This document shows positions 1-56,310 of a DNA stretch of 56,310 nt, piece after piece. The stretch lies in contig CAZPAS010000001.1 of the NCBI GenBank assembly GCA_964584575.1, positions 1-56,310 on the forward strand, in the 5' to 3' direction. A program made the translations under genes and the position numbers. The number at the start of each line of letters is the position of its first letter. Position 1 is the stretch's first letter. The notes beneath the pieces are model-generated. The model ran no database searches. It had not been told where the DNA came from and saw only the letters and a program-made list of their open reading frames with translations. The DNA comes from an uncultured Dehalococcoidaceae bacterium (GTDB lineage Bacteria; Chloroflexota; Dehalococcoidia; Dehalococcoidales; RBG-16-60-22).

Positions 1-156
1 GCCAACTGCTATACGTGGGACGAGGAAACGCAACTCTTGAGCATCGTCTACGAGACCTGCCTGGAATGCGGCACCTGTTACGTCGTCTGCGATAAAGGAG
101 CGCTGGACTGGAGTTACCCCCGGGGAGGCTACGGCGTCAGCTACCGGCTGACCTAA
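1..156 (+). CDS. fixX: FixX-type ferredoxin-like protein, C-terminal fragment (5' end cut by window edge)
   Basis: Frame 1 reads ANCYTWDEETQLLSIVYETCLECGTCYVVCDKGALDWSYPRGGYGVSYRLT*. This matches the C-terminal pattern of the complete FixX-like ORF at 43466-43735 ([32 protein letters not shown]). It is absent from the ORF track because it is open at the edge. Confidence 0.75.
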   Translation, partial: ANCYTWDEETQLLSIVYETCLECGTCYVVCDKGALDWSYPRGGYGVSYRLT

Positions 157-162
157 AAAGAA

Positions 163-1053
163 ATGAAAATCATCGTTTGCTTAAAAGAAATTGTCGACCC
201 GGCGCTGAGCCTGGACTTCGGCATGGCTAACCGGGTCGTCTTCCGCGAGGGGCTGCCTCTGCGCTTGAATCCTGACGACGCCTCCGCCCTGGCCATGGCG
301 CTGGGACTCAAAACCCCGGATGAAAGAGAAAAGAACGATATAACCCTTGTATCCATCGGACCGGAAAGGGTAGAGACCTACCTCCGGAACGGACTCGCCC
401 TCGGAGCGGACAAGTCCGTGCGTATATGGGATAAAGATTTTACCAGCCTCTCTTCTTATCAGAAAGCCGGGCTGCTCACGCGTGCCGTATCGCAACTCGG
501 CGCCGACCTCGTTCTAACAGGGGCCATGAGCCTGGATACCGGCAACGGGCAGGTGGGGTCGTTCCTGGCGGCGCGACTCGGCTTGCCGTTTGTCAGCGAC
601 GTCGTCGACCTGGAACCGGACAAGGAACAGGAGAGCATTACCCTCACCCGGGACATCGGACGCGGCGAACGTGAAAGACTGCAATGTCCCCTGCCCTCCG
701 TTATTGCCGTTAAGGGGGAGGGCAAACTGCCGTACGCCTCGCTGGACAGGTTCATCGAGAGCCGGTCCGCCGGTATAACGCTGCTTTCACTTGCTGACCT
801 GGGTATTTCCGCTCAAGAGTTAAAGAACGACCCCGCCAGAGTTACCGACCTTGCTTACCCCAGGCCGCGACCCCGCAAAGTGCCGCCGCTGGACAGCTCC
901 CTGCCGGCGTTCTACCGGATTCTGCAATTACTTGAGGGCGGCATTTCCAGGCGGAAGGGCACCATGCTCGAAGGCAGCACCGAAGAACTCGCCGGACAGC
1001 TCTTCGAGGTCCTGAAAGAAGAAGGGGTAATCAAGCCGGCCAAGGGCCAATGA
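163..1053 (+). CDS. etfB: Electron transfer flavoprotein beta-subunit-like protein (EtfB/FixA family) with C-terminal insertion
   Basis: N-terminus MKIIVCLKEIVDP..., LNPDDASALAMAL and DTGNGQVGSFLAARLGLPFVS are typical EtfB patterns. It starts 6 nt after the fixX stop. It is 296 aa versus about 250-265 for classical EtfB. Confidence 0.85.
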   Translation: MKIIVCLKEIVDPALSLDFGMANRVVFREGLPLRLNPDDASALAMALGLKTPDEREKNDITLVSIGPERVETYLRNGLALGADKSVRIWDKDFTSLSSYQKAGLLTRAVSQLGADLVLTGAMSLDTGNGQVGSFLAARLGLPFVSDVVDLEPDKEQESITLTRDIGRGERERLQCPLPSVIAVKGEGKLPYASLDRFIESRSAGITLLSLADLGISAQELKNDPARVTDLAYPRPRPRKVPPLDSSLPAFYRILQLLEGGISRRKGTMLEGSTEELAGQLFEVLKEEGVIKPAKGQ

Positions 1054-2498
1054 AAGAGTGCGGATTTTCACTCGCCGATAACACCTTCCTGAGAGAAGAC
1101 GTCGATGAATATTTCCTGGTCTCCTGCCTTCCCATCAGGATTCTCCGTATCAACGAGCCGCTTTACCGCCTCCTCGAACATATCCGGGAAGGAGGCATGC
1201 TGTCCGGGTTCATCAGCCAAAATCCGGGCATGGACGCGGGTAATTTACACAGGATATTATTGTCACTGGTTTCCAGGGGATACCTGAAACTGGAAATACC
1301 CACCGATATGGACGAATTCCCATCGGTCTCCGTAATCATCCCGGTTAAAGACCAGCCCGATTACCTCGTCGAGTGCCTGAAATCGCTGCAAACCCTCGAT
1401 TATCCCCAAGATAAACTTGAAATCACCGTGGTGGACGACGGCTCGGAAAAAGCGGTCTCTACATTCGTTGATTCTCCCGAGGTTAAAATCATCCGCCGGG
1501 ACGAATCGGAGGGGCAGGCAGCCTGCCGGAATATCGGGGCGGCAAACGCCCGCGGCGAAGTCCTGGCGTTCATCGACGCCGACTGTATGGCGGACGAGAA
1601 ATGGCTGAAAGAGATAGTTCCCCTGTTCACGTCGTCCCAGGCGGGGGCGGCGGGGGGCTACGTGGACGGCTATTACAAGGAGGGACTCCTCGACAGGTAC
1701 GAGCGGATTTCGTCCTCACTGAACATGGGCAAGCGCCTCCTCATGGAAGGCAAGACGGAATCGACATTCTACGTGCCCACGGCCAACCTGGTGACAACCC
1801 GGGAGGCGTTCACAGCCACCGGGGGCTTCAATGCCGGGATGCGTATCGGCGAGGACGTGGATTTCTGCTGGCGTTTGAGAGACCTCGACTACACGCTGCT
1901 TTACCTGCCCTTCGGCAGGGTCGCCCACAAGCACCGCAATAAGCTCGGCAGGATGCTCAAACGCCGCGCCGAGTACGGCACGTCGGAGGCTGTCCTCTAC
2001 CGCACTCACCGCGATAAAAAGAAGTCCTTTCAACTCTCCGTGTTCTCCGGACTGTCCTTCCTGGCGTTCGCCATCGCCGTCCTGCTGCCGAGTGCCTGGC
2101 CGGTCATACCGTTAATGATACTGCTGGGCATAGACCTCTGGCGCAAGGCCGCCACTCTGCTGAAATACCACGTTAACCTCCCCTTCCCGCAGGTAATCTA
2201 CGCCACTTTAAGGAGCTACCTCTCCTTCTTCCACTTCGGCTTCTTCCACCTGGTAAGATATTACCTGATACTGATATTCGCCCTCGGCTTCCTCTGGCAC
2301 CCCTTCTGGATTTTCGGCGGGATAGCCATTGTTTACACGTCGGTCGTGGACTACTGCGTCAGGAAGCCGAACCTGCTTTACCCCTTCTTCCTCTTTTTCT
2401 ACCTGCTGGAGCACCTAGCTTATCAGGTCGGCGTTTTCTGGGGGTGCGTCAGGCAAAAATTCTTCGGGTCGTATATAATATCGTTCAGGCGTGCATGA
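1050..2498 (+). CDS. Family-2 (GT-A) glycosyltransferase with N-terminal winged-helix/RRE-like extension and polytopic C-terminal domain (MftF-like architecture)
   Basis: ATGA overlap with the etfB stop (1050-1053). GT-A motifs are SVIIPVKD, VVDDGS, FIDADC (DxD) and GEDVDFCWR. It has about 95 aa of N-terminal extension and about 150 aa at the C-terminus with 4-5 hydrophobic helices ending LEHLAYQVGVFWG. The resemblance to MftF (TIGR03965) is from memory and unverified. Confidence 0.75.
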   Translation: MKECGFSLADNTFLREDVDEYFLVSCLPIRILRINEPLYRLLEHIREGGMLSGFISQNPGMDAGNLHRILLSLVSRGYLKLEIPTDMDEFPSVSVIIPVKDQPDYLVECLKSLQTLDYPQDKLEITVVDDGSEKAVSTFVDSPEVKIIRRDESEGQAACRNIGAANARGEVLAFIDADCMADEKWLKEIVPLFTSSQAGAAGGYVDGYYKEGLLDRYERISSSLNMGKRLLMEGKTESTFYVPTANLVTTREAFTATGGFNAGMRIGEDVDFCWRLRDLDYTLLYLPFGRVAHKHRNKLGRMLKRRAEYGTSEAVLYRTHRDKKKSFQLSVFSGLSFLAFAIAVLLPSAWPVIPLMILLGIDLWRKAATLLKYHVNLPFPQVIYATLRSYLSFFHFGFFHLVRYYLILIFALGFLWHPFWIFGGIAIVYTSVVDYCVRKPNLLYPFFLFFYLLEHLAYQVGVFWGCVRQKFFGSYIISFRRA

Positions 2499-3682
2499 CA
2501 AGAGGGACGAAGATGAGTAATCCGTTAAGTTACTTTGGGACTACCGCCGCGCTGCTCGGCAGAGCGCTGGGGTTCCGCTACGCCAGAATGAGGACGGCGC
2601 CCCTCAAGCCGGAGGTGGTCAGCCTGGCGGTGACCAACCGCTGTAACTCGCACTGCATCATGTGCAATATGTGGAAGCGCGCTAAAGAGCACCCGGATAT
2701 CGAGTTCCTTGAAATGTCTCAACAAGAAATTATCGATATTTTCTCGCGTCCCCTCTTCTCAAACCTCGTAGAAATCGACCTTACCGGCGGGGAGCCCCAT
2801 CTCCGGGACGACCTCGCAGATATCGCGCTGGGTATAGCCGCACTCAAACCTAAATTCCTGCCTCACCTGCGAAGCATCGTCATCACATCCAACGGGCTGC
2901 TTCCAAAAAAAATAATCGACAACTATCAGAAAATACTGGAGGGGCTTAAGGGGAAAAATATCGACCTTGTATCCGTGGCGTCCCTGGACGGCATCGGGGA
3001 GACCCATGACAAGGTCAGGGGCACCAAGGGCGCTTTTCAGCTGGCTATGGGGACCATCGGCGGATTGCTGGAACTGAAGGGAAAATACCCTGACTACTTC
3101 ATCGGCGTGAAGACAACGGTCCTGCCGGAAAATATCGATAGCCTGAACGATATCCTCAAGTTCGCCGAAAAAGAAAAGCTCTTTCACATCATCTCGCCGG
3201 CATTCTTCACGGCGACCCGGTTCAGAAACAAAGAAAAACAGGAGGAACTGCGACTCGACTCCGCCAACGATGAGAAGTTACGCCTCTTTTACAATCGCCC
3301 CGAACTGAATACCAACTACTTTTACTCGAGGATACGCGGCTGGCTGTCCGAGGGACGGAAATGCTGGTCATGCACGGCGGCTTACAACTACATGTTCATC
3401 GAGTACGACGGCACCGTATATCCCTGCGAACTGCTCTCCGAGTCGATGGGTAACGTTAAGGAACAGGACCCGGAAACGGTCTGGAACAGCCCGCAGGCGC
3501 ACCAATGCCGTATGCTTATCGAAAATACGGAACAGTGCCGTAAATGCATCGAGCCGGGCGCCGTGCGTTACAGCGCCTGTACCGAGGGCATGAGCTACCT
3601 CGGATTTCTCAGAAAACTCGGCGTCAGCCGGTATAATAAAAGCCTCTCCGGCGAGGGTTTTAACAAGTACCTTGAGGGCTAG
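2495..3682 (+). CDS. Radical SAM enzyme with C-terminal twitch/SPASM-like auxiliary cluster region
   Basis: CNSHCIMC (CX3CX2C), LTGGEPHL, and a C-terminal CTAAYNYMFIEYDGTVYPC (CX12GX4C) followed by CRKC...C. The start is either ATG 2495 (ATGA overlap with the GT stop) or ATG 2513 (AGAGGGA Shine-Dalgarno 6 nt upstream). The ORF-track start at 2444 lies inside the GT gene. Confidence 0.85.
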   Translation: MTRGTKMSNPLSYFGTTAALLGRALGFRYARMRTAPLKPEVVSLAVTNRCNSHCIMCNMWKRAKEHPDIEFLEMSQQEIIDIFSRPLFSNLVEIDLTGGEPHLRDDLADIALGIAALKPKFLPHLRSIVITSNGLLPKKIIDNYQKILEGLKGKNIDLVSVASLDGIGETHDKVRGTKGAFQLAMGTIGGLLELKGKYPDYFIGVKTTVLPENIDSLNDILKFAEKEKLFHIISPAFFTATRFRNKEKQEELRLDSANDEKLRLFYNRPELNTNYFYSRIRGWLSEGRKCWSCTAAYNYMFIEYDGTVYPCELLSESMGNVKEQDPETVWNSPQAHQCRMLIENTEQCRKCIEPGAVRYSACTEGMSYLGFLRKLGVSRYNKSLSGEGFNKYLEG

Positions 3683-4797
3683 TCGTATTTAATGACCCAA
3701 CGCCCGATTACCTTCCGGGCGAGTATCGCCTCCCTGACTTCCTCGAGGTCGTCCAGCGTAATAAATCTGGTAATCAGCTTATCGGTCTTCAGGATGCCGG
3801 TATTCATGACTTCCATCAGGCTGGGAAGGTCCTCGGTGGGATGGGTCTCCCCGTAAAGCGTGCCTTTAATCGACTTGGCATGTAACGGCGCGTAAAACAT
3901 GGGGATATCGGTAGTCGAATTTATCGACGGTATGCCGATGGCAACCACCGTGCCGCCCGAGCGCAGTGAGTACCAGGCCTGCACCTGCGCCCCGGGGTCG
4001 CCGGTGGCTTCGATGGCGAACTGCAGTCCGGCGCCGTCGGTTAGTTCCTTGATGGCGGGGACGGGGTCTTCCTTGCCGGAATCGATGAAGTGGGTGGCGC
4101 CGAATTCCATGGCGATGTCCCTCTTCGAAGCCTCGATGTCGACGGCGATGACCGGATTACAGTTACGCAGCGCCGCGAAACGTATGGCGTTCAAACCGAT
4201 GCCGCCACAGCCCCACACCGCCAGGGAGTCGCCTTCCCTCGCCTGCGCCACGTTGACCACGCTCCCCCAGCCCGTCGCCACGGAGCAGCCCAGCTGGCAG
4301 AGCTGTTCGGGAGGCAGCTTGATATGGTCGGGCACCTTGATGGCGCCGATCTCCGGCATGACGCTGTGGGTGGCGAACCCGGCGATAAAGCTGCCGAGTC
4401 CGACCCTCTTGCCGTCCTTATCCGTCAACCGCGACGTGCCGTCGAGCAGGTTCCCCTCCTGGAAGAACTGCGCACTCGTCTCGCAGAGGTTGGGGCGTCC
4501 CCGCCGGCACTGGAAGCAGTAGCCGCAGGGCACCATCCAGCACCCGATGACGCGGTCGCCCGGTTTCAGCCTGGTTACGCCGGGACCTACTTTCTCCACC
4601 ACGGCGCAGGCTTCGTGTCCGGGCACCATCGGGACGTCCTGCGGTATATAGCCCAGCCAGACGGACGCGTCCGAGTGGCAGAACCCGCAGGCAAGCATTT
4701 TTACCTGTACCTCTTTCTCGCGGGGTTCCGCCAGTTCCAGTTCCTCTACCTCCATCGGCACGCCATACTCGCGTAAAACGGCAGCTCTGATTTTCAT
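3679..4797 (-). CDS. Zinc-dependent alcohol dehydrogenase (MDR family)
   Basis: CGFCHSD, GHEACAVVEKVG, structural-zinc CGYCFQCRRGRPNLC, and Rossmann VWGCGGIGL. Confidence 0.9.
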   Translation of the reverse strand: MKIRAAVLREYGVPMEVEELELAEPREKEVQVKMLACGFCHSDASVWLGYIPQDVPMVPGHEACAVVEKVGPGVTRLKPGDRVIGCWMVPCGYCFQCRRGRPNLCETSAQFFQEGNLLDGTSRLTDKDGKRVGLGSFIAGFATHSVMPEIGAIKVPDHIKLPPEQLCQLGCSVATGWGSVVNVAQAREGDSLAVWGCGGIGLNAIRFAALRNCNPVIAVDIEASKRDIAMEFGATHFIDSGKEDPVPAIKELTDGAGLQFAIEATGDPGAQVQAWYSLRSGGTVVAIGIPSINSTTDIPMFYAPLHAKSIKGTLYGETHPTEDLPSLMEVMNTGILKTDKLITRFITLDDLEEVREAILARKVIGRWVIKYD

Positions 4798-4815
4798 TTA
4801 CGTCCTCCCGTATTT

Positions 4816-6060
4816 CTATTTGCAGTACTGGATATCGGCATTGGGGTAGACGGCGACCTTCGCGCCGGACTTATGATTCTCCCGGAGCAGCTTCAAGACA
4901 TCATCCCACTCATGCACCAGTATCACTCTATCCGTGTCTTCCAGGTAATTTTTACTGGAAAGCTCGGGGTATTCACTGAAAATAATCAGTCTGCTCACGT
5001 TCGACGGCGGCTTCATGCGCAGTCGCAGCTGTCCGCCGATATCGTTCCCGAAAGGGCCCATGAGGTAGTGGGTTATCTGTCCTTCCGGTGCGTTGGCGAT
5101 TAACACGACGTCCCCTCCTTTTTGACTTACCGAGGGAAAGGCGACCAGCAGACCGGTAATAGCCTCGTTTGCCTTGGCGAAGGAATTGGCGACGACGATG
5201 TCCTTGTCTTTAGCAGCGGGTGTAAGATAGTGTTTTGCCGCTTCTTCAAGAGCGGCGTCGTAAGCCGGTACAGGGGCGCCGGCGAAGATTGCCACCGTTT
5301 CCCCCCACGTATTAACGACGGCATCGATTTTCATATCCAGCCCGACCATGTCCGCAACCTCGTTAATTACATGGCGGCGTGGATTGTGTTTATATTTACC
5401 CATACCGGTGATGGTGTCTTTAACTCCTCCTGTCTCCGAAGACACCTGGGGGGTGTGCATAGCCGCTATCGCCCCGAAAGCCGCCACTCCCGGCAGGACT
5501 ATCTTGCTGCCCCCGCCGAACCCCGCCATGATATGCGGGACGATGGAGCCGATGCCTATTTTAAGGTCGCATTTCATTACCTCGGCATTGATATGCACTT
5601 TTATACCGCTGCTGGTCGTACCCGCGTATATGTTTTTCCCGTAAGGAGCGTGGTTATAGACCGGGAACCGCTTCATGACATCCTCGCCCAGCTTTTTGGC
5701 AAAGTCGATGCGGGTCATTGCCTGGTGGCAGCCGCAGGCGGCGATAAAGCGTATCTGGCTGTCCTTTATTCCGGCGGCAGCCAGCTCTTCCAGGACATGG
5801 GGCACTATTTCCGCCACGCGCGTTACCCGCGCCATATCATCAAAGATGATAACCACCTCTTTTTTCCCGCGGGCGTACTCCCGCAGCGGCGGCATGCCGA
5901 TGGGTCCGGATACGGCTTTCCTGATTTCGGCGGGTTTCAGGTGGGGGCGGTTGTACCCCGACATGTTGCAGACCTCTAACCCCCATTCCTCAGGGAAACT
6001 CAATTCCAGTTCCTTTACGCCGTGCCAGGCAAGCTGCGGCAGTTTTATTATGTTCACCAT
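4816..6060 (-). CDS. LarA-like nickel-pincer (NPN) dependent 2-hydroxyacid racemase/epimerase family protein (DUF2088)
   Basis: By-eye match to the LarA layout: PIGMPPLREYARGKKEVVIIFDD, ACGCHQ (His), VPHIMAGFGGGSKIVLPG (His and cofactor Lys), AAMH (His). GGGAGG Shine-Dalgarno precedes ATG 6060, so the track start at 6087 is probably too long. Confidence 0.7.
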   Translation of the reverse strand: MVNIIKLPQLAWHGVKELELSFPEEWGLEVCNMSGYNRPHLKPAEIRKAVSGPIGMPPLREYARGKKEVVIIFDDMARVTRVAEIVPHVLEELAAAGIKDSQIRFIAACGCHQAMTRIDFAKKLGEDVMKRFPVYNHAPYGKNIYAGTTSSGIKVHINAEVMKCDLKIGIGSIVPHIMAGFGGGSKIVLPGVAAFGAIAAMHTPQVSSETGGVKDTITGMGKYKHNPRRHVINEVADMVGLDMKIDAVVNTWGETVAIFAGAPVPAYDAALEEAAKHYLTPAAKDKDIVVANSFAKANEAITGLLVAFPSVSQKGGDVVLIANAPEGQITHYLMGPFGNDIGGQLRLRMKPPSNVSRLIIFSEYPELSSKNYLEDTDRVILVHEWDDVLKLLRENHKSGAKVAVYPNADIQYCK

Positions 6061-6407
6061 GTCAGACCTCCCGTGCCGGATGTGCATTCCGGTTCGTTAT
6101 TTCAAACCAATTATTACAGGGAATTAATATCAATTTCAAATTCCACCCCCATATCACCAAATTCACCGCCAGTTTACGTTGAAAAAGCGTTATTGATATT
6201 ACCGCAGGCTCGGCGCCGGGGCATTTTTTTATAAATCGTTTACATAACACATTGCATTATTAATCAAATATTTACCCGCCCGATGGTATATTTTCGCCAC
6301 ATGGCAAAGATATTCAAGGCTAACGGACATATATTTATTCATCTCCCTGCATGTATGGAAAGGTCCGTCGGCGCGGAAAATAGCTGTATCGGTGAGGGTA
6401 GAAAACA

Positions 6408-9400
6408 ATGAAAGTAAGAACTAAGTTATTCATCGGTTTCGCCGTAATTGTCTCCCTTTTATGGGCAGTCGGGTTACTATCCTGGAGCATTTTCGGCAAT
6501 CTCAACGAACAGTTCGCCGTGGTCGAAGAGGATGTAATTCCGAATACTTTCGCCATGAACGAGTTGGACACCCTTTCCAACCATATATACCGCGAGGTAT
6601 CGGAATATATTTATCACGGCTCGGAGGAAGCTAAGACTGCCGCGATAGCCAACCTGGACCGACTCGAAGAAATAGGAATGGAATACCTGCCGGCTGTGGC
6701 TACACCCGGCATGATGGAACACGGCAAAGACAGCGCCCTGGCGGGTAAAATTTTCGACTTTTATTTTTCTTCCACCTGGATAATCGACCTTAAAGAACGC
6801 GGCGCCGATTATGATACGATACTGGCACGCGACCGTAGTATGAGCCTGAGCTCGCTGCTTGCCATGCAGGAACACGATGATATCCTGAAAGCAGCCAGCA
6901 TCGCAAGCCTGGCAAGGGCTAAGACTTCTTTTAACAAAGCATATAGAGGCGGACTGAATGCTATTCATATCACCGCCGCCCTGGTTACTCTGGCCGGCAT
7001 TATTGCCTGCATTTTGGTAACAAGGTCAATCGTACACCCGCTCATTGCCCTGCGAAAAGGGACCGAGGCAATCGCACAGGGCAATCTCGATTATAAAGTC
7101 GGTACGAAAGCCAGGGACGAAATCGGTGACCTTTCCAGAGACTTCGACAAGATGACGGAGAGTCTCAGCAAGAGCATGACTTCCATAGACAACCTGAACA
7201 GAGAAATCGATGAAAGAAAGCTGGCTGAAGAAGCGTTCAAGGAGAGCCAGAAATTCTCCTCCAGCCTGTTGGAAAATGCCCCGCATGCCATCGTCGTTTT
7301 CAATCCGGACACTTCAGTCAGATATGTCAATCCCGCCTGGGAAAAAGCAAACGGCTGGACAGCATCGGAAATCATCGGCACCAAAGCGCCGTATCCCTGG
7401 TGGCCGGAAGAATACAGGGAAATATTCCATGAAGGCTTTAAAGAAGCCATGGCACAGGAAAGCGGCAGCGGAGAGGTAATCGCCCGGAAGAAAAGCGGGG
7501 AAATATACTGGATTGATATGAACTGGGTATCGGTAATGCACGACGGAAAACCGCAATATACGATAATCAACTCCGTGGATACTACCGAACGGAAGCAGGC
7601 TGAAGAAGCACTCAGGAGCAATGAGGAACGCTTCCGCTTGCTCGCCGATAATTCCACCGAACTCATTGCACGTATACAAATCCTGCCGACAATCAAGACG
7701 GACTACGTCAGTCCATCATGCCTGCACATCACCGGCTATACGCAGGAAGAATTCTATAATAATCCTGATCTCGGACTGGAGATGATACATCCGGAAGACA
7801 GAAAATTCTTACAGAAGCATGTGGGTCCTGATAATAAAAACAACCATGTACCTATTACCGTAAGACTTGTCCGGAAAGACGGTCGGACAATCTGGATAGA
7901 GCAGACCCATACTACTATCTACAATGACCTCGGCGAAGCAATAGCCATGCATCTTGTTTCCAATGATATTACGGAACGCAAGCACGCCGAGGAGGCATTA
8001 AAAGATTCGGAGGAAAGGTTCTCTAAAGCCTTTAACGCCAGTCCTGATATCATGGGAATTACTACCCTGAAGGACGGCAATTATATCGAAGTTAATGACA
8101 GTTTCGTGCAATTTTCCGGTTACTCCCGTGAGGAACTAATCGGGCACACCAACCAGGACCTGAATATGTGGGTCAATCCGGAAGATGAAGAAAAAATGGG
8201 CCAGCTATTAGGAGAAACCGGTAAGATGAGACACGAGGAATTCCTCTTCCGTACGAAGTCCGGTGAAATCCGCACCTGGCTATGCTCGGCGGACATAATA
8301 AACGTGGGCGGCGACCCGTGCATGCTTGCCGTAGCCACCGATATCACCGAACGCAAGAAAGCACTGGAAGCCCTGCACGAATCAGAAGAGCGGTTCTCCA
8401 AGGCATTCCATGCCAGCCCCGGTTCAATGTCCATCAGCAGATTAAGGGACGGCAAATTTATCGAAGTTAATGATAGTTTCCTCAAGGATAAGGGCTATAC
8501 CCGCGAGGAGGTTATCGGCCGTAGCTCGGCAGAACTGGGCATATGGAAGGACGATGAGCACCGCAATAAAGTACTGGATATGCTGCAGGAGCAGGGTAAG
8601 GTCCACAACGAACTTACCCAGTTCCGCACGAAAACAGGTGAACTACGCACCGGATATCTTTCCGCAGAATTCATCACCCTGGGGAACGAGCCGTGCATGA
8701 TTGTCCTGACCACGGATATTACCAAGTTAAGGCATGCCGAGGAACAGCTGAGGCTGCTCGGTTCCGTTACCCAGCAGGTATCCGATTCGACAATTGTTAT
8801 TGATACCGATTTCAAAATCACCTATATGAACCAGGCGGCGGTGGACCAGTTCGGTTATACGCTGGGAGAGGCGCGGGGTAAAACCTTGGGACTCTTCGAT
8901 GCCAGATCAATGTCGAAGAAAGGGACCGAAGAAATTAGAAAAGCCATAACCAGCGGTAAGGGCTTCAAATCAATAAACACCAAAAAGCGCAAAGACGGAA
9001 GCACCCTCATCTGCGACTGCTGCCTTTCACCCCTGTACGACGAAAACGGAGAAATATGTTCGTACATTGACGTCCAGCGCGATATTACCCAGCAGAAAGA
9101 GGTGGAGGCGAAATTACAGGTCCACAAGAAACTCATCGAGCGTATCCTGGCTACCATGCCGGAGGGCGTACTGGTTATCGGCAACGACGATAAGATACTG
9201 CTGGCGAACGAAGCCTTTAGAAAGATATTCCATACCGGTAAAAAGACCATCAGTAACAAACCGCTCGATGAAATAATACCGGTTGAACAATTGCGGAATT
9301 TGTATAAGGCGGCAAAAGAGGGTAATGAAGAGAAAAACACCCTGGAATTCCGTTATCAGAATATAGATATTGAAAAGAGAATCGCCTGCGTTATCACGAA

Positions 9401-10157
9401 AATGGACGGAGAACGTACGCTGATTACTTTCTCGGACGTCTCCCAGGAAAGAGAAGAAGAGGAAAAACTATATCTTACAGACCGCCTGGCTTCCATAGGC
9501 GAAATGGCTGCCGGCCTGGCGCACGAGCTTAATAATCCTCTGACCGGCGTGCTCGCCTTATCTCAGCTGCTCATGGACAGCGATATTCCGGAGGAGTACC
9601 GCGAAGACCTGGAATGCGTATATAACGAAGCCAAACGCGCCGCCAGTATCGTCAAAAATGTCCTGCTCTTTGCCCGCAACAATAACTATGAAAACGGCCA
9701 CGCGTCAGCCAATGAAGTCGTTAGAGACGTGTTAAGGCTGCGCGAATACGAGGAAAAGGTCAGCAATATCACGGCGGTTACGGCACTCCAGGATGACCTG
9801 CCCGATGTACCAATCGATAAATTCCAATTGCAGCAGGTCTTCCTCAACCTGATTCTAAACGCCGAAGCCGCAATCAGGGAGACCAGCAAACCGGGCACGT
9901 TAACGGTAACAACGGAAAGAATTAATAACCATATCAACATTCATTTCAAAGATAACGGTTGCGGGATTGACAGGCATACCCTGCCACGGATATTCGACCC
10001 CTTCTTCACCACCAAGGACATCGGCAAGGGCACCGGGCTCGGTCTGAGCATCTGCTACGGAATCGTCGTAAAGCACGGCGGCAAAATAAGCGTTAAAACC
10101 AATCCCAACAAAGGCACCACGTTTACCATAAGAATGCCCGTAATATCTCATAACTAA
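6408..10157 (+). CDS. Multi-PAS sensor histidine kinase (2 TM, periplasmic domain, HAMP, about 5-6 PAS, HisKA, HATPase_c)
   Basis: Two hydrophobic helices flank about 160 aa. HAMP region is [19 protein letters not shown]. Repeated D(I/T)TERK..EEAL..SEERF PAS linkers. H-box is [10 protein letters not shown], with N/G boxes ([22 protein letters not shown]). Confidence 0.9.
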
Positions 10158-10173
10158 TAGGAGATAAGAGTAG

Positions 10174-10551
10174 ATGAAATCGACAGCAAATCAACGGATA
10201 CTCGTAGTGGAAGATGAGCCGGTTATCGGCAGCGTCTGTAAGAAGGTACTGTCCAGGAAGGGTTTTGCGGTAGATGTGGTCACCGACGGTAAGATGGCTA
10301 TCGATAATATACAAGACCACAGTTACAACCTGTGCATCCTGGACATGCGTATGCCGGGGATTGACGGAATCCAGTTCTATAACTACCTTTCCGACAATAT
10401 CCCGGAACTGAGCCAGAATGTGGTGTTCACCTCCGGGGATATTTCCAGCAGCCAGGTATCCGGATTTCTCCGCGGTAAGGAGAAAGTGTACCTGGAAAAG
10501 CCCTTCACCCCGCAGGAACTGGTTACCGCCGTGGAACTGGCGCTGAATTAA
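10174..10551 (+). CDS. Single-domain response regulator (CheY-like receiver)
   Basis: ILVVEDE, ILDMRMPGIDG and LEKPF receiver motifs; 125 aa with no output domain. Confidence 0.9.
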   Translation: MKSTANQRILVVEDEPVIGSVCKKVLSRKGFAVDVVTDGKMAIDNIQDHSYNLCILDMRMPGIDGIQFYNYLSDNIPELSQNVVFTSGDISSSQVSGFLRGKEKVYLEKPFTPQELVTAVELALN

Positions 10552-10612
10552 CACGTTCCCGTTATGCGTATGAGTTAATAAACAGATATAAAGGATAAAG
10601 GGGAAGAAGACA

Positions 10613-11638
10613 ATGGTTACAGCTACAGCACCTGCCAGAGAATCGATACTCATCGTGGATGACGAAAAAACGGTACGGAGAAGTCTGAACAGATGTCTGA
10701 CGGTTAACGGCTTCAACTGTGAAGAAGCCGGCAACGCCGAGGAGGCGCTCGAATCTCTTCAGAAAAATCCTGCCGACCTCGTAATCCTCGATATTATGAT
10801 GCCGGGAACGTCGGGCAGCGAACTGCTGCCCCGGCTTAAAGAATCATTTCCCGATACCACGGTTATCATGGCAACCGCCGTCGTGGACCCGGAGATAATC
10901 GTCAATTGCATGAAAAACGGCGCCCAGGACTACATCACCAAGCCGTTCGATATTACACAGCTTGTCAGCAATATCGAGTCGGCTCTGGAAAAGAGAACCC
11001 TGGAATTAAGCCTCAAAGAGAAGAGACAGGTGCTGGAAGGCCAGGTTGAAAAACAGGCAAAAGAATTACAGGAACTCTTTATCGACGCCATTGAGTCGCT
11101 GGTAGGCGCGCTGGAAGCCAAGGACAAGTACACGGCGGGTCATTCGAGGAGAGTAACCAAGATAGCCGTGGACACGGGAGTGGCTCTGGGCTTATCCGGG
11201 GAGGAACTGGAAAACCTGCGCTGGGCGGCTTTGCTGCACGACATAGGCAAGATCGGTATCGACCCGAGTGTCCAGAACAAGCCGGGTTCGCTGACGCCCA
11301 CGGAATACAACTACATCCTGACGCACTGCACTATCGGCCCCGGCATCGTAGAACCGCTGGTAAATGAGACGATAGTGGAAGCAATCAGGCACCACCATGA
11401 CAGCTATGACGGGACCGGCATTAACCAGACCGTTTCCGGTAAAGATATACCCCTCGATGCCAGGATTCTCGCTGTGGCGGACTCGTTCGACGCGATGACC
11501 TCGGACCGCCCCTACCGGTCAGCCATGCCCGCCGCCAAGGCAATAACCGAAATCAACCGGTGTTCCGGCATGCAGTTCGACCCCATCGTCGTAAAGGCAT
11601 TCATGAAAACACCGATTATAAAATCGTTAAAGGAATAA
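10613..11638 (+). CDS. Response regulator with HD-GYP-family phosphohydrolase output domain (GYP motif degenerate: GIN)
   Basis: Receiver motifs are ILIVDDE, ILDIMMPGTSG and ITKPF. HD domain motifs are GHSRRV, ALLHDIGKIGI, HHHDSYDGTGINQ and AVADSFDAMTSDRPYR. Confidence 0.9.
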   Translation: MVTATAPARESILIVDDEKTVRRSLNRCLTVNGFNCEEAGNAEEALESLQKNPADLVILDIMMPGTSGSELLPRLKESFPDTTVIMATAVVDPEIIVNCMKNGAQDYITKPFDITQLVSNIESALEKRTLELSLKEKRQVLEGQVEKQAKELQELFIDAIESLVGALEAKDKYTAGHSRRVTKIAVDTGVALGLSGEELENLRWAALLHDIGKIGIDPSVQNKPGSLTPTEYNYILTHCTIGPGIVEPLVNETIVEAIRHHHDSYDGTGINQTVSGKDIPLDARILAVADSFDAMTSDRPYRSAMPAAKAITEINRCSGMQFDPIVVKAFMKTPIIKSLKE

Positions 11639-11668
11639 ATACGGGTTGCCCCATCGTGATGACTTTAG

Positions 11669-11692
11669 TAATTCGTCATGCATGACTAATTA
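11669..11692. promoter_or_regulatory. 24-bp near-perfect palindrome TAATTcGTCATG|CATGACtAATTA, a candidate operator upstream of the pilin cassette
   Basis: Base-by-base pairing around the centre at 11680|11681 gives 11 of 12 pairs complementary. It lies about 127 bp upstream of the prepilin ATG at 11819, in a 180-bp intergenic region. Confidence 0.35.
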
Positions 11693-11818
11693 ACTATTTA
11701 CACGGGCTACCCTCCAGAGAATAATACTTGTAGGGGTACCGCAGTTAAAAACGGGGGCCCGTATTTGTATTTATGGCAAAGCGGAAACCCTGTTGCCTCG
11801 AGCATACTGAGGTGAATA

Positions 11819-12172
11819 ATGAGGATTAAGGGCGAAAAGGGGTTATCACTAATTGAGACGATAGCTGCCGTCGGCCTCCTGGGGGTGATAGCTGCGTCGT
11901 TTCTCTGCGGTCTGGCAACGACTTCCACGAGTCGCGTTACCGCCGATGAGAGAGTTTCATCCAAAATTCTGGCGGAAACAATCATAGAAAACGTTAAAAA
12001 ACAGGACTTCGCCTCCTCTTACGAATTCACCATCCCGGATGAATTCGATGGCTACACCGCCACCATCAACGCCACCAACCAGAGGAACGGCACCATTCAG
12101 ATGATTAACGTAACCGTACATCACCGGGATAAAGACGTACTCTCCCTCGAAAGCTATAAGGTGAACCGATGA
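11819..12172 (+). CDS. Prepilin-type N-terminal cleavage/methylation domain protein (type IV pilin/pseudopilin-like)
   Basis: MRIKGEKG|LSLIETIAAVGLLGVIAASF: a short basic leader, Gly-1, Glu+5 and a hydrophobic helix. GAGGTGA Shine-Dalgarno upstream. Confidence 0.75.
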   Translation: MRIKGEKGLSLIETIAAVGLLGVIAASFLCGLATTSTSRVTADERVSSKILAETIIENVKKQDFASSYEFTIPDEFDGYTATINATNQRNGTIQMINVTVHHRDKDVLSLESYKVNR

Positions 12173-12699
12173 CGCTGCACAGGCTCAAGATGTTTGTCCA
12201 AAAGCAGAGAGGCTTCATGTTATATGAAATGATAGCCTCCCTGGCGATTTGCGGCCTTATCGGTCTGGGAGCTACTATAGCCAGCGCTGAGGTAATGAAC
12301 CAGACAACGAGAAATAACGATTATACCACCGCCAGCCGCAACACCCTTAATGCCATGCAGTGGATGAGCCGTGATGCCCAGATGGCACAGTCCGTAAACG
12401 GGACTGCCGGTTTCCCGTTCACCGAGAACCTGACGCTTTCATGTACCCAGTGGGATAATACGGGAACAGAAATCGTTTACTCCGTCGAAGACGGCAAGCT
12501 CATGCGTCTTTATTCAGTGAACGGCAGCCTTGAGTCCAGGACACTGATAGCTGAATATATAAACTCCGATATCGAGATGACCAATTGTACATCGGACAAC
12601 GGGGTAGTTACGTTGACGATTACCGGCAGCGTGGGGGCAGGCTCCAAAATTATCGATGTAACCAAGGTACGCGAGATTGCCTGCCGGCCCAAGCTGTAA
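12169..12699 (+). CDS. Prepilin-type N-terminal cleavage/methylation domain protein (minor pilin-like)
   Basis: ...KQRG|FMLYEMIASLAICGLIGLGATI with Gly-1, Phe+1 and Glu+5. ATGA overlap with the preceding pilin stop. Confidence 0.75.
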   Translation: MTLHRLKMFVQKQRGFMLYEMIASLAICGLIGLGATIASAEVMNQTTRNNDYTTASRNTLNAMQWMSRDAQMAQSVNGTAGFPFTENLTLSCTQWDNTGTEIVYSVEDGKLMRLYSVNGSLESRTLIAEYINSDIEMTNCTSDNGVVTLTITGSVGAGSKIIDVTKVREIACRPKL

Positions 12700-12714
12700 T
12701 ACCGGGTAAATAAA

Positions 12715-15111
12715 ATGAAACAAATGGCAAAACATATACGCTGCAGATTCATATCCGAGGAAGCGGGCCAGGCACTTATCCTGGTGCTGGTACTACTGGT
12801 CCTGGGCAGCCTTACCATTGTGCCGGTCCTGACGCATCTCGGTACCGCCCTCAAAACAGGAAAATTTTATGAAGAATCAACCAACACGATGTATGCCGCC
12901 GACTCCGGCATAGAAGACGCTATATGTGAGATTAAGTACGACCAGCTGGCGTACGTGCTGGCGGGACAGGGTTACCACATCTATGACTATAGCTCAACAT
13001 GGGAATATCAACTCGAGGAAGAAATTAACGGTATTCCCGTCAGTGTAACCATCGCGAACGAATGGATTCCATACGGGGTCGACCCGCCGTCCGGCGACTT
13101 TGATGATATCGAGGATACGCTTATCGGAAGCAAGCTGATGATATCAGGAGGAGCGGAAAGTACCTCAACCTACGCTATAACCATAAACTTTACTCCTGCA
13201 ACCAGCGGCAATGTGACCGATAATATCACCTTTGATTCCATAGGCATATGGGTACCCTTCGGCTTCCACTATGTGGATGGCTCCAGCAACCTTGAAGCAG
13301 ATTCGGATGCTGACTATTATTCGGTACCTGAATACCCTCTTCCGGACCACAAGGGAGGCAAGGCAGTCGTATGGGACTTTTCTCCCCCGGTTCATTTATG
13401 TGAAATGCCCACCTACTCGGAAACCGAAGGTGTGGAGGCCGCCAGAGTCACATTCAGCTACACCGCTGACGAAGATGGCAGCCTGCCGACTGCTGTATCC
13501 TGGGTAGAGACCAGCGACTACCTTAGCATCGACGATATACTCCCCATCACCTGGGATATTGATACAAAAATGTATAAAATAGTCTCCACCGCGGACGATA
13601 CCGAAATAGAAGCCTATGCGTCCCGTTGCGAGTTGCGTAATATGAATAACGCCATCGGCGGCGATTATAAGGCTACGGGCAACTCCCTCATGGAGGCTAA
13701 TTATTACCCGTACCATACGCGCGATACTCTGCTTACCGAGAGTACGACGACTATCTCCTCCATTCCAGAAAACGCCGCCGTCACTAAAGCCTATTTATAC
13801 TGGGCGGCATGGATTGACGAAAGCAGACTTCTGAACGAGGACTGTGAAGACCATTTCTACGAAAACGGCTGGATAGATGGCGGCGACTGGAGTTATACCG
13901 GCCATTATTTCCGCGGGCACTCCACTGAACCCGAGGGCGACCCGGAAAGATTCCTCACCTCCACCTCCCTGGATTATAGTAGTGTGCCGTCTTCGGCGGT
14001 AGCCGAGGTCCGCTGGGACCAGTGGGAATACGGCACACTCGAGTCTGACGACACGCTCCTGTACAGCTTCTGGGACGGTTCCAGTTGGAGCGATAACTAC
14101 ACCGCCTTCTCCGATGACATCGACGATACGTCCAAGCGTTTCTCTACCACGATTCCCTATGCTTACTGGTACGGCAACAGCGATTTCAAATTCAGGCTCT
14201 ACTTCGGTGGATTCACGGAAACATCAGGTACCGATGAATATGTTTACATAGACAATATCGCCGCAAGCTGGTATGTACCGGTCGCGGATACGTCCGCTTA
14301 CTTTGAGATAAACGGCAAACGCGTCTATTATGACGAATACGGCGACCCGCAGGAAGATCTTTTTGATTCAGAAGAGCTGACCGCCACTGAAGACCAATGG
14401 TCTTACGTGGATAACCGCCGCGGTTATTCCTACGCCTGCAAGCTGGAGGTTACCAAGCTCGTACAGGCATTCTCCGATAACGGCTCCACATTGACACTTG
14501 ACGGAAACGGTAACGGGTCGTATACCGTCGGGAATGTAGACGGCGACCTGAACGACCAGCTATCCTGGGGCGGCTGGTCCATCATCGTCGTTTACGCCAG
14601 CCCGGAGACGGCGGGGCACCGGCTCTACCTCTATGACAGGTTTGCCTTCAACCAGGGCTACGAAAATACTGACTTCGATTTCGACGGCGAGCCGGGCGGC
14701 GATATCTCCGGCTTCATCGTTCCCGATATCATCGAAGGCGACTCCGACCCCTATGCCGGCCACATGACCTGCTTCGTCGGCGAGGGGGATGACGGCATTG
14801 AAGGCGATAAGGCGCTTTTCACCGGGCAGTCGGGATATAGCATGTACCTGTATAACGAGGAAAGCGACTGGGATAATGTCTGGGACTCGAAATTCCCCGG
14901 CATGACCGTTGACGGCGTCGATGTAGACAGCTTCGACATACCCTGGGAAAATGCGTCCAGTAATCCTCTGCTGGTGCCGGGCGACACCACGTCGCACCTG
15001 GATATACGCTCGGATGGAAGTGACGCCTGGAACCTGGTATATCTTATCCTATCACTGCGCAGTAAGACGACTATCGGCGGGACGACTCACTACATGATAA
15101 GCGGCTACTAG
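12715..15111 (+). CDS. Large acidic, aromatic-rich extracellular protein with PilX-N-like N-terminus (putative pilus-associated or tip protein)
   Basis: The N-terminus EEAGQALILVLVLLVLGSLTIVPVL...MYAADSGIEDAI follows the PilX_N pattern and lacks Glu+5. The rest is rich in D/E/W/Y/G, with a C-terminal segment GGWSIIVVYASPE...LYLYDRF. It follows two prepilin genes co-directionally. Confidence 0.55.
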   Translation: MKQMAKHIRCRFISEEAGQALILVLVLLVLGSLTIVPVLTHLGTALKTGKFYEESTNTMYAADSGIEDAICEIKYDQLAYVLAGQGYHIYDYSSTWEYQLEEEINGIPVSVTIANEWIPYGVDPPSGDFDDIEDTLIGSKLMISGGAESTSTYAITINFTPATSGNVTDNITFDSIGIWVPFGFHYVDGSSNLEADSDADYYSVPEYPLPDHKGGKAVVWDFSPPVHLCEMPTYSETEGVEAARVTFSYTADEDGSLPTAVSWVETSDYLSIDDILPITWDIDTKMYKIVSTADDTEIEAYASRCELRNMNNAIGGDYKATGNSLMEANYYPYHTRDTLLTESTTTISSIPENAAVTKAYLYWAAWIDESRLLNEDCEDHFYENGWIDGGDWSYTGHYFRGHSTEPEGDPERFLTSTSLDYSSVPSSAVAEVRWDQWEYGTLESDDTLLYSFWDGSSWSDNYTAFSDDIDDTSKRFSTTIPYAYWYGNSDFKFRLYFGGFTETSGTDEYVYIDNIAASWYVPVADTSAYFEINGKRVYYDEYGDPQEDLFDSEELTATEDQWSYVDNRRGYSYACKLEVTKLVQAFSDNGSTLTLDGNGNGSYTVGNVDGDLNDQLSWGGWSIIVVYASPETAGHRLYLYDRFAFNQGYENTDFDFDGEPGGDISGFIVPDIIEGDSDPYAGHMTCFVGEGDDGIEGDKALFTGQSGYSMYLYNEESDWDNVWDSKFPGMTVDGVDVDSFDIPWENASSNPLLVPGDTTSHLDIRSDGSDAWNLVYLILSLRSKTTIGGTTHYMISGY

Positions 15112-15194
15112 GTTTCCTTACCGGTCAATTCCCGCTTTTCTTCCATTCCGCAGAGCTTCTCGATAAGGAAATTGAACGCTTTTGAAATCTCCCT

Positions 15195-16448
15195 TTATCT
15201 GGCGCTGGTGCGGAAACGCCAGATAGCTATCAGGGCGAATACTACGGTGAAACCCACCAGGGCTAACATCTCCGGTACCACGGCGCCGAAATCGGCGCCG
15301 AAGAGCATCAGCTTGTTGAATCCGGTATTCGCCCAGGCATGGGGGCTGATTTTTGCCAGGTTCTGCAGCCAGCGGGGGAGAATAAACAGGGGCCACCAGC
15401 AGCCCCCGAGCGGCGCCAGCAACAGAGCCGTGACCACGGCTATCGAACCCGCGCTGCGTTCGGTCTTCGCCAGGGTCGCCAGCATCAGGGCAAAGGCCGA
15501 GGACATGATAACCATAAGGACGGATAGTATTATTACCGCCGCCGGTGCTATGCCGAGGTCGAGATTAAATATCAGAATACCCGCCAGCCAGAAAATGATT
15601 ATCTGTATGAGCCCCCGGATTAACGTCCCGGTATACACGCCCCCCAGAATCGCCTCCGATTTTACGGAACTGGCGAGCAGCCTCTCCAGGGTATTGTTCT
15701 GCCGCTCACGCACGATTGTCTCGGCGGTTACCGCCGCGGCGAAAAACACGAACATCACCAGGTAGCCGGGGACGACGAAGTTAGCCGGGTTTTCCGCCTC
15801 TACCTCGCCCACTTTCTCGATGTTGAAGCTTATGTATGAAGCATCCGTTCCCGCAGCGCCGCCTCCAGCGTAGATATCCGCCATGATTTCCTGTACCGAC
15901 CGGTTGATACTCTCCGCGTCACCGGGAATTATCCCGCCCTCGACGAGGAGGGCGACGGTGGAATTGATAATTACCCGGTGGGTACCAAGCTGGGAAGCGA
16001 TTGCCCCGGCAAAGCCGTTAAGGGCTGCCCTTTCGTTAATCGCCCCGGCATCCGCAACCACCTCGATTTCCGACCCGGAACCGGTCATTATCGCTTCCGT
16101 GAAACCCGCCGGGAAGGCGATAAATCCGGCATATTCGCCGTCCTCCACGGCCCGGCGGGCTGCGTCGTAATCTTTATCCCAGACGATTACCGGCTCTCCC
16201 GGTTTCAGCTGTGACTCGTCAGTGGTCTCAATAGCCCGGATTATCTGGTGGCTTAGTCCGCCCTCCGCTTCCTGGGTAACGACGTGGAATTCCAGCCTCA
16301 CGTCCTCAGCGGCGCCGATGTTCAGGAAATTAAACAGGAAAATGAACATGAAGGGGAAGATAATGAAGAAAAACACCGCAGCGCGGTCCTTGGTAAAGAT
16401 TAACAAATCTTTCAGGGCGATAAACCAGACGTATCTCAACTGCTTCAT
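15195..16448 (-). CDS. ABC-2 type transporter permease
   Basis: N-terminal TM helix, large extracytoplasmic loop, then 5 C-terminal TM helices; co-operonic with a second permease and an ABC ATPase. Confidence 0.8.
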   Translation of the reverse strand: MKQLRYVWFIALKDLLIFTKDRAAVFFFIIFPFMFIFLFNFLNIGAAEDVRLEFHVVTQEAEGGLSHQIIRAIETTDESQLKPGEPVIVWDKDYDAARRAVEDGEYAGFIAFPAGFTEAIMTGSGSEIEVVADAGAINERAALNGFAGAIASQLGTHRVIINSTVALLVEGGIIPGDAESINRSVQEIMADIYAGGGAAGTDASYISFNIEKVGEVEAENPANFVVPGYLVMFVFFAAAVTAETIVRERQNNTLERLLASSVKSEAILGGVYTGTLIRGLIQIIIFWLAGILIFNLDLGIAPAAVIILSVLMVIMSSAFALMLATLAKTERSAGSIAVVTALLLAPLGGCWWPLFILPRWLQNLAKISPHAWANTGFNKLMLFGADFGAVVPEMLALVGFTVVFALIAIWRFRTSAR

Positions 16449-16454
16449 TATCCC

Positions 16455-17633
16455 CTATTTACCCCCCGGTACGACCTTGAATATTAACCGGCTGATAATC
16501 AGCCCCACGACCATCACCCCGGCCAGTATCCCCAGTTCAAAGCCGACATCGGCGAGCGAGCCTCCCTCGGCGATGATTACATCTAACGCCTTATTGGCGT
16601 AGGAATTAACGGAAATCCGGCTGATTGTATACAGGCTGGTGCCCTCGGTGATTTCAAAGAACGTGCCGCCGAACATGAATGTGATTACGGAAAACACGAC
16701 CGCAATCCATGATGCCCCGGCTTCGCTGCGGGCGATGGAGGCGATAATCAGTCCGATACCGCTGGCGGCTCCCGCGAAGACAAGGGCGATTACCAGTGAC
16801 TCTAAAAATGTGAGCGGCGTAAAAATTTGAAATACGGCGTAAGACAGCCCTAAAAGAATCAGCGTCTGCACGAAGCCGCGCGATACGCTGGCGAAGAACT
16901 TGCCCATGAACAGCTCTCCGGAACTGAGCCGGGTGGTAAGCAGCCGTTCCAGGGTCCCTTTCCGCCGTTCCTCGACGATAACCCTGGCTGCCATCGATAT
17001 AGAGAAGAGGACGTACATGGTAACGATAGCGGGCAGGAACTGATTAACGAAGTCGGGATTGCCGCCGAGCGTCTCTTCTTTCACCGCCACGACCGGCTTT
17101 TCCCGTTCCTGCGCCAGGTATTCCTGCACGGTAACTTCGATGCGTTCCTGAGATATCCCCGTTCCCTGCAGGCTCTCCCCCACCTGTCCGCGTACCTGAA
17201 ATTCCTGATTGATATCCTCGGCTACGCCACGGATAATGCTGGCGACAATCTGCCCTTCCTGTCCGGCGTTGCCCCTCTGCCTGAAAGTCAGTTTTGCGTC
17301 TTCGCCGGAGGCAAGCGCCTGCGAGAATCCCTGCGGTATATATAGGACGATTAATACGTCCGACATGTCCAGCTTTGTTTCTGCTTCCGACTGCGTCAGC
17401 AGTGCCACCTCGACGCCCTCTATCGACCCCAGTTCTTCCAGGAAAACGGAGGAATAATTACCCTTGTCCTCGTCGACGACGTACGCCGTGGTCTCGAACA
17501 TGGTCTGCCCGCCGAAGGCGCCGTAAATCAGGGCGAAGGTAACAATCGGCAGGAGCAGACTGAAAGCAAGGTCGCCCCTGTCCTGAAGGTACAGCTTAAC
17601 TTCATTGAAAGCTATGAAAAAAGCTCGCTTCAT
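16455..17633 (-). CDS. ABC-2 type transporter permease
   Basis: Same topology as 15195-16448 (a paralogue). Includes the ERRKGTLERLL motif typical of ABC-2 permeases. Confidence 0.8.
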   Translation of the reverse strand: MKRAFFIAFNEVKLYLQDRGDLAFSLLLPIVTFALIYGAFGGQTMFETTAYVVDEDKGNYSSVFLEELGSIEGVEVALLTQSEAETKLDMSDVLIVLYIPQGFSQALASGEDAKLTFRQRGNAGQEGQIVASIIRGVAEDINQEFQVRGQVGESLQGTGISQERIEVTVQEYLAQEREKPVVAVKEETLGGNPDFVNQFLPAIVTMYVLFSISMAARVIVEERRKGTLERLLTTRLSSGELFMGKFFASVSRGFVQTLILLGLSYAVFQIFTPLTFLESLVIALVFAGAASGIGLIIASIARSEAGASWIAVVFSVITFMFGGTFFEITEGTSLYTISRISVNSYANKALDVIIAEGGSLADVGFELGILAGVMVVGLIISRLIFKVVPGGK

Positions 17634-17640
17634 AGTCCGG

Positions 17641-18390
17641 TTAGTCGCGCAGACTCCGCCCGGTAAGATTCAGGAAGACATCCTCCAGGGTAGTCTTATC
17701 CGGCGGTCCTATTTCCTCCTTGAGTTTGTAAGGCGTATCCATCCTGATAATCTGGCCCCCGTCCATGATGGCGATACGGTCGCAGAGACGGTCGGCTTCT
17801 TCCATGTAATGCGTGGTATAGAGGACGGTCATGCCTTTTGCCTGCAGTCCCTCTATGGTATCGTAGATATTGTTCCTCGACTGCGGGTCTATGCCCACGG
17901 TCGGCTCGTCCAGGAAAAGAAGTTGAGGTGTGCCCATGAGGGCGATGCCCAGGTTGATGCGGCGTTTCATGCCGCCGGAAAACTTGGCCACCTTCCCCTT
18001 GGCCCTGTCCACCAGTCCCATCAACTTCAGGTTCTCCATTGCCTCGGCTTTGGCTTCGCTACCCTTGAGTCCCGCCATTCTCCCGAAGAAAACCATGTTG
18101 TCAAATGCGGAGAGGTCTTCATATAAGGCAAGGTCCTGGGGACATACCCCGATGATACTGCGGACGGCTTCGGCATCTTTTTTAGTAGAATGCCCACCTA
18201 TCGTAATATTGCCGCTGTCGGGTTCGAGAACCGTGGACAGCATGCGTATCGTCGTTGTTTTTCCGGCGCCGTTGGGTCCCAGAAGTCCGAAAATCTCGCC
18301 TTTATTAATGGAGAAAGTAACGCCGTTTACCGCCTTGAAATCATGAAAACTCTTGTGAAGGTCCGTTACTACCAGGAATTCCTCAGCCAT
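17641..18390 (-). CDS. ABC transporter ATP-binding protein
   Basis: Walker A GPNGAGKTT, signature FSGGMKRR and Walker B LLFLDEPT. AAGGAAAGAGGGGA Shine-Dalgarno precedes ATG 18390, so the track start at 18435 is probably too long. Confidence 0.9.
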   Translation of the reverse strand: MAEEFLVVTDLHKSFHDFKAVNGVTFSINKGEIFGLLGPNGAGKTTTIRMLSTVLEPDSGNITIGGHSTKKDAEAVRSIIGVCPQDLALYEDLSAFDNMVFFGRMAGLKGSEAKAEAMENLKLMGLVDRAKGKVAKFSGGMKRRINLGIALMGTPQLLFLDEPTVGIDPQSRNNIYDTIEGLQAKGMTVLYTTHYMEEADRLCDRIAIMDGGQIIRMDTPYKLKEEIGPPDKTTLEDVFLNLTGRSLRD

Positions 18391-18497
18391 TGCCTTGTCC
18401 CCTCTTTCCTTGACTGAAAAAGTGAATATCTCCACGCATTATATACTTAGAGAAACTATGGATACAAGCTATATTTAATTAATTTTTATTTTCATCT

Positions 18498-18533
18498 AAT
18501 AAAACGGAGCCCCCGAATAAATCGGAGGCTCCG
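18498..18533 (-). terminator. Rho-independent terminator downstream of the AOR gene
   Basis: On the minus strand: CGGAGCCUCCGA-loop-UCGGGGGCUCCG, a 12-bp stem with one G.U pair, followed by UUUUAUU. It begins 24 nt after the stop at 18558. Confidence 0.6.
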
Positions 18534-18557
18534 CATTTAATTCGCTTATTCGTTTCT

Positions 18558-20405
18558 TTACGGCCAGAGTACCTTTGCCACGTCGTCCAGACCGAGTTCC
18601 AGCAGCTTTTTCTTGCTGGGTTTGCCGGTCCTGGTATCCCAGCCCCTCTCCTGGTAGTACTCGTTGAAGAGGTCGTCCGCGTTCAGAGTTATCCCGGCGC
18701 GCGGGCCTACTTCCTTGGGGGGTTTGCCCATCATCCTGTCCGGGAACTTCCACGGAGTCGCCAGCCCCTCGCGGATATTGAAAGCCTGCCGCATGGTATC
18801 GATGCGCTCGCCGGTTTTCTGGATTTCCTCTTTGGTGATATCCCAGCCGGTGATGGTCTGCAGGGCTTCGACAAACTGGTCGTAATTACCGTAACCGTCG
18901 CCGATGACTATCATGCAGACTCCGGCGGCGTTATAAGCCACGGTGATATTGGAGCCGATCAGGTGAGGCTTACCGCGTCCCTTCAGGGACATCGGGTCAT
19001 ACTCCGGCATCGCTCCCGCCGGAAGCGGGCCTTCTCCGCCCTGGGTATGCCTGGCGGGAGTCGGTTCCGCGCCGTAGCCGATAGCAAACTGGGGGCCGCC
19101 CCGCGAGTCATGCGCCGGAACTTCCTGTCCGCCGATGTGCATGGCGTATTTCTCGGAGCCCTTGCCGACTCTCTCGGCGGCTTTCTTGACACCGTCGGCG
19201 ATGACAGCGCCGAAGCCTTCGCGTTTAGCCAGCTTCTCCGTCATAGCCACGATAGACTTGTGATTGCCCCAGTTCATTTCGATACCATCGGTGTCCTGCT
19301 TGGTGAGAAGTCCGTTTTCGTAGCACTCGATGGTGAAGGCGATGCAGGCACCGGTCGAGATTGTATCCAGTCCGTACCGATTGCAGATATCATTGATTTT
19401 GATTATGGAAGGCAGGTTGTTGTTCAGGCAGTTAACACCGAACATCGCCAGTGTCTCGTATTCGGGCTTATGGGCTTCGGCGCTGTACTTATATTCACCG
19501 GTGCCCTCCTTCATGATTCCGCCACAGGCAATGGGACAGTGCCAGCAGCCATAGCCTCTCTGCTGCTGCGGTTCGACGTTTTCAGCGCCGATGTCTTTAA
19601 AGCTAGGAAAGTCGATGACCGCCACTCCAGCCCAGTTCTTGCAGGGCGCGTCATCTCCCTCGCAGCACATGTTAAAGAGAAACGGCGTGCCGAACTTCCT
19701 CATGAAAGGTACGTTCGGACCCATGTTTGCCAGGTGGTTCTTTCTCATCGCGGCTGACTTCTCGGGGTCGGCAACGGGTACTTTCATGTTGCCTTTCACC
19801 GCGATTGCCTTGATTTTCTTGGAACCCATGACGGCGCCCAGTCCGGAGCGACCGGCGGCGCGTCCCTTGTTATTCATTATTGCGGAGACGAGTGACATCT
19901 TCTCGCCGGAAGGGCCGATACAGGCAACTTCCAGGTCTTTGCCATGAGCTTCCCGGAGTATATCCTGTACCTCGAAGGTGTCCTTGCCCCAGATACCGGA
20001 GGCGTCCTTGAGCTCCGCCTTGCCGTTATCTATCAAAAGATAGACAGGCTTGTCCGCTATACCGGTGAAAAATACCGCATCGTAGCCGGCGAATTTCAGG
20101 AACGGGCCGACATTGCCGCCGGAATTGGCGTCACCCCATCCACCCGTTAGCGGTGATTTCCCCACCATGATGTACCGTGAGCCTCCCATAGCATCCGTGC
20201 CGGTGAGAACGCCGGTGGTCATGCCCAGGATAGCGTCCGGCCCCAGGGGGTCGACGCCGGCTTTCTGCCGACTGAACAGTATCCTGGCTCCCAGGCCGTA
20301 ACCTCCCAGGAAATCCCTGCCCATTTTCTCGTCAAGCGGTTCGTCCTTGAGTTCTTTTTTGGGAAGATCTACCCACAAAATCTTTCCCATAAAGCCATGT
20401 GCCAT
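18558..20405 (-). CDS. aor: Aldehyde:ferredoxin oxidoreductase (tungstopterin AOR family), paralogue 1
   Basis: N-terminus GKILWVDL...; [4Fe-4S] motif CWHCPIACGG (CX2CX3C); CNRYGLDTIS; length 615 aa; AAGGAGG Shine-Dalgarno. Confidence 0.9.
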   Translation of the reverse strand: MAHGFMGKILWVDLPKKELKDEPLDEKMGRDFLGGYGLGARILFSRQKAGVDPLGPDAILGMTTGVLTGTDAMGGSRYIMVGKSPLTGGWGDANSGGNVGPFLKFAGYDAVFFTGIADKPVYLLIDNGKAELKDASGIWGKDTFEVQDILREAHGKDLEVACIGPSGEKMSLVSAIMNNKGRAAGRSGLGAVMGSKKIKAIAVKGNMKVPVADPEKSAAMRKNHLANMGPNVPFMRKFGTPFLFNMCCEGDDAPCKNWAGVAVIDFPSFKDIGAENVEPQQQRGYGCWHCPIACGGIMKEGTGEYKYSAEAHKPEYETLAMFGVNCLNNNLPSIIKINDICNRYGLDTISTGACIAFTIECYENGLLTKQDTDGIEMNWGNHKSIVAMTEKLAKREGFGAVIADGVKKAAERVGKGSEKYAMHIGGQEVPAHDSRGGPQFAIGYGAEPTPARHTQGGEGPLPAGAMPEYDPMSLKGRGKPHLIGSNITVAYNAAGVCMIVIGDGYGNYDQFVEALQTITGWDITKEEIQKTGERIDTMRQAFNIREGLATPWKFPDRMMGKPPKEVGPRAGITLNADDLFNEYYQERGWDTRTGKPSKKKLLELGLDDVAKVLWP

Positions 20406-20484
20406 GCTTTACCTCCTTGCATTTTTTGCTGAAATATTTATTGGACTGAATTCGTCCGAAGCTGTTGGCCTATTCCGTTTAAGA

Positions 20485-20513
20485 ATATTACACTGCTTCA
20501 ATATTATTGTCAA
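20485..20513 (-). promoter_or_regulatory. Sigma70-like promoter candidate for AOR paralogue 1 (TTGACA-17-TAATAT)
   Basis: On the minus strand, TTGACA (20508-20513) and TAATAT (20485-20490) are separated by exactly 17 nt. Confidence 0.45.
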
Positions 20514-20538
20514 ACATTCTATTAAAACGCGACAAAAA

Positions 20539-20567
20539 TTGACGTTAATCTTTCTGGGATGTAAAAT
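20539..20567 (+). promoter_or_regulatory. Sigma70-like promoter candidate for the CoA-transferase/OFOR/AOR operon (TTGACG-17-TAAAAT)
   Basis: TTGACG at 20539-20544 and TAAAAT at 20562-20567 with a 17-nt spacer; it lies 39 nt upstream of the GTG start at 20606 and back-to-back with the minus-strand promoter candidate. Confidence 0.45.
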
Positions 20568-20605
20568 CAGTCTCAGTTGCACTTATCCTGCTTTCAGAGT
20601 TTATA

Positions 20606-21319
20606 GTGACGTTAAACAAGATAATCAACAGCTGTAATGAAGCCGTAGCCGATATTTTCGACGGTGCCGTCGTCATGATAGGCGGCTTCGGCTCTTACGG
20701 AGGCCTCCCCATTAACCTCATCGTTGCCCTGTCTCAACAGGGCGCCAGTGACCTTACCCTCATCGCCAACATGGGAGGAGTCGGCTACGAACTCTCCCAC
20801 CTCATCAAGCCGGGCGGCTACCAGGACTCCGGTATCCTCTTCGAGAACGGGCAGGTCAAGAAGTTCATCGGGTCGGTACCCGCCCTCGGCGGCATGCCCC
20901 CCACCTCTCCCCTCGAGAAAGCGTTTAACGAAGGCAAGATTGAGATAGAGATGGTGCCGCAGGGCACACTGGCGGAGAGGATACGGTGCGGGGCGGGTAA
21001 TCTGGGAGGTTTCTACACCCCGGTGGGAGTGGGCACCACCGTCGAGGAAGGCAAGGAGAAAAAGGTCATCAACGGCCGGGAGTATATCCTGGAAATGCCC
21101 CTTACCGCCGACTTCGCCCTGATTAAGGCGCATAAGGCCGACGAACTGGGAAACCTGGTATACCGGCAAACGGCACGGTGCTTCAATCCGGTCATGGCTA
21201 TGGCGGCAAAGGTCACCATCGTCGAAGTTGATGAAATCGTGCCGGTAGGCCAATTAGACCCCGAGGTAATCGTCACACCCCATGTATACGTGGACCGCAT
21301 CGTGGAGGCACAGGTATGA
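20606..21319 (+). CDS. 3-oxoacid/acetate CoA-transferase subunit A
   Basis: GTG start. Motifs are AVVMIGGFG, VPQGTLAERIR and GNLVY. Confidence 0.9.
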   Translation: MTLNKIINSCNEAVADIFDGAVVMIGGFGSYGGLPINLIVALSQQGASDLTLIANMGGVGYELSHLIKPGGYQDSGILFENGQVKKFIGSVPALGGMPPTSPLEKAFNEGKIEIEMVPQGTLAERIRCGAGNLGGFYTPVGVGTTVEEGKEKKVINGREYILEMPLTADFALIKAHKADELGNLVYRQTARCFNPVMAMAAKVTIVEVDEIVPVGQLDPEVIVTPHVYVDRIVEAQV

Positions 21320-21978
21320 AAGCCCGCCTGGACGAGCAGACGATTGCCCTGAGAGCCGCCCGGGAGTTCGCCGACGGCGCGGTGGTCAACCTGGGCTACG
21401 GCATGCCCGGACTCTGCGCTAACCTCATTCCCGGCGATAAAACAGTGTTTTTCCAGAGCGAGAACGGTATGCTGGGCTACGGCAGCCTGGCAACCGACGA
21501 GCAAAAGGACTATGAACTGATTAATGCCTCCGACCAGCCGGTAACACCGCTGCCCGGCATGTGCTTCTTCGACAGCGCGGCGGCGTTCGACATGATAAGG
21601 GGCGGTCATATAGATATCGTGGTGCTGGGGGCATACCAGGTCTCGGAGAAAGGCGACCTCGCCAACTGGGGGAGGCCCGGAAGGCCCGCCACCGGCATGG
21701 GAGGCGGCATGGACCTGGCCATTGGTGCCGGAAAAATAATCGTCACCATGCTGCATACGACTAAAGACGGGGAACCGCGTATCGTTAAAGAGTGCACGTA
21801 TCCCCTCACCGCCCGTAATTGCGTCGACCTGATTATCACCGACGTCGCGGTCATGGAAGTGACGGATAACGGACTCGTTCTCAAGGAGACAGCCCCCGGC
21901 TGGACGGTTCCGGAAGTACAGGCGCTCACCGGGGCGGAAATTAAACCCGCTGCAGACCTCAAGGAAATTGAGCTCTAG
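21316..21978 (+). CDS. 3-oxoacid/acetate CoA-transferase subunit B
   Basis: ATGA overlap with subunit A. Catalytic-Glu motif is FQSENGMLG; also MGGGMDL. Confidence 0.9.
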   Translation: MKARLDEQTIALRAAREFADGAVVNLGYGMPGLCANLIPGDKTVFFQSENGMLGYGSLATDEQKDYELINASDQPVTPLPGMCFFDSAAAFDMIRGGHIDIVVLGAYQVSEKGDLANWGRPGRPATGMGGGMDLAIGAGKIIVTMLHTTKDGEPRIVKECTYPLTARNCVDLIITDVAVMEVTDNGLVLKETAPGWTVPEVQALTGAEIKPAADLKEIEL

Positions 21979-21998
21979 CTAAATGTCAGGAGACTCAC

Positions 21999-22673
21999 AT
22001 GGAAGTTACCGTCCCCGCAGAACCCGAGCCGATTAAGCTGGATACCGATAGAACGGCTTTAGTAGTCGTCGACATGCAGAACTCTTTTTGTAAAAAGGGC
22101 GGTATGATGGACTACTGGGGGAAGCTAGACGAAACGATGTCCGAAAGTATTGTTGAAACGGACCGGAAAGTCATTGAAGCGTGCCGAGGGAAGGGTATCA
22201 GGGTCGTCTACCTGCAGATGACCTATGGACTGGATTCAGATGCCGGTCTCGGACCGGCATCGCCGTTTTACTGGAAGGAAAAAGGGCTTGGTGCCGAACG
22301 CCGGAACCCGGAACTGGCAGGAAAGTTCCTCACCGAGGGAACGTGGGACTGGGCAATCGTCGATGAACTTACTCCCGCAGCGGATGATATCGTCGTCAAC
22401 AAGAGCCGTTACAGCGGTTTCGTCAGAACGGAACTCGATGACGTTTTAAAGAAAAACAACGTGAAATACCTCGTATTCATCGGCCTGTTTACCAACGTCT
22501 GTGTGGAATCGACCCTCCGTGATGCCTTCTTCCACGATTATTTCCCCCTGCTGGTCAGCGACGCCTGCGGCAACACCGGGCCAGATTTCGTACAGGATGC
22601 CACCATCTGGAACATTCAATCGGTCTTCGGGTGGGTAACCACCGCCGCCGATTTGATAAATTCCCTGAAATAG
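21999..22673 (+). CDS. Isochorismatase-family cysteine hydrolase
   Basis: ALVVVDMQNSF (Asp), a conserved Lys region, and FTNVCVESTLRDA (nucleophilic Cys). Confidence 0.85.
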   Translation: MEVTVPAEPEPIKLDTDRTALVVVDMQNSFCKKGGMMDYWGKLDETMSESIVETDRKVIEACRGKGIRVVYLQMTYGLDSDAGLGPASPFYWKEKGLGAERRNPELAGKFLTEGTWDWAIVDELTPAADDIVVNKSRYSGFVRTELDDVLKKNNVKYLVFIGLFTNVCVESTLRDAFFHDYFPLLVSDACGNTGPDFVQDATIWNIQSVFGWVTTAADLINSLK

Positions 22674-22717
22674 ACTATAAATTCTAATATCCACATAATT
22701 ACGCATAGGAGGCAGAC

Positions 22718-23485
22718 ATGTCACCGGCACTCAAAGACAAGGTAGCCATCATCACCGGGGCGGGACGCGGACTCGGTAAGGCATTCGCCCTGCGGTATGC
22801 GGAGGAAGGGGCAAAACTGCTTCTCCCCGATATCAGCCTGGAACGCGCCGAGGGCACGGTAAAGGAAATCAAGGCGAAAGGCGGCGAAGCCGCCGCGATA
22901 ATGACCGATATCTCCGAGGAAGAAGGCACGCGGAAGATGGCGGAGGAGGTCATGCGGCTTTACGGCAGGGTGGATATCCTGCTCAATAACGCCGCCCTGT
23001 ACTACGGGGTGGGGCGTCGCGAGTGGGACGCCTGGGAGGTGAAGGACTGGGACCGCCTGTTCGAGGTGAACGTCCGCGGGACGTATCTCTGCTGCAAGGC
23101 AATCGGCCCTCTCATGGAAAAGCAGGGCAGCGGGAAAATAATCAATATCGCCTCGGACGTTTTTAAATTGCCCGGCGCCGTCAACCTGCTGGCTTACGCC
23201 TGCAGCAAGGCAGCCGTTTACGCACTGACGCAGGCGCTGGCGCGCGCCCTGGGTCCCTCCGGTATCAACGTCAACTGCATCGGGCCCGGATTCACGGCAA
23301 CCGAGGCCAGCCTGGGACAGGACGGCAATCAAGCCGCCTTCGACGCAACTATCGATATGCAGTGCCTCAAGCGCCGCGAGGAACCCAACGACCTCGTCGG
23401 TACGGCCGTATTCCTGGCTTCGGCGGACTCGGACTTCATCACGGGCCATTACATCGTCGTCAACGGAGGCAGCGTGCTGTTATGA
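22718..23485 (+). CDS. Short-chain dehydrogenase/reductase (SDR)
   Basis: TGAGRGLG (TGxxxGxG), NNAA and YACSKAA (YxxxK). Confidence 0.9.
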   Translation: MSPALKDKVAIITGAGRGLGKAFALRYAEEGAKLLLPDISLERAEGTVKEIKAKGGEAAAIMTDISEEEGTRKMAEEVMRLYGRVDILLNNAALYYGVGRREWDAWEVKDWDRLFEVNVRGTYLCCKAIGPLMEKQGSGKIINIASDVFKLPGAVNLLAYACSKAAVYALTQALARALGPSGINVNCIGPGFTATEASLGQDGNQAAFDATIDMQCLKRREEPNDLVGTAVFLASADSDFITGHYIVVNGGSVLL

Positions 23486-23511
23486 TTATTATCTGGAAGG
23501 AGAAATAGCCT

Positions 23512-24708
23512 ATGAAAGCACAAAAAGGTCAGGTTAGAGTAATTACCGGCAACGGCTCCGCAGCGTATGCGGCTATGCTCTGCCGACCGGATGTCGTGAC
23601 TTCATATCCCATTACACCGATGAGCGAGGTGGCGGAGCAGCTCTCCGCGTTCCACGCCGACGGCATTCTTGATGCCGAGATGGTCGAAGTCGAAGGAGAA
23701 AACTCGGCGATGAACGTTGTCGCTGCCGCCAGCGCTTCCGGCGGCAGGACTTTCACCGCCACCTCTTCCTGGGGCCTGTCCTTCATGTACGATGCCGTCC
23801 AGCATGCTGCCGGCTTCAGGGTCCCGGTGGTAATGGCTATCGCCAACCGCGAAAGCCCCGGCATACTGGCCGTCTCCGGCGGCCAGCAGGACATCATCAG
23901 CGTCAGGGATGCCGGCTGGATTCAGATAATCGTTGAAGACGGTCAGGAAATATTTGACACTATTATCATGGCTTTCCGGCTGGCGGAAGACTACGATATC
24001 CAGCTTCCGGTGATGGTAAACTACGATGGATTCTATGTCTCCTATCTGGCACAGGCCGTGGAAATCGCCGCCCAGGAAGACGTTGACCGGTTCCTGGAGC
24101 CTCTCAAGCAGCAACCGCAGCGTCTGAAGTTGACTCCGGGGAAACCCCTCGGCTTCGGCACCCACGGCATCGAAGTCGGCTTCGTTGAACTGCGCTATAA
24201 ACAATGTGCCGCGTTGCAGCGGGCAACCACCAAGCTGGACGAGATAGACAAGGAGTTCGGCGATTATTTCGGGCGGAGCTACGGCGGCCAGATAGACGAA
24301 TACCGCACCGAGGATGCCGAGATTATAGTAGTAGCCTCCGGCGGCGCCGCCGGAACGGCAAGGGCAGTGGTTGATGATAAAAGAAACGAAGGAATAAAAG
24401 TAGGCCTGGTCAAGATAAGGCTTTTCCGCCCCTTCCCCCGCCGGCGCCTTACCGAAGTCCTGAAAGGGAGGAAGGCTATCGGAGTAATCGACCGCAGCGT
24501 CTGCTTCGGCTGGAACTGCGGACCGATGTATACGGAATTAAGGGCGCTGACGCCGGAAATCGGTATTATGCCCATGTTGAGCTATATCGACGGACTGGCC
24601 AATCTCGATATCACCCGACCGCATATCGAAAAAGTCATCGATGATACTTATGCCGCCGCGAGCGGTAAACCCTACCAGGAAGTAACCTGGATACCTTTGG
24701 AAGAGTGA
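23512..24708 (+). CDS. 2-oxoacid:ferredoxin oxidoreductase alpha subunit (PorA/VorA-like, domains I-II only)
   Basis: ITGNGSAAYAAMLCRPDVVTSYPITPMSE is a typical N-terminus. The 398-aa length matches four-subunit-type alpha, not the fused gamma-alpha type. Confidence 0.85.
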   Translation: MKAQKGQVRVITGNGSAAYAAMLCRPDVVTSYPITPMSEVAEQLSAFHADGILDAEMVEVEGENSAMNVVAAASASGGRTFTATSSWGLSFMYDAVQHAAGFRVPVVMAIANRESPGILAVSGGQQDIISVRDAGWIQIIVEDGQEIFDTIIMAFRLAEDYDIQLPVMVNYDGFYVSYLAQAVEIAAQEDVDRFLEPLKQQPQRLKLTPGKPLGFGTHGIEVGFVELRYKQCAALQRATTKLDEIDKEFGDYFGRSYGGQIDEYRTEDAEIIVVASGGAAGTARAVVDDKRNEGIKVGLVKIRLFRPFPRRRLTEVLKGRKAIGVIDRSVCFGWNCGPMYTELRALTPEIGIMPMLSYIDGLANLDITRPHIEKVIDDTYAAASGKPYQEVTWIPLEE

Positions 24709-24715
24709 GGTAAAA

Positions 24716-25642
24716 ATGGCACAGCAGGAAAAGAAAAAATCAAGAGTATTCGATTATTTCGTTGAAAAAGAGGAGCAGTATGCGGGAGGAGTTGCCTGGT
24801 GTCCCGGCTGTACGCTGGAACTTACCGCCAGGTTCGTCCCCAAAGTCCTGGGCAAGGACATGGTGCTGGTCGGCTGCCCCGGTTGTTCAGCGCCCGTTTT
24901 CTACGGGCAGAACGTGGGGAGCTGGCATCACCTGGCTTATTACAGCTGCCTGATGACGGGGGTCGCTTCCAGCGCCACCGGCATCGCAAGGTATTTCCGT
25001 AAGATAGGGAAAGATGTCACCGTAGTGTGCTTCACCGGCGACGGCTGCGCCGCCGACGTCGGCTTCCAGCCGCTTAGCGGTGCCGCGGAAAGAAACGAGA
25101 ATATAATCTACATCTGCTATGACAACGAGGGGTACATGAACACCGGCTACCAGAGAAGCAGCACCACGCCTCTGGGCGCTTCCACCAGCACGACCCCGGC
25201 GGGCGTTTCCAGCAAGGGCAAGCCGACACCGGCCAAGGACATGCCCCTTATCATGGCTTTACATGGTGCCGCCTACGTGGCTACCGCCACGTTGAGTCAT
25301 CTGGAGGACTTCGCCAAGAAGCTGCTCAAGGCGAAGGAAAAGAAAAACGAAGGCTTCGTTTATCTGCACGTGTTTTCTCCCTGCAACATGGGCTGGCGAA
25401 TCGCAAGCAATCAATCGATACAGGTGTGCCGTACGGCCGTAAGGACCAACTACTTCCCGCTGTGGGAAGCCGAAAACGGCAAGTACCGCCTCACCCACGA
25501 AACGGCAAATCCCCGCCCTATCCGGGAATTTACCGGGCTGATGCGCAAGTTCGCCCACCTGAAAGAGGACGATTTAAACAGGCTGCAACAAACGGTAGAT
25601 ACAAGGTACGCATTCATCAAGGCTCTTTGCGCCATCGCATAA
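24716..25642 (+). CDS. 2-oxoacid:ferredoxin oxidoreductase beta subunit (TPP-binding)
   Basis: WCPGCTLE and GCPGC cysteines; TPP motif GDGCAADVGF...YDNEGYMNTG. Confidence 0.85.
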   Translation: MAQQEKKKSRVFDYFVEKEEQYAGGVAWCPGCTLELTARFVPKVLGKDMVLVGCPGCSAPVFYGQNVGSWHHLAYYSCLMTGVASSATGIARYFRKIGKDVTVVCFTGDGCAADVGFQPLSGAAERNENIIYICYDNEGYMNTGYQRSSTTPLGASTSTTPAGVSSKGKPTPAKDMPLIMALHGAAYVATATLSHLEDFAKKLLKAKEKKNEGFVYLHVFSPCNMGWRIASNQSIQVCRTAVRTNYFPLWEAENGKYRLTHETANPRPIREFTGLMRKFAHLKEDDLNRLQQTVDTRYAFIKALCAIA

Positions 25643-25672
25643 CTGAATGAAATCCGTAAAGGAGGCAATCAG

Positions 25673-27526
25673 ATGTATAAAGGCGGGTACGCTGGAAAAA
25701 TATTAAGGATTGACCTGAGCGGGCAGTCGTTCAAGGAAGAAAAGCTGCCGGAAGCAATAGTCAAAAATTACCTGGGCGGCGCCGGGTTCGCCATCAAATA
25801 CCTCTACGACGAACTGAAACCGGGCACAAACGCCCTGGACGAAGCCAACAAGCTCATCTTCGCGGTGGGACCTCTGACGGCAACCGGAGCCAGCTGCGCC
25901 AGCCGGATGGCGGTAGTCGCCAAGTCGCCGCTGACGGGCGCGGTCGGCATGGCCCTCTCCGGGGGGCAGTTCCCCGCCGAGATGAAGATGGCCGGCTATG
26001 ACATGATAATCATCGAAGGCAAGGCGAAAAAACCGACCTATATAAGCATCAAGGACGGCAACGTACGCTTCAGGAGCGCGGAGAAACTGTCCGGCATGCA
26101 GACTACCGATACGCAACTCATCATCAAGGACGAACTGGGCGACCAGAACTACCGGATAGCCTGCATCGGCCCTGCGGGCGAGCAACTGGTGCCGATGGCA
26201 TGCATCGTCAATGAGCGCCGCGCGGCGGGTCGCAAGGGACTGGGGGCGGTGATGGGTTCCAAGAACCTGAAAGCCATCGCCATACGCGGCACGAAGAAAC
26301 CGGCTATATTTAACGCCGAGGCATTCAAGAAGGCACGCCAGTCGATGAACAAAGCCATGAAGGACAGCCCCGTACTCTATCCGCAGTTTTCAAAATCAGG
26401 TACGCCGATGGTCGTGGACGCGACCTCGGCAATGGGCATCTATCCCATCAAAAACTGGTCGGCTACCGGTGAAATCGACATGGTCAAGGGACTCGGTGAT
26501 GAAGCCCAGGCCAAGATGATTGTTCATAAAGCCCACTGCAACGATTGCCCGGTTGGGTGCAGCCAGATAAAACTGGTCACGTCGGGGCCTTACGCGGGCT
26601 ACATGAGTGAGGGGCCCGAATACGAGACGACGTACTCGCTGGGGAGCACGCTGGGAATAGACTACCTGCCGGCGGTCATTGCCGCCGACAGGGTGTGCGA
26701 CGAATACGGACTGGATACCATGTCCTCCGGCGTGGCAATCGGCTTTGCCATGGAACTATACGAAAAAGGGATACTCACCAGGAAGGACACCGACGGGCTG
26801 GAGTTGAAGTTCGGCAACCACGGCATCCTGCTGGAGATGCTGCGGAAGATTACATACCGGGAGGGGCTGGGAGATATACTGTGCCAGGGTACCAGGAAAG
26901 CAGCCGAGATAATCGGCAAGGGCTCCGAGGCATATGCCATGCATGTCAAGGGATTGGAGCTGCCTGCCTACGACGTGCGCGGAGCCAAGGCGCACGGCCT
27001 GAACTACGCTACCGCTTATACGGGCGCCGACCATAACCGGGGCTACGCCTTCCAGGAGATATTCGATATTCCGGTGCCGGAGCAGGTGGACAGGATGGCA
27101 ACTAAAGGCAAGGGCAAGCTGACCAAGTGGAACCAGGACGTGCGCTGCGTTACCTGCGACTGTGCTACGATGTGCGCTTTCCTGCTCGACATGGCGGTAC
27201 CGGGCATAGCCTGCCAGAATACCGCAGATATGGTTAACGCCGTCGCCGGTACCGACTTTACCCCGGAGGAAATCGAAAAAATAGGCGAGCGGATAAACAA
27301 CGTGGCGCGTCTTTTCAACGCGGGTGAAGGGTTCAGCCGGAAAGACGATACGTTCCCCAGGCGCCTGATGACGGAGGCTATCAAGGAGGGTGCTTCCAAA
27401 GGGCAGCTCATCAGTCAGGCGGACCTTGACGAGATGCTGGACGAATACTATGCCGAGCGCGGCTGGGATAAAGAAGGTAATCCCACGCCAGCCAAGCTCA
27501 AGGAACTGGGGATTAAAACAAGCTAA
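25673..27526 (+). CDS. aor: Aldehyde:ferredoxin oxidoreductase family protein, paralogue 2
   Basis: GKILRIDL...; CNDCPVGCS (CX2CX3C); CDEYGLDTMS; 617 aa; AAAGGAGG Shine-Dalgarno. Confidence 0.9.
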   Translation: MYKGGYAGKILRIDLSGQSFKEEKLPEAIVKNYLGGAGFAIKYLYDELKPGTNALDEANKLIFAVGPLTATGASCASRMAVVAKSPLTGAVGMALSGGQFPAEMKMAGYDMIIIEGKAKKPTYISIKDGNVRFRSAEKLSGMQTTDTQLIIKDELGDQNYRIACIGPAGEQLVPMACIVNERRAAGRKGLGAVMGSKNLKAIAIRGTKKPAIFNAEAFKKARQSMNKAMKDSPVLYPQFSKSGTPMVVDATSAMGIYPIKNWSATGEIDMVKGLGDEAQAKMIVHKAHCNDCPVGCSQIKLVTSGPYAGYMSEGPEYETTYSLGSTLGIDYLPAVIAADRVCDEYGLDTMSSGVAIGFAMELYEKGILTRKDTDGLELKFGNHGILLEMLRKITYREGLGDILCQGTRKAAEIIGKGSEAYAMHVKGLELPAYDVRGAKAHGLNYATAYTGADHNRGYAFQEIFDIPVPEQVDRMATKGKGKLTKWNQDVRCVTCDCATMCAFLLDMAVPGIACQNTADMVNAVAGTDFTPEEIEKIGERINNVARLFNAGEGFSRKDDTFPRRLMTEAIKEGASKGQLISQADLDEMLDEYYAERGWDKEGNPTPAKLKELGIKTS

Positions 27527-27543
27527 TAGAGGGAGCAGAGTGA

Positions 27544-29469
27544 ATGACTGAATACGGTTACGCCGGAGAGATTTTAAAGGTTGATTTATCGGACGGAAAG
27601 GTAACCAAATCTCCGACCGCCCCTTATGCGGATAAATTCATCGGTGGACACGGCATCGCCACCAGGCTTTACTGGGAGATGGTGCCGCCGCAGGTAAAAG
27701 CGTACGACCCGGAGAACTGCTTAATCTGCGCCAGCGGCCCGGTGGCGGGGTTCCCCGGCTTTGCCGGTGCCCGCTGGAAAATCTGCGGTAAAACGCCCCT
27801 CGGAGACCCGGAGTCCTACTCCAACTGCAATCTGGGGGAGGGGTGGGGGACCTGGCTGAAATATGCCGGCTACGATGCCCTAACGGTACAGGGCAGGGCG
27901 GATAAACCCTCCTATCTCTACATCCACGACGGTAAAGTGGAGATACGTGACGCCTCTCATCTCAAGGGCAAGACCACTTTCGATACGAGCGACAGCCTGA
28001 AAGCGGAACTGGGTAAAAACGTCAGCGTGCTGGCAATCGGTCCCGCCGCGGAGAACCTGATATCCTTTGCCACCGTGCTGGCGGAAGGGGGCGCCTCCGG
28101 CTCGGGCGGGTTCGGTGCGGTCATGGGTTCGAAGAACCTTAAAGCCATCGCCGTCGCTTATGGCGATAAGAGACCAGCGGCTGCCGACCCCGATGCGGTA
28201 CGCAAGCTGGCAAAACGCATCGCGGGCACCCAGCGGCCGGTGCCCATGCCTTCTCTGTGGGCGGTGCCCGGACTTACCCGCGACCATGCCTGCTACGGCT
28301 GCGGCATCGGCTGCTCACGCCAGATTTACGACGGTGATGATGGTCGCACTTATAAATCGCTCTGCCAGGCTTCCGACGTTTATGGAGCGATGGTCACCAG
28401 GTACCTCGGTAAGCCGGACGGTTCGCGCCTCCAGGCAACGAGACTCTGCGACGGCTACGGACTTGATACCTCCATCATGCAGAGCCTCATCGAATGGCTC
28501 GATGCCCTCTATCAGGAAGGCATTATCAATGAAAAGGAAACCGGACTCCCCCTATCCAAGGTCGGCAGACCAGAGTATATAGAAGAACTTACCAGAATGA
28601 TTACTTTCAAAGAAGGCTTCGGAGCTCTTTTCTCCGGCGGCATTATAGCCGCTGCTGAGTCGATTGGACCGAAAGCCCGCGAAATGCTGAGCACGTACAT
28701 CGCCACCAGCGGGGGCGAGAAAAGGGACTACGACCCGAGACTGTTTATTACGACGAGCCTTATCTACGCCACGGAACCGAGACGGACGATACAGCAGCTC
28801 CACGATGTCTGCAATATGTTGATGATGTGGGTCGGCGCGGAGGGAGGCAAGGTGGGCGAAGTGTTCTCCGTGGAGGATTTCCGCAAGGTCGCCGAGCGGA
28901 TCTGGGGGGACGCCGTCGCGGCAGACTTTTCCACGTACCGGGGTAAGGCACTAGCCGCCAGGATGCTCCAGGACCGCGGCTATGCCAAGGAAAGCCTCGT
29001 CCTCTGCGACCTCCGCTGGACGATGACCCTTCCCTTCCGTTACTTGGGGGACGGACCGACGCCCGTAACGGAACCCGAGATATTCTCGGCGATTACGGGA
29101 AAAGAGATTGACGAGGCGGGACTTTTCAAGATGGGTGAGAGAATCTTCAACCTGCAAAGGGCCGTACTGCTCCGCCAGGGAAGACCGGGACGCGCGGGCG
29201 ACCGGATAATGGAGCATTTCTTCACCCTGCCTCTGAAAAAGAACGAGTTATTCTACGACGCCGACTGCCTGGCGCCGGGCAAGGACGGCGAGATAATATC
29301 GAAAGTCGGGGCGGTAATCGAAAGAGATAAATTCGAAGATATGAAGAGCGAGTATTACAGCCTCCGCGGCTGGGACGTGGAGTCCGGCCTGATGACCAGA
29401 GCCGGTCTGGAAGGATTACAGCTCGACGATATCGCCGACGATTTAGCGACCCGCGGATTACTAAGGTAA
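27544..29469 (+). CDS. Aldehyde:ferredoxin oxidoreductase family protein, divergent paralogue 3
   Basis: GEILKVDL...; CYGCGIGCS (CX2CX3C); CDGYGLDTS. It is 641 aa, and its N-terminal domain and C-terminal half differ clearly from paralogues 1 and 2. Confidence 0.8.
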   Translation: MTEYGYAGEILKVDLSDGKVTKSPTAPYADKFIGGHGIATRLYWEMVPPQVKAYDPENCLICASGPVAGFPGFAGARWKICGKTPLGDPESYSNCNLGEGWGTWLKYAGYDALTVQGRADKPSYLYIHDGKVEIRDASHLKGKTTFDTSDSLKAELGKNVSVLAIGPAAENLISFATVLAEGGASGSGGFGAVMGSKNLKAIAVAYGDKRPAAADPDAVRKLAKRIAGTQRPVPMPSLWAVPGLTRDHACYGCGIGCSRQIYDGDDGRTYKSLCQASDVYGAMVTRYLGKPDGSRLQATRLCDGYGLDTSIMQSLIEWLDALYQEGIINEKETGLPLSKVGRPEYIEELTRMITFKEGFGALFSGGIIAAAESIGPKAREMLSTYIATSGGEKRDYDPRLFITTSLIYATEPRRTIQQLHDVCNMLMMWVGAEGGKVGEVFSVEDFRKVAERIWGDAVAADFSTYRGKALAARMLQDRGYAKESLVLCDLRWTMTLPFRYLGDGPTPVTEPEIFSAITGKEIDEAGLFKMGERIFNLQRAVLLRQGRPGRAGDRIMEHFFTLPLKKNELFYDADCLAPGKDGEIISKVGAVIERDKFEDMKSEYYSLRGWDVESGLMTRAGLEGLQLDDIADDLATRGLLR

Positions 29470-30720
29470 ATGAATTATAACGGCTCTTCCGGGAAACGCT
29501 GGTACGTCGTCGGTCTGGGAGCCGTCATCAACCTGGTCGTCTTCGCCATGGCTATGTCGGCCATGCCGGTACTTTTCAGTGAGATTGCCGACGAACTCGG
29601 ACTGACCATCGTCCAGATTGGGACGGTATGGGGAGCCAGTTCCGTCGCCGGCATTTTCAGCATACTGGTAGCGGGGTCGTTCGCCGACCGCTTCGGCGCC
29701 AGACGTGTCCTCACGGTCTTCTGCCTGATGGCGGGGATTTTCGGCGCCTCCAGGGGACTCTCGGACAGCTTTGTCACCCTGGCGATTACCTCCCTGCTGT
29801 TCGGTCTTGCCAGCGAGGCGGTGCCGGTCATCGTCATCAAGAACACCAGCATGTGGTTTCACGAGCGCAGCCTGGGGACCGCCCAGGGAATCATCACCAC
29901 CTGCGTGGGCGGCGGCATGATGCTCGGGGCGATGATAAGCGCCACGGTGCTTTCACCGCTGCTGGGTGGCTGGCAGAACGTCATGTTTTTCTACGGGGGA
30001 ATCTCGGTACTCCTCGGCGTTATCTGCTTCCTCACCATGCCCGACCCCGCCCACACGGAATCCAAGGACGGCGTTCAGGCGCCCCGGCAGTCGCTGGCGC
30101 ACGTCATGCGTATCAAGGGTGTCTGGCTCGTTGCCATTGCCATGATGGGTTTTGCCGGATGCAACAAGGGCGTGATTGGCTACCTTCCCCTTTACCTGCG
30201 GAATATCGGCTGGACGGCTGCCGGAGCCGACGGCACCCTCGCCGCCCTCAACGCCGCGGGCACGGCGGCGGCAATACCCCTGACCCTCCTCTCCGATAAG
30301 CTCGGATTGAGGAAAGCCCTGGTACTCCCCGGACTGGTTATCACCGTCATCGGCGTGGGTCTACTCTCCACAGTCACCGGTCCGGCGGTCTGGATTCTGG
30401 CGATTCTGGCGGGTGTTTTCCGCGATATGATATGGGCAATGGCGTCCACGGTTATCGTAGAGACGGATGGAATCGGGCCTGTTTATGCGGGGACCGCCGT
30501 GGGGATAGTCCATGCCTTCACACGGGTGGGTTATACCTTTTCGCCTCCGGCGGGCAACAGCCTGGTGGCTATAAGTGAAAGTCTGCCCTTTGTCTTCTGG
30601 GCAGGGCTTTCCGCGATAGCATTTGTGCTCTACTGCTTCGTGAAGGAGACGGGGCGGAGAAGGCGAACCTCCCCGCCCTCAACGTATAATCACCCGCACA
30701 CGCTGTCCCCCCTCCGTTAA
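29470..30720 (+). CDS. MFS transporter
   Basis: About 12 hydrophobic helices; a DRFGARR-type motif between TM2 and TM3; the ATG directly abuts the AOR3 stop (TAAATG). Confidence 0.85.
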   Translation: MNYNGSSGKRWYVVGLGAVINLVVFAMAMSAMPVLFSEIADELGLTIVQIGTVWGASSVAGIFSILVAGSFADRFGARRVLTVFCLMAGIFGASRGLSDSFVTLAITSLLFGLASEAVPVIVIKNTSMWFHERSLGTAQGIITTCVGGGMMLGAMISATVLSPLLGGWQNVMFFYGGISVLLGVICFLTMPDPAHTESKDGVQAPRQSLAHVMRIKGVWLVAIAMMGFAGCNKGVIGYLPLYLRNIGWTAAGADGTLAALNAAGTAAAIPLTLLSDKLGLRKALVLPGLVITVIGVGLLSTVTGPAVWILAILAGVFRDMIWAMASTVIVETDGIGPVYAGTAVGIVHAFTRVGYTFSPPAGNSLVAISESLPFVFWAGLSAIAFVLYCFVKETGRRRRTSPPSTYNHPHTLSPLR

Positions 30721-30908
30721 CGACGTCCCTTGCCGGCTGCCGCCAGGGGGGCGACCGCCAGCCACAGGGTAATGGTAATCAGCATGGACTTGACGTAGGT
30801 GATGGAGGCTATCCCGAAGTCGGGGCAAATAGCCCCCCAGAGAAGCATCAGGAAAAAGGAACTCAGGAAAAAGCCGGGAATGGCAGCCAGTATTCTGAAA
30901 TAACCCAT
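30717..30908 (-). CDS. Small two-TM membrane protein (63 aa) coupled to the MMPL gene
   Basis: Its ATG lies 1 nt after the MMPL stop (TAATATG). It has two hydrophobic helices and no recognisable family. Confidence 0.5.
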   Translation of the reverse strand: MGYFRILAAIPGFFLSSFFLMLLWGAICPDFGIASITYVKSMLITITLWLAVAPLAAAGKGRR

Positions 30909-30909
30909 A

Positions 30910-33168
30910 TTATCCCTCCTCGACGGAGCCCACCGGCTCCAGCTTGATTTGTTTTTTATACGTCACTTTCGGCTCCTGGCTTACTGCCGGTTGTTCGCCG
31001 AGACTTACGTTCGGTATCCATTCCAGCCACTTCGGGAGATACCAGTTATAACGACCCAGCAGCTTCATCGTCGCCGGAACGAGGACGCACCGTATCAATG
31101 TGGCGTCCAGGAACACGGCGACCGCCAGTCCGAAGCCCATCTGCTGCATCATGACAAGGTCGCCCAGGGCGAACCCGCCGAACACCGCCACCATTATCAG
31201 GGCGGCGCCGGTAATCAGCCTGCCCGTGGAACGCAGCCCGAAGGATACCGCCTCCGAGTTATCCTTGGTCCGCAGGTACCTCTCGCGCACGCGACTCAAC
31301 AGGAAGACGTGGTAGTCCATGGAGAGTCCGAAGAGCAGAGCGAAGAGGAACAGGGGCAGCCACGTCTCGATTACCTCTACCTGAATGAACCCGAAGAAGT
31401 CGGCGCCGATACCCTTCTGGAAGACCAGCACGATGAGTCCGTACGCCGCCCCCACGGACAGCATGTTCATGATAATGGCGGTAGTGGGTATCACGATGGA
31501 ACGGAAAGCCAGTATCAATATGATGAAGCTCAAGGCGAGGACATAGGCGAATATGAACGGGGTATACTCGTCCGTGGTCTGGTTAAAGTCCACCATGAAG
31601 GCGGTATCGCCCGTGACCAGCACCCGTACGGGACTGTCCCCGAAAGCCTGCGGTATATATTCCGCCCGCATGGTACGCACCGCGTCCATCGATTGCAGAC
31701 TCATGGAGTCCCCGGCTATTCCGGCGTAGACTATCGCCATATTCTTATCCGGCTGCGGTAAAACGTAGGAAGCCGCGAACGCGGGGTCGGCATCCAGGCT
31801 GGCCTGCAATCCGGCAATCCCCGCCTGTGTCTTCTGCGAGGTTATATCCCCGTCGACGACGATAATGGTCGGGGTGTCCATGCCGATGTGGAACTCCTCC
31901 TGAAGTACATCGTATCCCTGCTTGGCGGGCAGGTAATCGGGCACGCCGCTTATCCCGGACATGCCCGTTTCTTTATCAAGGAAGGGGTAGGCGGCGGCAA
32001 GCAGAATAAGCACGATAACGATGAGACTCAATACGGGCACCCGCGTGACTATCCTGGTCATTCTCCCCCAGAACCCGTTGGCATACTCATATGTCTTTGC
32101 CGTCTGGCGCTGGATAAAGGGGATTCTTATGGCGTTTACCTTGTCTCCCAGCAGGCCTAACATAGCCGGGAGCAACGTCAGCGAGGCGGTAATCGCCATC
32201 AGCACCACCAGAATGGAGCCGATACCCATCGAGATGAATATGGAAAGCGGGAAAATCACCAGGCCGGTGAGTGCCAGCACTACGGTCAGACCGCTGAAGA
32301 ATATCGCCCGGCTGGCGGTGGCGCCGGCGGCGCCGATGGCGTCCATCTTGTCCAGTCCCTTGCTGCGCTCCTCGCGGTACCTGGTCAGGATGAACAGGGA
32401 ATAATCTATACCCACTGCCAGCCCCATCATGGTTATCATGTTGGATATCATGAAGGTGAGGTCCATCACCTGTCCCACCAGGGCGGTGAGTCCGAGGGCG
32501 ACGAGGATGGAGACGACCCCGAGGGCAATCGGCAGGACCGCCGCGGCGATGGCTCCGAAGACTACGGCCAGGATAACGATAGCCGCCGAGATACCGATGG
32601 TCTCGCCGGTGGTCATCGAGTCCTCGCCCAGCTTCATGGAATCCGCCATGAAGGAAGCGCTGCCCGTGTGGAATATTTCAAAATCCTCGGTGATGTACGT
32701 ATCACCCACGGCGTAGACCCGGTCCATCTTTTCGTCCGCGTCCATGGGCATGGTGAAAGCGATTATCGTACTGTGCCGGTCGGGAGAGACCATCGTGGGG
32801 TCCTGCGTCATGTAGTAGGTAGCCCCGCCAAAGACGACATCCGGCCCCAGTGCCATCACATCAGCATATATACTCTCCACGTGACTGCGGTACGCGGCGT
32901 CGTCCACCGTCATCGTACTCGACCGCACGATTATCATCTCGTCCAGGTCTTCGTACTCGGCTATCCCGAGTCGTTCGTTCATCAGCTCGAGGGCTTCGCT
33001 GGACTCGGGATTATTAGTAGGCTCGACGTCGGTTACCAGCGCGTCTCCCAGGAAACTATTCATCAGGAAGACCGCCAGTGCTATCGCCGCCACCCAGATG
33101 CCCACCGTTACCCAGGGCTTCCGGGCGCAGGCTCTAGCCAGGGATTCCGTCCAATTTTTGGCAAACAT
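30910..33168 (-). CDS. MMPL-family (RND superfamily) transporter
   Basis: 752 aa arranged as two repeats of 1 TM, a large loop, then 5 TM. Includes a GIDYSLFILTRYREE-type motif. Confidence 0.85.
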   Translation of the reverse strand: MFAKNWTESLARACARKPWVTVGIWVAAIALAVFLMNSFLGDALVTDVEPTNNPESSEALELMNERLGIAEYEDLDEMIIVRSSTMTVDDAAYRSHVESIYADVMALGPDVVFGGATYYMTQDPTMVSPDRHSTIIAFTMPMDADEKMDRVYAVGDTYITEDFEIFHTGSASFMADSMKLGEDSMTTGETIGISAAIVILAVVFGAIAAAVLPIALGVVSILVALGLTALVGQVMDLTFMISNMITMMGLAVGIDYSLFILTRYREERSKGLDKMDAIGAAGATASRAIFFSGLTVVLALTGLVIFPLSIFISMGIGSILVVLMAITASLTLLPAMLGLLGDKVNAIRIPFIQRQTAKTYEYANGFWGRMTRIVTRVPVLSLIVIVLILLAAAYPFLDKETGMSGISGVPDYLPAKQGYDVLQEEFHIGMDTPTIIVVDGDITSQKTQAGIAGLQASLDADPAFAASYVLPQPDKNMAIVYAGIAGDSMSLQSMDAVRTMRAEYIPQAFGDSPVRVLVTGDTAFMVDFNQTTDEYTPFIFAYVLALSFIILILAFRSIVIPTTAIIMNMLSVGAAYGLIVLVFQKGIGADFFGFIQVEVIETWLPLFLFALLFGLSMDYHVFLLSRVRERYLRTKDNSEAVSFGLRSTGRLITGAALIMVAVFGGFALGDLVMMQQMGFGLAVAVFLDATLIRCVLVPATMKLLGRYNWYLPKWLEWIPNVSLGEQPAVSQEPKVTYKKQIKLEPVGSVEEG

Positions 33169-33229
33169 ATTCCACCTCCATGCTGCCGTGCAGCATTTAA
33201 ATTTTTGGGAATTATTGGATTGGGGAGGT

Positions 33230-33268
33230 GGCGCAACTGCGGTTCCCGTTACCTGACGCAGTTGCGCC
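33230..33268 (-). other. Perfect 12-bp inverted repeat (GGCGCAACTGCG / CGCAGTTGCGCC, 15-nt loop) between the LiaX-N-like gene and the MMPL gene
   Basis: The arms at 33230-33241 and 33257-33268 are exact reverse complements. It begins 22 nt after the stop at 33290 on the minus strand. No U-tract follows, so it could be an attenuator, a processing or stabiliser hairpin, or an atypical terminator. Confidence 0.35.
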
Positions 33269-33289
33269 GTCAGTTATATATAAAGGGTG

Positions 33290-33733
33290 TTATTCTACAT
33301 ACACTTTTACTTTCTCACCCCTGCCGCTTATCACGTCCACCTCCAGTTCGCCCAGGGCTTCGATGAGCTCCTCGATGTCCTCTGACTTAACGCTGCGCAC
33401 ATCGAAGTTGATTCCTTTTTCCTTTAAAGCCCCGTTTACCTTATCCAGCGCCTCGGGCGGTATCAGGGCGGTGAGTTTTATGCCGGCGCGTATCAACGAC
33501 ATGGGCACACGGACATTGACACGGTCGACGTTCTCCGTGTTCTCCTTTTCCGGATCGGGCGCTATGGAGACCCGCAGGTACTTGGGCCTGGCCTTCGTCC
33601 CCGGTTCCACCTTCGGGATACTTTCCTGCCCGCCTCCTTCAGTGTCGATTACGCTCAGCAGGCGGTAGGCGTCATCAATACTTATTTTCTTGTCGGCTAG
33701 CATTTCCAGTATTTTCTTTTTATTCTCGGTCAT
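33290..33733 (-). CDS. Uncharacterised soluble protein with N-terminal SHOCT/LiaX-N-like helix motif
   Basis: MTENKKKILEMLADKKISIDDAYRLL...; AAGGAGG Shine-Dalgarno 8 nt before ATG 33733, so the track start at 33778 is probably too long. It is the third gene of the DUF2089-led unit. Confidence 0.6.
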   Translation of the reverse strand: MTENKKKILEMLADKKISIDDAYRLLSVIDTEGGGQESIPKVEPGTKARPKYLRVSIAPDPEKENTENVDRVNVRVPMSLIRAGIKLTALIPPEALDKVNGALKEKGINFDVRSVKSEDIEELIEALGELEVDVISGRGEKVKVYVE

Positions 33734-33755
33734 TTTATTATCCTCCTTATACCGC

Positions 33756-34034
33756 CTACACGACGGATATATATACACTTTCTCTGGGATTGTGGACGTC
33801 TACCTTCAAGCCGCGCATGGCGCAGAAAGAAACGATTGCCGCCCACGGCGCCAGCACCACCAGCCTTCCCCAGCCGAACGGCCAGAGAACCAGCAGGCTT
33901 ATCAGTATCAGGGGCGAAAGGATGATTAAGACAACCAGCGCCAGCGGTATCAACAGGAACAGCGGCAGCCATAGTCCGAAGTCGTTGCGTTCGTTCTTGA
34001 TTTTCACGCGCATCAATAAGGGCGGTCTGTTCAT
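33756..34034 (-). CDS. Small membrane protein (92 aa, 2-3 TM)
   Basis: ATGA overlap with the DUF2089-like gene stop (34031-34034); hydrophobic helices LWLPLFLLIPLALVVLIILSPLILISLLVLWPF. Confidence 0.55.
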   Translation of the reverse strand: MNRPPLLMRVKIKNERNDFGLWLPLFLLIPLALVVLIILSPLILISLLVLWPFGWGRLVVLAPWAAIVSFCAMRGLKVDVHNPRESVYISVV

Positions 34035-34393
34035 TTGGAGAGCCTCCTTATCGCTTCATCCACATCAATATCGCCGTGCTCCAGCTCGGACATAACTTCT
34101 TCCTGGCTGGAAATGGAGACAATCTCGACAAACTCAAGCTGCTTGGCGATGCGGTTGATGCGATTTTTCACGGTGGGGTAGCTGATGCCGAACATCTCTT
34201 CCATGTCCTTGATGGAGCCGTGGCAGCGCACGAAAGCCATTACGAAGACCTGGTCCTCGGCGGAGAGACTCGCCAGGGGAGGCAGGGCAAAGCTTCCCTC
34301 GATAGCAATGTCGCTATCGACCAGCCGTACACGCTCTATCGTTATCGGCTTACCCTGCGTCATTTTCGTTAGTTCATGCCACTCTTTCGACAT
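34031..34393 (-). CDS. DUF2089-like putative transcriptional regulator (zinc-ribbon cysteines absent)
   Basis: Core EDQVFVMAFVRCHGSIKDMEEMFGISYPTVKNRINRIAKQL (HTH). The C-terminal GDIDVDEAIRRL SHOCT-like motif is of the same type as in 33290-33733. Confidence 0.7.
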   Translation of the reverse strand: MSKEWHELTKMTQGKPITIERVRLVDSDIAIEGSFALPPLASLSAEDQVFVMAFVRCHGSIKDMEEMFGISYPTVKNRINRIAKQLEFVEIVSISSQEEVMSELEHGDIDVDEAIRRLSK

Positions 34394-34683
34394 TGCGGTT
34401 CACCTTTCTTGTGTATTTTTTTCAGACGCATTAAGAAATTTAACTTTCCGCTTAATTTTCTTAATATATTATAAAGTCCGATATTAACTTTGTCAATACC
34501 TTTTTCAAGTATTTTTATAAAAATTACTAAAAATATTGATTTTATTAAGTTTTCACCTGAATATTATTCGGCCTGACGTCGAGTAATATCATAATTCTTT
34601 AAGGAACCCCTGTAAAATTGGTACAAAACCGCCGCTATGATATACTGAAAATCGTCAGCAGCTTTCCAAAGGAGATCACTTAC

Positions 34684-36021
34684 ATGGAAAAACAATGGTC
34701 GGAAATGACCAGGGAAGAAAAACGCGATAAGCGTCAGAAAGACTACCTCTCCGGGACCGGCATCAAGTTCCGCGACGCCAAGGCGGAGAGACTCTACAAC
34801 GAGCGGGTTACCCGCATGACGAAGGTCGCCCGCTGCGAGGTGCCCGACCGCGTACCCGTTTCCCTGCCTACCGGTCATTATCCGGCTTACTACGCCGGTT
34901 ACAACTTCAAGACCATGATGTATGACTCCGAAGCCCTGAAAATAGCCTACCGGAAGTTCATGGAAGACTTCTACGAGGACATGGACATGTTCATGGGTCC
35001 GGGATTTATTTTTTCCGGCAGAGTGATGGATATCTGCGACTATAAGAATTATAGCTGGCCGGGGCATGGACTCGGCGATGATGTCAATACTTTCCAGTTC
35101 GTCGAAGCCGACTACATGAAGGAAGGCGAATGGGATGCTTTCATGAAAGACCCCTCCGACTTCGGATTCAGGGTCCTCACTCCCCGTACCATGGGCGCGG
35201 CGGAAGGACTGCAATATTTCCCGCCCCTCAGTAGCCTGATGGGCACGCCGATGGTCATGGCGATGCCGTTCACCCGACCGGAGGTAAGAAACACCTTCAA
35301 AAAATTGATAGAAGCCGGGGAAGCCATGGAGAACTGGCAGAAAGAAATTATGGTGGTCTCCATGGAGGCAGTTGCGGCCGGTTTCCCCGCGGGACGCGGC
35401 GGCCTGGGCATCGCCCCCTTCGACGTCATCGGCGACTTCCTGAGGGGGACGCAGGGTGTTGCCGTGGACATGTTCCGCCGTCCGGAGCAGCTCCTCGAGT
35501 CCATCGACATGATTTATGACCTGATAGTGCCCGGAATGATAGAACGGATAAATGCTTCCGGCGGCCACTCCGTCGCCTTTCCCCTCCATAGGGGCGACGA
35601 TACCTTTATGTCCCGCCAGCAGTTCGAAAAGTTCTACTGGCCCACTCTTAAGAAATACATCGACGCATTAATAGAAGAAGGCATCCAGGTATCCCTCTTC
35701 GCCGAGGGCGCCTATAACGAAAGGCTGGAATACATCGGCGACTTTCCCAAGGGCTGGGTATCCTGGATGTTCGATAAGACGGACATGGCTAAAGCCAAGA
35801 AGATGATAGGCGACCGGTGCTCCATTTCCGGCAATGTGCCCGCCTCGCTGGTGGTTACCGGCACGCCTGAAGAAATTAAGGAATGCTGCCGCCGGCTAAT
35901 TGAGACCTGTGCCCCCGGCGGCGGTTATACTCTTGCCGGCGGCGCTACGGCGACGGAAGTGAAGAACCCGGACAACTTCCGTGTTTTCATGGAAGCCGCC
36001 GTGGAATACGGCACGTATTGA
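34684..36021 (+). CDS. Uroporphyrinogen decarboxylase (URO-D) family protein
   Basis: Overall URO-D/MtaA-like pattern recognised by eye, with low precision. AAGGAG Shine-Dalgarno precedes ATG 34684, so the track start at 34618 is too long. Confidence 0.7.
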   Translation: MEKQWSEMTREEKRDKRQKDYLSGTGIKFRDAKAERLYNERVTRMTKVARCEVPDRVPVSLPTGHYPAYYAGYNFKTMMYDSEALKIAYRKFMEDFYEDMDMFMGPGFIFSGRVMDICDYKNYSWPGHGLGDDVNTFQFVEADYMKEGEWDAFMKDPSDFGFRVLTPRTMGAAEGLQYFPPLSSLMGTPMVMAMPFTRPEVRNTFKKLIEAGEAMENWQKEIMVVSMEAVAAGFPAGRGGLGIAPFDVIGDFLRGTQGVAVDMFRRPEQLLESIDMIYDLIVPGMIERINASGGHSVAFPLHRGDDTFMSRQQFEKFYWPTLKKYIDALIEEGIQVSLFAEGAYNERLEYIGDFPKGWVSWMFDKTDMAKAKKMIGDRCSISGNVPASLVVTGTPEEIKECCRRLIETCAPGGGYTLAGGATATEVKNPDNFRVFMEAAVEYGTY

Positions 36022-36037
36022 ACAAAGGTGGTTGGAT

Positions 36038-36685
36038 ATGTTTAAGGTAAGATGCAAGCTGGTGGAATTCGTGGCTGACGCGGAAAAATACCCCTGCCAC
36101 TTTCACTATAAAATCGGCGACGAGTTTTATTACGACGGCGTGAACTTCACCGGCAGGGTTTGCCCGGGACTGCTCGCCTCCATGATGCCCGTCGTTCACG
36201 GCGTTTTCCTGCTCGGCAACAAATACTCGGAGAACATTATGTATCTGTACCGCGGGCATGACGCCATCGACCCTTCCATGGCTAAATACGACGGAGCGGG
36301 ATTCCGTCCCCTGCCGCCTGAAGACGATATCCCGAAGAGCCGGAGCGGCCGGGCAAAGGGGGGACACTTCGTCTGCGGGGATACCCGCACGCTCGCCCAC
36401 TTCATCTGCGAGGCGGTGGACTTGAGTGACAGCGACTACGCCCAGCCTTTCTACCGGAGAGAGATTGCCATTCTGGAGAAAGTGGAAAAAGAGCCCGGCA
36501 TTAAAATCGACGAGATACTCAACCGTTTTACCGACTTTGAAAAGGATAAGATTTCACCGCCCCTGACTCCGGTATTGCTGGAAATCCTCATGGAGGCCCT
36601 GACCGACATGGGTTACATAGATATCCGCGAAGGCATGGCGTACGCCACCGGTAAAGAGCCGCCGAGTCGACCGGAAATCGGTTAA
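36038..36685 (+). CDS. TIGR04076-like domain protein with C-terminal winged-helix-like extension
   Basis: The N-terminus MFKVRCKLVEFVADAEKYPCHFHYKIGDEFYYDG...GRVCPGLLASMMP recalls the TIGR04076 family. The C-terminal ~100 aa (ILEKVEKEPGIKIDEILNRF...LMEALTDMGYIDIREG) look wHTH-like. AAAGGTGG Shine-Dalgarno precedes ATG 36038. Confidence 0.5.
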   Translation: MFKVRCKLVEFVADAEKYPCHFHYKIGDEFYYDGVNFTGRVCPGLLASMMPVVHGVFLLGNKYSENIMYLYRGHDAIDPSMAKYDGAGFRPLPPEDDIPKSRSGRAKGGHFVCGDTRTLAHFICEAVDLSDSDYAQPFYRREIAILEKVEKEPGIKIDEILNRFTDFEKDKISPPLTPVLLEILMEALTDMGYIDIREGMAYATGKEPPSRPEIG

Positions 36686-36710
36686 TCGTCAATGCGCCGG
36701 GTTGTTACAC

Positions 36711-37793
36711 TCATGCGGGAACATCAACCATTAAAGTCGTTCCCTTGTCCGGCGCCGTATCGATTTCTATACTGCCGCCCAGCAGCCAGACGCGTTCCTG
36801 CATCCCCATGAGTCCCAGCTGCCCGATGCGGGGGAGGTCGTCCATGCTGCCCTGCAACTCAAACCCCACGCCGTTATCACTCACGGTCAGCTTTATCCTG
36901 TGGTCGGAAAATTCCGCCGTCACCCTCACCTCGGTTGCCTGGGCGTGCTTGCTGACATTGCTGAGCGCCTCCTGAACGATGCGGAACAACGATAGTTCAA
37001 TCTCGCCCGTAAAGCGCCTCTCCTCGCCTATTACCTCAAACTGCGCCAGGGTACCATCGCTTTTCTCGAGGTTGTTCGTCAGCGACCGCAGCGCCGGTAT
37101 CAGGCCGAGGTCATCCACCAGCGACGGTCGTAAATTCTGGATAAAGCCGCTTAAAGATTGCATCCCCTGGTTGAGAACGGACTGGATGTCCTGTAACGCC
37201 GAAGTATCTTCCTGTCCGAAGGTATGTTCTTTCCTGAGCAGATTGTCCAGTTTGCGTGAAAGCGAACCCAGAATCTGTGCCATGTCATCGTGGAGCTCGC
37301 GCGCGATGTACTTGCGTTCTTCCTCCTGCGCCCGGGTTATCTGCTGGAAATAGAAACGCAGGTTGTTTTCCAGCCTTTTCCTCTCGCTGATATCCTCCAC
37401 GGTCTCTATCGCGCCGATTATCTCTCCCTCGTCGTCTTTAATCGGGCTAGCCGTAAAGTGGAGCCATTTGCCCTCGCTGGAGAGGTCCGGGAAAAAATCT
37501 TCCGCTTCGTACGCGCCATCGATAAGGGCAGACTTTTTACACTTGTCCCGGTAATATACCTCGATTTCTTCGTCGGATGCGCCGCTCACAATTAAGTCCG
37601 CCATGCAGGGTCTTTCCTCGCTGTAGAACGCCCGCCAGTGGTCTTTCCCCCCGATAATATCCTCTCTCTTCTTTGAGGAGAGTGCCTCGATGGCGCTGTT
37701 CCAATGGGTTACCACGTGGTCCCTGTTGATGACGAAGGAAGGAATAGCCGAGCCGTCGATGATTTTTGAAAGCGTTTTCGAACTCAGTGGCAT
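36711..37793 (-). CDS. PAS-domain sensor histidine kinase (HisKA_3 / NarX-DegS type, cytoplasmic)
   Basis: PAS region; H-box ELHDDMAQILGSL; HATPase motifs (NVSKHA, DNGVGF, GLMGMQER); no TM helix. Confidence 0.85.
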   Translation of the reverse strand: MPLSSKTLSKIIDGSAIPSFVINRDHVVTHWNSAIEALSSKKREDIIGGKDHWRAFYSEERPCMADLIVSGASDEEIEVYYRDKCKKSALIDGAYEAEDFFPDLSSEGKWLHFTASPIKDDEGEIIGAIETVEDISERKRLENNLRFYFQQITRAQEEERKYIARELHDDMAQILGSLSRKLDNLLRKEHTFGQEDTSALQDIQSVLNQGMQSLSGFIQNLRPSLVDDLGLIPALRSLTNNLEKSDGTLAQFEVIGEERRFTGEIELSLFRIVQEALSNVSKHAQATEVRVTAEFSDHRIKLTVSDNGVGFELQGSMDDLPRIGQLGLMGMQERVWLLGGSIEIDTAPDKGTTLMVDVPA

Positions 37794-37824
37794 ATCAGTA
37801 CTTACCAGCTAACAATTAGATGAG

Positions 37825-38490
37825 TTATACCAGTTCTTCCAGGGTAAACCAGCCCTTTTTCAGGCCGTAGAGGACCGCCTCGGTGCGCGAGCCGACCCCC
37901 AGCTTGTTGAAGATATCCCTCAAATGACCTTCTATGGTGCGGTAGCTCAGGTGCAGACGGTCGGCGATATCCTTGTTGGTCAGCCCCTTCGCCGCCAGCC
38001 TGATGATATCAAGTTCCCGGTCGCTGAGGTGCTCGGAATCGTTCTCCATCGTTGGCACCTTGTCCGAGAGCTTGAAGTAGTTCATCACCTTCCTGGCGAT
38101 GGTTGGCGCGAGGACGGGCTCGCCGTTATGGATGGCTTTGACGGCGCGCACCAGTTCGTTGCCGCTGACACTTTTTAGCAGATATCCGGCCGCCCCGGCT
38201 TTGAGCAGCGCAAAAACATACTCGTCGTCGTCGTAAGCGCTGAGTATCAGCACGCCGGTACGGGGATTGGTCACCTTGATTTGCCGGGTAGCCTCGATGC
38301 CGTTAAGCTTGGGCATGGCGATGTCCATGATTACCACGTCCGGCTTAAGCTCGTTTACCAGCTCCACCACTTCTTCGCCGTTGGCGCCCTCGCCGACTAT
38401 CGTAAAACCTTTTTCGTCCTCCAGCAGGCGGCGTATGCCCTGGCGCGTTATCAGATGGTCTTCTCCCAGGATGATGCTTATCTCGCCCAT
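37825..38490 (-). CDS. NarL/LuxR-family response regulator
   Basis: Receiver motifs (VIMDIAMPKLNG, LLKS) plus C-terminal LuxR HTH (LSDRELDIIRLAAKGLTNKDIADRLHLSYRTIEGHL). Confidence 0.9.
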   Translation of the reverse strand: MGEISIILGEDHLITRQGIRRLLEDEKGFTIVGEGANGEEVVELVNELKPDVVIMDIAMPKLNGIEATRQIKVTNPRTGVLILSAYDDDEYVFALLKAGAAGYLLKSVSGNELVRAVKAIHNGEPVLAPTIARKVMNYFKLSDKVPTMENDSEHLSDRELDIIRLAAKGLTNKDIADRLHLSYRTIEGHLRDIFNKLGVGSRTEAVLYGLKKGWFTLEELV

Positions 38491-38556
38491 ATACTAACCC
38501 CCTCTTACATAATATCAGACAAAATACCCTTACTCAAGTACGTGTTTGCCTGTTTT

Positions 38557-38672
38557 ATATACGCGTATGACTGCAATCTGCCAGCCGTCATATACACCTG
38601 CCCGTACAGGTGTTTTCACCCTTCACACAGCGGAATATACCCTCCGAATCAGGTGTTTCTTGCAGCATATAC
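38557..38672. promoter_or_regulatory. Four ATATAC motifs, a 10-bp palindrome and a stem-loop in the divergent response regulator / nuoE-like control region
   Basis: ATATAC occurs at 38557, 38590, 38635 and 38667. The palindrome ATACGCGTAT is at 38559-38568. The hairpin ACACCTG-cccgta-CAGGTGT (38594-38613) is followed by TTT, and CAGGTGTTT is repeated at about 38650. Confidence 0.3.
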
Positions 38673-38742
38673 AGGCGCAATAACGGGCGATACAAACCCT
38701 CGATTGGTATTACCCTTAAAGTAGGAAGGTCAAACAGGAGGT

Positions 38743-39246
38743 ATGCAAGTGGACACTGCACTGGATTTCGACACGATTCGCACGATAATCGAAAACAACG
38801 CCAGTAAGATTGAGGCGCTGATTGAAAGCTATACCGATAAGAAGGAACAGCTGATATCCCTGTTGCAGGATATCCAGGCAGAATACAATTATATACCCCA
38901 GGATGTCCTGATTAAAATCAGTCAGAAACTGGACATCCCCCTCAGCCAGGTATTCAGCGTAGCAACGTTCTTCCAGGCTTTCAGCCTCAAGCCGAGGGGA
39001 CGCCACACCATCACCATTTGCCTGGGTACGGCATGCCACGTGAAGGGCGGCCAGAGACTCGTCGATAAGATGGCGCGGGACTTCAAACTCCAGCCCGGCG
39101 AGACCACGGAAGACGAGAGGTTCACCCTGGAGACCGCCAACTGCCTGGGGTGCTGCGCCCTCGGCCCGGTGGTCGTCATCGACGGGAAATACGAAGGCCA
39201 GGTAAATCCGGGAAAGCTCGATAAAATCCTGAAAAATTACGAATAG
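38743..39246 (+). CDS. NuoE/HoxE/HydC-like [2Fe-2S] thioredoxin-fold subunit
   Basis: ITICLGTACHVKG ... CLGCCALGPVV four-Cys pattern; AGGAGG Shine-Dalgarno. Confidence 0.9.
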   Translation: MQVDTALDFDTIRTIIENNASKIEALIESYTDKKEQLISLLQDIQAEYNYIPQDVLIKISQKLDIPLSQVFSVATFFQAFSLKPRGRHTITICLGTACHVKGGQRLVDKMARDFKLQPGETTEDERFTLETANCLGCCALGPVVVIDGKYEGQVNPGKLDKILKNYE

Positions 39247-39266
39247 GCAAAGATGGGGGTTGAAAA

Positions 39267-41147
39267 ATGGTAGAGCAGGTAAAGAAATTACTGGACAGAA
39301 AACTCAAAAGCGTTAAGGAACTCGAGCAACTCCGTCAGTCTTTAACGAGCAAAAAGGACACCGCCCGCACCACCGTATCCGTGTGCGGCGGCACCGGCTG
39401 CCGCGCCTCCGGCGCTGAAGCGGTCGTCGAGGCTTTTGCGGAAGAAATAGAAAAACGGGAACTCCAGGTAACCGTGGAGTTCAAGGAAACGGGATGTCAC
39501 GGCTTCTGCGAGCGCGGCCCCGTCGTCGTCATCGGCCCCAAGAAAATATTTTACCAGCACGTCAAACCGGAGGATGTCCCGGAAATCATCAACGACACGG
39601 TCCTCCAGGACAAGGTAATCGAGCGACTGTGCTACACCGATGCCGCGACTAACCAGACAATCACCTACGAAGCGGACGTTCCCTTCTACAACCGGCAGAC
39701 CCGCCACATCCTGGGAGCCAACGGTGAGATAGACCCCACCGATATCGAGCAGTACATCGCCGCGGGCGGTTACGCCGCCCTGAGCAAGGCGCTGTTCGAG
39801 ATGAACCCGGATAAAATCGTCAACGAAGTCACTAAAGCCGGTCTGCGGGGCAGGGGCGGCGGCGGCTTCCCCACCGGTCGCAAATGGCAGTCCTGCCGCA
39901 CCTCCGAAAATGAGGTCAAGTACGTACTCTGTAACGCCGACGAAGGCGACCCCGGAGCGTACCAGGACCGCAGTATCCTCGAAGGAAATCCCCACAGCGT
40001 CATCGAGGGCATGATAATCGGCGCCTTCGCCATCGGCGCCCGCCAGGGTTTCATCTACGTGCGCAACGAGTACCCCCTCGCCGTAGAGCACACGCGGATA
40101 GCCCTGGAACAGGCGATGGACTACGGTTTCCTCGGCGAGAACATCCTCGGTTCCGGTTTTAATTTCAAGGTAACCATTAATAAGGGGGGAGGCGCCTTCG
40201 TCTGCGGCGAATCGAGCGCCCTGATAGCCTCCCTGGAAGGTAAGATAGGCGAACCCAAGTCCAAGTACACCCACATGTCCGAGAAGGGACTCTGGGACAA
40301 GCCCAGCCTGCTGAACAATGTCAAGACCTGGGCTAATATACCGCTGATAATCAATAAAGGCGCCGACTGGTATTCAAAAATCGGCACCGAAGGCAGCAAG
40401 GGCACCATGATATTCTCACTGGTCGGCAAGATTAACAACTCCGGCCTGGTGGAAGTGCCCATGGGCATCACGCTGCGCGAGATGATTTACGACATCGGCG
40501 GCGGTATCCCCAACGGCAAGAAATTCAAGGCGGTGCAGACCGGAGGTCCTTCCGGCGGCTGCATCCCCGAGGAGTTCCTCGATACGCCGGTGGACTTCGA
40601 CGAGCTGACCAAGCTCGGCTCGATGATGGGCTCCGGCGGCATGATTGTCATGGACGAGGACAACTGCATGGTGGACGTCGCCCGCTACTTCATCGACTTC
40701 CTCAAGGGAGAGTCCTGCGGCAAGTGCGTACCCTGTCGGGAAGGTCTTGCCAAGATGAGCGACATCCTCAACCGGATTACCCACGGCCAGGGCAAGCCGG
40801 AAGACCTGGATACGATGATGGACCTGGCGGACATCCTAAGCACCGGCGCCCTCTGCGCGCTGGGACGCACCGCCGCCAATCCCGTTATCAGCACCCTTAA
40901 GTACTTCAAAGACGAGTACCTGGCCCATATCAACGATAAGAAATGCCCGGCGGGCGTCTGCCACGAGCTTATCACCTACAGCATAGACGCCGAGAAATGT
41001 ACCGGCTGCGGTGCCTGCGCCCGGGCCTGCTCAACCAACGCTATCAGCGGAGAGAAGAAAGAACCCCACGTTATCAATCAGGGTATGTGCATCAAATGCG
41101 GAGTCTGCTATGACTCCTGTAAGTTCGGAGCGGTAATAAAACAGTAG
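39267..41147 (+). CDS. NuoF/HydB-like NAD(H)- and FMN-binding flavoprotein subunit with N-terminal [2Fe-2S] domain and C-terminal 2x[4Fe-4S] ferredoxin domain
   Basis: GLRGRGGGGFPTGRKW (FMN/NADH site); ESCGKCVPCREG; N-terminal CGGTGC...CHGFCERGP; C-terminal CTGCGACARAC ... CIKCGVCYDSC. Confidence 0.9.
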   Translation: MVEQVKKLLDRKLKSVKELEQLRQSLTSKKDTARTTVSVCGGTGCRASGAEAVVEAFAEEIEKRELQVTVEFKETGCHGFCERGPVVVIGPKKIFYQHVKPEDVPEIINDTVLQDKVIERLCYTDAATNQTITYEADVPFYNRQTRHILGANGEIDPTDIEQYIAAGGYAALSKALFEMNPDKIVNEVTKAGLRGRGGGGFPTGRKWQSCRTSENEVKYVLCNADEGDPGAYQDRSILEGNPHSVIEGMIIGAFAIGARQGFIYVRNEYPLAVEHTRIALEQAMDYGFLGENILGSGFNFKVTINKGGGAFVCGESSALIASLEGKIGEPKSKYTHMSEKGLWDKPSLLNNVKTWANIPLIINKGADWYSKIGTEGSKGTMIFSLVGKINNSGLVEVPMGITLREMIYDIGGGIPNGKKFKAVQTGGPSGGCIPEEFLDTPVDFDELTKLGSMMGSGGMIVMDEDNCMVDVARYFIDFLKGESCGKCVPCREGLAKMSDILNRITHGQGKPEDLDTMMDLADILSTGALCALGRTAANPVISTLKYFKDEYLAHINDKKCPAGVCHELITYSIDAEKCTGCGACARACSTNAISGEKKEPHVINQGMCIKCGVCYDSCKFGAVIKQ

Positions 41148-41160
41148 AAGGAGGCTGAAG

Positions 41161-41883
41161 ATGACTAAATATTGGATTAGTGGTGAACAAGCGGTCGAAA
41201 TAACGGCAGCGGAAGACAATAATGCCGTGCATCTTACCGTCGATGATAAAGATATCTGCGTATCCGGCGGCCAAACAATACTGGAGGCGGTGCAGCGTAT
41301 GTCCGGCATCGGCGACATCCCGGCTTTATGCTACCATCCCGCCGTTAAACCTTACGGCGCCTGCCGGCTGTGTACGGTAGAGGTAAGCGAGGACGGAGGC
41401 AAGAACTTCAGGTTCGTCGCCGCCTGCCTTTACCCGGTCAAGGAAGGTCTCATCGTCAAGACCAGTACCGAGAAGGTTAAAAAGCTGCGCAAGGGAATCA
41501 TCGAGCTGTTGCTGGCGAGATGCCCTTCGGCCAGAGTGGTACAGGACCTCGCCGAGGAGTACGGAGTGGAAAAACCCCGGTTCACCGCGGGCGACCATGA
41601 CTGTATTCTCTGCGGCCTGTGCGTCAGGGCATGCCAGGAGATAATCGGCCAATCGGCAATAAGTCTGGTGAACCGCGGCATCTACAAGGAAGTTGCTGCC
41701 CCCTTCTACGCTTATGAACTTGGTGAGGGATGTATCGGCTGCGGCGATTGCGCCTTCGTGTGCCCCACCGGCGCGATTACCATGGGCGAAAACGGCAAGC
41801 CGGTCCTGCCCAGGGTTAAGATACCTTACGCGGAAATCGGCGCCATGATGTCGGAAGAAAAAGCCTCCACATCCAAAGGCTAA
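41161..41883 (+). CDS. NuoG/HydA N-terminal-like iron-sulfur protein ([2Fe-2S] plus [4Fe-4S] clusters only, no catalytic domain)
   Basis: CYHPAVKPYGACRLCTVEV ([2Fe-2S]); CILCGLCVRAC and CIGCGDCAFVCP ([4Fe-4S]). It ends at 240 aa and is followed by a strong terminator. Confidence 0.8.
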   Translation: MTKYWISGEQAVEITAAEDNNAVHLTVDDKDICVSGGQTILEAVQRMSGIGDIPALCYHPAVKPYGACRLCTVEVSEDGGKNFRFVAACLYPVKEGLIVKTSTEKVKKLRKGIIELLLARCPSARVVQDLAEEYGVEKPRFTAGDHDCILCGLCVRACQEIIGQSAISLVNRGIYKEVAAPFYAYELGEGCIGCGDCAFVCPTGAITMGENGKPVLPRVKIPYAEIGAMMSEEKASTSKG

Positions 41884-41908
41884 ATTAAAACGGAATACCA
41901 GTAAAGAG

Positions 41909-41938
41909 AAGGCACGGCCTTAATGGCCGTGCCTTTTT
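41909..41938 (+). terminator. Rho-independent terminator after the nuoEFG'-like operon
   Basis: GGCACGGCC-ttaat-GGCCGTGCC, a perfect 9-bp GC-rich stem (41911-41919 / 41925-41933), followed by TTTTT. Confidence 0.75.
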
Positions 41939-41955
41939 CAATCTCATTTCCATTC

Positions 41956-41984
41956 TTGTTTATATGTAGCGAGAAGACTATAAT
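41956..41984 (+). promoter_or_regulatory. Sigma70-like promoter candidate (TTGTTT-17-TATAAT) for the glcG-like gene
   Basis: TTGTTT at 41956-41961 and TATAAT at 41979-41984 with a 17-nt spacer; a GGAGGTAAGGAAG Shine-Dalgarno region precedes ATG 42046. Confidence 0.45.
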
Positions 41985-42045
41985 TAGCTGTGCCGGTCAA
42001 TATTTTACGAGTAGAAGCACAACTTAATGTACGGAGGTAAGGAAG

Positions 42046-42522
42046 ATGTATGATAAAAAAGTTCTCGGACTGGACGAATGTCTGAAGACCGTGGAAGCCA
42101 TGGTTGCTGAAAATAAAAGGCAGGGCGGTTTACCAATCGCGATTGCCATAGTAGATGAACACGGCGACCTTCTCTGCTACGCCAAGATGGACTCGGTTCC
42201 CAGGGCCCCCGGCGAGGTCCAGGGCTATGTGGACAGCGGCGGCTACATGGCAATCAAGAAGGCATTAACGTCGGCACACTTCAGGGGAGACGCTAAAAAA
42301 CTGTCCGAAATGATGACCAAGATGAACCGGAATATCGCGGTTGACTTTGACGCCAGGTACGTAGCCCTCTCGAACGGCGGGGCGGCCGCTATCGTGAAGC
42401 CGGGCGAGAAAACCGTATACGGCGCCATCGGGGTCGGCGGTCGTGTGCCGGGGGAGGGCGATGAGGAGATGGCGCAGTACGGCTTAAAGGTTATGCAGGA
42501 CATCCTCTGGCCGTCTAAATAG
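42046..42522 (+). CDS. GlcG/HbpS-like (DUF336) haem-binding family protein
   Basis: IAIAIVDEHGDLLCYAKMD ... GAIGVGG motifs; 158 aa. Confidence 0.8.
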   Translation: MYDKKVLGLDECLKTVEAMVAENKRQGGLPIAIAIVDEHGDLLCYAKMDSVPRAPGEVQGYVDSGGYMAIKKALTSAHFRGDAKKLSEMMTKMNRNIAVDFDARYVALSNGGAAAIVKPGEKTVYGAIGVGGRVPGEGDEEMAQYGLKVMQDILWPSK

Positions 42523-42547
42523 GCAATCAAGCCCGGCTGATGTCCCT

Positions 42548-43435
42548 CTACTCGTGCTCAGTCGGGAGGAACTGTTTTTCACTGAGGAACCGGACTACGG
42601 TTTTGGCTATCTTATTCGGGTCGCCTTCGAGCATATCGCTCTGCTTCTGGGTAACGCCTCCGGATATAACGAGGCGTAATCGTTCCTCCGCAGAAAGATG
42701 GGAGTCCGGTGTGAAAATTTTTTTGGGTCGCGGCTTTGGATAAGAGAGTCCCGTGGTCACGGTTCTGGAACCTTCGGAGCCGACCTCCCCGTAAGAGAGC
42801 CCGAGTGCTTCCCGGTTACACTCCGTGATATCCTTTCTAAGCCCTGCCATCAGCGACGGCAGGCTGGGATACCGCGGCTCGTTAAGGTCAAGCTCCACCG
42901 TGAATAACGCCGGGAGAGAGACCTCTATTCGGGCCCGGTTGCCTTTCTCAAGTTTGCTTTCTATATCGGCTTTCCCAGCATCGGGAGAAATATCAATTTT
43001 TACGACTCTCGATACTAACGGTATATCGAGCTTTTCCGCGATGACGCTGCCGACCTGCCCGGCCTCGGTATCGATAGCCTTCTGCCCGCAGAGGATGAGG
43101 TCGTATTGACCGGAACTGATGTATTTGGCCAGTATTACCCCGGTAGCATAGCTATCTGCACTATCGAAATCTTTGTCCCAGAGGAGTACCGCCTCATCCG
43201 CGCCCAGAGCCAGACACTGGCCCAACAATCCCTTTACTGAAGGGGGCGCCATAGATATCAGGGTGACCCGGCTGTTCATGACCCTTTCCTTTATCCGCAC
43301 GGCTTCTTCAAGGGCGACCATGTCGCAGGGATTTACTATGTAGACGAGGTCATCGCCGTTAATCAGACCGGTATCCGGGTCCAGGGTAACAATACTGACA
43401 TCGGGCACCGGCTTGACACATACCGCAATGTTCAC
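42548..43435 (-). CDS. etfB: Electron transfer flavoprotein beta-subunit-like protein with C-terminal insertion (paralogue of 163-1053)
   Basis: GTG start with a GGAGGAG Shine-Dalgarno. Motifs are MNIAVCVKPVPD, VNPCDMVALEEAV and DTEAGQVGSVIAEKLDIPLVS. It shares the tail YPKPRPKK...MLEG with the first copy. Confidence 0.85.
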   Translation of the reverse strand: MNIAVCVKPVPDVSIVTLDPDTGLINGDDLVYIVNPCDMVALEEAVRIKERVMNSRVTLISMAPPSVKGLLGQCLALGADEAVLLWDKDFDSADSYATGVILAKYISSGQYDLILCGQKAIDTEAGQVGSVIAEKLDIPLVSRVVKIDISPDAGKADIESKLEKGNRARIEVSLPALFTVELDLNEPRYPSLPSLMAGLRKDITECNREALGLSYGEVGSEGSRTVTTGLSYPKPRPKKIFTPDSHLSAEERLRLVISGGVTQKQSDMLEGDPNKIAKTVVRFLSEKQFLPTEHE

Positions 43436-43465
43436 CAGGCTCCTCCGCGATTCATACTTCCGTTA

Positions 43466-43735
43466 TTAACCATAGCGCAAACATACCCCGAAACCACCCT
43501 GCGGGTAATTCCAATCGATAGCGCCTGCCTTGCAGGCGATGCGGCAGGCGCCGCATTCCACGCACCCCTGCCACGAAAATACCAGCCTGTCTTCCTCCAG
43601 CGTATAATTCTGCACCGGACAGACATAAAGGCAGGCTTTCTCCCGACAGGTATCGCATATGCCGGTATCCACCCTGATATGCGGCTCGTCATCGACATTG
43701 AATCTAATGGTGGCCAGTTTGTCCTCTATGGCCAT
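43466..43735 (-). CDS. fixX: FixX-type ferredoxin-like protein
   Basis: 89 aa; CDTCREKACLYVCP ... CVECGACRIAC; overlaps the fixC stop by 10 nt. Confidence 0.85.
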   Translation of the reverse strand: MAIEDKLATIRFNVDDEPHIRVDTGICDTCREKACLYVCPVQNYTLEEDRLVFSWQGCVECGACRIACKAGAIDWNYPQGGFGVCLRYG

Positions 43736-45033
43736 ATCAGTGCCCTTCCTGCCTGTATGATATCTTTAACCAGTTGCCAGAATGATATTTTTCCCTTCAT
43801 CTCCTCCCTGACCAGGCTGAGTATTTTCTTTCTCGGTTTACCGTTGACCCGGAATATCCTTCTCGATATTCCACAGACCAGCGAAGGATATAACTCGTAT
43901 ATGCGGGGGTTGTCCTGAAATGCCGGGGCATGGCGGAAGGTTTTCATATCCTGAAGCACAAAGCTTTCCTCGAGCAGTCTTCTGTAAGAGGCAAGCCCTT
44001 TCCTGGTGAAATCCCCTTTCTGGCTGGCCGTGATGATAGCCTGCGCGGCGGCATAGCCGGAAGCAATAGCTAAATTCATTCCCTGAAGGGTGAGTCCCGT
44101 AGATACCAGCAAGCCGGCCGCGTCACCCGCTACCAGCAAGCCATCGCAGCAGAGTTCCGGGACCATCTTCATCCCCGCTTCAGGAATCAGGTGTCCCGAA
44201 TACTCCTTCAGGATGGTATCTTTGATAGCCGGTTTAACGCAGGGACTATTCTTGAAATTATCCAGGAGTTCGGCAATTGATATTTGCTTTTCCTGCAATG
44301 AATTCAACCTGACGACGATTCCGAGAGACAGGCTGGTCTTGTTGGTATAAAGAAAGGCGCCTCCCGCCAACCCCCGGGTACAGTCCCCGATGAAACTCTG
44401 GGCCAGGCCCTCGCCTTTGGAAAGACCGAACCTCGCCTCTATGATTTCCTCTGGTAGAGCCAGTACCTCCTTGGCAGCGACGGCAAAGGACGAATTGTCA
44501 TATTCCTTCCGGAGGCCGGCTTTTTTCGCCAGCAGGGAATTGGCGCCGTCGGCGGCGATGACGACATCGGCAAGCACTTCTCCCTCGGCTCTCCGAGCTG
44601 TGACCCCGGTTACCTTATCCCCGTCCCGGATAAGGTCATCTACGACCGTACCCGGGATAATAAAAGCTCCGGCCTCCTGTGCTCTTTCAGCATACCAGGG
44701 GTCGAATTTAGCTCTCAGTAAGGTAACGCCGTTGTAAGGCGGAGAGCCGAATTCATCGTCCGAAGGGGTTATGGAAAAGGACGAACCGGCAGTCAGGAAG
44801 GTAAGGACATGCCTGGTTACATACCTTTCAATCGGGGCCTGATTCCAGAAATCGGGTAGAAGCTCTTCGAGCTCCCGGGTATAATAAAGCACCCCGCCGA
44901 ACATGTTCTTGGTGCCGGGTCGGTCACCCCTCTCGAAAATCGCGACCTTCATCCCGGCCCGCGCCAGTACGATAGCCGCGGTGCAGCCGGCCGGCCCGGC
45001 GCCGACGATTACGACGTCAAACTTCTCAGGCAT
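43726..45033 (-). CDS. fixC: FixC-type FAD-dependent oxidoreductase (ETF-quinone oxidoreductase-like)
   Basis: MPEKFDVVIVGAGPAGCTAA dinucleotide fold. ATG 45033 overlaps the etfA stop by 8 nt, so the track start at 45123 is too long. Confidence 0.85.
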   Translation of the reverse strand: MPEKFDVVIVGAGPAGCTAAIVLARAGMKVAIFERGDRPGTKNMFGGVLYYTRELEELLPDFWNQAPIERYVTRHVLTFLTAGSSFSITPSDDEFGSPPYNGVTLLRAKFDPWYAERAQEAGAFIIPGTVVDDLIRDGDKVTGVTARRAEGEVLADVVIAADGANSLLAKKAGLRKEYDNSSFAVAAKEVLALPEEIIEARFGLSKGEGLAQSFIGDCTRGLAGGAFLYTNKTSLSLGIVVRLNSLQEKQISIAELLDNFKNSPCVKPAIKDTILKEYSGHLIPEAGMKMVPELCCDGLLVAGDAAGLLVSTGLTLQGMNLAIASGYAAAQAIITASQKGDFTRKGLASYRRLLEESFVLQDMKTFRHAPAFQDNPRIYELYPSLVCGISRRIFRVNGKPRKKILSLVREEMKGKISFWQLVKDIIQAGRALIWP

Positions 45034-46057
45034 TACCCGCCTCGGCGTTATTATTGTCCGTTTCCTCAGCCGCCTCAGGCAGCTCTTCGATAATGGCGGA
45101 AATAACCCCGGTAACGTCTCCAATGATACTCATGTCCGCTACTTTAAAAATCGGGGCGTTGCGGTCTTTATTAATGGCGATGATAAACCCGGAGTCTTTC
45201 ATGCCCAGGACGTGGTAGACCGAACCCGAGATGCCACAAGCAACGTACAGCTTCGGGGCGACGGTCGTACCGGTCTGTCCGACGAGTTTCTTGCGGGGCA
45301 GCCAGCCTTCATCCACCGCTCCCAGAGAGCCTGCCACGACACCTCCTAAACGCCCGGCAAACCCCTCAAGAAGCTGAACATTTTCAAGGCTGCCCACTCC
45401 CTTACCGCCGGCTACGATAACTTCGGCTTCATCAAGACTGATTTTATCAGGAGCAGCTTTAACCACGCTTTTTACGCGTATACGTCTCTCACCCCGGCCC
45501 GGCTCCGGCGTAATTTCTCTTATCTTCGCCTGCCTGGTGTTATCCTGACGTGATACCGTCATTATGCCGGGTTTAACCGTGGCTATCTGTGTGCCTGATG
45601 ACGGGCAGAGAATCGTGCTGCTTATCCTGCCGCCATGGGTGAGTCTGGTCCCCGTTAGTCGCCCATTATCATTGATGGACAGGATGATGCACTCGGAAAT
45701 CAGCCCGGTACCCAGCCTGGCCGCCAGTCTGGGGGCCAGTTCGCGACCGGTCAGGGTAGCTCCGCACAGAAATATGTCGGGAGATTCATCCTTAATAAGC
45801 CCGGATAGGACTTCTGTATAAAAATCAGTGCTGTATTCAAATTGTCGGGAGTTATCCAGAAGAAATATATCATCGGCGCCATAACTCGCCAGTTCCCCGG
45901 CCAGCACCTGGCTGTCGTTGCCGACTGCTAATGCAACGACCCGGCCCCCAAGGTCATCGGCCAGCTGCCGGCCACAACTCAAGGTCTCCAGGCTGGCAGC
46001 TTCTATCTGACTTTCTTCACGCTCGATAAGGACCCAGACACTCTTGCTTTCAGACAC
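45026..46057 (-). CDS. etfA: Electron transfer flavoprotein alpha subunit (EtfA/FixB)
   Basis: GTG start. The C-terminal FAD-binding region is LYVACGISGSVYHVLGMKDSGFIIAINKDRNAPIF. Confidence 0.85.
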   Translation of the reverse strand: MSESKSVWVLIEREESQIEAASLETLSCGRQLADDLGGRVVALAVGNDSQVLAGELASYGADDIFLLDNSRQFEYSTDFYTEVLSGLIKDESPDIFLCGATLTGRELAPRLAARLGTGLISECIILSINDNGRLTGTRLTHGGRISSTILCPSSGTQIATVKPGIMTVSRQDNTRQAKIREITPEPGRGERRIRVKSVVKAAPDKISLDEAEVIVAGGKGVGSLENVQLLEGFAGRLGGVVAGSLGAVDEGWLPRKKLVGQTGTTVAPKLYVACGISGSVYHVLGMKDSGFIIAINKDRNAPIFKVADMSIIGDVTGVISAIIEELPEAAEETDNNNAEAGNA

Positions 46058-46091
46058 TTTTTGGTATTCTTTCTCTTAATATCGGGCCGGT

Positions 46092-48056
46092 CTACAACCA
46101 CCGGCCGGCATTAGCTCCGTCCCAGACCGAGTCCTGCAGGAGACGCGGAGCGAGGCAGTGACCTACGGAATAAATTTCCTTCACTTCGCCTTTCAGGGCA
46201 CGATACAGGGCATCATCCGCTCTCCCGATTGCCGAATATACCACCGTATCCACTCCCTCAATACGCCTTTCGGCGCCGGTAACGGCATGGGCCACCACCA
46301 CGGTACTGCCCGCTATCTCCCTGACCTGTGTCAGGGGCGTAATGACGCCGCCGTTGCTCAATAGCTGCTGGTACATAAATGTCAGGGTGTTGGTCTCCAG
46401 TTCGGAACCGGCGTAGAGGCAATGCGTAATTAATTCTACCTTCTTTCCTTTATCCGTGAGGAAGATAGCCACCCCCAGCGCCTGTTCGTGCTGCTCGGCG
46501 GCAATTACCACCACATTTTCACCGACTTCTACTTTTTCCTGCAAAACATCGCGTACCCACACCACATTGTCACTATCGCCGCCCTTTACCATGGGCCTGG
46601 CAGGCACCGAACCCGTAGCTATCACTACGGCGTCCGGGTTCTTTTCCCTGACCATTTCCGGCGTGACTTCCGTTTCACGTACGACTTCCACGCCGAGCAG
46701 CCCCATCTGGTAGGTATAATACCTGGGGACCTCGGCGAAGTCTTCCCTTTTCGGTATCCTGGCGGCTATATTCAGCTGACCTCCCAGTTCTCTTTCCTTC
46801 TCATAAAGGGTAACCCGGTGCCCTCTCAGCGCGGCGACTCTGGCTGTCTCCAGGCCGGCGGCCCCCCCGCCGATTACCATCACCGTCTTTTTCGTCTCCG
46901 CCGGGATTATTGTCGCCATCTGCTCTTCCCTGCCCGCTTCCGGGTTGATGGCGCAGGTAACAGGAGCCCGCCTCAAGAAGTTGCCGGCACAGGACTGGAT
47001 ACAGGCGATACACTTGCGTATCTCCTCGACTCTACCCTCCCGCGCCTTGTTGGGCCATTCGGGGTCACAGATAAGTCCCCGGGCTATGCCGATAAGGTCC
47101 GCCTGATTGTCCGTCAGTATCTGCTCGGCCTGGACCGGGTCGTTGATTCTGCCGTGGCATATCACCGGGAGACTGACCACTTCCTTAACGCCGGCGGCCA
47201 GATAAACGAAGCACCCCAGCGGGAAATGCATGGGAGGAATGTGTCCGGCCATACCGGCGCTGATACTCAGATAGTCAACCTTACCGTCGTCCTCAACTTT
47301 GGCAGCGAGCACTTTAGTATCGTCAAGGGTTGTGCCGCCGTTCATCAGCATATCGCCGACCAGCCTTAGACCTACCACGAAATCCGGGCCGACGGCTTTC
47401 CTGACGGCATCGATAATTTCCATCTGGAACCTGAAACGATTGTCCAGGCTGCCGCCATACTCATCGGTACGCCTGTTACCAAAAGGCGACAGAAATGAAG
47501 TGAGTAGTCCGCCGGTACCCATGTCGGAGGTAATTTCAACGCCGTCATAACCCGTTTCCTGCATTCTTCGGGCCGATTCGGCATATGACTTTATGATTAA
47601 TTTTATCTCTTCGATGCTTATCTCGTGGGAAACGCTGTTTCCCAGCGCATTAGGCAGCATCCCCATTACTCCTCCCCCGGCGGTAGCTGCAAATCCCGCG
47701 CCCGCGTCGTCTATAAAACCGGTCAATGAACCGAGATGCGTCAGCTGTGCCACGACCGCGGCACCATTGTCATGCACAGCCCTGCTAATCATTTCAAAAG
47801 CGGGCATTGCTTTATCATCGCAGGTGGCGATATAACTGCGGGATGTACTCGAAGGCCATACCACGTTCTGCGGCGTGACGATAAGTCCGGCACCTCCCCT
47901 GGCCCTGGCTGCCAGGTAATGCATCATTCTTTCGTTCGGAGCTTCACCCTCGCCGTAAAAAGCCGTACAATGAGCGGGGCATACTATCCTGTTACGCAGT
48001 GTTATATTGCCTATCTTGACGGGTGAAAATAGGTGTTTGAATTCCTGCTCGGCCAT
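46092..48056 (-). CDS. OYE-domain / FAD-NAD(P)-domain flavoenzyme with [4Fe-4S] (2,4-dienoyl-CoA reductase / enoate reductase family), paralogue A
   Basis: N-terminal OYE TIM-barrel pattern (FSPVKIGNITLRNRIV); CIACIQSCAGNFLRRAPVTC (CX2CX3CX11C); VMVIGGGAAGLE Rossmann; 654 aa. Confidence 0.85.
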   Translation of the reverse strand: MAEQEFKHLFSPVKIGNITLRNRIVCPAHCTAFYGEGEAPNERMMHYLAARARGGAGLIVTPQNVVWPSSTSRSYIATCDDKAMPAFEMISRAVHDNGAAVVAQLTHLGSLTGFIDDAGAGFAATAGGGVMGMLPNALGNSVSHEISIEEIKLIIKSYAESARRMQETGYDGVEITSDMGTGGLLTSFLSPFGNRRTDEYGGSLDNRFRFQMEIIDAVRKAVGPDFVVGLRLVGDMLMNGGTTLDDTKVLAAKVEDDGKVDYLSISAGMAGHIPPMHFPLGCFVYLAAGVKEVVSLPVICHGRINDPVQAEQILTDNQADLIGIARGLICDPEWPNKAREGRVEEIRKCIACIQSCAGNFLRRAPVTCAINPEAGREEQMATIIPAETKKTVMVIGGGAAGLETARVAALRGHRVTLYEKERELGGQLNIAARIPKREDFAEVPRYYTYQMGLLGVEVVRETEVTPEMVREKNPDAVVIATGSVPARPMVKGGDSDNVVWVRDVLQEKVEVGENVVVIAAEQHEQALGVAIFLTDKGKKVELITHCLYAGSELETNTLTFMYQQLLSNGGVITPLTQVREIAGSTVVVAHAVTGAERRIEGVDTVVYSAIGRADDALYRALKGEVKEIYSVGHCLAPRLLQDSVWDGANAGRWL

Positions 48057-48121
48057 GTTCGTACTCCCAATTTCAAGTATTTGATTACCTGCGAATGCAC
48101 TTGACTGTTATTCCTGATGAT

Positions 48122-50050
48122 TTATATTCCCCTGGCCGCGACATAGGCATCGGCTATGGAATCGAGCAATTTCCGCGGTGAGAAAGCCTGCCCGACGAGG
48201 TACAGCTCTTTTACCTGCCCTTTAAGGGCATGATAGAGTTCATCGTTGGCTTTCTCATCGGTGCAGACAACGACGGTATCAATCTCCTCTATTTGCCGCT
48301 CAGCATTAGTAATCACGTGATAAACGGTGGCGGTCTTTCCATTTACTTCTTTTAGACCCGTGAGGGGCGTTATTACCACTCCCCGGCTGAGAGCGTTAAG
48401 GTAGGCGGTTTCGATGGTGTAAATATCTACTTCTGTGCCCGCGAAGGCCGCATCGGTTATCAGTTCCACCTTCTTGCCTCTCTCCGCCAGGAAATCGGCG
48501 ACATCCAGACCGTAGAGGTGGTGCTGGTAGTCTACCACCAGTACGTTCTGCCCGACCTCTACTTCTTCCGAGAGGACCTTCTTCATTTCTACCACATTTC
48601 CATTTTCAGAACCCGGGATTTCCGGCATAAAAGGCAGTCCTCCGGTAGCGACGATAACGGCGTCAGGCTGCTGCCGGACAACCATCTCCTGTGTTACATT
48701 CGTCCCCAGGTGCACATCAACGCCAAGTGATTGCATCTGGTAAGCCAGGTATCTCTTTGCTTCGGAAAAATCCTGCCTTCCGGGCGCCTTGGCGGCAATA
48801 TCCAGGTCCCTGGCCAGGGTATCGTTCTTCTCATACAGAGATACTGCATGGCCCCTTAATGCGGCTACCCTGGCGGCTTCGAGTCCGGCGGCTCCGCCGC
48901 CGATTACCATTACCTTCTTTTTTACTTCGGCAGGTTTGATGGGGCCCTGACTTTCCCGTCCTGTTTCATAATTAAGGGCACAGGCAATCGGCAGTTGCAT
49001 GAAACTGGGCCCGACACAACCCTCGTTACAGGCGATGCACCGGCGGATATCCTCCAGTCTGCCTTCCCGCGCCTTATTCGGCATTTCGGGATCGCACATG
49101 AGCGCCCGGGTCATACCGATAATATCCGCCTGGTGATTAGCCAGCACGCTTTCCGCCAGCACCGGGTCGTTAATCCTGCCGACGACGACTACAGGAAGAT
49201 CGACGGCTTCTTTAATCGCAGCGGAAATATAGGTAAAAGCACCCAGCGGGAAGTACATGGGAGGCACGTGCCCCGAGCCGACGGCATCGGCGCAGGCAAA
49301 CAGGTAGTCCACCTTACCCGTTGCTTCCAGTGCTCTGGCAATCTCTTTCGCTTCGTCGAGGGTATTCCCGTGCTCACCGGTCCACCAGACGCGTTCGATG
49401 AACTCATCCCCGTTAAATCTCACGCCCAGGGGCATTTCCGGCCCGATGTTCTCTCTGATAGAATCGATGCACTCCAGCAGAAACCTCATGCGGTTCTCCA
49501 GGCTTCCCCCGTATTCATCGGTGCGGGTGTTTAAAATCGGGGAGATAAACTGGGCCTGAAGCAGGGACCAGGCAGCCATAATCTCGATGCCGTCATACCC
49601 GGCTTTTTTCATGACCAGGGCAGCTGCCCCGAACGCTTGTACAAAACGCCTGATATCGTCCTTGTCCATGGAATGCGGAACGCCAGCCGGTCCTGCCTTA
49701 AGCGGCCATCTGACCTTTACCGGCGATGGCGCCAGCGTCGCGCCGCCACCGGTCATCCGTGCCCACATACGCCCGCCATGATGGAACAACTGGGCGAAAA
49801 TTCTCGTGGGATACTGATGCACGGCATCGGTCAGCGCTTTCAACTCGGGAATCACGGATTCATTGGTGGTAAACGGGGCATGAGGCGATGACATAACCAT
49901 TCCGGCGCCACCCCTGGCTCTAGCGGCAAAATACTGTATCTTGCTGTCACCGGTCAGCCTGGGAAAAGCCCCCGTTAATATTATCCTGTTGGGCAAAGTC
50001 ACATTGCCTAGCTTGATGGGCGAAAAAAGATTCTTAAATTCCTGCTCCAT
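48122..50050 (-). CDS. OYE-domain / FAD-NAD(P)-domain flavoenzyme with [4Fe-4S] (2,4-dienoyl-CoA reductase / enoate reductase family), paralogue B
   Basis: FSPIKLGNVTLPNRII; CIACNEGCVGPSFMQLPIAC; VMVIGGGAAGLE; 642 aa. Confidence 0.85.
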   Translation of the reverse strand: MEQEFKNLFSPIKLGNVTLPNRIILTGAFPRLTGDSKIQYFAARARGGAGMVMSSPHAPFTTNESVIPELKALTDAVHQYPTRIFAQLFHHGGRMWARMTGGGATLAPSPVKVRWPLKAGPAGVPHSMDKDDIRRFVQAFGAAALVMKKAGYDGIEIMAAWSLLQAQFISPILNTRTDEYGGSLENRMRFLLECIDSIRENIGPEMPLGVRFNGDEFIERVWWTGEHGNTLDEAKEIARALEATGKVDYLFACADAVGSGHVPPMYFPLGAFTYISAAIKEAVDLPVVVVGRINDPVLAESVLANHQADIIGMTRALMCDPEMPNKAREGRLEDIRRCIACNEGCVGPSFMQLPIACALNYETGRESQGPIKPAEVKKKVMVIGGGAAGLEAARVAALRGHAVSLYEKNDTLARDLDIAAKAPGRQDFSEAKRYLAYQMQSLGVDVHLGTNVTQEMVVRQQPDAVIVATGGLPFMPEIPGSENGNVVEMKKVLSEEVEVGQNVLVVDYQHHLYGLDVADFLAERGKKVELITDAAFAGTEVDIYTIETAYLNALSRGVVITPLTGLKEVNGKTATVYHVITNAERQIEEIDTVVVCTDEKANDELYHALKGQVKELYLVGQAFSPRKLLDSIADAYVAARGI

Positions 50051-50182
50051 TATATCGGCGCCTCACTATCTGGATTATCAACATTAACACATGCATGGAC
50101 ATCAATACGACATAAACACTCAATCACGATTCTTGATTTTTCCTGCGCGTGACCAGCGATGACAGAATACTGGAACATGGAT

Positions 50183-50211
50183 ACTTTAACTGGTTGAACT
50201 ATCCTTGTCAA
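50183..50211 (-). promoter_or_regulatory. Sigma70-like promoter candidate (TTGACA-17-TAAAGT) for the OYE/ETF operon
   Basis: On the minus strand, TTGACA (50206-50211) and TAAAGT (50183-50188) have a 17-nt spacer. This implies a 5' leader of about 125 nt before ATG 50050. Confidence 0.4.
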
Positions 50212-50325
50212 GGCGCGGAAATTCCCGTATTTACCGCAGATATCGGACAACTTTCAGGCATAATGTGTGGAGGCATAAAAACCATGCGAATAAAAAGAAG
50301 CAGCAGCTATGAAATCCCGAGATTC

Positions 50326-50401
50326 TGGTGGAGCCGGCGGGATTCGAACCCGCTACCTTTTGACTGCCAGTCAAACGTTCTCCCAAGTGAACTACGGCCC
50401 C
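50326..50401 (-). tRNA. tRNA-Ala (anticodon GGC), CCA encoded
   Basis: The reverse complement folds as a cloverleaf: acceptor GGGGCCG/CGGCUCC with G3:U70, D arm GUUC/GAAC, anticodon arm UUUGA-CUGGCAG-UCAAA, variable loop AGGUA, and T arm GCGGG-UUCGAAU-CCCGC, ending ACCA. Length is 76 nt. Confidence 0.92.
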
Positions 50402-50416
50402 ACAAACGCATATCTA

Positions 50417-50445
50417 ATTTAACATATATCCGGCAGGACTGGCAA
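50417..50445 (-). promoter_or_regulatory. Sigma70-like promoter candidate (TTGCCA-17-TTAAAT) for tRNA-Ala
   Basis: On the minus strand, TTGCCA (50440-50445) and TTAAAT (50417-50422) have a 17-nt spacer. The -10 element ends 15 nt before the mature tRNA 5' end. Confidence 0.45.
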
Positions 50446-50590
50446 GAATCGGCATGTTTCTCTCCTTAAAAATAGCCAATATATACGGCTTGTTTATACC
50501 GCCGCCGTTTGTGTTTATGCCCTGTTTATATCTCCGGTGCTATCCTTATACCAGATAATCAAGTTGTTCCCCAGCTTGATAGCAGCCCAA

Positions 50591-50657
50591 AAGAAGGAGG
50601 GGCTGGGCAAGTCCTCAAGAAGGGAGTTTGAGGATTCGCCCGGCCCCTTCTCTTTTT
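50591..50657 (+). other. Compound GC-rich stem-loop followed by a T-tract (orphan terminator-like element or small RNA 3' end)
   Basis: The outer stem GGGGCTGGGC (50599-50608) pairs with GCCCGGCCCC (50638-50647, one G.T) and extends into AAGAAGG/CCTTCT. The inner stem is TCCTCAA (50612-50618) / TTGAGGA (50628-50634). TTTTT follows at 50653-50657. No upstream plus-strand gene is available for it to terminate. Confidence 0.4.
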
Positions 50658-50734
50658 ACGGTCCGGTCTTTACTTCTCATGCGTATATGGGATAAAATCT
50701 CATGACAGCCGGTAGCGTTTGGAGGAGAGAGCCT

Positions 50735-51418
50735 ATGAAGAGAAAATCACTTCACTGGATACTCATTACCCTGTTAACCGCGGCATTACTGCTCGCAGGG
50801 TCTTGCGGCGATTCAGAGCCGGAAACGGAACCATCGCCGGCACCGCAGCCGGAAGCGGAACCATCGCCGGCACCGCAACCGGAAACGGAACCAGAATCAG
50901 CACCGGAGGTAAAAATCATGCAGTGGGACTCACCACCCGAAATGATAATCGATACGAACAAGAAATACACGGCTATCATGGAAACGGAAAAAGGTACTAT
51001 GGTCATTGAGCTGTTTGCCGCGGACGTCCCGAAGACGGTCAACAACTTTGTCTTCCTTGCCAGGCAGGGATATTACGACGGCACCACCTTTCACCGGGTG
51101 ATTCCCGGCTTCATGGCGCAGGGTGGCGACCCCACCGGCACGGGCAGAGGCGGTCCCGGCTACAAATTCGAGGATGAATTTACCTCGCACGGACACGAGG
51201 CAGGGACCTTATCCATGGCTAATGCCGGCCCCAATACCAACGGCTCGCAGTTCTTCATCTGCTTCGCACCGCAGCACGGACTCGATGGCAGGCACAGCGT
51301 CTTCGGGCAGATTACCGAAGGCATGGATGTCCTCAAAAGCATTACGCCCCGCGACCCTACGAAAAATCCCCAGTTCGAGGGAGATAAGATAATAAGGGTT
51401 ACGATTACGGAAGAATAG
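50735..51418 (+). CDS. Cyclophilin-type peptidyl-prolyl cis-trans isomerase, probable lipoprotein with Pro/Glu-rich linker
   Basis: GGAGGAG Shine-Dalgarno precedes ATG 50735. The signal peptide has an LLAGSC lipobox-like end. Cyclophilin motifs are [32 protein letters not shown] and HSVFG. Confidence 0.9.
50821..50910 (+). repeat. 30-bp tandem repeat, about 2.5 copies, encoding (PE[TA]EPSPAPQ)n in the PPIase linker
   Basis: The copies at 50821-50850 and 50851-50880 differ at 2 of 30 positions. The third copy (50881-50910) matches only for the first 13 nt. Confidence 0.8.
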
Positions 51419-51420
51419 CC

Positions 51421-52080
51421 TCAGACGTCTATCCCGATAGCACGGAACAGTCCCTTGAGTCCGAAGTACCCCGCGTAGACCACCGTAGCGCACTTGATGA
51501 GTTTGCCCGCCAGGACGATAAATATATATTTCTTCAAGCCGAAGCGCAGCGCCCCCGCGGCGAGCGCCGCCGGGTAAAAGAACGGGTTGACTACCGACGC
51601 CACGATAAACAGGGTAAGCGGACCCCGGCGTTCCATAAGTCCCAGCATCTTCTCATAGGCGGACTGTATCCTGCCTTGTTTGCTGCTGCTGATAGCCCTG
51701 CCGGCTCCATGTCCCGTCATGTAAATGGTCAGCGCGCCAACGAGTTCTCCGAGTGCCGCCGATACCGCCAGCAGCAGTGCCTCCCACGGACCGGTCATGG
51801 CTCCGCCCAGTGCGAAGACCACCGCCAGCATGGGCACGGGTATGATGATAGTGGCTCCACCCAGGATGCTGATGAAAAAGGCGCCGATGTAGCCGTATTG
51901 CTTCAGCCTGCCGATTTCGTTGCCGTAGTAGACGATAGCCGCGACCATCAGTACTGTAAGTACTATTCCTACGATACCAAGGACATAAGCCAACGCAGGA
52001 GACTTCTTTTCAGTCGCCTCTGCGGCATCGGAGCTTACAGCTACTTCGGAGGGCTTCTCTTCGGGTGCGTGCTTGGTCAT
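51421..52080 (-). CDS. DedA/YqaA (SNARE-associated, VTT) family membrane protein
   Basis: Polytopic membrane protein of 219 aa. The segment GAFFISILGGATIIIPVP...LLAV is typical of the YqaA/DedA family by eye. Confidence 0.7.
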   Translation of the reverse strand: MTKHAPEEKPSEVAVSSDAAEATEKKSPALAYVLGIVGIVLTVLMVAAIVYYGNEIGRLKQYGYIGAFFISILGGATIIIPVPMLAVVFALGGAMTGPWEALLLAVSAALGELVGALTIYMTGHGAGRAISSSKQGRIQSAYEKMLGLMERRGPLTLFIVASVVNPFFYPAALAAGALRFGLKKYIFIVLAGKLIKCATVVYAGYFGLKGLFRAIGIDV

Positions 52081-52145
52081 AGCGTGCCTATATTATACAC
52101 GCATGTGCAAGTCGTACGCTACAAAGCGGAAAAAGTGAAGTGGTA

Positions 52146-54602
52146 TCAGGCGGCGGTCTTTGCCGCCGCCCTGGTCTTGAACGTCAGGCCTTTGCCCTCT
52201 TTATCGAGGTCGACCCTGACGGTATCGCCTTCTTTCAATTCGCCCCGCAGTACCTGACTGGACAGCGGGTTCTCCACGTAGCGCTCGATGACGCGCCGCA
52301 GCGGACGCGCCCCGTAAACGGGGTCGTACCCTTCCTTCGATAGCCACGACTTGGCTTTCGGCGTCAGTTCCAGGTTCAGCTTGTGCTCCGCCAGGCGTTC
52401 CTGCAGGTCTTTTACCATGAGGTCGACGATTTTCGCCAGCTGTTCCTCGGTAAGCTCGTGGAAGACGATGATTTCGTCCAGTCGATTCAGGAATTCCGGA
52501 CGGAAGAGCTTCTTGACCTCGTTCATTACCTTGTCCTTCATGTCATCGTAGCTCTTCTGTGTCCTGGCTTCCGTCTTCGCCGAGGCAAAGCCCATCTGCC
52601 CTTCTTTCTTGATGAGTTCCACGCCGGCGTTGCTGGTCATGATAATTACCGTATTCTTGAAGTCCACCGTGCGCCCCTGCCCGTCGGTCAGCCTGCCGTC
52701 GTCGAGAATCTGGAGCAGGGTATTGAATACCTCGGGGTGCGCCTTCTCGACTTCGTCGAGCAGGATGACCCGGAAGGGCCTACGCCTCACCGCCTCGGTA
52801 AGCTGACCGCCCTCGTCGTAGCCGATGTATCCGGGCGGCGCGCCGATGAGACGGGAAACGGTATGCTTCTCCTGATATTCGGACATGTCCAGCCGCACCA
52901 TGGCGTTCTCGTCGTCGAACAGGAACCACGCCAGCGTGCGCACCAGTTCCGTCTTGCCGACTCCCGTCGGACCCAGGAACATGAAGCTGCCGATGGGTCG
53001 CCGCGGGTTCTTGAGTCCGGCGCGGCTCCGGCGTATCGCCTCGGAGATTGCCGCCACGGCTTCCTCCTGGTCGATGAGCCGCTCGTGGATGCGCTCTTCC
53101 ATGTGAAGCAGCTTCTGCGCTTCACCCTCGAGCATCTGGGATACCGGGATGCCGGTCCAGCTGGATATCAGCTTGGCGATATGCTCGGCGGTAACCTCTT
53201 CGTCGATTTTCTCTTTCTTGAGCCACTCGTCCTTCGCTTTGGTATACTCCGGTTCCAGCTTGAGTCTTTCCGCCTTCAATTCGGCGGCCTGCTGGAATTC
53301 CTGCCGCTGCGAAGCTGCTTCTTCTTCGTTGGCCAGCTGCCTGATACGCTGTTCCAGCTTCTTTACCTCCGGCGGCGCGCTCTCGGTATCGATGCGCGAC
53401 TTGCTGGCGGCTTCGTCGATGAGGTCGATAGCCTTGTCCGGTAATTGCCGGTCGGATATGTACCGCTGGCTCAACTTGGCGGCGGCTTCCAGAGCTTCGT
53501 CGGTTATCTTTATTTTATGATGCGCCTCGTACCGGGGCCGCAGTCCCTTGAGAATCTCGATAGTATCCTCCAGGCTCGGTTCGTTGATGAAGACCGGCTG
53601 AAAACGCCGCTCCAGCGCCTTGTCCTTCTCGATGTGCTTGCGGTATTCGTCGATTGTCGTGGCGCCCACGCACTGGAGTTCGCCGTGCGCCAGCGCCGGC
53701 TTGAGCATGTTGCTGGCGTCGATAGAGCCTTCGGCGGCTCCGGCGCCGACGACGGTATGAATCTCGTCGATGAACAATATTACTTCGCCCTTCGACTGCC
53801 GGACTTCCTCCATGACGGACTTCAGCCGTTCCTCGAACTCGCCGCGGAACTTGCTGCCGGCGACCAGCGCCCCCATGTCCAGGGCGATAACCTTGCGCCC
53901 CTTCAACGAATCGGGCACGTCATCGGCGGCTATCTTCTGCGCCAGACCTTCGGCGATTGCCGTCTTGCCGACGCCCGCGTCGCCGACGATTACCGGGTTG
54001 TTCTTGGTGCGCCGCGTCAATATCTGCATCACGCGCTTGATTTCATTGTCACGCCCGATTACCGGGTCGAGCCTGTCCTCGCGCGCCATCTCGGTGAGGT
54101 CGCGCCCGTACTTCTGCAAAGAGCGGTATTTACTCTCGGCGCGGGTGTCATCAACGCGATGGCTGCCGCGTACTTTCTTCAAGGCGTTGTATACCTTCTC
54201 CTGGTCGATGCCGGCTTTGTGAAGAATATCGGCGGCATCTCCAATGGTATCGCTCGCCATGGCGATTAACAGGTGCTCGGTGCTGATAAAATCGTCCTTG
54301 AGCCGCCTGGCTTCCTCGTCGGCTTTCTGCATTAGCTGGGAGATACGCGGCGTGGCGTATATCTGGCCCGTCTGGTAGGCAACCTTGGGCGTGTTTTCCA
54401 GGACTTCCTCGACCCTGTTCCTCAGGGCTTCGCCGTCTACCTTCAGTTCTTTCAGCACTTCCCCGACCAACCCCTGCTGCTGGATGAGCAGCGCCAGCAA
54501 TATATGTTCTACGTCCCACTGGCTGTGCTTGTACTGCATAGCCATTTGCTGGGACGCCTGTAAAGCTTCCTGTGCCTGTTCCGTGAATCTTTCCTGCCTC
54601 AT
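52146..54602 (-). CDS. clpB: ATP-dependent chaperone/disaggregase ClpB
   Basis: Clp_N repeats; Walker A GDAGVGKT and GPTGVGKT; a long coiled-coil middle domain. GGGGAGG Shine-Dalgarno precedes ATG 54602, so the track start at 54629 is too long. Confidence 0.95.
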
Positions 54603-54603
54603 G

Positions 54604-54927
54604 TTACTTACCTCCCCGCAGTTTTTCAATCTCCTGTTGAGCCTGTTCCAGTTCGCCCTGCAGTTCTCCCACGCGCTCCATCATGCGCAGGATAACCTCC
54701 ACCCCCGGCAGGTTGATACCCATGTCATCCACCAGGGCTTTTACCCTCTGGAGAATGGCGATATCCCTGTCCGAGTACAGTCGTACGTTACCCCGGGAAC
54801 GGCGCGGTTCTATAACGCCGACCTTTTCATAGTAGCGCAGGGTGTGGGTCTGCACGTTCAACATCCTTGCCGCCACGCTTATCACGTAGCGCGGCTCGGT
54901 ATTATATTCGTTTCTGTCCATAGTCAC
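54604..54927 (-). CDS. hspR: MerR-family heat-shock regulator HspR
   Basis: YVISVAARMLNVQTHTLRYYEKVGVIEPRRS..NVRLYSDRDI is a MerR HTH. It lies between dnaJ-like and clpB, and its stop abuts the clpB start. Confidence 0.8.
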   Translation of the reverse strand: MTMDRNEYNTEPRYVISVAARMLNVQTHTLRYYEKVGVIEPRRSRGNVRLYSDRDIAILQRVKALVDDMGINLPGVEVILRMMERVGELQGELEQAQQEIEKLRGGK

Positions 54928-54939
54928 CTCACCTCGTTA

Positions 54940-55935
54940 TCAGGCCGGTCTTATCTCGCTAAGCTGCCTGAATAACTCCTTTTCTTTGTCCGATAGTTCC
55001 GTGGGCAGTACCACGTTTACCTTCGCCACGATGTCGCCCCTTTCCGATTTACCAAGGTGGGGCATGCCCTGTCCCTTGAGACGGAATGACTTTCCGTTTT
55101 GTGTCTCCGCAGGAATCTTCAGTGCCAGCTTGCCCTTGGGCGTCGGCACCTGGACCTCTCCACCCAGTACGGCAGTCGCCAGAGGCACCGGGACACTGAC
55201 GTGTAAATTATCGCCGTGGCGTTCGAATTTCGCATGCGGTCTTACCGTAATTTTCAGATAAAGGTCGCCGCTGGGACCGCCACCGTAGCTCGGCTGTCCC
55301 TTGCCGGCGATGCGTACCCGCGAGCCGGTGGCGACTCCCGCCGGTATCTTTACTTCGAGTCGTTTAATATCCGGCACAACACCGGTGCCCCGGCATGCCG
55401 AGCAGGGCAGGTTTTGAATCATCCCGGTGCCCTTGCACGCCGAGCATGCCGTTTCCATTTGCAGGCTGATAGTGCGGCTGGTACCGTGATACGCTTCTTC
55501 CAGCGTTACTTCGACGGGCGATTCCAGGTCCTGTCCGCGCCTGGGTTGCGAACGCCGCGAAAAACCGCGGGTACGACCGCCGCCGAACAGTTCCTCGAAG
55601 ATGCTGTCCATGCCGCCGATATCCCCGCCGAAATGGTAGGTGGCGCCGCCTCCCGGCGAATATTGCCGGTACTGCGCCTGCTGACGTTCCGCCTCTTCGA
55701 ACTGGTCGGCGTACTGCCACTTGTCGCCGTACTTATCGTACTTCTTCCGCTTATCCGCGTCGGATAGCACTTCGTAGGCGGCGTTTACCTCCTTGAACTT
55801 GGACTCGGCGTCCTTGTCCCCGGCGTTGACATCGGGGTGATACTTACGAGCCAGCCGGCGGTAAGCCTGCTTGATTTCCTTATCGCTGGCGCTCTTATTA
55901 ACGCCAAGCAGGTCGTATAAATTTTTACCTGCCAT
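54940..55935 (-). CDS. dnaJ: DnaJ-family co-chaperone (J domain, G/F region, half-size zinc-finger domain, C-terminal substrate-binding domains)
   Basis: J domain is NLYDLLGV...[13 protein letters not shown]. The G/F-rich stretch follows. There are only two CxxCxGxG repeats ([16 protein letters not shown]). Confidence 0.9.
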
Positions 55936-55963
55936 CTACTTTCTCCATAATATACCTGATAAT

Positions 55964-55992
55964 ATTATATGTCTTCTCAGGTTATTTGTCAA
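55964..55992 (-). promoter_or_regulatory. Consensus sigma70-type promoter TTGACA-17-TATAAT for dnaJ-hspR-clpB
   Basis: On the minus strand, TTGACA (55987-55992) and TATAAT (55964-55969) have exactly 17 nt between them. A GGAGAAAG Shine-Dalgarno precedes ATG 55935. Confidence 0.55.
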
Positions 55993-56004
55993 TATATAAT
56001 AAGC

Positions 56005-56016
56005 AATGTTAACATT
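56005..56016. promoter_or_regulatory. Perfect 12-bp palindrome AATGTTAACATT just upstream of the dnaJ -35 element (candidate operator)
   Basis: The sequence is self-complementary. A further TGTTAAC copy sits at 56021-56027, and an AT palindrome ATAATATTAT (55959-55968) overlaps the -10 element. Confidence 0.25.
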
Positions 56017-56150
56017 TTATTGTTAACTTATTTACCAATAATACGTAAAAACAACCAACGATTACACTGGTAAAGACTTTGTACCCATTACTTTTTAACC
56101 AGTTGACAAGCTGCCGTTATCATGTGTAATCTATGGGTGAGGAATTTTTA

Positions 56151-56310
56151 TGCCTGCATGTCCTAATTGCGGTCGACAGACCATGCGCACCGAGGACTGG
56201 GTGTGCCAGTGGTGCGGTTATCCCCTGCTGTCCAAGGCTTACAAGAAAATAGACAAGACATATAAGGAAATACAGCAGGAAAGGAGCGCCGCCTGGCGTT
56301 CGGTGTCCCC
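56151..56310 (+). CDS. Small zinc-ribbon protein, N-terminal fragment (3' end cut by window edge)
   Basis: MPACPNCGRQTMRTEDWVCQWCGYPLLSKAYKK... (CxxC-N12-CxxC). GGGTGAGG Shine-Dalgarno upstream. TTGACA at 56104-56109 with TGTAAT/TAATCT 16-18 nt downstream. It is not in the ORF track (open-ended, under 60 aa). Confidence 0.5.

Follow-up and report, generated by a model that had tools for sequence, protein, structure and literature searches.

Mycofactocin is a known peptide-derived redox cofactor, for which the reference cluster is the canonical mftR / mftABCDEF(G) of Mycobacteriales, here represented by a Tsukamurella tyrosinosolvens plasmid (L089). MftD and MftE are found in most, though not all, mft species (PMC3023750); MftG is missing from about 25% of mft genomes, where its replacement is an open question (PMC11778925). 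ETF-type mft clusters, such as those of the metagenome loci L133 and L105, are covered by curated NCBIfam models for mycofactocin-associated EtfB (TIGR04503, mft_etfB), EtfA (NF038209, mft_etfA) and FadH/OYE (TIGR03996/TIGR03997). These models show that the link of mycofactocin with ETF genes is already known; the first-pass annotation of the DNA described here was aware of no described system with ETF genes in one operon with a glycosyltransferase and a radical SAM enzyme. The same subunits (EtfB/FixA, EtfA/FixB, the ETF-quinone-oxidoreductase-like FixC and the ferredoxin FixX) constitute the bifurcating FixABCX ETF.

Gene unit at the window edge and its relatives

The window, i.e. the whole stretch of 56,310 nt that was analyzed, comes from a Dehalococcoidales genome. 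Its positions 1-3682 cover the final, 3' part of a single long operon and make up the downstream half of a mycofactocin cluster. The features of interest are the following.

1..156, + strand: fixX 3' end (ferredoxin-like, FixABCX type), 5' part beyond the window edge
163..1053, + strand: etfB, ETF beta subunit, 296 aa (PF01012, E 5e-25)
1050..2498, + strand: mftF, mycofactocin biosynthesis glycosyltransferase, 482 aa (TIGR03965)
1050..1304, + strand: predicted RRE-like N-terminal domain of MftF, PqqD/winged-helix type (AF2 model, Foldseek)
1320..1967, + strand: GT-A (GT2) catalytic domain of MftF, VVDDGS and FIDADC (PF00535, PF13641)
2025..2459, + strand: polytopic membrane region of MftF (Kyte-Doolittle, LLEHLAYQxGVFxGC motif)
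2513..3682, + strand: rSAM2, soluble radical SAM protein, 389 aa, Twitch-type C-terminal domain (PF04055 and PF13186)
2642..2665, + strand: CX3CX2C (C44, C48, C51) of rSAM2, SAM-binding [4Fe-4S] cluster (CNSHCIMC)
3371..3547, + strand: auxiliary-cluster region of rSAM2, C287-x12-G-x4-C305 ... C342-x2-C345-x-EPG (conserved Cys)
3679..4797, - strand: Zn-dependent alcohol dehydrogenase, convergent (best NCBIfam match TIGR03989)
4816..6087, - strand: LarA-like gene, nickel-pincer cofactor 2-hydroxyacid racemase family (PF09861, E 2e-53)
42575..50050, - strand: OYE-OYE-EtfA-FixC-FixX-EtfB paralogous module (tblastn, Pfam)

The four ORFs of the unit are co-directional and tightly packed, as first annotated, and the reported 6-nt gap (AAAGAA) separates the fixX TAA (154-156) from the etfB ATG (163). 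Two ATGA overlaps had also been described: the one at the etfB/mftF junction (1050-1053) is genuine, while the second is not. An ATG at 2495 is in frame with the radical SAM gene and overlaps the glycosyltransferase stop. Most listed homologues, as well as the database protein P0001 (100% identical), are 387-397 aa long and begin with MSNP, which corresponds to the ATG at 2513; lengths and N-termini of the homologues therefore place the rSAM2 start at 2513, not at 2495. This ATG, with AGAGGGA upstream, is located 14 nt past the mftF stop, so that the mftF/rSAM2 junction is a short gap, without overlap. Inside the unit, no promoter-like or terminator-like sites are found beyond shuffle expectation. 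Chance is ruled far out by HMM E-values, down to 1e-101, and by synteny in >20 genomes.

In syntenic relatives, the part corresponding to what lies beyond the window edge is mftA-mftB-mftC-OYE2-etfA-fixC-fixX, with mftA, mftB and mftC 6-8 kb upstream; the full order is (Fe-ADH)-mftA-mftB-mftC-OYE2-etfA-fixC-fixX-etfB-mftF-rSAM2. MftA, MftC and MftF are above their curated cutoffs in these relatives (in locus L001, MftA scores 41.7, cutoff 25; MftC 355, cutoff 265; OYE2 936 on TIGR03997, cutoff 793), while MftB, at 26, is below its cutoff of 33. Within the window itself, whose edge cuts the operon 5' end, no mftABC genes are present: the lack of MftA/B/C originally remarked upon is an effect of the edge, and the three genes very probably lie upstream also in this genome. 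The MftF score and the mftABC genes upstream in the relatives therefore identify a window-cut mycofactocin cluster, rather than a new kind of system. There is hardly any doubt about this identity, and the first reading of the locus, as a maturation system for a glycosylated peptide-derived cofactor, is borne out.

Four proteins are common to the window type of cluster and the canonical one: the glycosyltransferase MftF, the radical SAM maturase MftC, the chaperone MftB, and MftA with its C-terminal ...IDGxCGVY. Either type is flanked by Zn-ADH and Fe-ADH genes of the nicotinoprotein kind. Clusters of the window type differ in their host, a strict-anaerobe lineage, in MftA position -5, which is I or V, not M, and in the absence of MftD, MftE, MftG, MftM and MftR, instead of which they have OYE2, EtfA, FixC, FixX, EtfB and rSAM2. 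Where clusters of aerobes carry MftD, MftE and MftG, those of the window type have ETF genes and the uncharacterised rSAM2. With L133 and L105 they have in common OYE2-EtfA-FixC-FixX-EtfB, in the region immediately upstream of mftF, and the lack of MftD and MftG; unlike the window, L133 and L105 feature a true MftE (TIGR03964, 198 bits, cutoff 172) between etfB and mftF, and no rSAM2. Compared to FixABCX, the gene order is different (etfA-fixC-fixX-etfB), and the module is part of an operon for cofactor biosynthesis that also encodes a FadH/OYE enzyme.

The NF011993 FixX and Fer4 models match the FixX fragment (1-156), whose identity to the complete FixX of L001 (91 aa) is 92%. EtfB, kept in synteny at >20 loci, aligns end-to-end with TIGR04503 (profile positions 29-288 of 290); its 99 bits, like the 66-115 of the relatives, are below the cutoff of 200, which L133 passes with 313. 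As judged from sequence, the lineages of the window EtfB and of mycofactocin-associated EtfB are related.

Downstream, the stop codons of rSAM2 and Zn-ADH overlap (CTAG). On TIGR03989 (NDMA-dependent ADH; cutoff 440), Zn-ADH reaches only 311 bits. Among the syntenic loci retaining it, most show 87-94% identity; it is likely a mycofactocin-dependent nicotinoprotein partner. The proteins of the paralogous module at 42.5-50 kb are 31-45% identical to those of the L001 cluster by tblastn, and identity to the window's own EtfB is 35%; the module is devoid of radical SAM and mft biosynthetic genes. Three AOR genes are also found in the window.

MftF and the second radical SAM protein

The glycosyltransferase had been described as MftF-like and tripartite. 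It is a full-length MftF, scoring 340.4 bits on TIGR03965 (cutoff 280) over residues 20-471; close homologues, 56-76% identical, carry the name MftF at NCBI and JGI, and an unnamed database entry (P0121) is 100% identical. The catalytic domain, with both GT-A motifs already reported, is matched by PF00535 (E 4e-25, residues 94-248) and PF13641 (residues 91-306). The RRE/winged-helix character proposed for the N-terminal extension agrees with the AF2 model of the first ~85 residues (pLDDT 84.7), where strands followed by three helices are predicted (b-b-b-b-a-a-a-b): its best Foldseek PDB matches are almost all RiPP recognition elements (TruD, TbiB1, LynD, TigE, PbtF, TfuB1, ThcOx, SuiB, CteB), and an RRE fold is predicted for the region. 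Kyte-Doolittle hydrophobic segments cover residues 326-363 and 396-437; the LLEHLAYQxGVFxGC motif is conserved in MftF of three phyla, as well as in Thermomicrobium and Tsukamurella.

rSAM2 is the new element of the cluster. Pfam Radical_SAM and SPASM match it with 49 bits each, while none of the NCBIfam models reaches its cutoff, the top one being AhbD (71 bits, cutoff 500): on the sequence evidence, rSAM2 is an uncharacterised small family, without a curated family match. The AF2 model (pLDDT 88.6) resembles SkfB, BlsE, CteB, anSME and MoaA, and its fold is like that of SPASM/Twitch enzymes acting on peptides and sugars, by oxidation or other modification (SkfB, anSME, BtrN, DesII, BlsE). 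With the solved enzymes of this group (SkfB, BtrN, anSME, CteB, BlsE, DesII) rSAM2 shares the partial TIM-barrel, the CX3CX2C, which does not vary among 26 homologues or across phyla, and the C-terminal CX12GX4C ... CX2C pattern; Foldseek E-values range from 4e-12 to 1e-8, at an identity of merely 14-21%. It differs in having no fused RRE, and its own marks are the C-x2-C-x-EPG-x-x-R-[YF] signature and an N-terminal helix (residues 4-27).

The auxiliary-cluster cysteines first annotated as SPASM-type are indeed conserved, but they are only four: C287, C305, C342 and C345, shared by members from Chloroflexota, Desulfobacterota and Firmicutes-like contigs. The family alignment lacks the CX5CX3C part of SPASM, and the C-terminal region can be aligned to the Twitch domain of BtrN. 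Four conserved cysteines, as in BtrN, imply a single, Twitch-like auxiliary cluster, not a full 7-Cys SPASM. MftC (TIGR03962) belongs to the same superfamily and operon and has both Pfam domains; yet rSAM2 is only about 25-28% identical to it, has four C-terminal cysteines, not seven, and does not have TIGR03962 among its best 25 NCBIfam matches. Clusters with rSAM2 also carry a separate, true MftC.

Distribution of rSAM2

In Chloroflexota, Desulfobacterota and Firmicutes-like contigs, rSAM2 is found at no more than about 2.5 kb from mftF, and mostly adjacent to it, with a gap of 8-66 nt in most loci. In 23 loci selected by rSAM2, synteny with the window extends over FixX, EtfB, MftF, rSAM2, Zn-ADH and LarA; the adjacency of the etfB, glycosyltransferase and radical SAM genes, pointed out for this window, is therefore conserved in related genomes. 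Other orders are MftC-rSAM2-MftF (L035, Desulfobacterales), MftF-SSF-rSAM2 (L084), MftC-rSAM2-NUDIX-MftF (L085), EtfB-rSAM2-MftF (L086 and L091) and EtfB-MftF-rSAM2 (L172); in L173, rSAM2 is divergent from mftC.

For the phyletic count, loci were selected by MftF, not by rSAM2. Among 20 such loci of the ETF/OYE type, rSAM2 is present in 4 (5 counting L093) and MftE in 3; none contains MftD, MftG, or rSAM2 and MftE together. Conversely, rSAM2 occurs in none of the 31 MftF-selected loci having MftD, MftE or MftG. Homologues of MftD, MftE, MftG and MftM are absent from the 56-kb window and from every rSAM2 locus, MftD and MftE having been looked for within 10 kb on each side of the loci. Among mft clusters, within the stretches covered, rSAM2 is thus only found in the ETF/OYE type, never with MftD, MftE or MftG. 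In three Dehalococcoidia clusters (L090, L170, L171) mftF is directly followed by convergent genes, without rSAM2, and several further ETF-type loci feature neither rSAM2 nor MftE in the available stretch.

About 33 species genomes contain one rSAM2 copy each. A derived Dehalococcoidia clade is located away from mft genes, next to Mrp/NBP35, DUF169, flavodoxin, methyltransferase, a Mo/W-type binding protein and DUF364.

Possible roles of rSAM2 and of the ETF genes

The explanation that we favor as a whole, with somewhat better than even confidence, combines the mft operon with an rSAM2 step after MftC and with recycling by OYE2/ETF. As in mycobacteria, MftA would acquire its cyclised Val-Tyr core through MftB and MftC. 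For the next processing step, this cluster type has neither MftD, an FMN enzyme requiring oxygen, nor the peptidase MftE; rSAM2 would carry it out in an oxygen-independent way: abstraction of a C-alpha H atom of the core, the electron leaving via the auxiliary cluster, could either free the core or oxidise it to a keto-amide. MftF, docked on the leader peptide by its RRE, would put sugar on the phenol. OYE2 and EtfAB-FixCX, replacing MftG, would link mycofactocin/mycofactocinol to NAD(P)H, quinone or ferredoxin, and the flanking Zn-ADH and upstream Fe-ADH would be the client dehydrogenases.

Participation of rSAM2 in the mycofactocin pathway is probable, and oxygen-independent processing after MftC is our best guess for its function. 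That it stands in for MftE and/or MftD is proposed only tentatively: in EtfB-rSAM2-MftF arrangements, it takes the slot held by MftE in EtfB-MftE-MftF clusters. Cofactor recycling, as the role of ETF/OYE2, has about even chances. Replacement of a simple peptidase by a radical SAM enzyme would be unusual, which counts against the scheme, as do the clusters lacking rSAM2 and the derived clade away from mft genes.

Absence from L090, L170 and L171 would instead be expected, if rSAM2 were a non-essential tailoring enzyme, with a status like that of the mycobacterial methyltransferase MftM. It might then modify by radical chemistry (dehydrogenation, epimerisation, decarboxylation, deoxygenation) the MftF sugar chain or the aglycone, leaving MftD-like and MftE-like steps to other, unlinked enzymes. 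The lack of a fused RRE, the constancy of mftF, rather than mftC, as its closely spaced neighbour, and the presence of sugar-modifying BlsE, DesII, AbmM, SpeY and BtrN among structural or sequence neighbours fit such a role. Peptide-modifying SkfB, CteB, anSME and EpeE, however, match equally well or better; in EtfB-x-MftF arrangements rSAM2 holds the MftE slot, and it never co-occurs with MftD or MftE, on which tailoring should not depend. We regard tailoring as unlikely.

More doubtful still is the route first proposed for the ETF genes, a dedicated low-potential supply running from EtfAB-FixC, through the FixX ferredoxin, to the [4Fe-4S] clusters of rSAM2 and, in the form considered here, also of MftC. 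The tight coupling of the genes in one operon (6-nt gap, ATGA overlap) is compatible with it, and FixABCX systems yield reduced ferredoxin or flavodoxin; the flavodoxin gene adjoining rSAM2 outside mft clusters suggests that rSAM2 travels with a reductant. Yet the OYE-ETF-FixCX module is found in mft clusters without rSAM2 (L090, L170, L171, L105, L133), and its second copy in the window has no radical SAM gene. L086 and L172 keep ETF, with an HdrD-like Fer4/CCG protein replacing FixCX; MftC of canonical clusters runs without ETF, and the curated families label these proteins as mycofactocin-associated ETF. Finally, ETF/OYE and the flavoenzymes MftD/MftG are mutually exclusive, which fits a role in the redox chemistry of the cofactor itself. 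Modules without rSAM2, the second copy and the phyletic replacement of MftD/MftG point to cofactor redox cycling, rather than to rSAM activation.

Least probable of all, rSAM2 might be a hitch-hiker, unrelated to mycofactocin, maturing another cofactor or metalloenzyme such as the nearby tungsten aldehyde oxidoreductases: the AOR genes of the window, an AOR fragment adjoining mftA in L035, the neighbours of the non-mft clade (Mrp/NBP35, DUF169, DUF364, Mo/W-type solute-binding protein), DUF169 after mftF in L086 and a weak match to the W-cofactor oxidoreductase maturase TIGR04317 are outweighed by the score of that match (48.7 bits, far under the cutoff of 380), by the single copy per genome, by the location of rSAM2, which in two phyla lies between mftC and mftF and stays near mftF in several orders, and by its absence from all 31 loci with MftD, MftE or MftG.

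The LarA-like gene accompanies this cluster type and is syntenic in Dehalococcoidia; in L035, a LarA/DUF362-like gene is likewise found near the mft cluster.

Gene unit at the window start and its mycofactocin context

The window opens inside fixX, and the first genes are co-directional:

1-156, + strand, C-terminal fragment of fixX, followed by a 6-nt gap
163-1053, + strand, etfB, overlapping the next gene in ATGA
1050-2498, + strand, GT2 glycosyltransferase gene (mftF), 482 aa
2513-3682, + strand, radical SAM gene (rSAM2), starting at ATG 2513

This ORF layout agrees with the first-pass annotation, and the gene families are supported by both Pfam and NCBIfam. Two ATGA overlaps had been claimed: the one between etfB and the glycosyltransferase gene is present, while the second is replaced by a gap. 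The start of rSAM2 is almost certainly ATG 2513, judging from its homologues, since a 100%-identical database protein and most of the homologues listed are 387-397 aa long and begin with MSNP; the second junction is therefore a 14-nt gap, without overlap, which contains the Shine-Dalgarno-like AGAGGGA. A sequence scan found no promoter- or terminator-like site inside the unit above shuffle expectation. At its end, the stop codons of rSAM2 (+) and of a convergent Zn-dependent alcohol dehydrogenase gene (Zn-ADH, -) share the palindrome CTAG (3679-3682), with zero spacer and no terminator-like hairpin between the two genes.

The glycosyltransferase scores 340.4 bits against TIGR03965, the MftF model (curated cutoff 280): residues 20-471 align to positions 13-457 of the 467 in the profile, near full length. 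The GT-A (GT2) domain is recognized by PF00535 (E 4e-25), and both DxD-type motifs, VVDDGS and FIDADC, are present. These matches place the protein in the MftF family; close homologues, 56-76% identical, are already named [quoted passage not shown] by public pipelines.

A RiPP recognition element (RRE) had been suspected at the N-terminus of this protein. RRE/PqqD-like domains feature a three-stranded sheet and a three-helix winged-helix fold, and bind leader peptides. In the AlphaFold model (residues 1-96, pLDDT 84.7) four strands are followed by three helices and a final strand, and the best PDB matches are almost all RREs: TruD, TbiB1 (leader-bound), LynD, TigE, PbtF, TfuB1, ThcOx, TbtB, SuiB, McbB and CteB, with TM-scores up to 0.76 (TbiB1) and modest E values (4e-3 to 5e-2). 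The suspicion is thus supported by the predicted fold and weakly by the sequence, where a Pfam search of the N-terminus returned neither PqqD nor MftB, and hhalign against MftB gave a weak match (E 0.0036, probability 9%). An RRE is therefore predicted here from the fold only. The family HMM extends over this region, so that an RRE-like N-terminus would be a general property of the MftF family. From the predicted RRE, glycosylation may occur on the leader-bound peptide, contrary to the order of steps accepted at present.

The mftA, mftB and mftC genes lie outside the window, whose edge cuts fixX. Their apparent absence, remarked in the first-pass annotation, is very probably an edge effect, since mftABC is found upstream of the same block in all syntenic relatives whose flanking sequence reaches far enough (L001, L009, L012, L013, L016, L017, L030, L032, L037). 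The GTDB representatives scanned lack the species of the window (best match 80%), and its upstream genes are deduced from synteny. The whole operon is seen in L001, where the radical SAM protein shares 75% identity with that of the window. From the 5' end, the order is Zn-ADH, Fe-ADH, mftA, mftB, mftC, FadH/OYE (OYE2), etfA, fixC, fixX, etfB, mftF, rSAM2, followed by convergent Zn-ADH and LarA genes, in an arrangement matching the window. The mftA product has 39 aa and ends in ...SIDGICGVY.

Scores of L001 proteins against curated families
MftA, TIGR03969: 41.7 bits, cutoff 25
MftB, TIGR03967: 26 bits, below cutoff 33
MftC, TIGR03962: 355 bits, cutoff 265
OYE2, TIGR03997: 936 bits, cutoff 793
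EtfA, NF038209: 160 bits, below cutoff 240
EtfB, TIGR04503: 85 bits, below cutoff 200
MftF, TIGR03965: 357 bits, cutoff 280

When one genome was scanned for each species, about 20 Dehalococcoidales/Dehalococcoidia MAGs showed the same gene order. The system is mycofactocin, hence of a known kind, with a glycosyltransferase already annotated as MftF. For the Zn-ADH, the best match is TIGR03989 (NDMA-dependent ADH), at 311 bits, below the cutoff of 440. Elsewhere in the window there are genes for three tungsten-type aldehyde oxidoreductases (AORs) and a 2-oxoacid:ferredoxin oxidoreductase, a gene content which indicates that the host is an anaerobe.

The rSAM2 family and its distribution

The rSAM2 protein belongs to the radical SAM superfamily: the cysteines of its CX3CX2C motif (C44, C48, C51) are invariant, PF04055 matches with 49 bits (cutoff 29.5) and the AF2 model has its structural matches among radical SAM enzymes. 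Auxiliary-cluster cysteines, also claimed from the first reading, are present as a four-Cys site and not as the full SPASM set. In SPASM domains with two auxiliary clusters, seven cysteines are arranged as CX9-15GX4C ... CX2CX5CX3C ... C; in the alignment of rSAM2 homologues CX5CX3C is absent, and only four C-terminal cysteines (C287, C305, C342, C345) are conserved. A match to the Pfam SPASM model (49 bits) persists, as this model spans the portion common to both domain types. Given these four cysteines only, the C-terminal domain is therefore predicted to be a Twitch-like version of SPASM, with a single auxiliary cluster; the four-Cys region aligns with the Twitch domain of BtrN. The model (pLDDT 88.6) resembles SkfB, BlsE, CteB, anSME, MoaA, EpeE, DesII and PqqE, with SkfB, BlsE and MoaA as top fold matches. 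This is a soluble protein without an RRE.

No curated NCBIfam family is reached by rSAM2, the best being AhbD (71 bits versus a cutoff of 500), and generic names alone are found in database sources and cluster-member entries. In an exhaustive HMMER search of 1.84 billion representatives only about 15 full-length rSAM2 representatives score at least 230 bits; below this value lies a continuum of generic SPASM/Twitch enzymes. A second MftC, or an MftC paralogue, was rejected: identity to MftC is 25-28%, four cysteines are conserved rather than seven, and TIGR03962 is not among the best 25 families, all of which score at most 71 bits. The tungsten-cofactor maturase TIGR04317, AhbD/NirJ and the PTO1314 family were rejected too, all being far below cutoffs.

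In three phyla rSAM2 is found close to mftF, in several gene orders (neighborhoods of database matches cover 10 kb on each side).

Gene orders around rSAM2
Dehalococcoidia: mftF-rSAM2, gap of 11-66 nt in most loci
L035 (Desulfobacterales): mftC-rSAM2-mftF
L084 (Firmicutes-like): mftF-SSF-rSAM2
L085 (Firmicutes-like): mftC-rSAM2-NUDIX-mftF
L086, L091: etfB-rSAM2-mftF
L172: etfB-mftF-rSAM2
L173: rSAM2 divergent from the mftC operon

MftF was also used as the seed of a metagenome scan, which is hence unbiased for rSAM2 and yielded 52 loci with mft context. None of the 31 loci carrying MftD, MftE or MftG contains rSAM2; their MftA ends in ...IDGMCGVY. Twenty loci are of the ETF/OYE type: MftD or MftG is present in none of them, rSAM2 in 4 (5 counting L093), a true MftE in 3 (L105, L133, L152; 198 bits in L105, cutoff 172), MftE and rSAM2 together in none. 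In all three, MftE lies between etfB and mftF, the slot taken by rSAM2 in L086 and L091. By tblastn, MftD, MftE, MftG and MftM of reference plasmids have no match in the window, and none in the rSAM2 loci. New here are the rSAM2 family, its tight link to mftF across phyla, its exclusivity with MftD, MftE and MftG, the delineation of an "anaerobe-type" cluster and the RRE predicted in MftF.

The association is not universal: in L090, L170 and L171 convergent genes directly follow mftF and rSAM2 is not adjacent. According to one rival view, rSAM2 is a dispensable tailoring enzyme, working on the glycan; according to another, it is unrelated to mycofactocin. Some rSAM2 genes of Dehalococcoidia, which form a derived clade, are located outside mft clusters (L003, L004, L021-L023, L026-L029, L031), with conserved neighbors coding for a SAM methyltransferase, an Mrp/NBP35 ATPase, two DUF169 proteins, a flavodoxin, a Mo/W-type solute-binding protein and DUF364 (for example, L027 7527-14209); in L003 and L004 a PF04060 Fe-S protein is found upstream instead. 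The gene is single-copy in each of about 33 species genomes, a pattern which would fit one function encoded at either of two locations.

DUF169 (COG2043) occurs directly after mftF, itself following rSAM2, in L086 (10209-11042), and twice around the non-mft rSAM2 of L027 (9150-9902, 11758-12501). The two contexts have nothing else in common, and DUF169 is a possible functional partner of rSAM2. In L085, a Firmicutes MAG, rSAM2 (4283-5454) is split into ORFs of 278 and 111 aa, by either a frameshift or an assembly error. Further ETF/OYE-type clusters feature other radical SAM genes, directly after or near mftF, with products 25-33% identical to MftC or rSAM2 (L097 2940-3914; L094 12643-13563; L107 7366-8430, -; L100 14912-16114, -).

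The electron transfer block and a putative anaerobic route

The association of ETF/OYE genes with mycofactocin is already captured by curated models, and none of the papers in the library searched mentions "mycofactocin" together with "electron transfer flavoprotein". The EtfB of the window aligns end-to-end with TIGR04503 (mft_etfB) at 99.4 bits, below the cutoff of 200, which is passed by the MftE-bearing lineage (313 bits for L133), while relatives of the window score only 66-115.

The first-pass annotation regarded the ETF as the reductant of the radical SAM enzyme. A flavodoxin gene adjoins the relocated, non-mft rSAM2 genes, in favor of such a supply; the remaining evidence points elsewhere. 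The OYE-ETF-FixCX block occurs in mft clusters devoid of rSAM2, the block and the flavoenzymes MftD and MftG exclude each other, and the ETF is kept in L086 and L172, where an HdrD-like protein replaces FixCX. In addition, the window contains a second, paralogous module:

42575-50050, - strand, OYE (642 aa)-OYE (654 aa)-EtfA-FixC-FixX-EtfB

Its proteins are 31-45% identical to those of the L001 cluster (35% to the window's own EtfB), and no mft biosynthetic, radical SAM or glycosyltransferase gene lies alongside. About 25% of mft genomes have no MftG, and the literature leaves open what takes its place in re-oxidizing the cofactor (PMC11778925). Because of these genomes and of the distribution of the ETF block, a role of ETF/OYE in the redox cycle of the cofactor itself is favored.

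The ETF/OYE-rSAM2 cluster type is widespread in Dehalococcoidia, and is also found in Desulfobacterota and in Firmicutes-like contigs. To our knowledge, aerobic mycobacteria are the only organisms in which mycofactocin biosynthesis and recycling, via MftA to MftG, have been elucidated; MftD is oxygen-dependent. How the cofactor is made where MftD and MftE are missing is an open question (Haft 2011, PMC3023750). The small, Twitch-type rSAM2 family and OYE2-ETF-FixCX provide concrete candidates for the missing MftD/MftE and MftG roles, respectively. Should these assignments hold, strictly anaerobic subsurface bacteria would join the hosts of a cofactor studied mainly in aerobic actinobacteria, radical SAM chemistry would gain a new reaction, and alcohol and aldehyde oxidation would be tied, in these organisms, to flavin-based electron transfer.

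In the proposed route, MftB and MftC, the genes of which are present in relatives, would cyclize and decarboxylate the Val-Tyr end of MftA, as is established for the family. An O2-free step following MftC might be carried out by rSAM2, in place of MftE and/or MftD; MftF would dock through its predicted RRE and add the glucan; OYE2 and EtfAB-FixCX would mediate electron exchange of mycofactocin with NAD(P)H, quinone or ferredoxin; Zn-ADH and Fe-ADH may be the client enzymes of the cofactor.

A more specific version, which we consider improbable, makes rSAM2 an O2-independent "premycofactocin synthase", replacing both MftE and MftD, with OYE2-EtfAB-FixCX as the anaerobic counterpart of MftG. Here rSAM2 would take the C-alpha hydrogen from the Val-derived ring carbon of MftC-modified MftA, perhaps already glycosylated and held by the MftF RRE. 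An electron would pass to the single auxiliary cluster, and the resulting N-acyl imine would hydrolyze: one radical step would release the core, leaving the leader as a peptide amide, and generate the redox-active keto-amide. Electrons of mycofactocinol would then be sent by OYE2-EtfAB-FixCX to quinone and/or ferredoxin, possibly by bifurcation.

Neighboring genes

Other features of the window are the following:

4816-6087, - strand, LarA-like gene
6408-11638, + strand, 1249-aa PAS-rich histidine kinase, single-domain and HD-GYP-type response regulators
11819-15111, + strand, and 21013-21756, - strand, four ORFs without family match (117, 176, 798 and 247 aa)
18558-20405, - strand, 25673-27526, + strand, and 27544-29469, + strand, three AOR paralogues
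21999-25642 and 29470-30720, genes accompanying AORs
34618-36021, + strand, URO-D-like (MtaA/CmuA-type) gene
38743-41883, + strand, NuoE-like, NuoF-like and 2Fe-2S/4Fe-4S protein trio

For the 176-, 798- and 247-aa ORFs no match was found in NCBIfam or Pfam; for the 117-aa one, none in NCBIfam, the sole library searched. The LarA-like gene accompanies this mft cluster type in Dehalococcoidia (corresponding regions in other loci: L001 12349-15055; L035 12961-17700; L172 1-742), and the Desulfobacterales locus L035 also contains AcnX and a galactarate/altronate-dehydratase-like gene: these genes suggest that the cofactor serves a shared hydroxy-acid pathway. A set similar to the signaling genes which follow the cluster is syntenic in L001 and L171. 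The block which holds two of the three AORs also encodes a RutB-like hydrolase, an SDR, the alpha and beta subunits of 2-oxoacid:ferredoxin oxidoreductase and an MFS transporter. Another URO-D-like gene is found near the mft cluster of L035 (19166-20233). Bifurcating hydrogenase or NADH-dehydrogenase-like complexes typically contain the flavin/Fe-S module represented by the NuoE/NuoF and Fe-S trio.

Follow-up and report, generated by a model that had tools for sequence, protein, structure and literature searches.

Organization of the gene cluster

The window, i.e. the whole stretch of 56,310 nucleotides that was analysed, comes from an uncultured salt-marsh Dehalococcoidales bacterium and carries six consecutive genes on the minus strand in the order OYE1-OYE2-etfA-fixC-fixX-etfB (Table 1). 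From OYE1 to etfB the coordinates give intergenic gaps of 65, 34, −8, −10 and 30 nt, in full agreement with the preliminary description of this DNA, with fixC and etfA overlapping by 8 nt. Since the genes overlap or are closely spaced, a single transcript is indicated. The TTGACA-17-TAAAGT element noted earlier upstream of OYE1 is present, matches 10 of 12 consensus positions and is the top match in the region; the region holds nine promoter-like hits versus 6.9 ± 2.7 in shuffled sequence, which is no excess, and the element is therefore at most a plausible promoter.

Table 1. Features of the OYE-ETF gene cluster and its surroundings (window positions).
Feature	Positions	Strand	Remarks
OYE1	48122-50050	-	642 aa, ATG start
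OYE2	46092-48056	-	654 aa, ATG start
etfA, ETF large subunit	45026-46057	-	343 aa, GTG start
fixC, FAD-dependent ETF-oxidoreductase homologue	43726-45033	-	435 aa, ATG start
fixX, ferredoxin-like protein	43466-43735	-	89 aa, ATG start
etfB, ETF small subunit	42548-43435	-	295 aa, GTG start
Promoter-like TTGACA-17-TAAAGT	50183-50211	-	upstream of OYE1
tRNA-Ala(GGC) gene	50326-50401	-	just upstream of OYE1
HbpS-like/GlcG gene (PF03928, Pfam)	42046-42522	+	convergent, conserved neighbour
NuoE/NuoF/ferredoxin-like gene set	38743-41883		near the cluster
OYE1 active-site segment MAAWSLLQAQF	49547-49579	-	site of H-x-x-H/N-G-Y in ene-reductases
OYE2 active-site segment DMGTGGLLTSF	47493-47525	-	HMMER alignments to 6QKG and 1PS9; multiple alignment
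OYE1 VVDYQHHLYGLD	48503-48538	-	replaces NAD(P)H-binding GxGxxG loop; aligned to FadH 502-507 (GCGGIG)
OYE2 VIAAEQHEQALG	46473-46508	-	replaces NAD(P)H-binding loop; alignment
EtfB zipper segment AIDTEAGQVG	43049-43078	-	motif alignment
EtfB insertion YPKPRPKKIFTPDSHLSAEERLRLVISGG	42656-42742	-	residues 232-260; predicted docking element for OYE enzyme

The HbpS-like/GlcG gene adjoins the cluster in five loci, lies within it in locus L031 and is found nearby in three others. A NuoE/NuoF/ferredoxin-like gene set is located near the cluster in the window and also in locus L029.

In Pfam, fixC matched FAD-oxidoreductase families and fixX matched Fer4 families, Fer4_ETF_QO weakly. The top NCBIfam matches of fixC were FixC-type models (NF007450, 413 bits, cut-off 466; NF007542 FixC, 395 bits), while fixX matched NF011993 FixX at 57 bits (cut-off 166), so that both remain under the equivalog cut-offs.

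Conservation of the OYE-ETF linkage

Linkage of OYE-type and ETF genes recurs in many loci of Dehalococcoidia and Thermodesulfobacteriota, in two phyla and at least five gene orders. Five genomes of the same genus or family share the six-gene order, which also extends across loci L024 to L033 and is rearranged in L028 (OYE-etfA-fixC-fixX-etfB...OYE2), L030 (a single OYE2) and L031 (OYE1-etfA-etfB-HbpS-OYE2). L031 has no fixCX genes, and neither do the modules of genomes G045 (OYE-etfA-etfB-OYE) and G122 (etfB-OYE-etfA). Among database homologues at 51-58% identity, all three contigs examined were ETF-linked, with FixCX or a CCG-type Fe-S oxidoreductase, and the neighbouring genes were those of TRAP transporters, CoA ligase and enoyl-CoA hydratase, with no mft genes. 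About 20 loci of distant OYE-FeS genes (29-36% identity) had no ETF gene in flanks of at most 9 kb per side, shorter on short contigs.

The proposal in the preliminary description that ETF/FixCX serves the OYE-type enzymes as a dedicated redox partner is thus well supported by comparative sequence evidence, namely by this conserved linkage, by the loss of a cofactor-binding loop and by a clade-specific EtfB insertion at the predicted docking site, both treated below. That these genes are neighbours without functional coupling, with the enzymes drawing electrons from free ferredoxin or some other donor, seems very improbable to us. For NCR, a related enzyme, a ferredoxin-like donor is assumed (PMC6502838), and the NuoE/NuoF/ferredoxin-like set could offer one; against this, the linkage has been kept through all these gene orders in two phyla, the gene spacing indicates one transcript, the EtfB insertion and OYE linkage vary together and the complex model passes its controls.

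Architecture and active sites of OYE1 and OYE2

OYE1 and OYE2 are paralogues with 47% identity over their full length, in line with the 45-50% first estimated by eye. Each matched Oxidored_FMN (PF00724) and Pyr_redox_2 (PF07992) in Pfam, and both motifs reported earlier are present in both proteins, the CX2CX3CX11C Fe-S motif at residues 338-357 of OYE1 and 349-368 of OYE2 and GGGAAG at 384-389 and 396-401, respectively. By domain content they are three-domain FMN/[4Fe-4S]/FAD-type flavoenzymes. The top NCBIfam model for both was TIGR03997, with 572 bits for OYE1 and 638 bits for OYE2, below its cut-off of 793.

The proton-donating Tyr of ene-reductases, FadH and NCR is described as invariant in the family (PMC6502838). 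When OYE1 is aligned with FadH of E. coli and 35 relatives, this Tyr and both His of the active-site motif prove to be substituted, and in OYE2 Gly183 is aligned with NCR Y197 and FadH Y166, the His pair again being absent. The substrate of OYE1 and OYE2 is probably something other than a classical activated alkene.

A second alteration concerns the GxGxxG loop at FadH 502-507, which is retained by FadH and by relatives without ETF linkage. At this place OYE1, OYE2, OYE3 of the mycofactocin operon described below and the remaining ETF-linked enzymes carry a non-glycine segment that an insertion makes two residues longer, and the glycine-rich loop is gone from every ETF-linked enzyme in the alignment. 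It is also missing from a Thermoleophilia member of the ETF-linked clade (L034), yet no ETF gene lies within 9 kb there. The loop loss suggests that OYE1 and OYE2 are NAD(P)H-independent, and direct use of NAD(P)H, which the preliminary description had set against a dependence on ETF, finds no apparent binding site in either sequence.

Phylogenetic placement, proposed earlier as a check, puts all primary ETF-linked enzymes among the tree rows in one 34-row clade (SH-aLRT 99) that leaves out FadH; the primary ETF-linked OYEs of D. widdelii G045 and of G122 were not rows of this tree. Within the clade OYE1 and OYE2 form distinct old lineages, and the sister group of their clade is the NCBIfam family "mycofactocin system FadH/OYE oxidoreductase 2". 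Loop loss and ETF linkage trace to a single clade and therefore reflect about one evolutionary event rather than many independent ones.

Among solved structures the top matches of OYE2 were NCR (6QKG, 309 bits) and FadH (1PS9, 281 bits), followed by lower matches to histamine dehydrogenase (HADH, 200 bits) and trimethylamine dehydrogenase (TMADH, 161 bits). A generic paralogue in the same genome scored 329 bits, so NCR is no closer to OYE2 than this ordinary relative. The earlier suggestion that the pair reduces C=C bonds or aryl rings in two consecutive steps finds no support on these grounds: the Tyr and the His pair are missing, NCR is no nearer than a paralogue, and the sister family is the mycofactocin one.

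The ETF and its insertion

The etfA product matched PF01012 and PF00766 (ETF and ETF_alpha; Pfam) and that of etfB PF01012. EtfA scored 186-280 bits against solved bifurcating ETFs (CarE 280, C. difficile 263, T. maritima 225) versus at most 127 bits against canonical ones, and EtfB 117-149 bits (from CarD 149 down to LctB 117; T. maritima 121) versus 81-104 bits (M. methylotrophus 104, human 86). The ribityl-binding Thr94/Thr97 presumably correspond to a Ser and a Thr in the segment ADSYATG of the window's EtfB. The zipper segment has been reported as DGDT[AG]Q in bifurcating ETFs, its Thr 100% conserved across 216 of them, and as DDDxNQ in canonical ETFs (PMC8958531). In our alignments DGDT[AG]Q was seen in all five solved bifurcating ETFs, while the window's EtfB has DTEAGQ. 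Every OYE- or mycofactocin-linked EtfB shows a DTxxGQ-like variant, except for two in which the motif search gave no match. This genome also encodes two ETFs with the canonical signature. Sorting the ETF into a bifurcating or a non-bifurcating group, as was proposed at the outset, hence gives a divided answer, with overall similarity on the bifurcating side and the DGDT[AG]Q signature lacking.

The EtfAs of modules linked to OYE or mycofactocin genes group in one clade (support 95/94). Outside it fall the E. coli proteins and two of the genome's three other ETFs, the third of which was too incomplete for a row. Against the mycofactocin-associated ETF models NF038209/TIGR04503, EtfA reached 134 bits (cut-off 240) and EtfB 86 bits (cut-off 200). 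Judged from its sequence, the ETF does not belong to the canonical fatty-acid type; the non-canonical scores and the conserved linkage speak against a fatty-acid-type ETF without ties to OYE genes, the case that the preliminary description had held out against a partnership.

An insertion of about 28 residues is present in every OYE- or mycofactocin-linked EtfB, including those of loci without fixCX, whereas in the alignment the three other ETFs of the genome and E. coli FixA do not have it. The insertion contains the columns that are invariant in alignment A2. A model of the OYE2-EtfB complex gave an ipSAE of 0.81, with 0.00 for the best of three controls; 58 of 80 solved complexes and 2 of 110 mismatched pairs reach this mark, a calibration that is only rough here because our own alignments were used for OYE2-EtfB. 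The runs shared at least 98% of contacts, partner pLDDT was at least 79, and the EtfB side of the modelled interface consists of residues 235-259, i.e. the insertion. In solved ETF complexes docking occurs through the EtfB recognition loop, and in that of TMADH it is not known to involve residues 232-260. The C-terminal arm of EtfB, in which the predicted docking element lies, would, judging by solved ETF structures, be near the electron-transfer FAD domain, the docking area of high-potential partners. The model thus predicts that the insertion docks the ETF onto the OYE enzyme. A memory effect may contribute, since the homologous TMADH-ETF pair has already been solved, though the predicted interface differs.

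These data bear on the bifurcation raised in the preliminary description. An EtfAB-FixCX complex of that kind would split the electrons of NADH, so that one flows downhill via FixCX to quinone while the other enters OYE1 and OYE2 at low potential for two consecutive, difficult reductions of C=C bonds or aryl rings in the manner of NCR/DHNCR. The bit scores and the presumed Thr94/Thr97 positions are consistent with it. So is NCR, the top solved match of OYE2, which is without an NADPH site and whose natural low-potential donor is unidentified (PMC6502838), and EtfABCX/FixABCX complexes do bifurcate (PMC10734219). We nevertheless consider it improbable, given the vanished Tyr and His pair, the score of NCR relative to the paralogue, the DTEAGQ zipper, the docking element predicted on the high-potential side and the modules that lack fixCX.

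Relation to mycofactocin

The genome holds a true copy of the module at a distance of about 42 kb, in a mycofactocin operon of the order mftA-B-C-OYE-etfA-fixC-fixX-etfB-mftF that runs from contig C27 into window positions 10-2498. The mftA of this genome ends in IDGVCGVY, and mftC (362 bits, cut-off 265), OYE3 (934, cut-off 793) and mftF (340, cut-off 280) all score above their models' cut-offs. The MAG yielded neither MftD nor MftE. The tandem cluster is present in 6 of 41 genomes searched, this one and five relatives, with MftC in all six, and in none of the 26 MftC-negative genomes; this co-occurrence is among close kin and not independent. MftC is also present in G042 and G043.

The window's cluster might accordingly be a second copy of the mft OYE-ETF-FixCX module that acts on mycofactocin(ol) or a derivative, joins the pool of that cofactor with the membrane or NAD/ferredoxin and stands in for MftG, which these anaerobes would lack. 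MftG is the known mycofactocinol dehydrogenase and is found in 75% of mft genomes (PMC11778925). TIGR03997 as the top model, the sister position to true mft-linked enzymes, the identical OYE-etfA-fixC-fixX-etfB order, the distribution of MftC and the lack of MftD/MftE in the MAG agree with such a role. JGI already labels OYE2 orthologues as mycofactocin-associated. We hold a mycofactocin role of the cluster to be possible but unlikely: OYE1 and OYE2 remain under the curated cut-off and 42 kb from mftC, and the possibly incomplete MAG G044 has orthologues of OYE1 (72%) and OYE2 (70%) with EtfAB, but neither MftC nor MftF. Furthermore, OYE-ETF clusters occur without an mft system in G045, a complete genome, and in G122 (at least 90% complete), and the homologues at 51-58% identity on the three contigs examined do not have mft genes as neighbours.

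The two families nonetheless resemble each other in gene order, in the lost NAD(P)H loop and Tyr, in the EtfB insertion and in the DTxxGQ-type zipper. They differ in that the window's proteins are under all curated cut-offs of TIGR03997 and NF038209/TIGR04503, in two OYE genes versus one, in the distance from mftABC and in the Fe-S motif, which has four Cys in the window's enzymes versus C-x2-D-x3-C-x11-C in the mft-linked ones.

Proposed electron path and related systems

We propose, with a probability of roughly 0.6, that OYE1 and OYE2 are NAD(P)H-independent enzymes with the co-encoded ETF as their sole redox partner and a path onward via FixCX. They would be two substrate-specific Fe-S flavoenzymes of FadH/NCR/trimethylamine-dehydrogenase architecture, in which electrons would pass from substrate to FMN, [4Fe-4S] and FAD (or the ADP-site domain) and then to the electron-transfer FAD of the ETF, held on the enzyme by the EtfB insertion that is found only in OYE-partnered ETFs. 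From there they may continue via the FAD of FixC and the Fe-S cluster of FixX to membrane quinone or an equivalent acceptor. In the 86%-complete MAG no MenA at cut-off and no MqnA or MqnD were found, and quinone is therefore put forward as a proposal only. Of the two directions, oxidation of the substrate with electron flow towards FixCX seems to us the more probable because it follows the logic by which TMADH or acyl-CoA dehydrogenase delivers electrons to ETF and then to ETF-quinone oxidoreductase; the reverse, with ETF as electron donor, seems less likely. The OYE pair with ETF and FixCX would accordingly represent a conserved electron-transfer module with a sister copy inside the mycofactocin operon.

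The coupling was first thought to be uncharacterised, and precedents do exist in TMADH and HADH, in the NCBIfam models of mycofactocin-associated OYE and ETF proteins and in the JGI names. TMADH and HADH with ETF (Methylophilus methylotrophus W3A1; 1O94, 3K30) have in common with OYE1 and OYE2 the FMN barrel, the [4Fe-4S] linker, two Rossmann-type domains and the lack of an NAD(P)H site, and pass their electrons from [4Fe-4S] to ETF, their physiological partner (PMC6502838). Their similarity to the window's enzymes is much lower than that of NCR or FadH, and the partner ETF of TMADH is canonical, without the EtfB insertion, and encoded in an operon without fixCX. The position presumed to be that of the covalent-FMN Cys of TMADH is C, W, G or V among OYE2 orthologues. 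NCR and FadH have the cofactor architecture of the window's enzymes but are not ETF-dependent; FadH falls outside the ETF-linked clade by tree and NCR by score alone.

In the equol cluster of Coriobacteriia, likened here by description and not by sequence, an OYE-type daidzein reductase is encoded beside conserved putative ETF genes, and some OYE-family enzymes carry out NAD(P)H-dependent C=C reduction (PMC4965515). EtfABCX/FixABCX of Thermotoga maritima (7KOE), Pyrobaculum aerophilum and Azotobacter vinelandii has the same four subunit types, with homologous FixC and FixX, whereas the window adds the EtfB insertion and a further enzyme partner in the operon and departs from the DGDT[AG]Q signature. 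The order etfA-fixC-fixX-etfB also differs from the etfB-etfA-fixC-fixX that is usual in those systems.

An ETF with or without FixCX that serves an oxidoreductase encoded nearby is seen in Bcd-EtfAB, in CarCDE and in E. coli, where FixABCX serves CaiA and YdiQRST serves YdiO. These partners have the acyl-CoA dehydrogenase fold, in contrast to the OYE-type Fe-S flavoenzymes of the window, and E. coli FixA and YdiQ, unlike the window's EtfB, have the zipper DLYAQQ and no insertion.

The OYE-ETF-FixCX cluster

The genes for OYE1 and OYE2 are followed on the minus strand by etfA, fixC, fixX and etfB, with gaps of 65, 34, -8, -10 and 30 nt in that order. All six genes and their spacings stand as the preliminary description had them when checked against the coordinates, and the domain content is backed by Pfam and NCBIfam. 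Each large protein has an N-terminal Oxidored_FMN TIM barrel (PF00724; E = 6.5e-56 in OYE1 and 1.5e-63 in OYE2), and the motif check located the [4Fe-4S] linker CX2CX3CX11C at residues 338-357 of OYE1 and 349-368 of OYE2 and, after it, the GGGAAG of a dinucleotide domain at residues 384-389 and 396-401, respectively, both aligning with the corresponding motifs of E. coli FadH. The identity between the two enzymes, earlier put at roughly 45-50%, is 47%. The proposed promoter TTGACA-17-TAAAGT is present and is the best consensus match of the region, but promoter-like matches are no commoner there than in shuffled sequence. Directly upstream of this element lies a tRNA-Ala(GGC) gene (50326-50401, minus strand). 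The genome is a 2.14-Mb MAG of 241 contigs, 86% complete, and a search of sequencing runs places the stretch in salt-marsh metagenomes, with DNA runs and no RNA run among those listed.

Features of the OYE1/OYE2 cluster and of the mycofactocin (mft) operon of the same genome
Feature	Contig or locus	Position	Strand	Remarks
OYE1	window	48122-50050	-	
OYE2	window	46092-48056	-	
etfA	window	45026-46057	-	
fixC	window	43726-45033	-	
fixX	window	43466-43735	-	
etfB	window	42548-43435	-	
mft operon head	L001 (contig C27)	172-5962	-	
mftA	contig C27			39 aa, ends IDGVCGVY
mftB	contig C27			
mftC	contig C27			TIGR03962 362 bits, cut-off 265
OYE3	L001 (contig C27)	2570-4525	-	TIGR03997 934 bits, cut-off 793; etfA and fixC directly after
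etfA, fixC, start of fixX	contig C27			contig ends inside fixX
mft operon tail (fixX remainder onward)	window	10-3682	+	
etfB (mft-linked)	window	163-1053	+	
mftF	window	1050-2498	+	TIGR03965 340 bits, cut-off 280
Further radical SAM gene	window	2444-3682	+	

Conservation of the OYE-ETF linkage

The tandem order is the same in five of the genomes compared (G001, G002, G004, G008 and G017) and in loci L024-L033, at 70-89% identity, and the pairing of OYE with ETF genes is kept across varied gene orders. One OYE gene lies 5' and one 3' of etfA-fixC-fixX-etfB in L028, OYE2 stands alone in L030, and L031 reads OYE1-etfA-etfB-HbpS-OYE2 with no fixCX. Further variants are OYE-etfA-etfB-OYE in Desulfosarcina widdelii (G045) and etfB-OYE-etfA in genome G122. 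Database homologues at 51-58% identity were ETF-linked on all three contigs read; two of these also have FixCX, arranged in the unusual order of the window cluster, and the third a CCG-type Fe-S oxidoreductase. Their neighbours include TRAP transporters, a CoA ligase and enoyl-CoA hydratases. About 20 loci of distant OYE-FeS genes (29-36% identity, mostly from gut Bacillota) showed no ETF gene within at most 9 kb per side, less on short contigs.

Family placement and active site

The OYE-FeS family performs difficult reductions, among them those of dienoyl-CoA, bile acids, bilirubin and naphthoyl-CoA, and for several of its members we know of no natural electron donor. In the tree, a single clade (SH-aLRT 99) takes in all primary ETF-linked enzymes among the rows, which exclude the primary OYEs of G045 and G122. 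One of its two branches holds the mft-linked enzymes and one Thermoleophilia sequence, the other OYE1, OYE2 and the remaining ETF-linked homologues; the clade leaves out FadH and the enzymes of the NAD(P)H type. The ETF-linked branch as a whole has hundreds of metagenomic members at 50-90% identity. In the preliminary description, the family was said to include 2-naphthoyl-CoA reductase (NCR) and DHNCR. The ETF-linked enzymes form a clade of their own without FadH, and NCR, judged by score only, matches OYE2 at 309 bits, no better than a generic paralogue of the same genome at 329 bits. NCR, DHNCR, TMADH (trimethylamine dehydrogenase) and enoate reductase are outside the rows of the tree and were compared by phmmer scores and printed alignments only.

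The best family model for both enzymes is TIGR03997 ('mycofactocin system FadH/OYE family oxidoreductase 2'), with 572 bits for OYE1 and 638 bits for OYE2. These scores are below the curated cut-off, which OYE3 exceeds, and by the present NCBIfam cut-off OYE1 and OYE2 are classed as non-members, although JGI gives many OYE2 orthologues this very label. A recent duplication of the mft-linked module was considered as the origin of the cluster and rejected, since identity is only 43% between OYE2 and OYE3 and only 31% between EtfA and EtfA2, and since OYE1 and OYE2 each have nearer relatives in other phyla in the tree.

Residues were compared in an alignment anchored on FadH. Enzymes that are not ETF-linked retain both H-x-x-H/N-G-Y, with the proton-donor Tyr (FadH Y166), and the GxGxxG NAD(P)H loop (FadH 502-507), whereas the loop is gone in all ETF-linked enzymes. 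At its position OYE1 has VVDYQHHLYGLD, OYE2 VIAAEQHEQALG and OYE3 IDNDGHHQ, and the enzymes of G045 and G122 have similar non-glycine segments; NCR likewise is without the glycine-rich loop. The proton-donor Tyr and one or both His residues are also gone in OYE1, OYE2 and OYE3. Gly183 of OYE2 stands opposite NCR Y197 and FadH Y166 in HMMER alignments to 6QKG and 1PS9, and OYE1 has W-S-L in place of the H-G-Y of the others. This Tyr is the invariant proton donor according to the NCR paper (PMC6502838). The loss of the Tyr and His residues and the unexceptional NCR score argue against two consecutive C=C or aryl-ring reductions, as had been proposed. Since their active-site segments differ and their lineages are separate and old, OYE1 and OYE2 probably have different substrates or handle intermediates of successive steps.

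Likeness to TMADH and histamine dehydrogenase is limited, OYE2 scoring only 161-200 bits against them. The candidate position in OYE2 for the 6-S-cysteinyl-FMN Cys of TMADH varies between C, W, G and V in the orthologues of OYE2 and has no counterpart in OYE1.

Type of the associated ETF and FixCX

The ETF type was judged by published motif statistics (PMC8958531) and by comparison with solved chains. Both subunits clearly resemble the bifurcating chains (CarDE, C. difficile, A. fermentans, T. maritima EtfABCX and LctBC) more than canonical ones, with 186-280 against at most 127 bits for EtfA and 117-149 against 81-104 bits for EtfB. In the EtfB peptide around the bifurcating-FAD phosphates, bifurcating ETFs have DGDT[AG]Q, the Thr being present in 216 of 216, and canonical ones have DDDxNQ (PMC8958531); all five solved bifurcating ETFs have DGDT[AG]Q in the printed alignments. 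The window EtfB does not match this signature and has DTEAGQ instead, the mft-linked EtfB has DTGNGQ, and the motif search gave DTxxGQ-type variants almost throughout for the other OYE-linked EtfBs, with no match in two loci. E. coli FixA and YdiQ differ from the window EtfB in having yet another form of this zipper peptide. A second segment, tentatively equated by numbering with that of T94/T97 of RpaETF, which hydrogen-bond the ribityl of the bifurcating FAD, is ADSYATG in the window EtfB as against ADT[WL]AT[ST] in bifurcating ETFs. The suggestion that the ETF might bifurcate fits its nearness to solved bifurcating chains, and the lack of the DGDT[AG]Q signature speaks against it. The EtfAs encoded in OYE-linked modules group with those of mft-linked ones in one clade (support 95/94), and on these sequence criteria the OYE-/mft-linked ETF is best described as a distinct lineage derived from bifurcating-type stock.

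The genome has three other ETF loci. L005 and L007 are canonical bifurcating-type ETFs, with DGDTAQ and DGDTGQ, and the EtfA of L005 is longer (407-446 aa in two ORF calls) and may have an extra N-terminal domain. L006 (contig C95, 2815-4667, plus strand) has a DTNAGQ zipper and neither an EtfB insertion nor an OYE neighbour.

FixC and FixX homologues are encoded with the ETF: fixC is matched best by FixC-type NCBIfam models (413 and 395 bits) and fixX by a FixX model (57 bits), all below their equivalog cut-offs. A quinone-pool search of the 86%-complete MAG gave two UbiA-type genes at 81 and 75 bits, below the MenA cut-off of 102, and neither MqnA nor MqnD.

The EtfB insertion as a predicted docking element

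EtfB is about 290-304 aa long in OYE-/mft-linked modules as against 256-270 aa in others, and the difference corresponds to an insertion, PKPRPKK-FTPDS-LSAEERLRL-SGG, at residues 232-260 of the window EtfB. It is kept with or without fixCX or mft genes, is absent from all other ETFs compared, and holds most of the invariant columns in the C-terminal half of the EtfB alignment. A function as a FixC-binding arm was rejected, as the insertion is kept in loci without fixCX (L031, L059, G122 and G045).

When OYE2 and EtfB were submitted as alignments to complex prediction, the score was 0.81, while the best of three controls reached 0.00. For comparison, 58 of the 80 solved complexes attain this mark as against 2 of the 110 mismatched pairs, counts that are only a rough guide because our own alignments were used. 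Three runs shared at least 98% of contacts, with a partner pLDDT of at least 79. The confident contacts involve EtfB residues 235-259, that is the insertion, and residues 235-292 and 316-318 in the barrel domain of OYE2, and the model supports binding of OYE2 to EtfB via the insertion. The homologous TMADH-ETF complex, which is solved, docks by the recognition loop of EtfB and is not known to use the 232-260 segment.

The mycofactocin operon and its link to the cluster

A search of the genome brought up OYE3 on contig C27 as a third paralogue, and its locus is an mft operon. At the 5' end of the window stand the remainder of fixX, etfB and mftF, and the mft operon that opens on contig C27 therefore continues into the window. 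This operon ends at position 2498, about 40 kb from the start of the OYE1/OYE2 cluster at 42548, and the two are not adjacent. MftD and MftE were not found in the 86%-complete MAG. The operon order with its OYE-ETF module recurs in the family and in Thermodesulfobacteriota, and the order OYE-etfA-fixC-fixX-etfB is identical in the mft operon and in the window cluster.

It appears unlikely that the mycofactocin link extends to the window cluster. This extension would accord with the shared module order, with TIGR03997 as best family model, with the sister position of the OYE1/OYE2 branch to the mft-linked enzymes and with the occurrence of MftC in 8 of the 10 genomes that have OYE1/OYE2 orthologues (of the remainder, G041 is a 0.8-Mb fragment), but G044 speaks against an obligate link, having orthologues of both enzymes and EtfAB while neither MftC nor MftF was found. 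The same holds for G045 (a complete genome) and G122 (at least 90% complete), where no mft markers were found despite OYE-ETF clusters, and for the wider clade, which occurs in organic-acid and CoA-ester gene neighbourhoods. Given the co-occurrence pattern and these counterexamples, ETF dependence is therefore taken to be the constant feature, and the mycofactocin link to belong to one sub-branch. A literature search found no paper combining Dehalococcoidia with mycofactocin.

The mft-linked OYE3 enzymes have C-x2-D-x3-C-x11-C, in which the second cluster Cys is Asp, while OYE1 and OYE2 keep four Cys. This variant is conserved in Dehalococcoidia and Thermodesulfobacteriota (L001, L013-L023, L076 and L078) and suggests an Asp-ligated or [3Fe-4S] cluster. 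In a Thermodesulfobacteriota mft operon (L081, G075:C126, 7875-11773, minus strand) mftC is followed by two tandem OYE genes, one of the Asp and one of the four-Cys type, so that the tandem arrangement is found within mft operons as well. In this locus etfA and etfB are separated by about 2.9 kb that is not FixC-like. Just downstream of the mft operon in the window lie, on the minus strand, a Zn-alcohol dehydrogenase gene of the NDMA-dependent (nicotinoprotein) type (3679-4797; TIGR03989 311 bits, cut-off 440) and a homologue of LarA-like nickel-pincer racemases (4816-6087).

Proposed electron flow and implications

The central idea of the preliminary description, a dedicated ETF partner, holds, as judged by the conserved module, the missing NAD(P)H loop and the specialised ETF. 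The impression that the coupling was without precedent was wrong. The finding is real and conserved, and the cluster is a detached, two-enzyme variant of the 'mycofactocin-type' OYE-ETF-FixCX module, a module of putative function. In the literature search no relevant paper linked enoate reductase or OYE with EtfAB; two anaerobic-benzene papers that came up for FadH and Pelotomaculum deal with a different flavoprotein.

Electrons would pass between the FMN site and the ETF via the [4Fe-4S] cluster and the FAD-type domain, the electron-transfer FAD of the ETF would shuttle between the OYE enzyme and FixC, and FixX and FixC would connect to a quinone or a similar acceptor. The oxidative direction of electron flow is favoured because of the analogy with TMADH and with the route from acyl-CoA dehydrogenases via ETF to ETF-quinone oxidoreductase.

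We give a chance of about one in five to the module being a novel type of ETF-based complex that bifurcates or confurcates electrons, in which an OYE-type Fe-S flavoprotein, docked by the EtfB insertion, would partner a divergent EtfAB-FixCX. Such a complex could drive unusually low-potential hydride chemistry or, alternatively, serve as an anaerobic outlet of the mycofactocin pool; if so, anaerobes would have, in the sister module of the mft operon, the functional counterpart of MftG that had been missing. The present study defines a large, phylogenetically coherent branch that has given up NAD(P)H, has a tailor-made ETF with a predicted docking insertion and usually has FixCX or an HdrD-like Fe-S oxidoreductase. 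New, testable handles in the sequence are the insertion in EtfB and its altered zipper, the substituted Tyr/His and, in the mycofactocin branch, a cluster ligand changed from Cys to Asp. The study also bears on how mycofactocin is re-oxidised in anaerobes without MftG, and on ETF-based bifurcation beyond partners of the acyl-CoA-dehydrogenase fold and lactate dehydrogenases.

An HbpS-like/GlcG gene (PF03928; 42046-42522, plus strand) is conserved beside OYE-ETF clusters; in the window it is convergent, and it lies within the cluster in L031 and occurs as two copies near it in L060/L061. The window cluster is also adjoined by genes for a NuoE-like protein, a NuoF-like protein with extra 2Fe-2S and 4Fe-4S domains and a 240-aa 2Fe-2S/4Fe-4S protein (38743-41883, plus strand). 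This set could be an NADH/ferredoxin-linked module, and a similar one lies near the cluster in L029.
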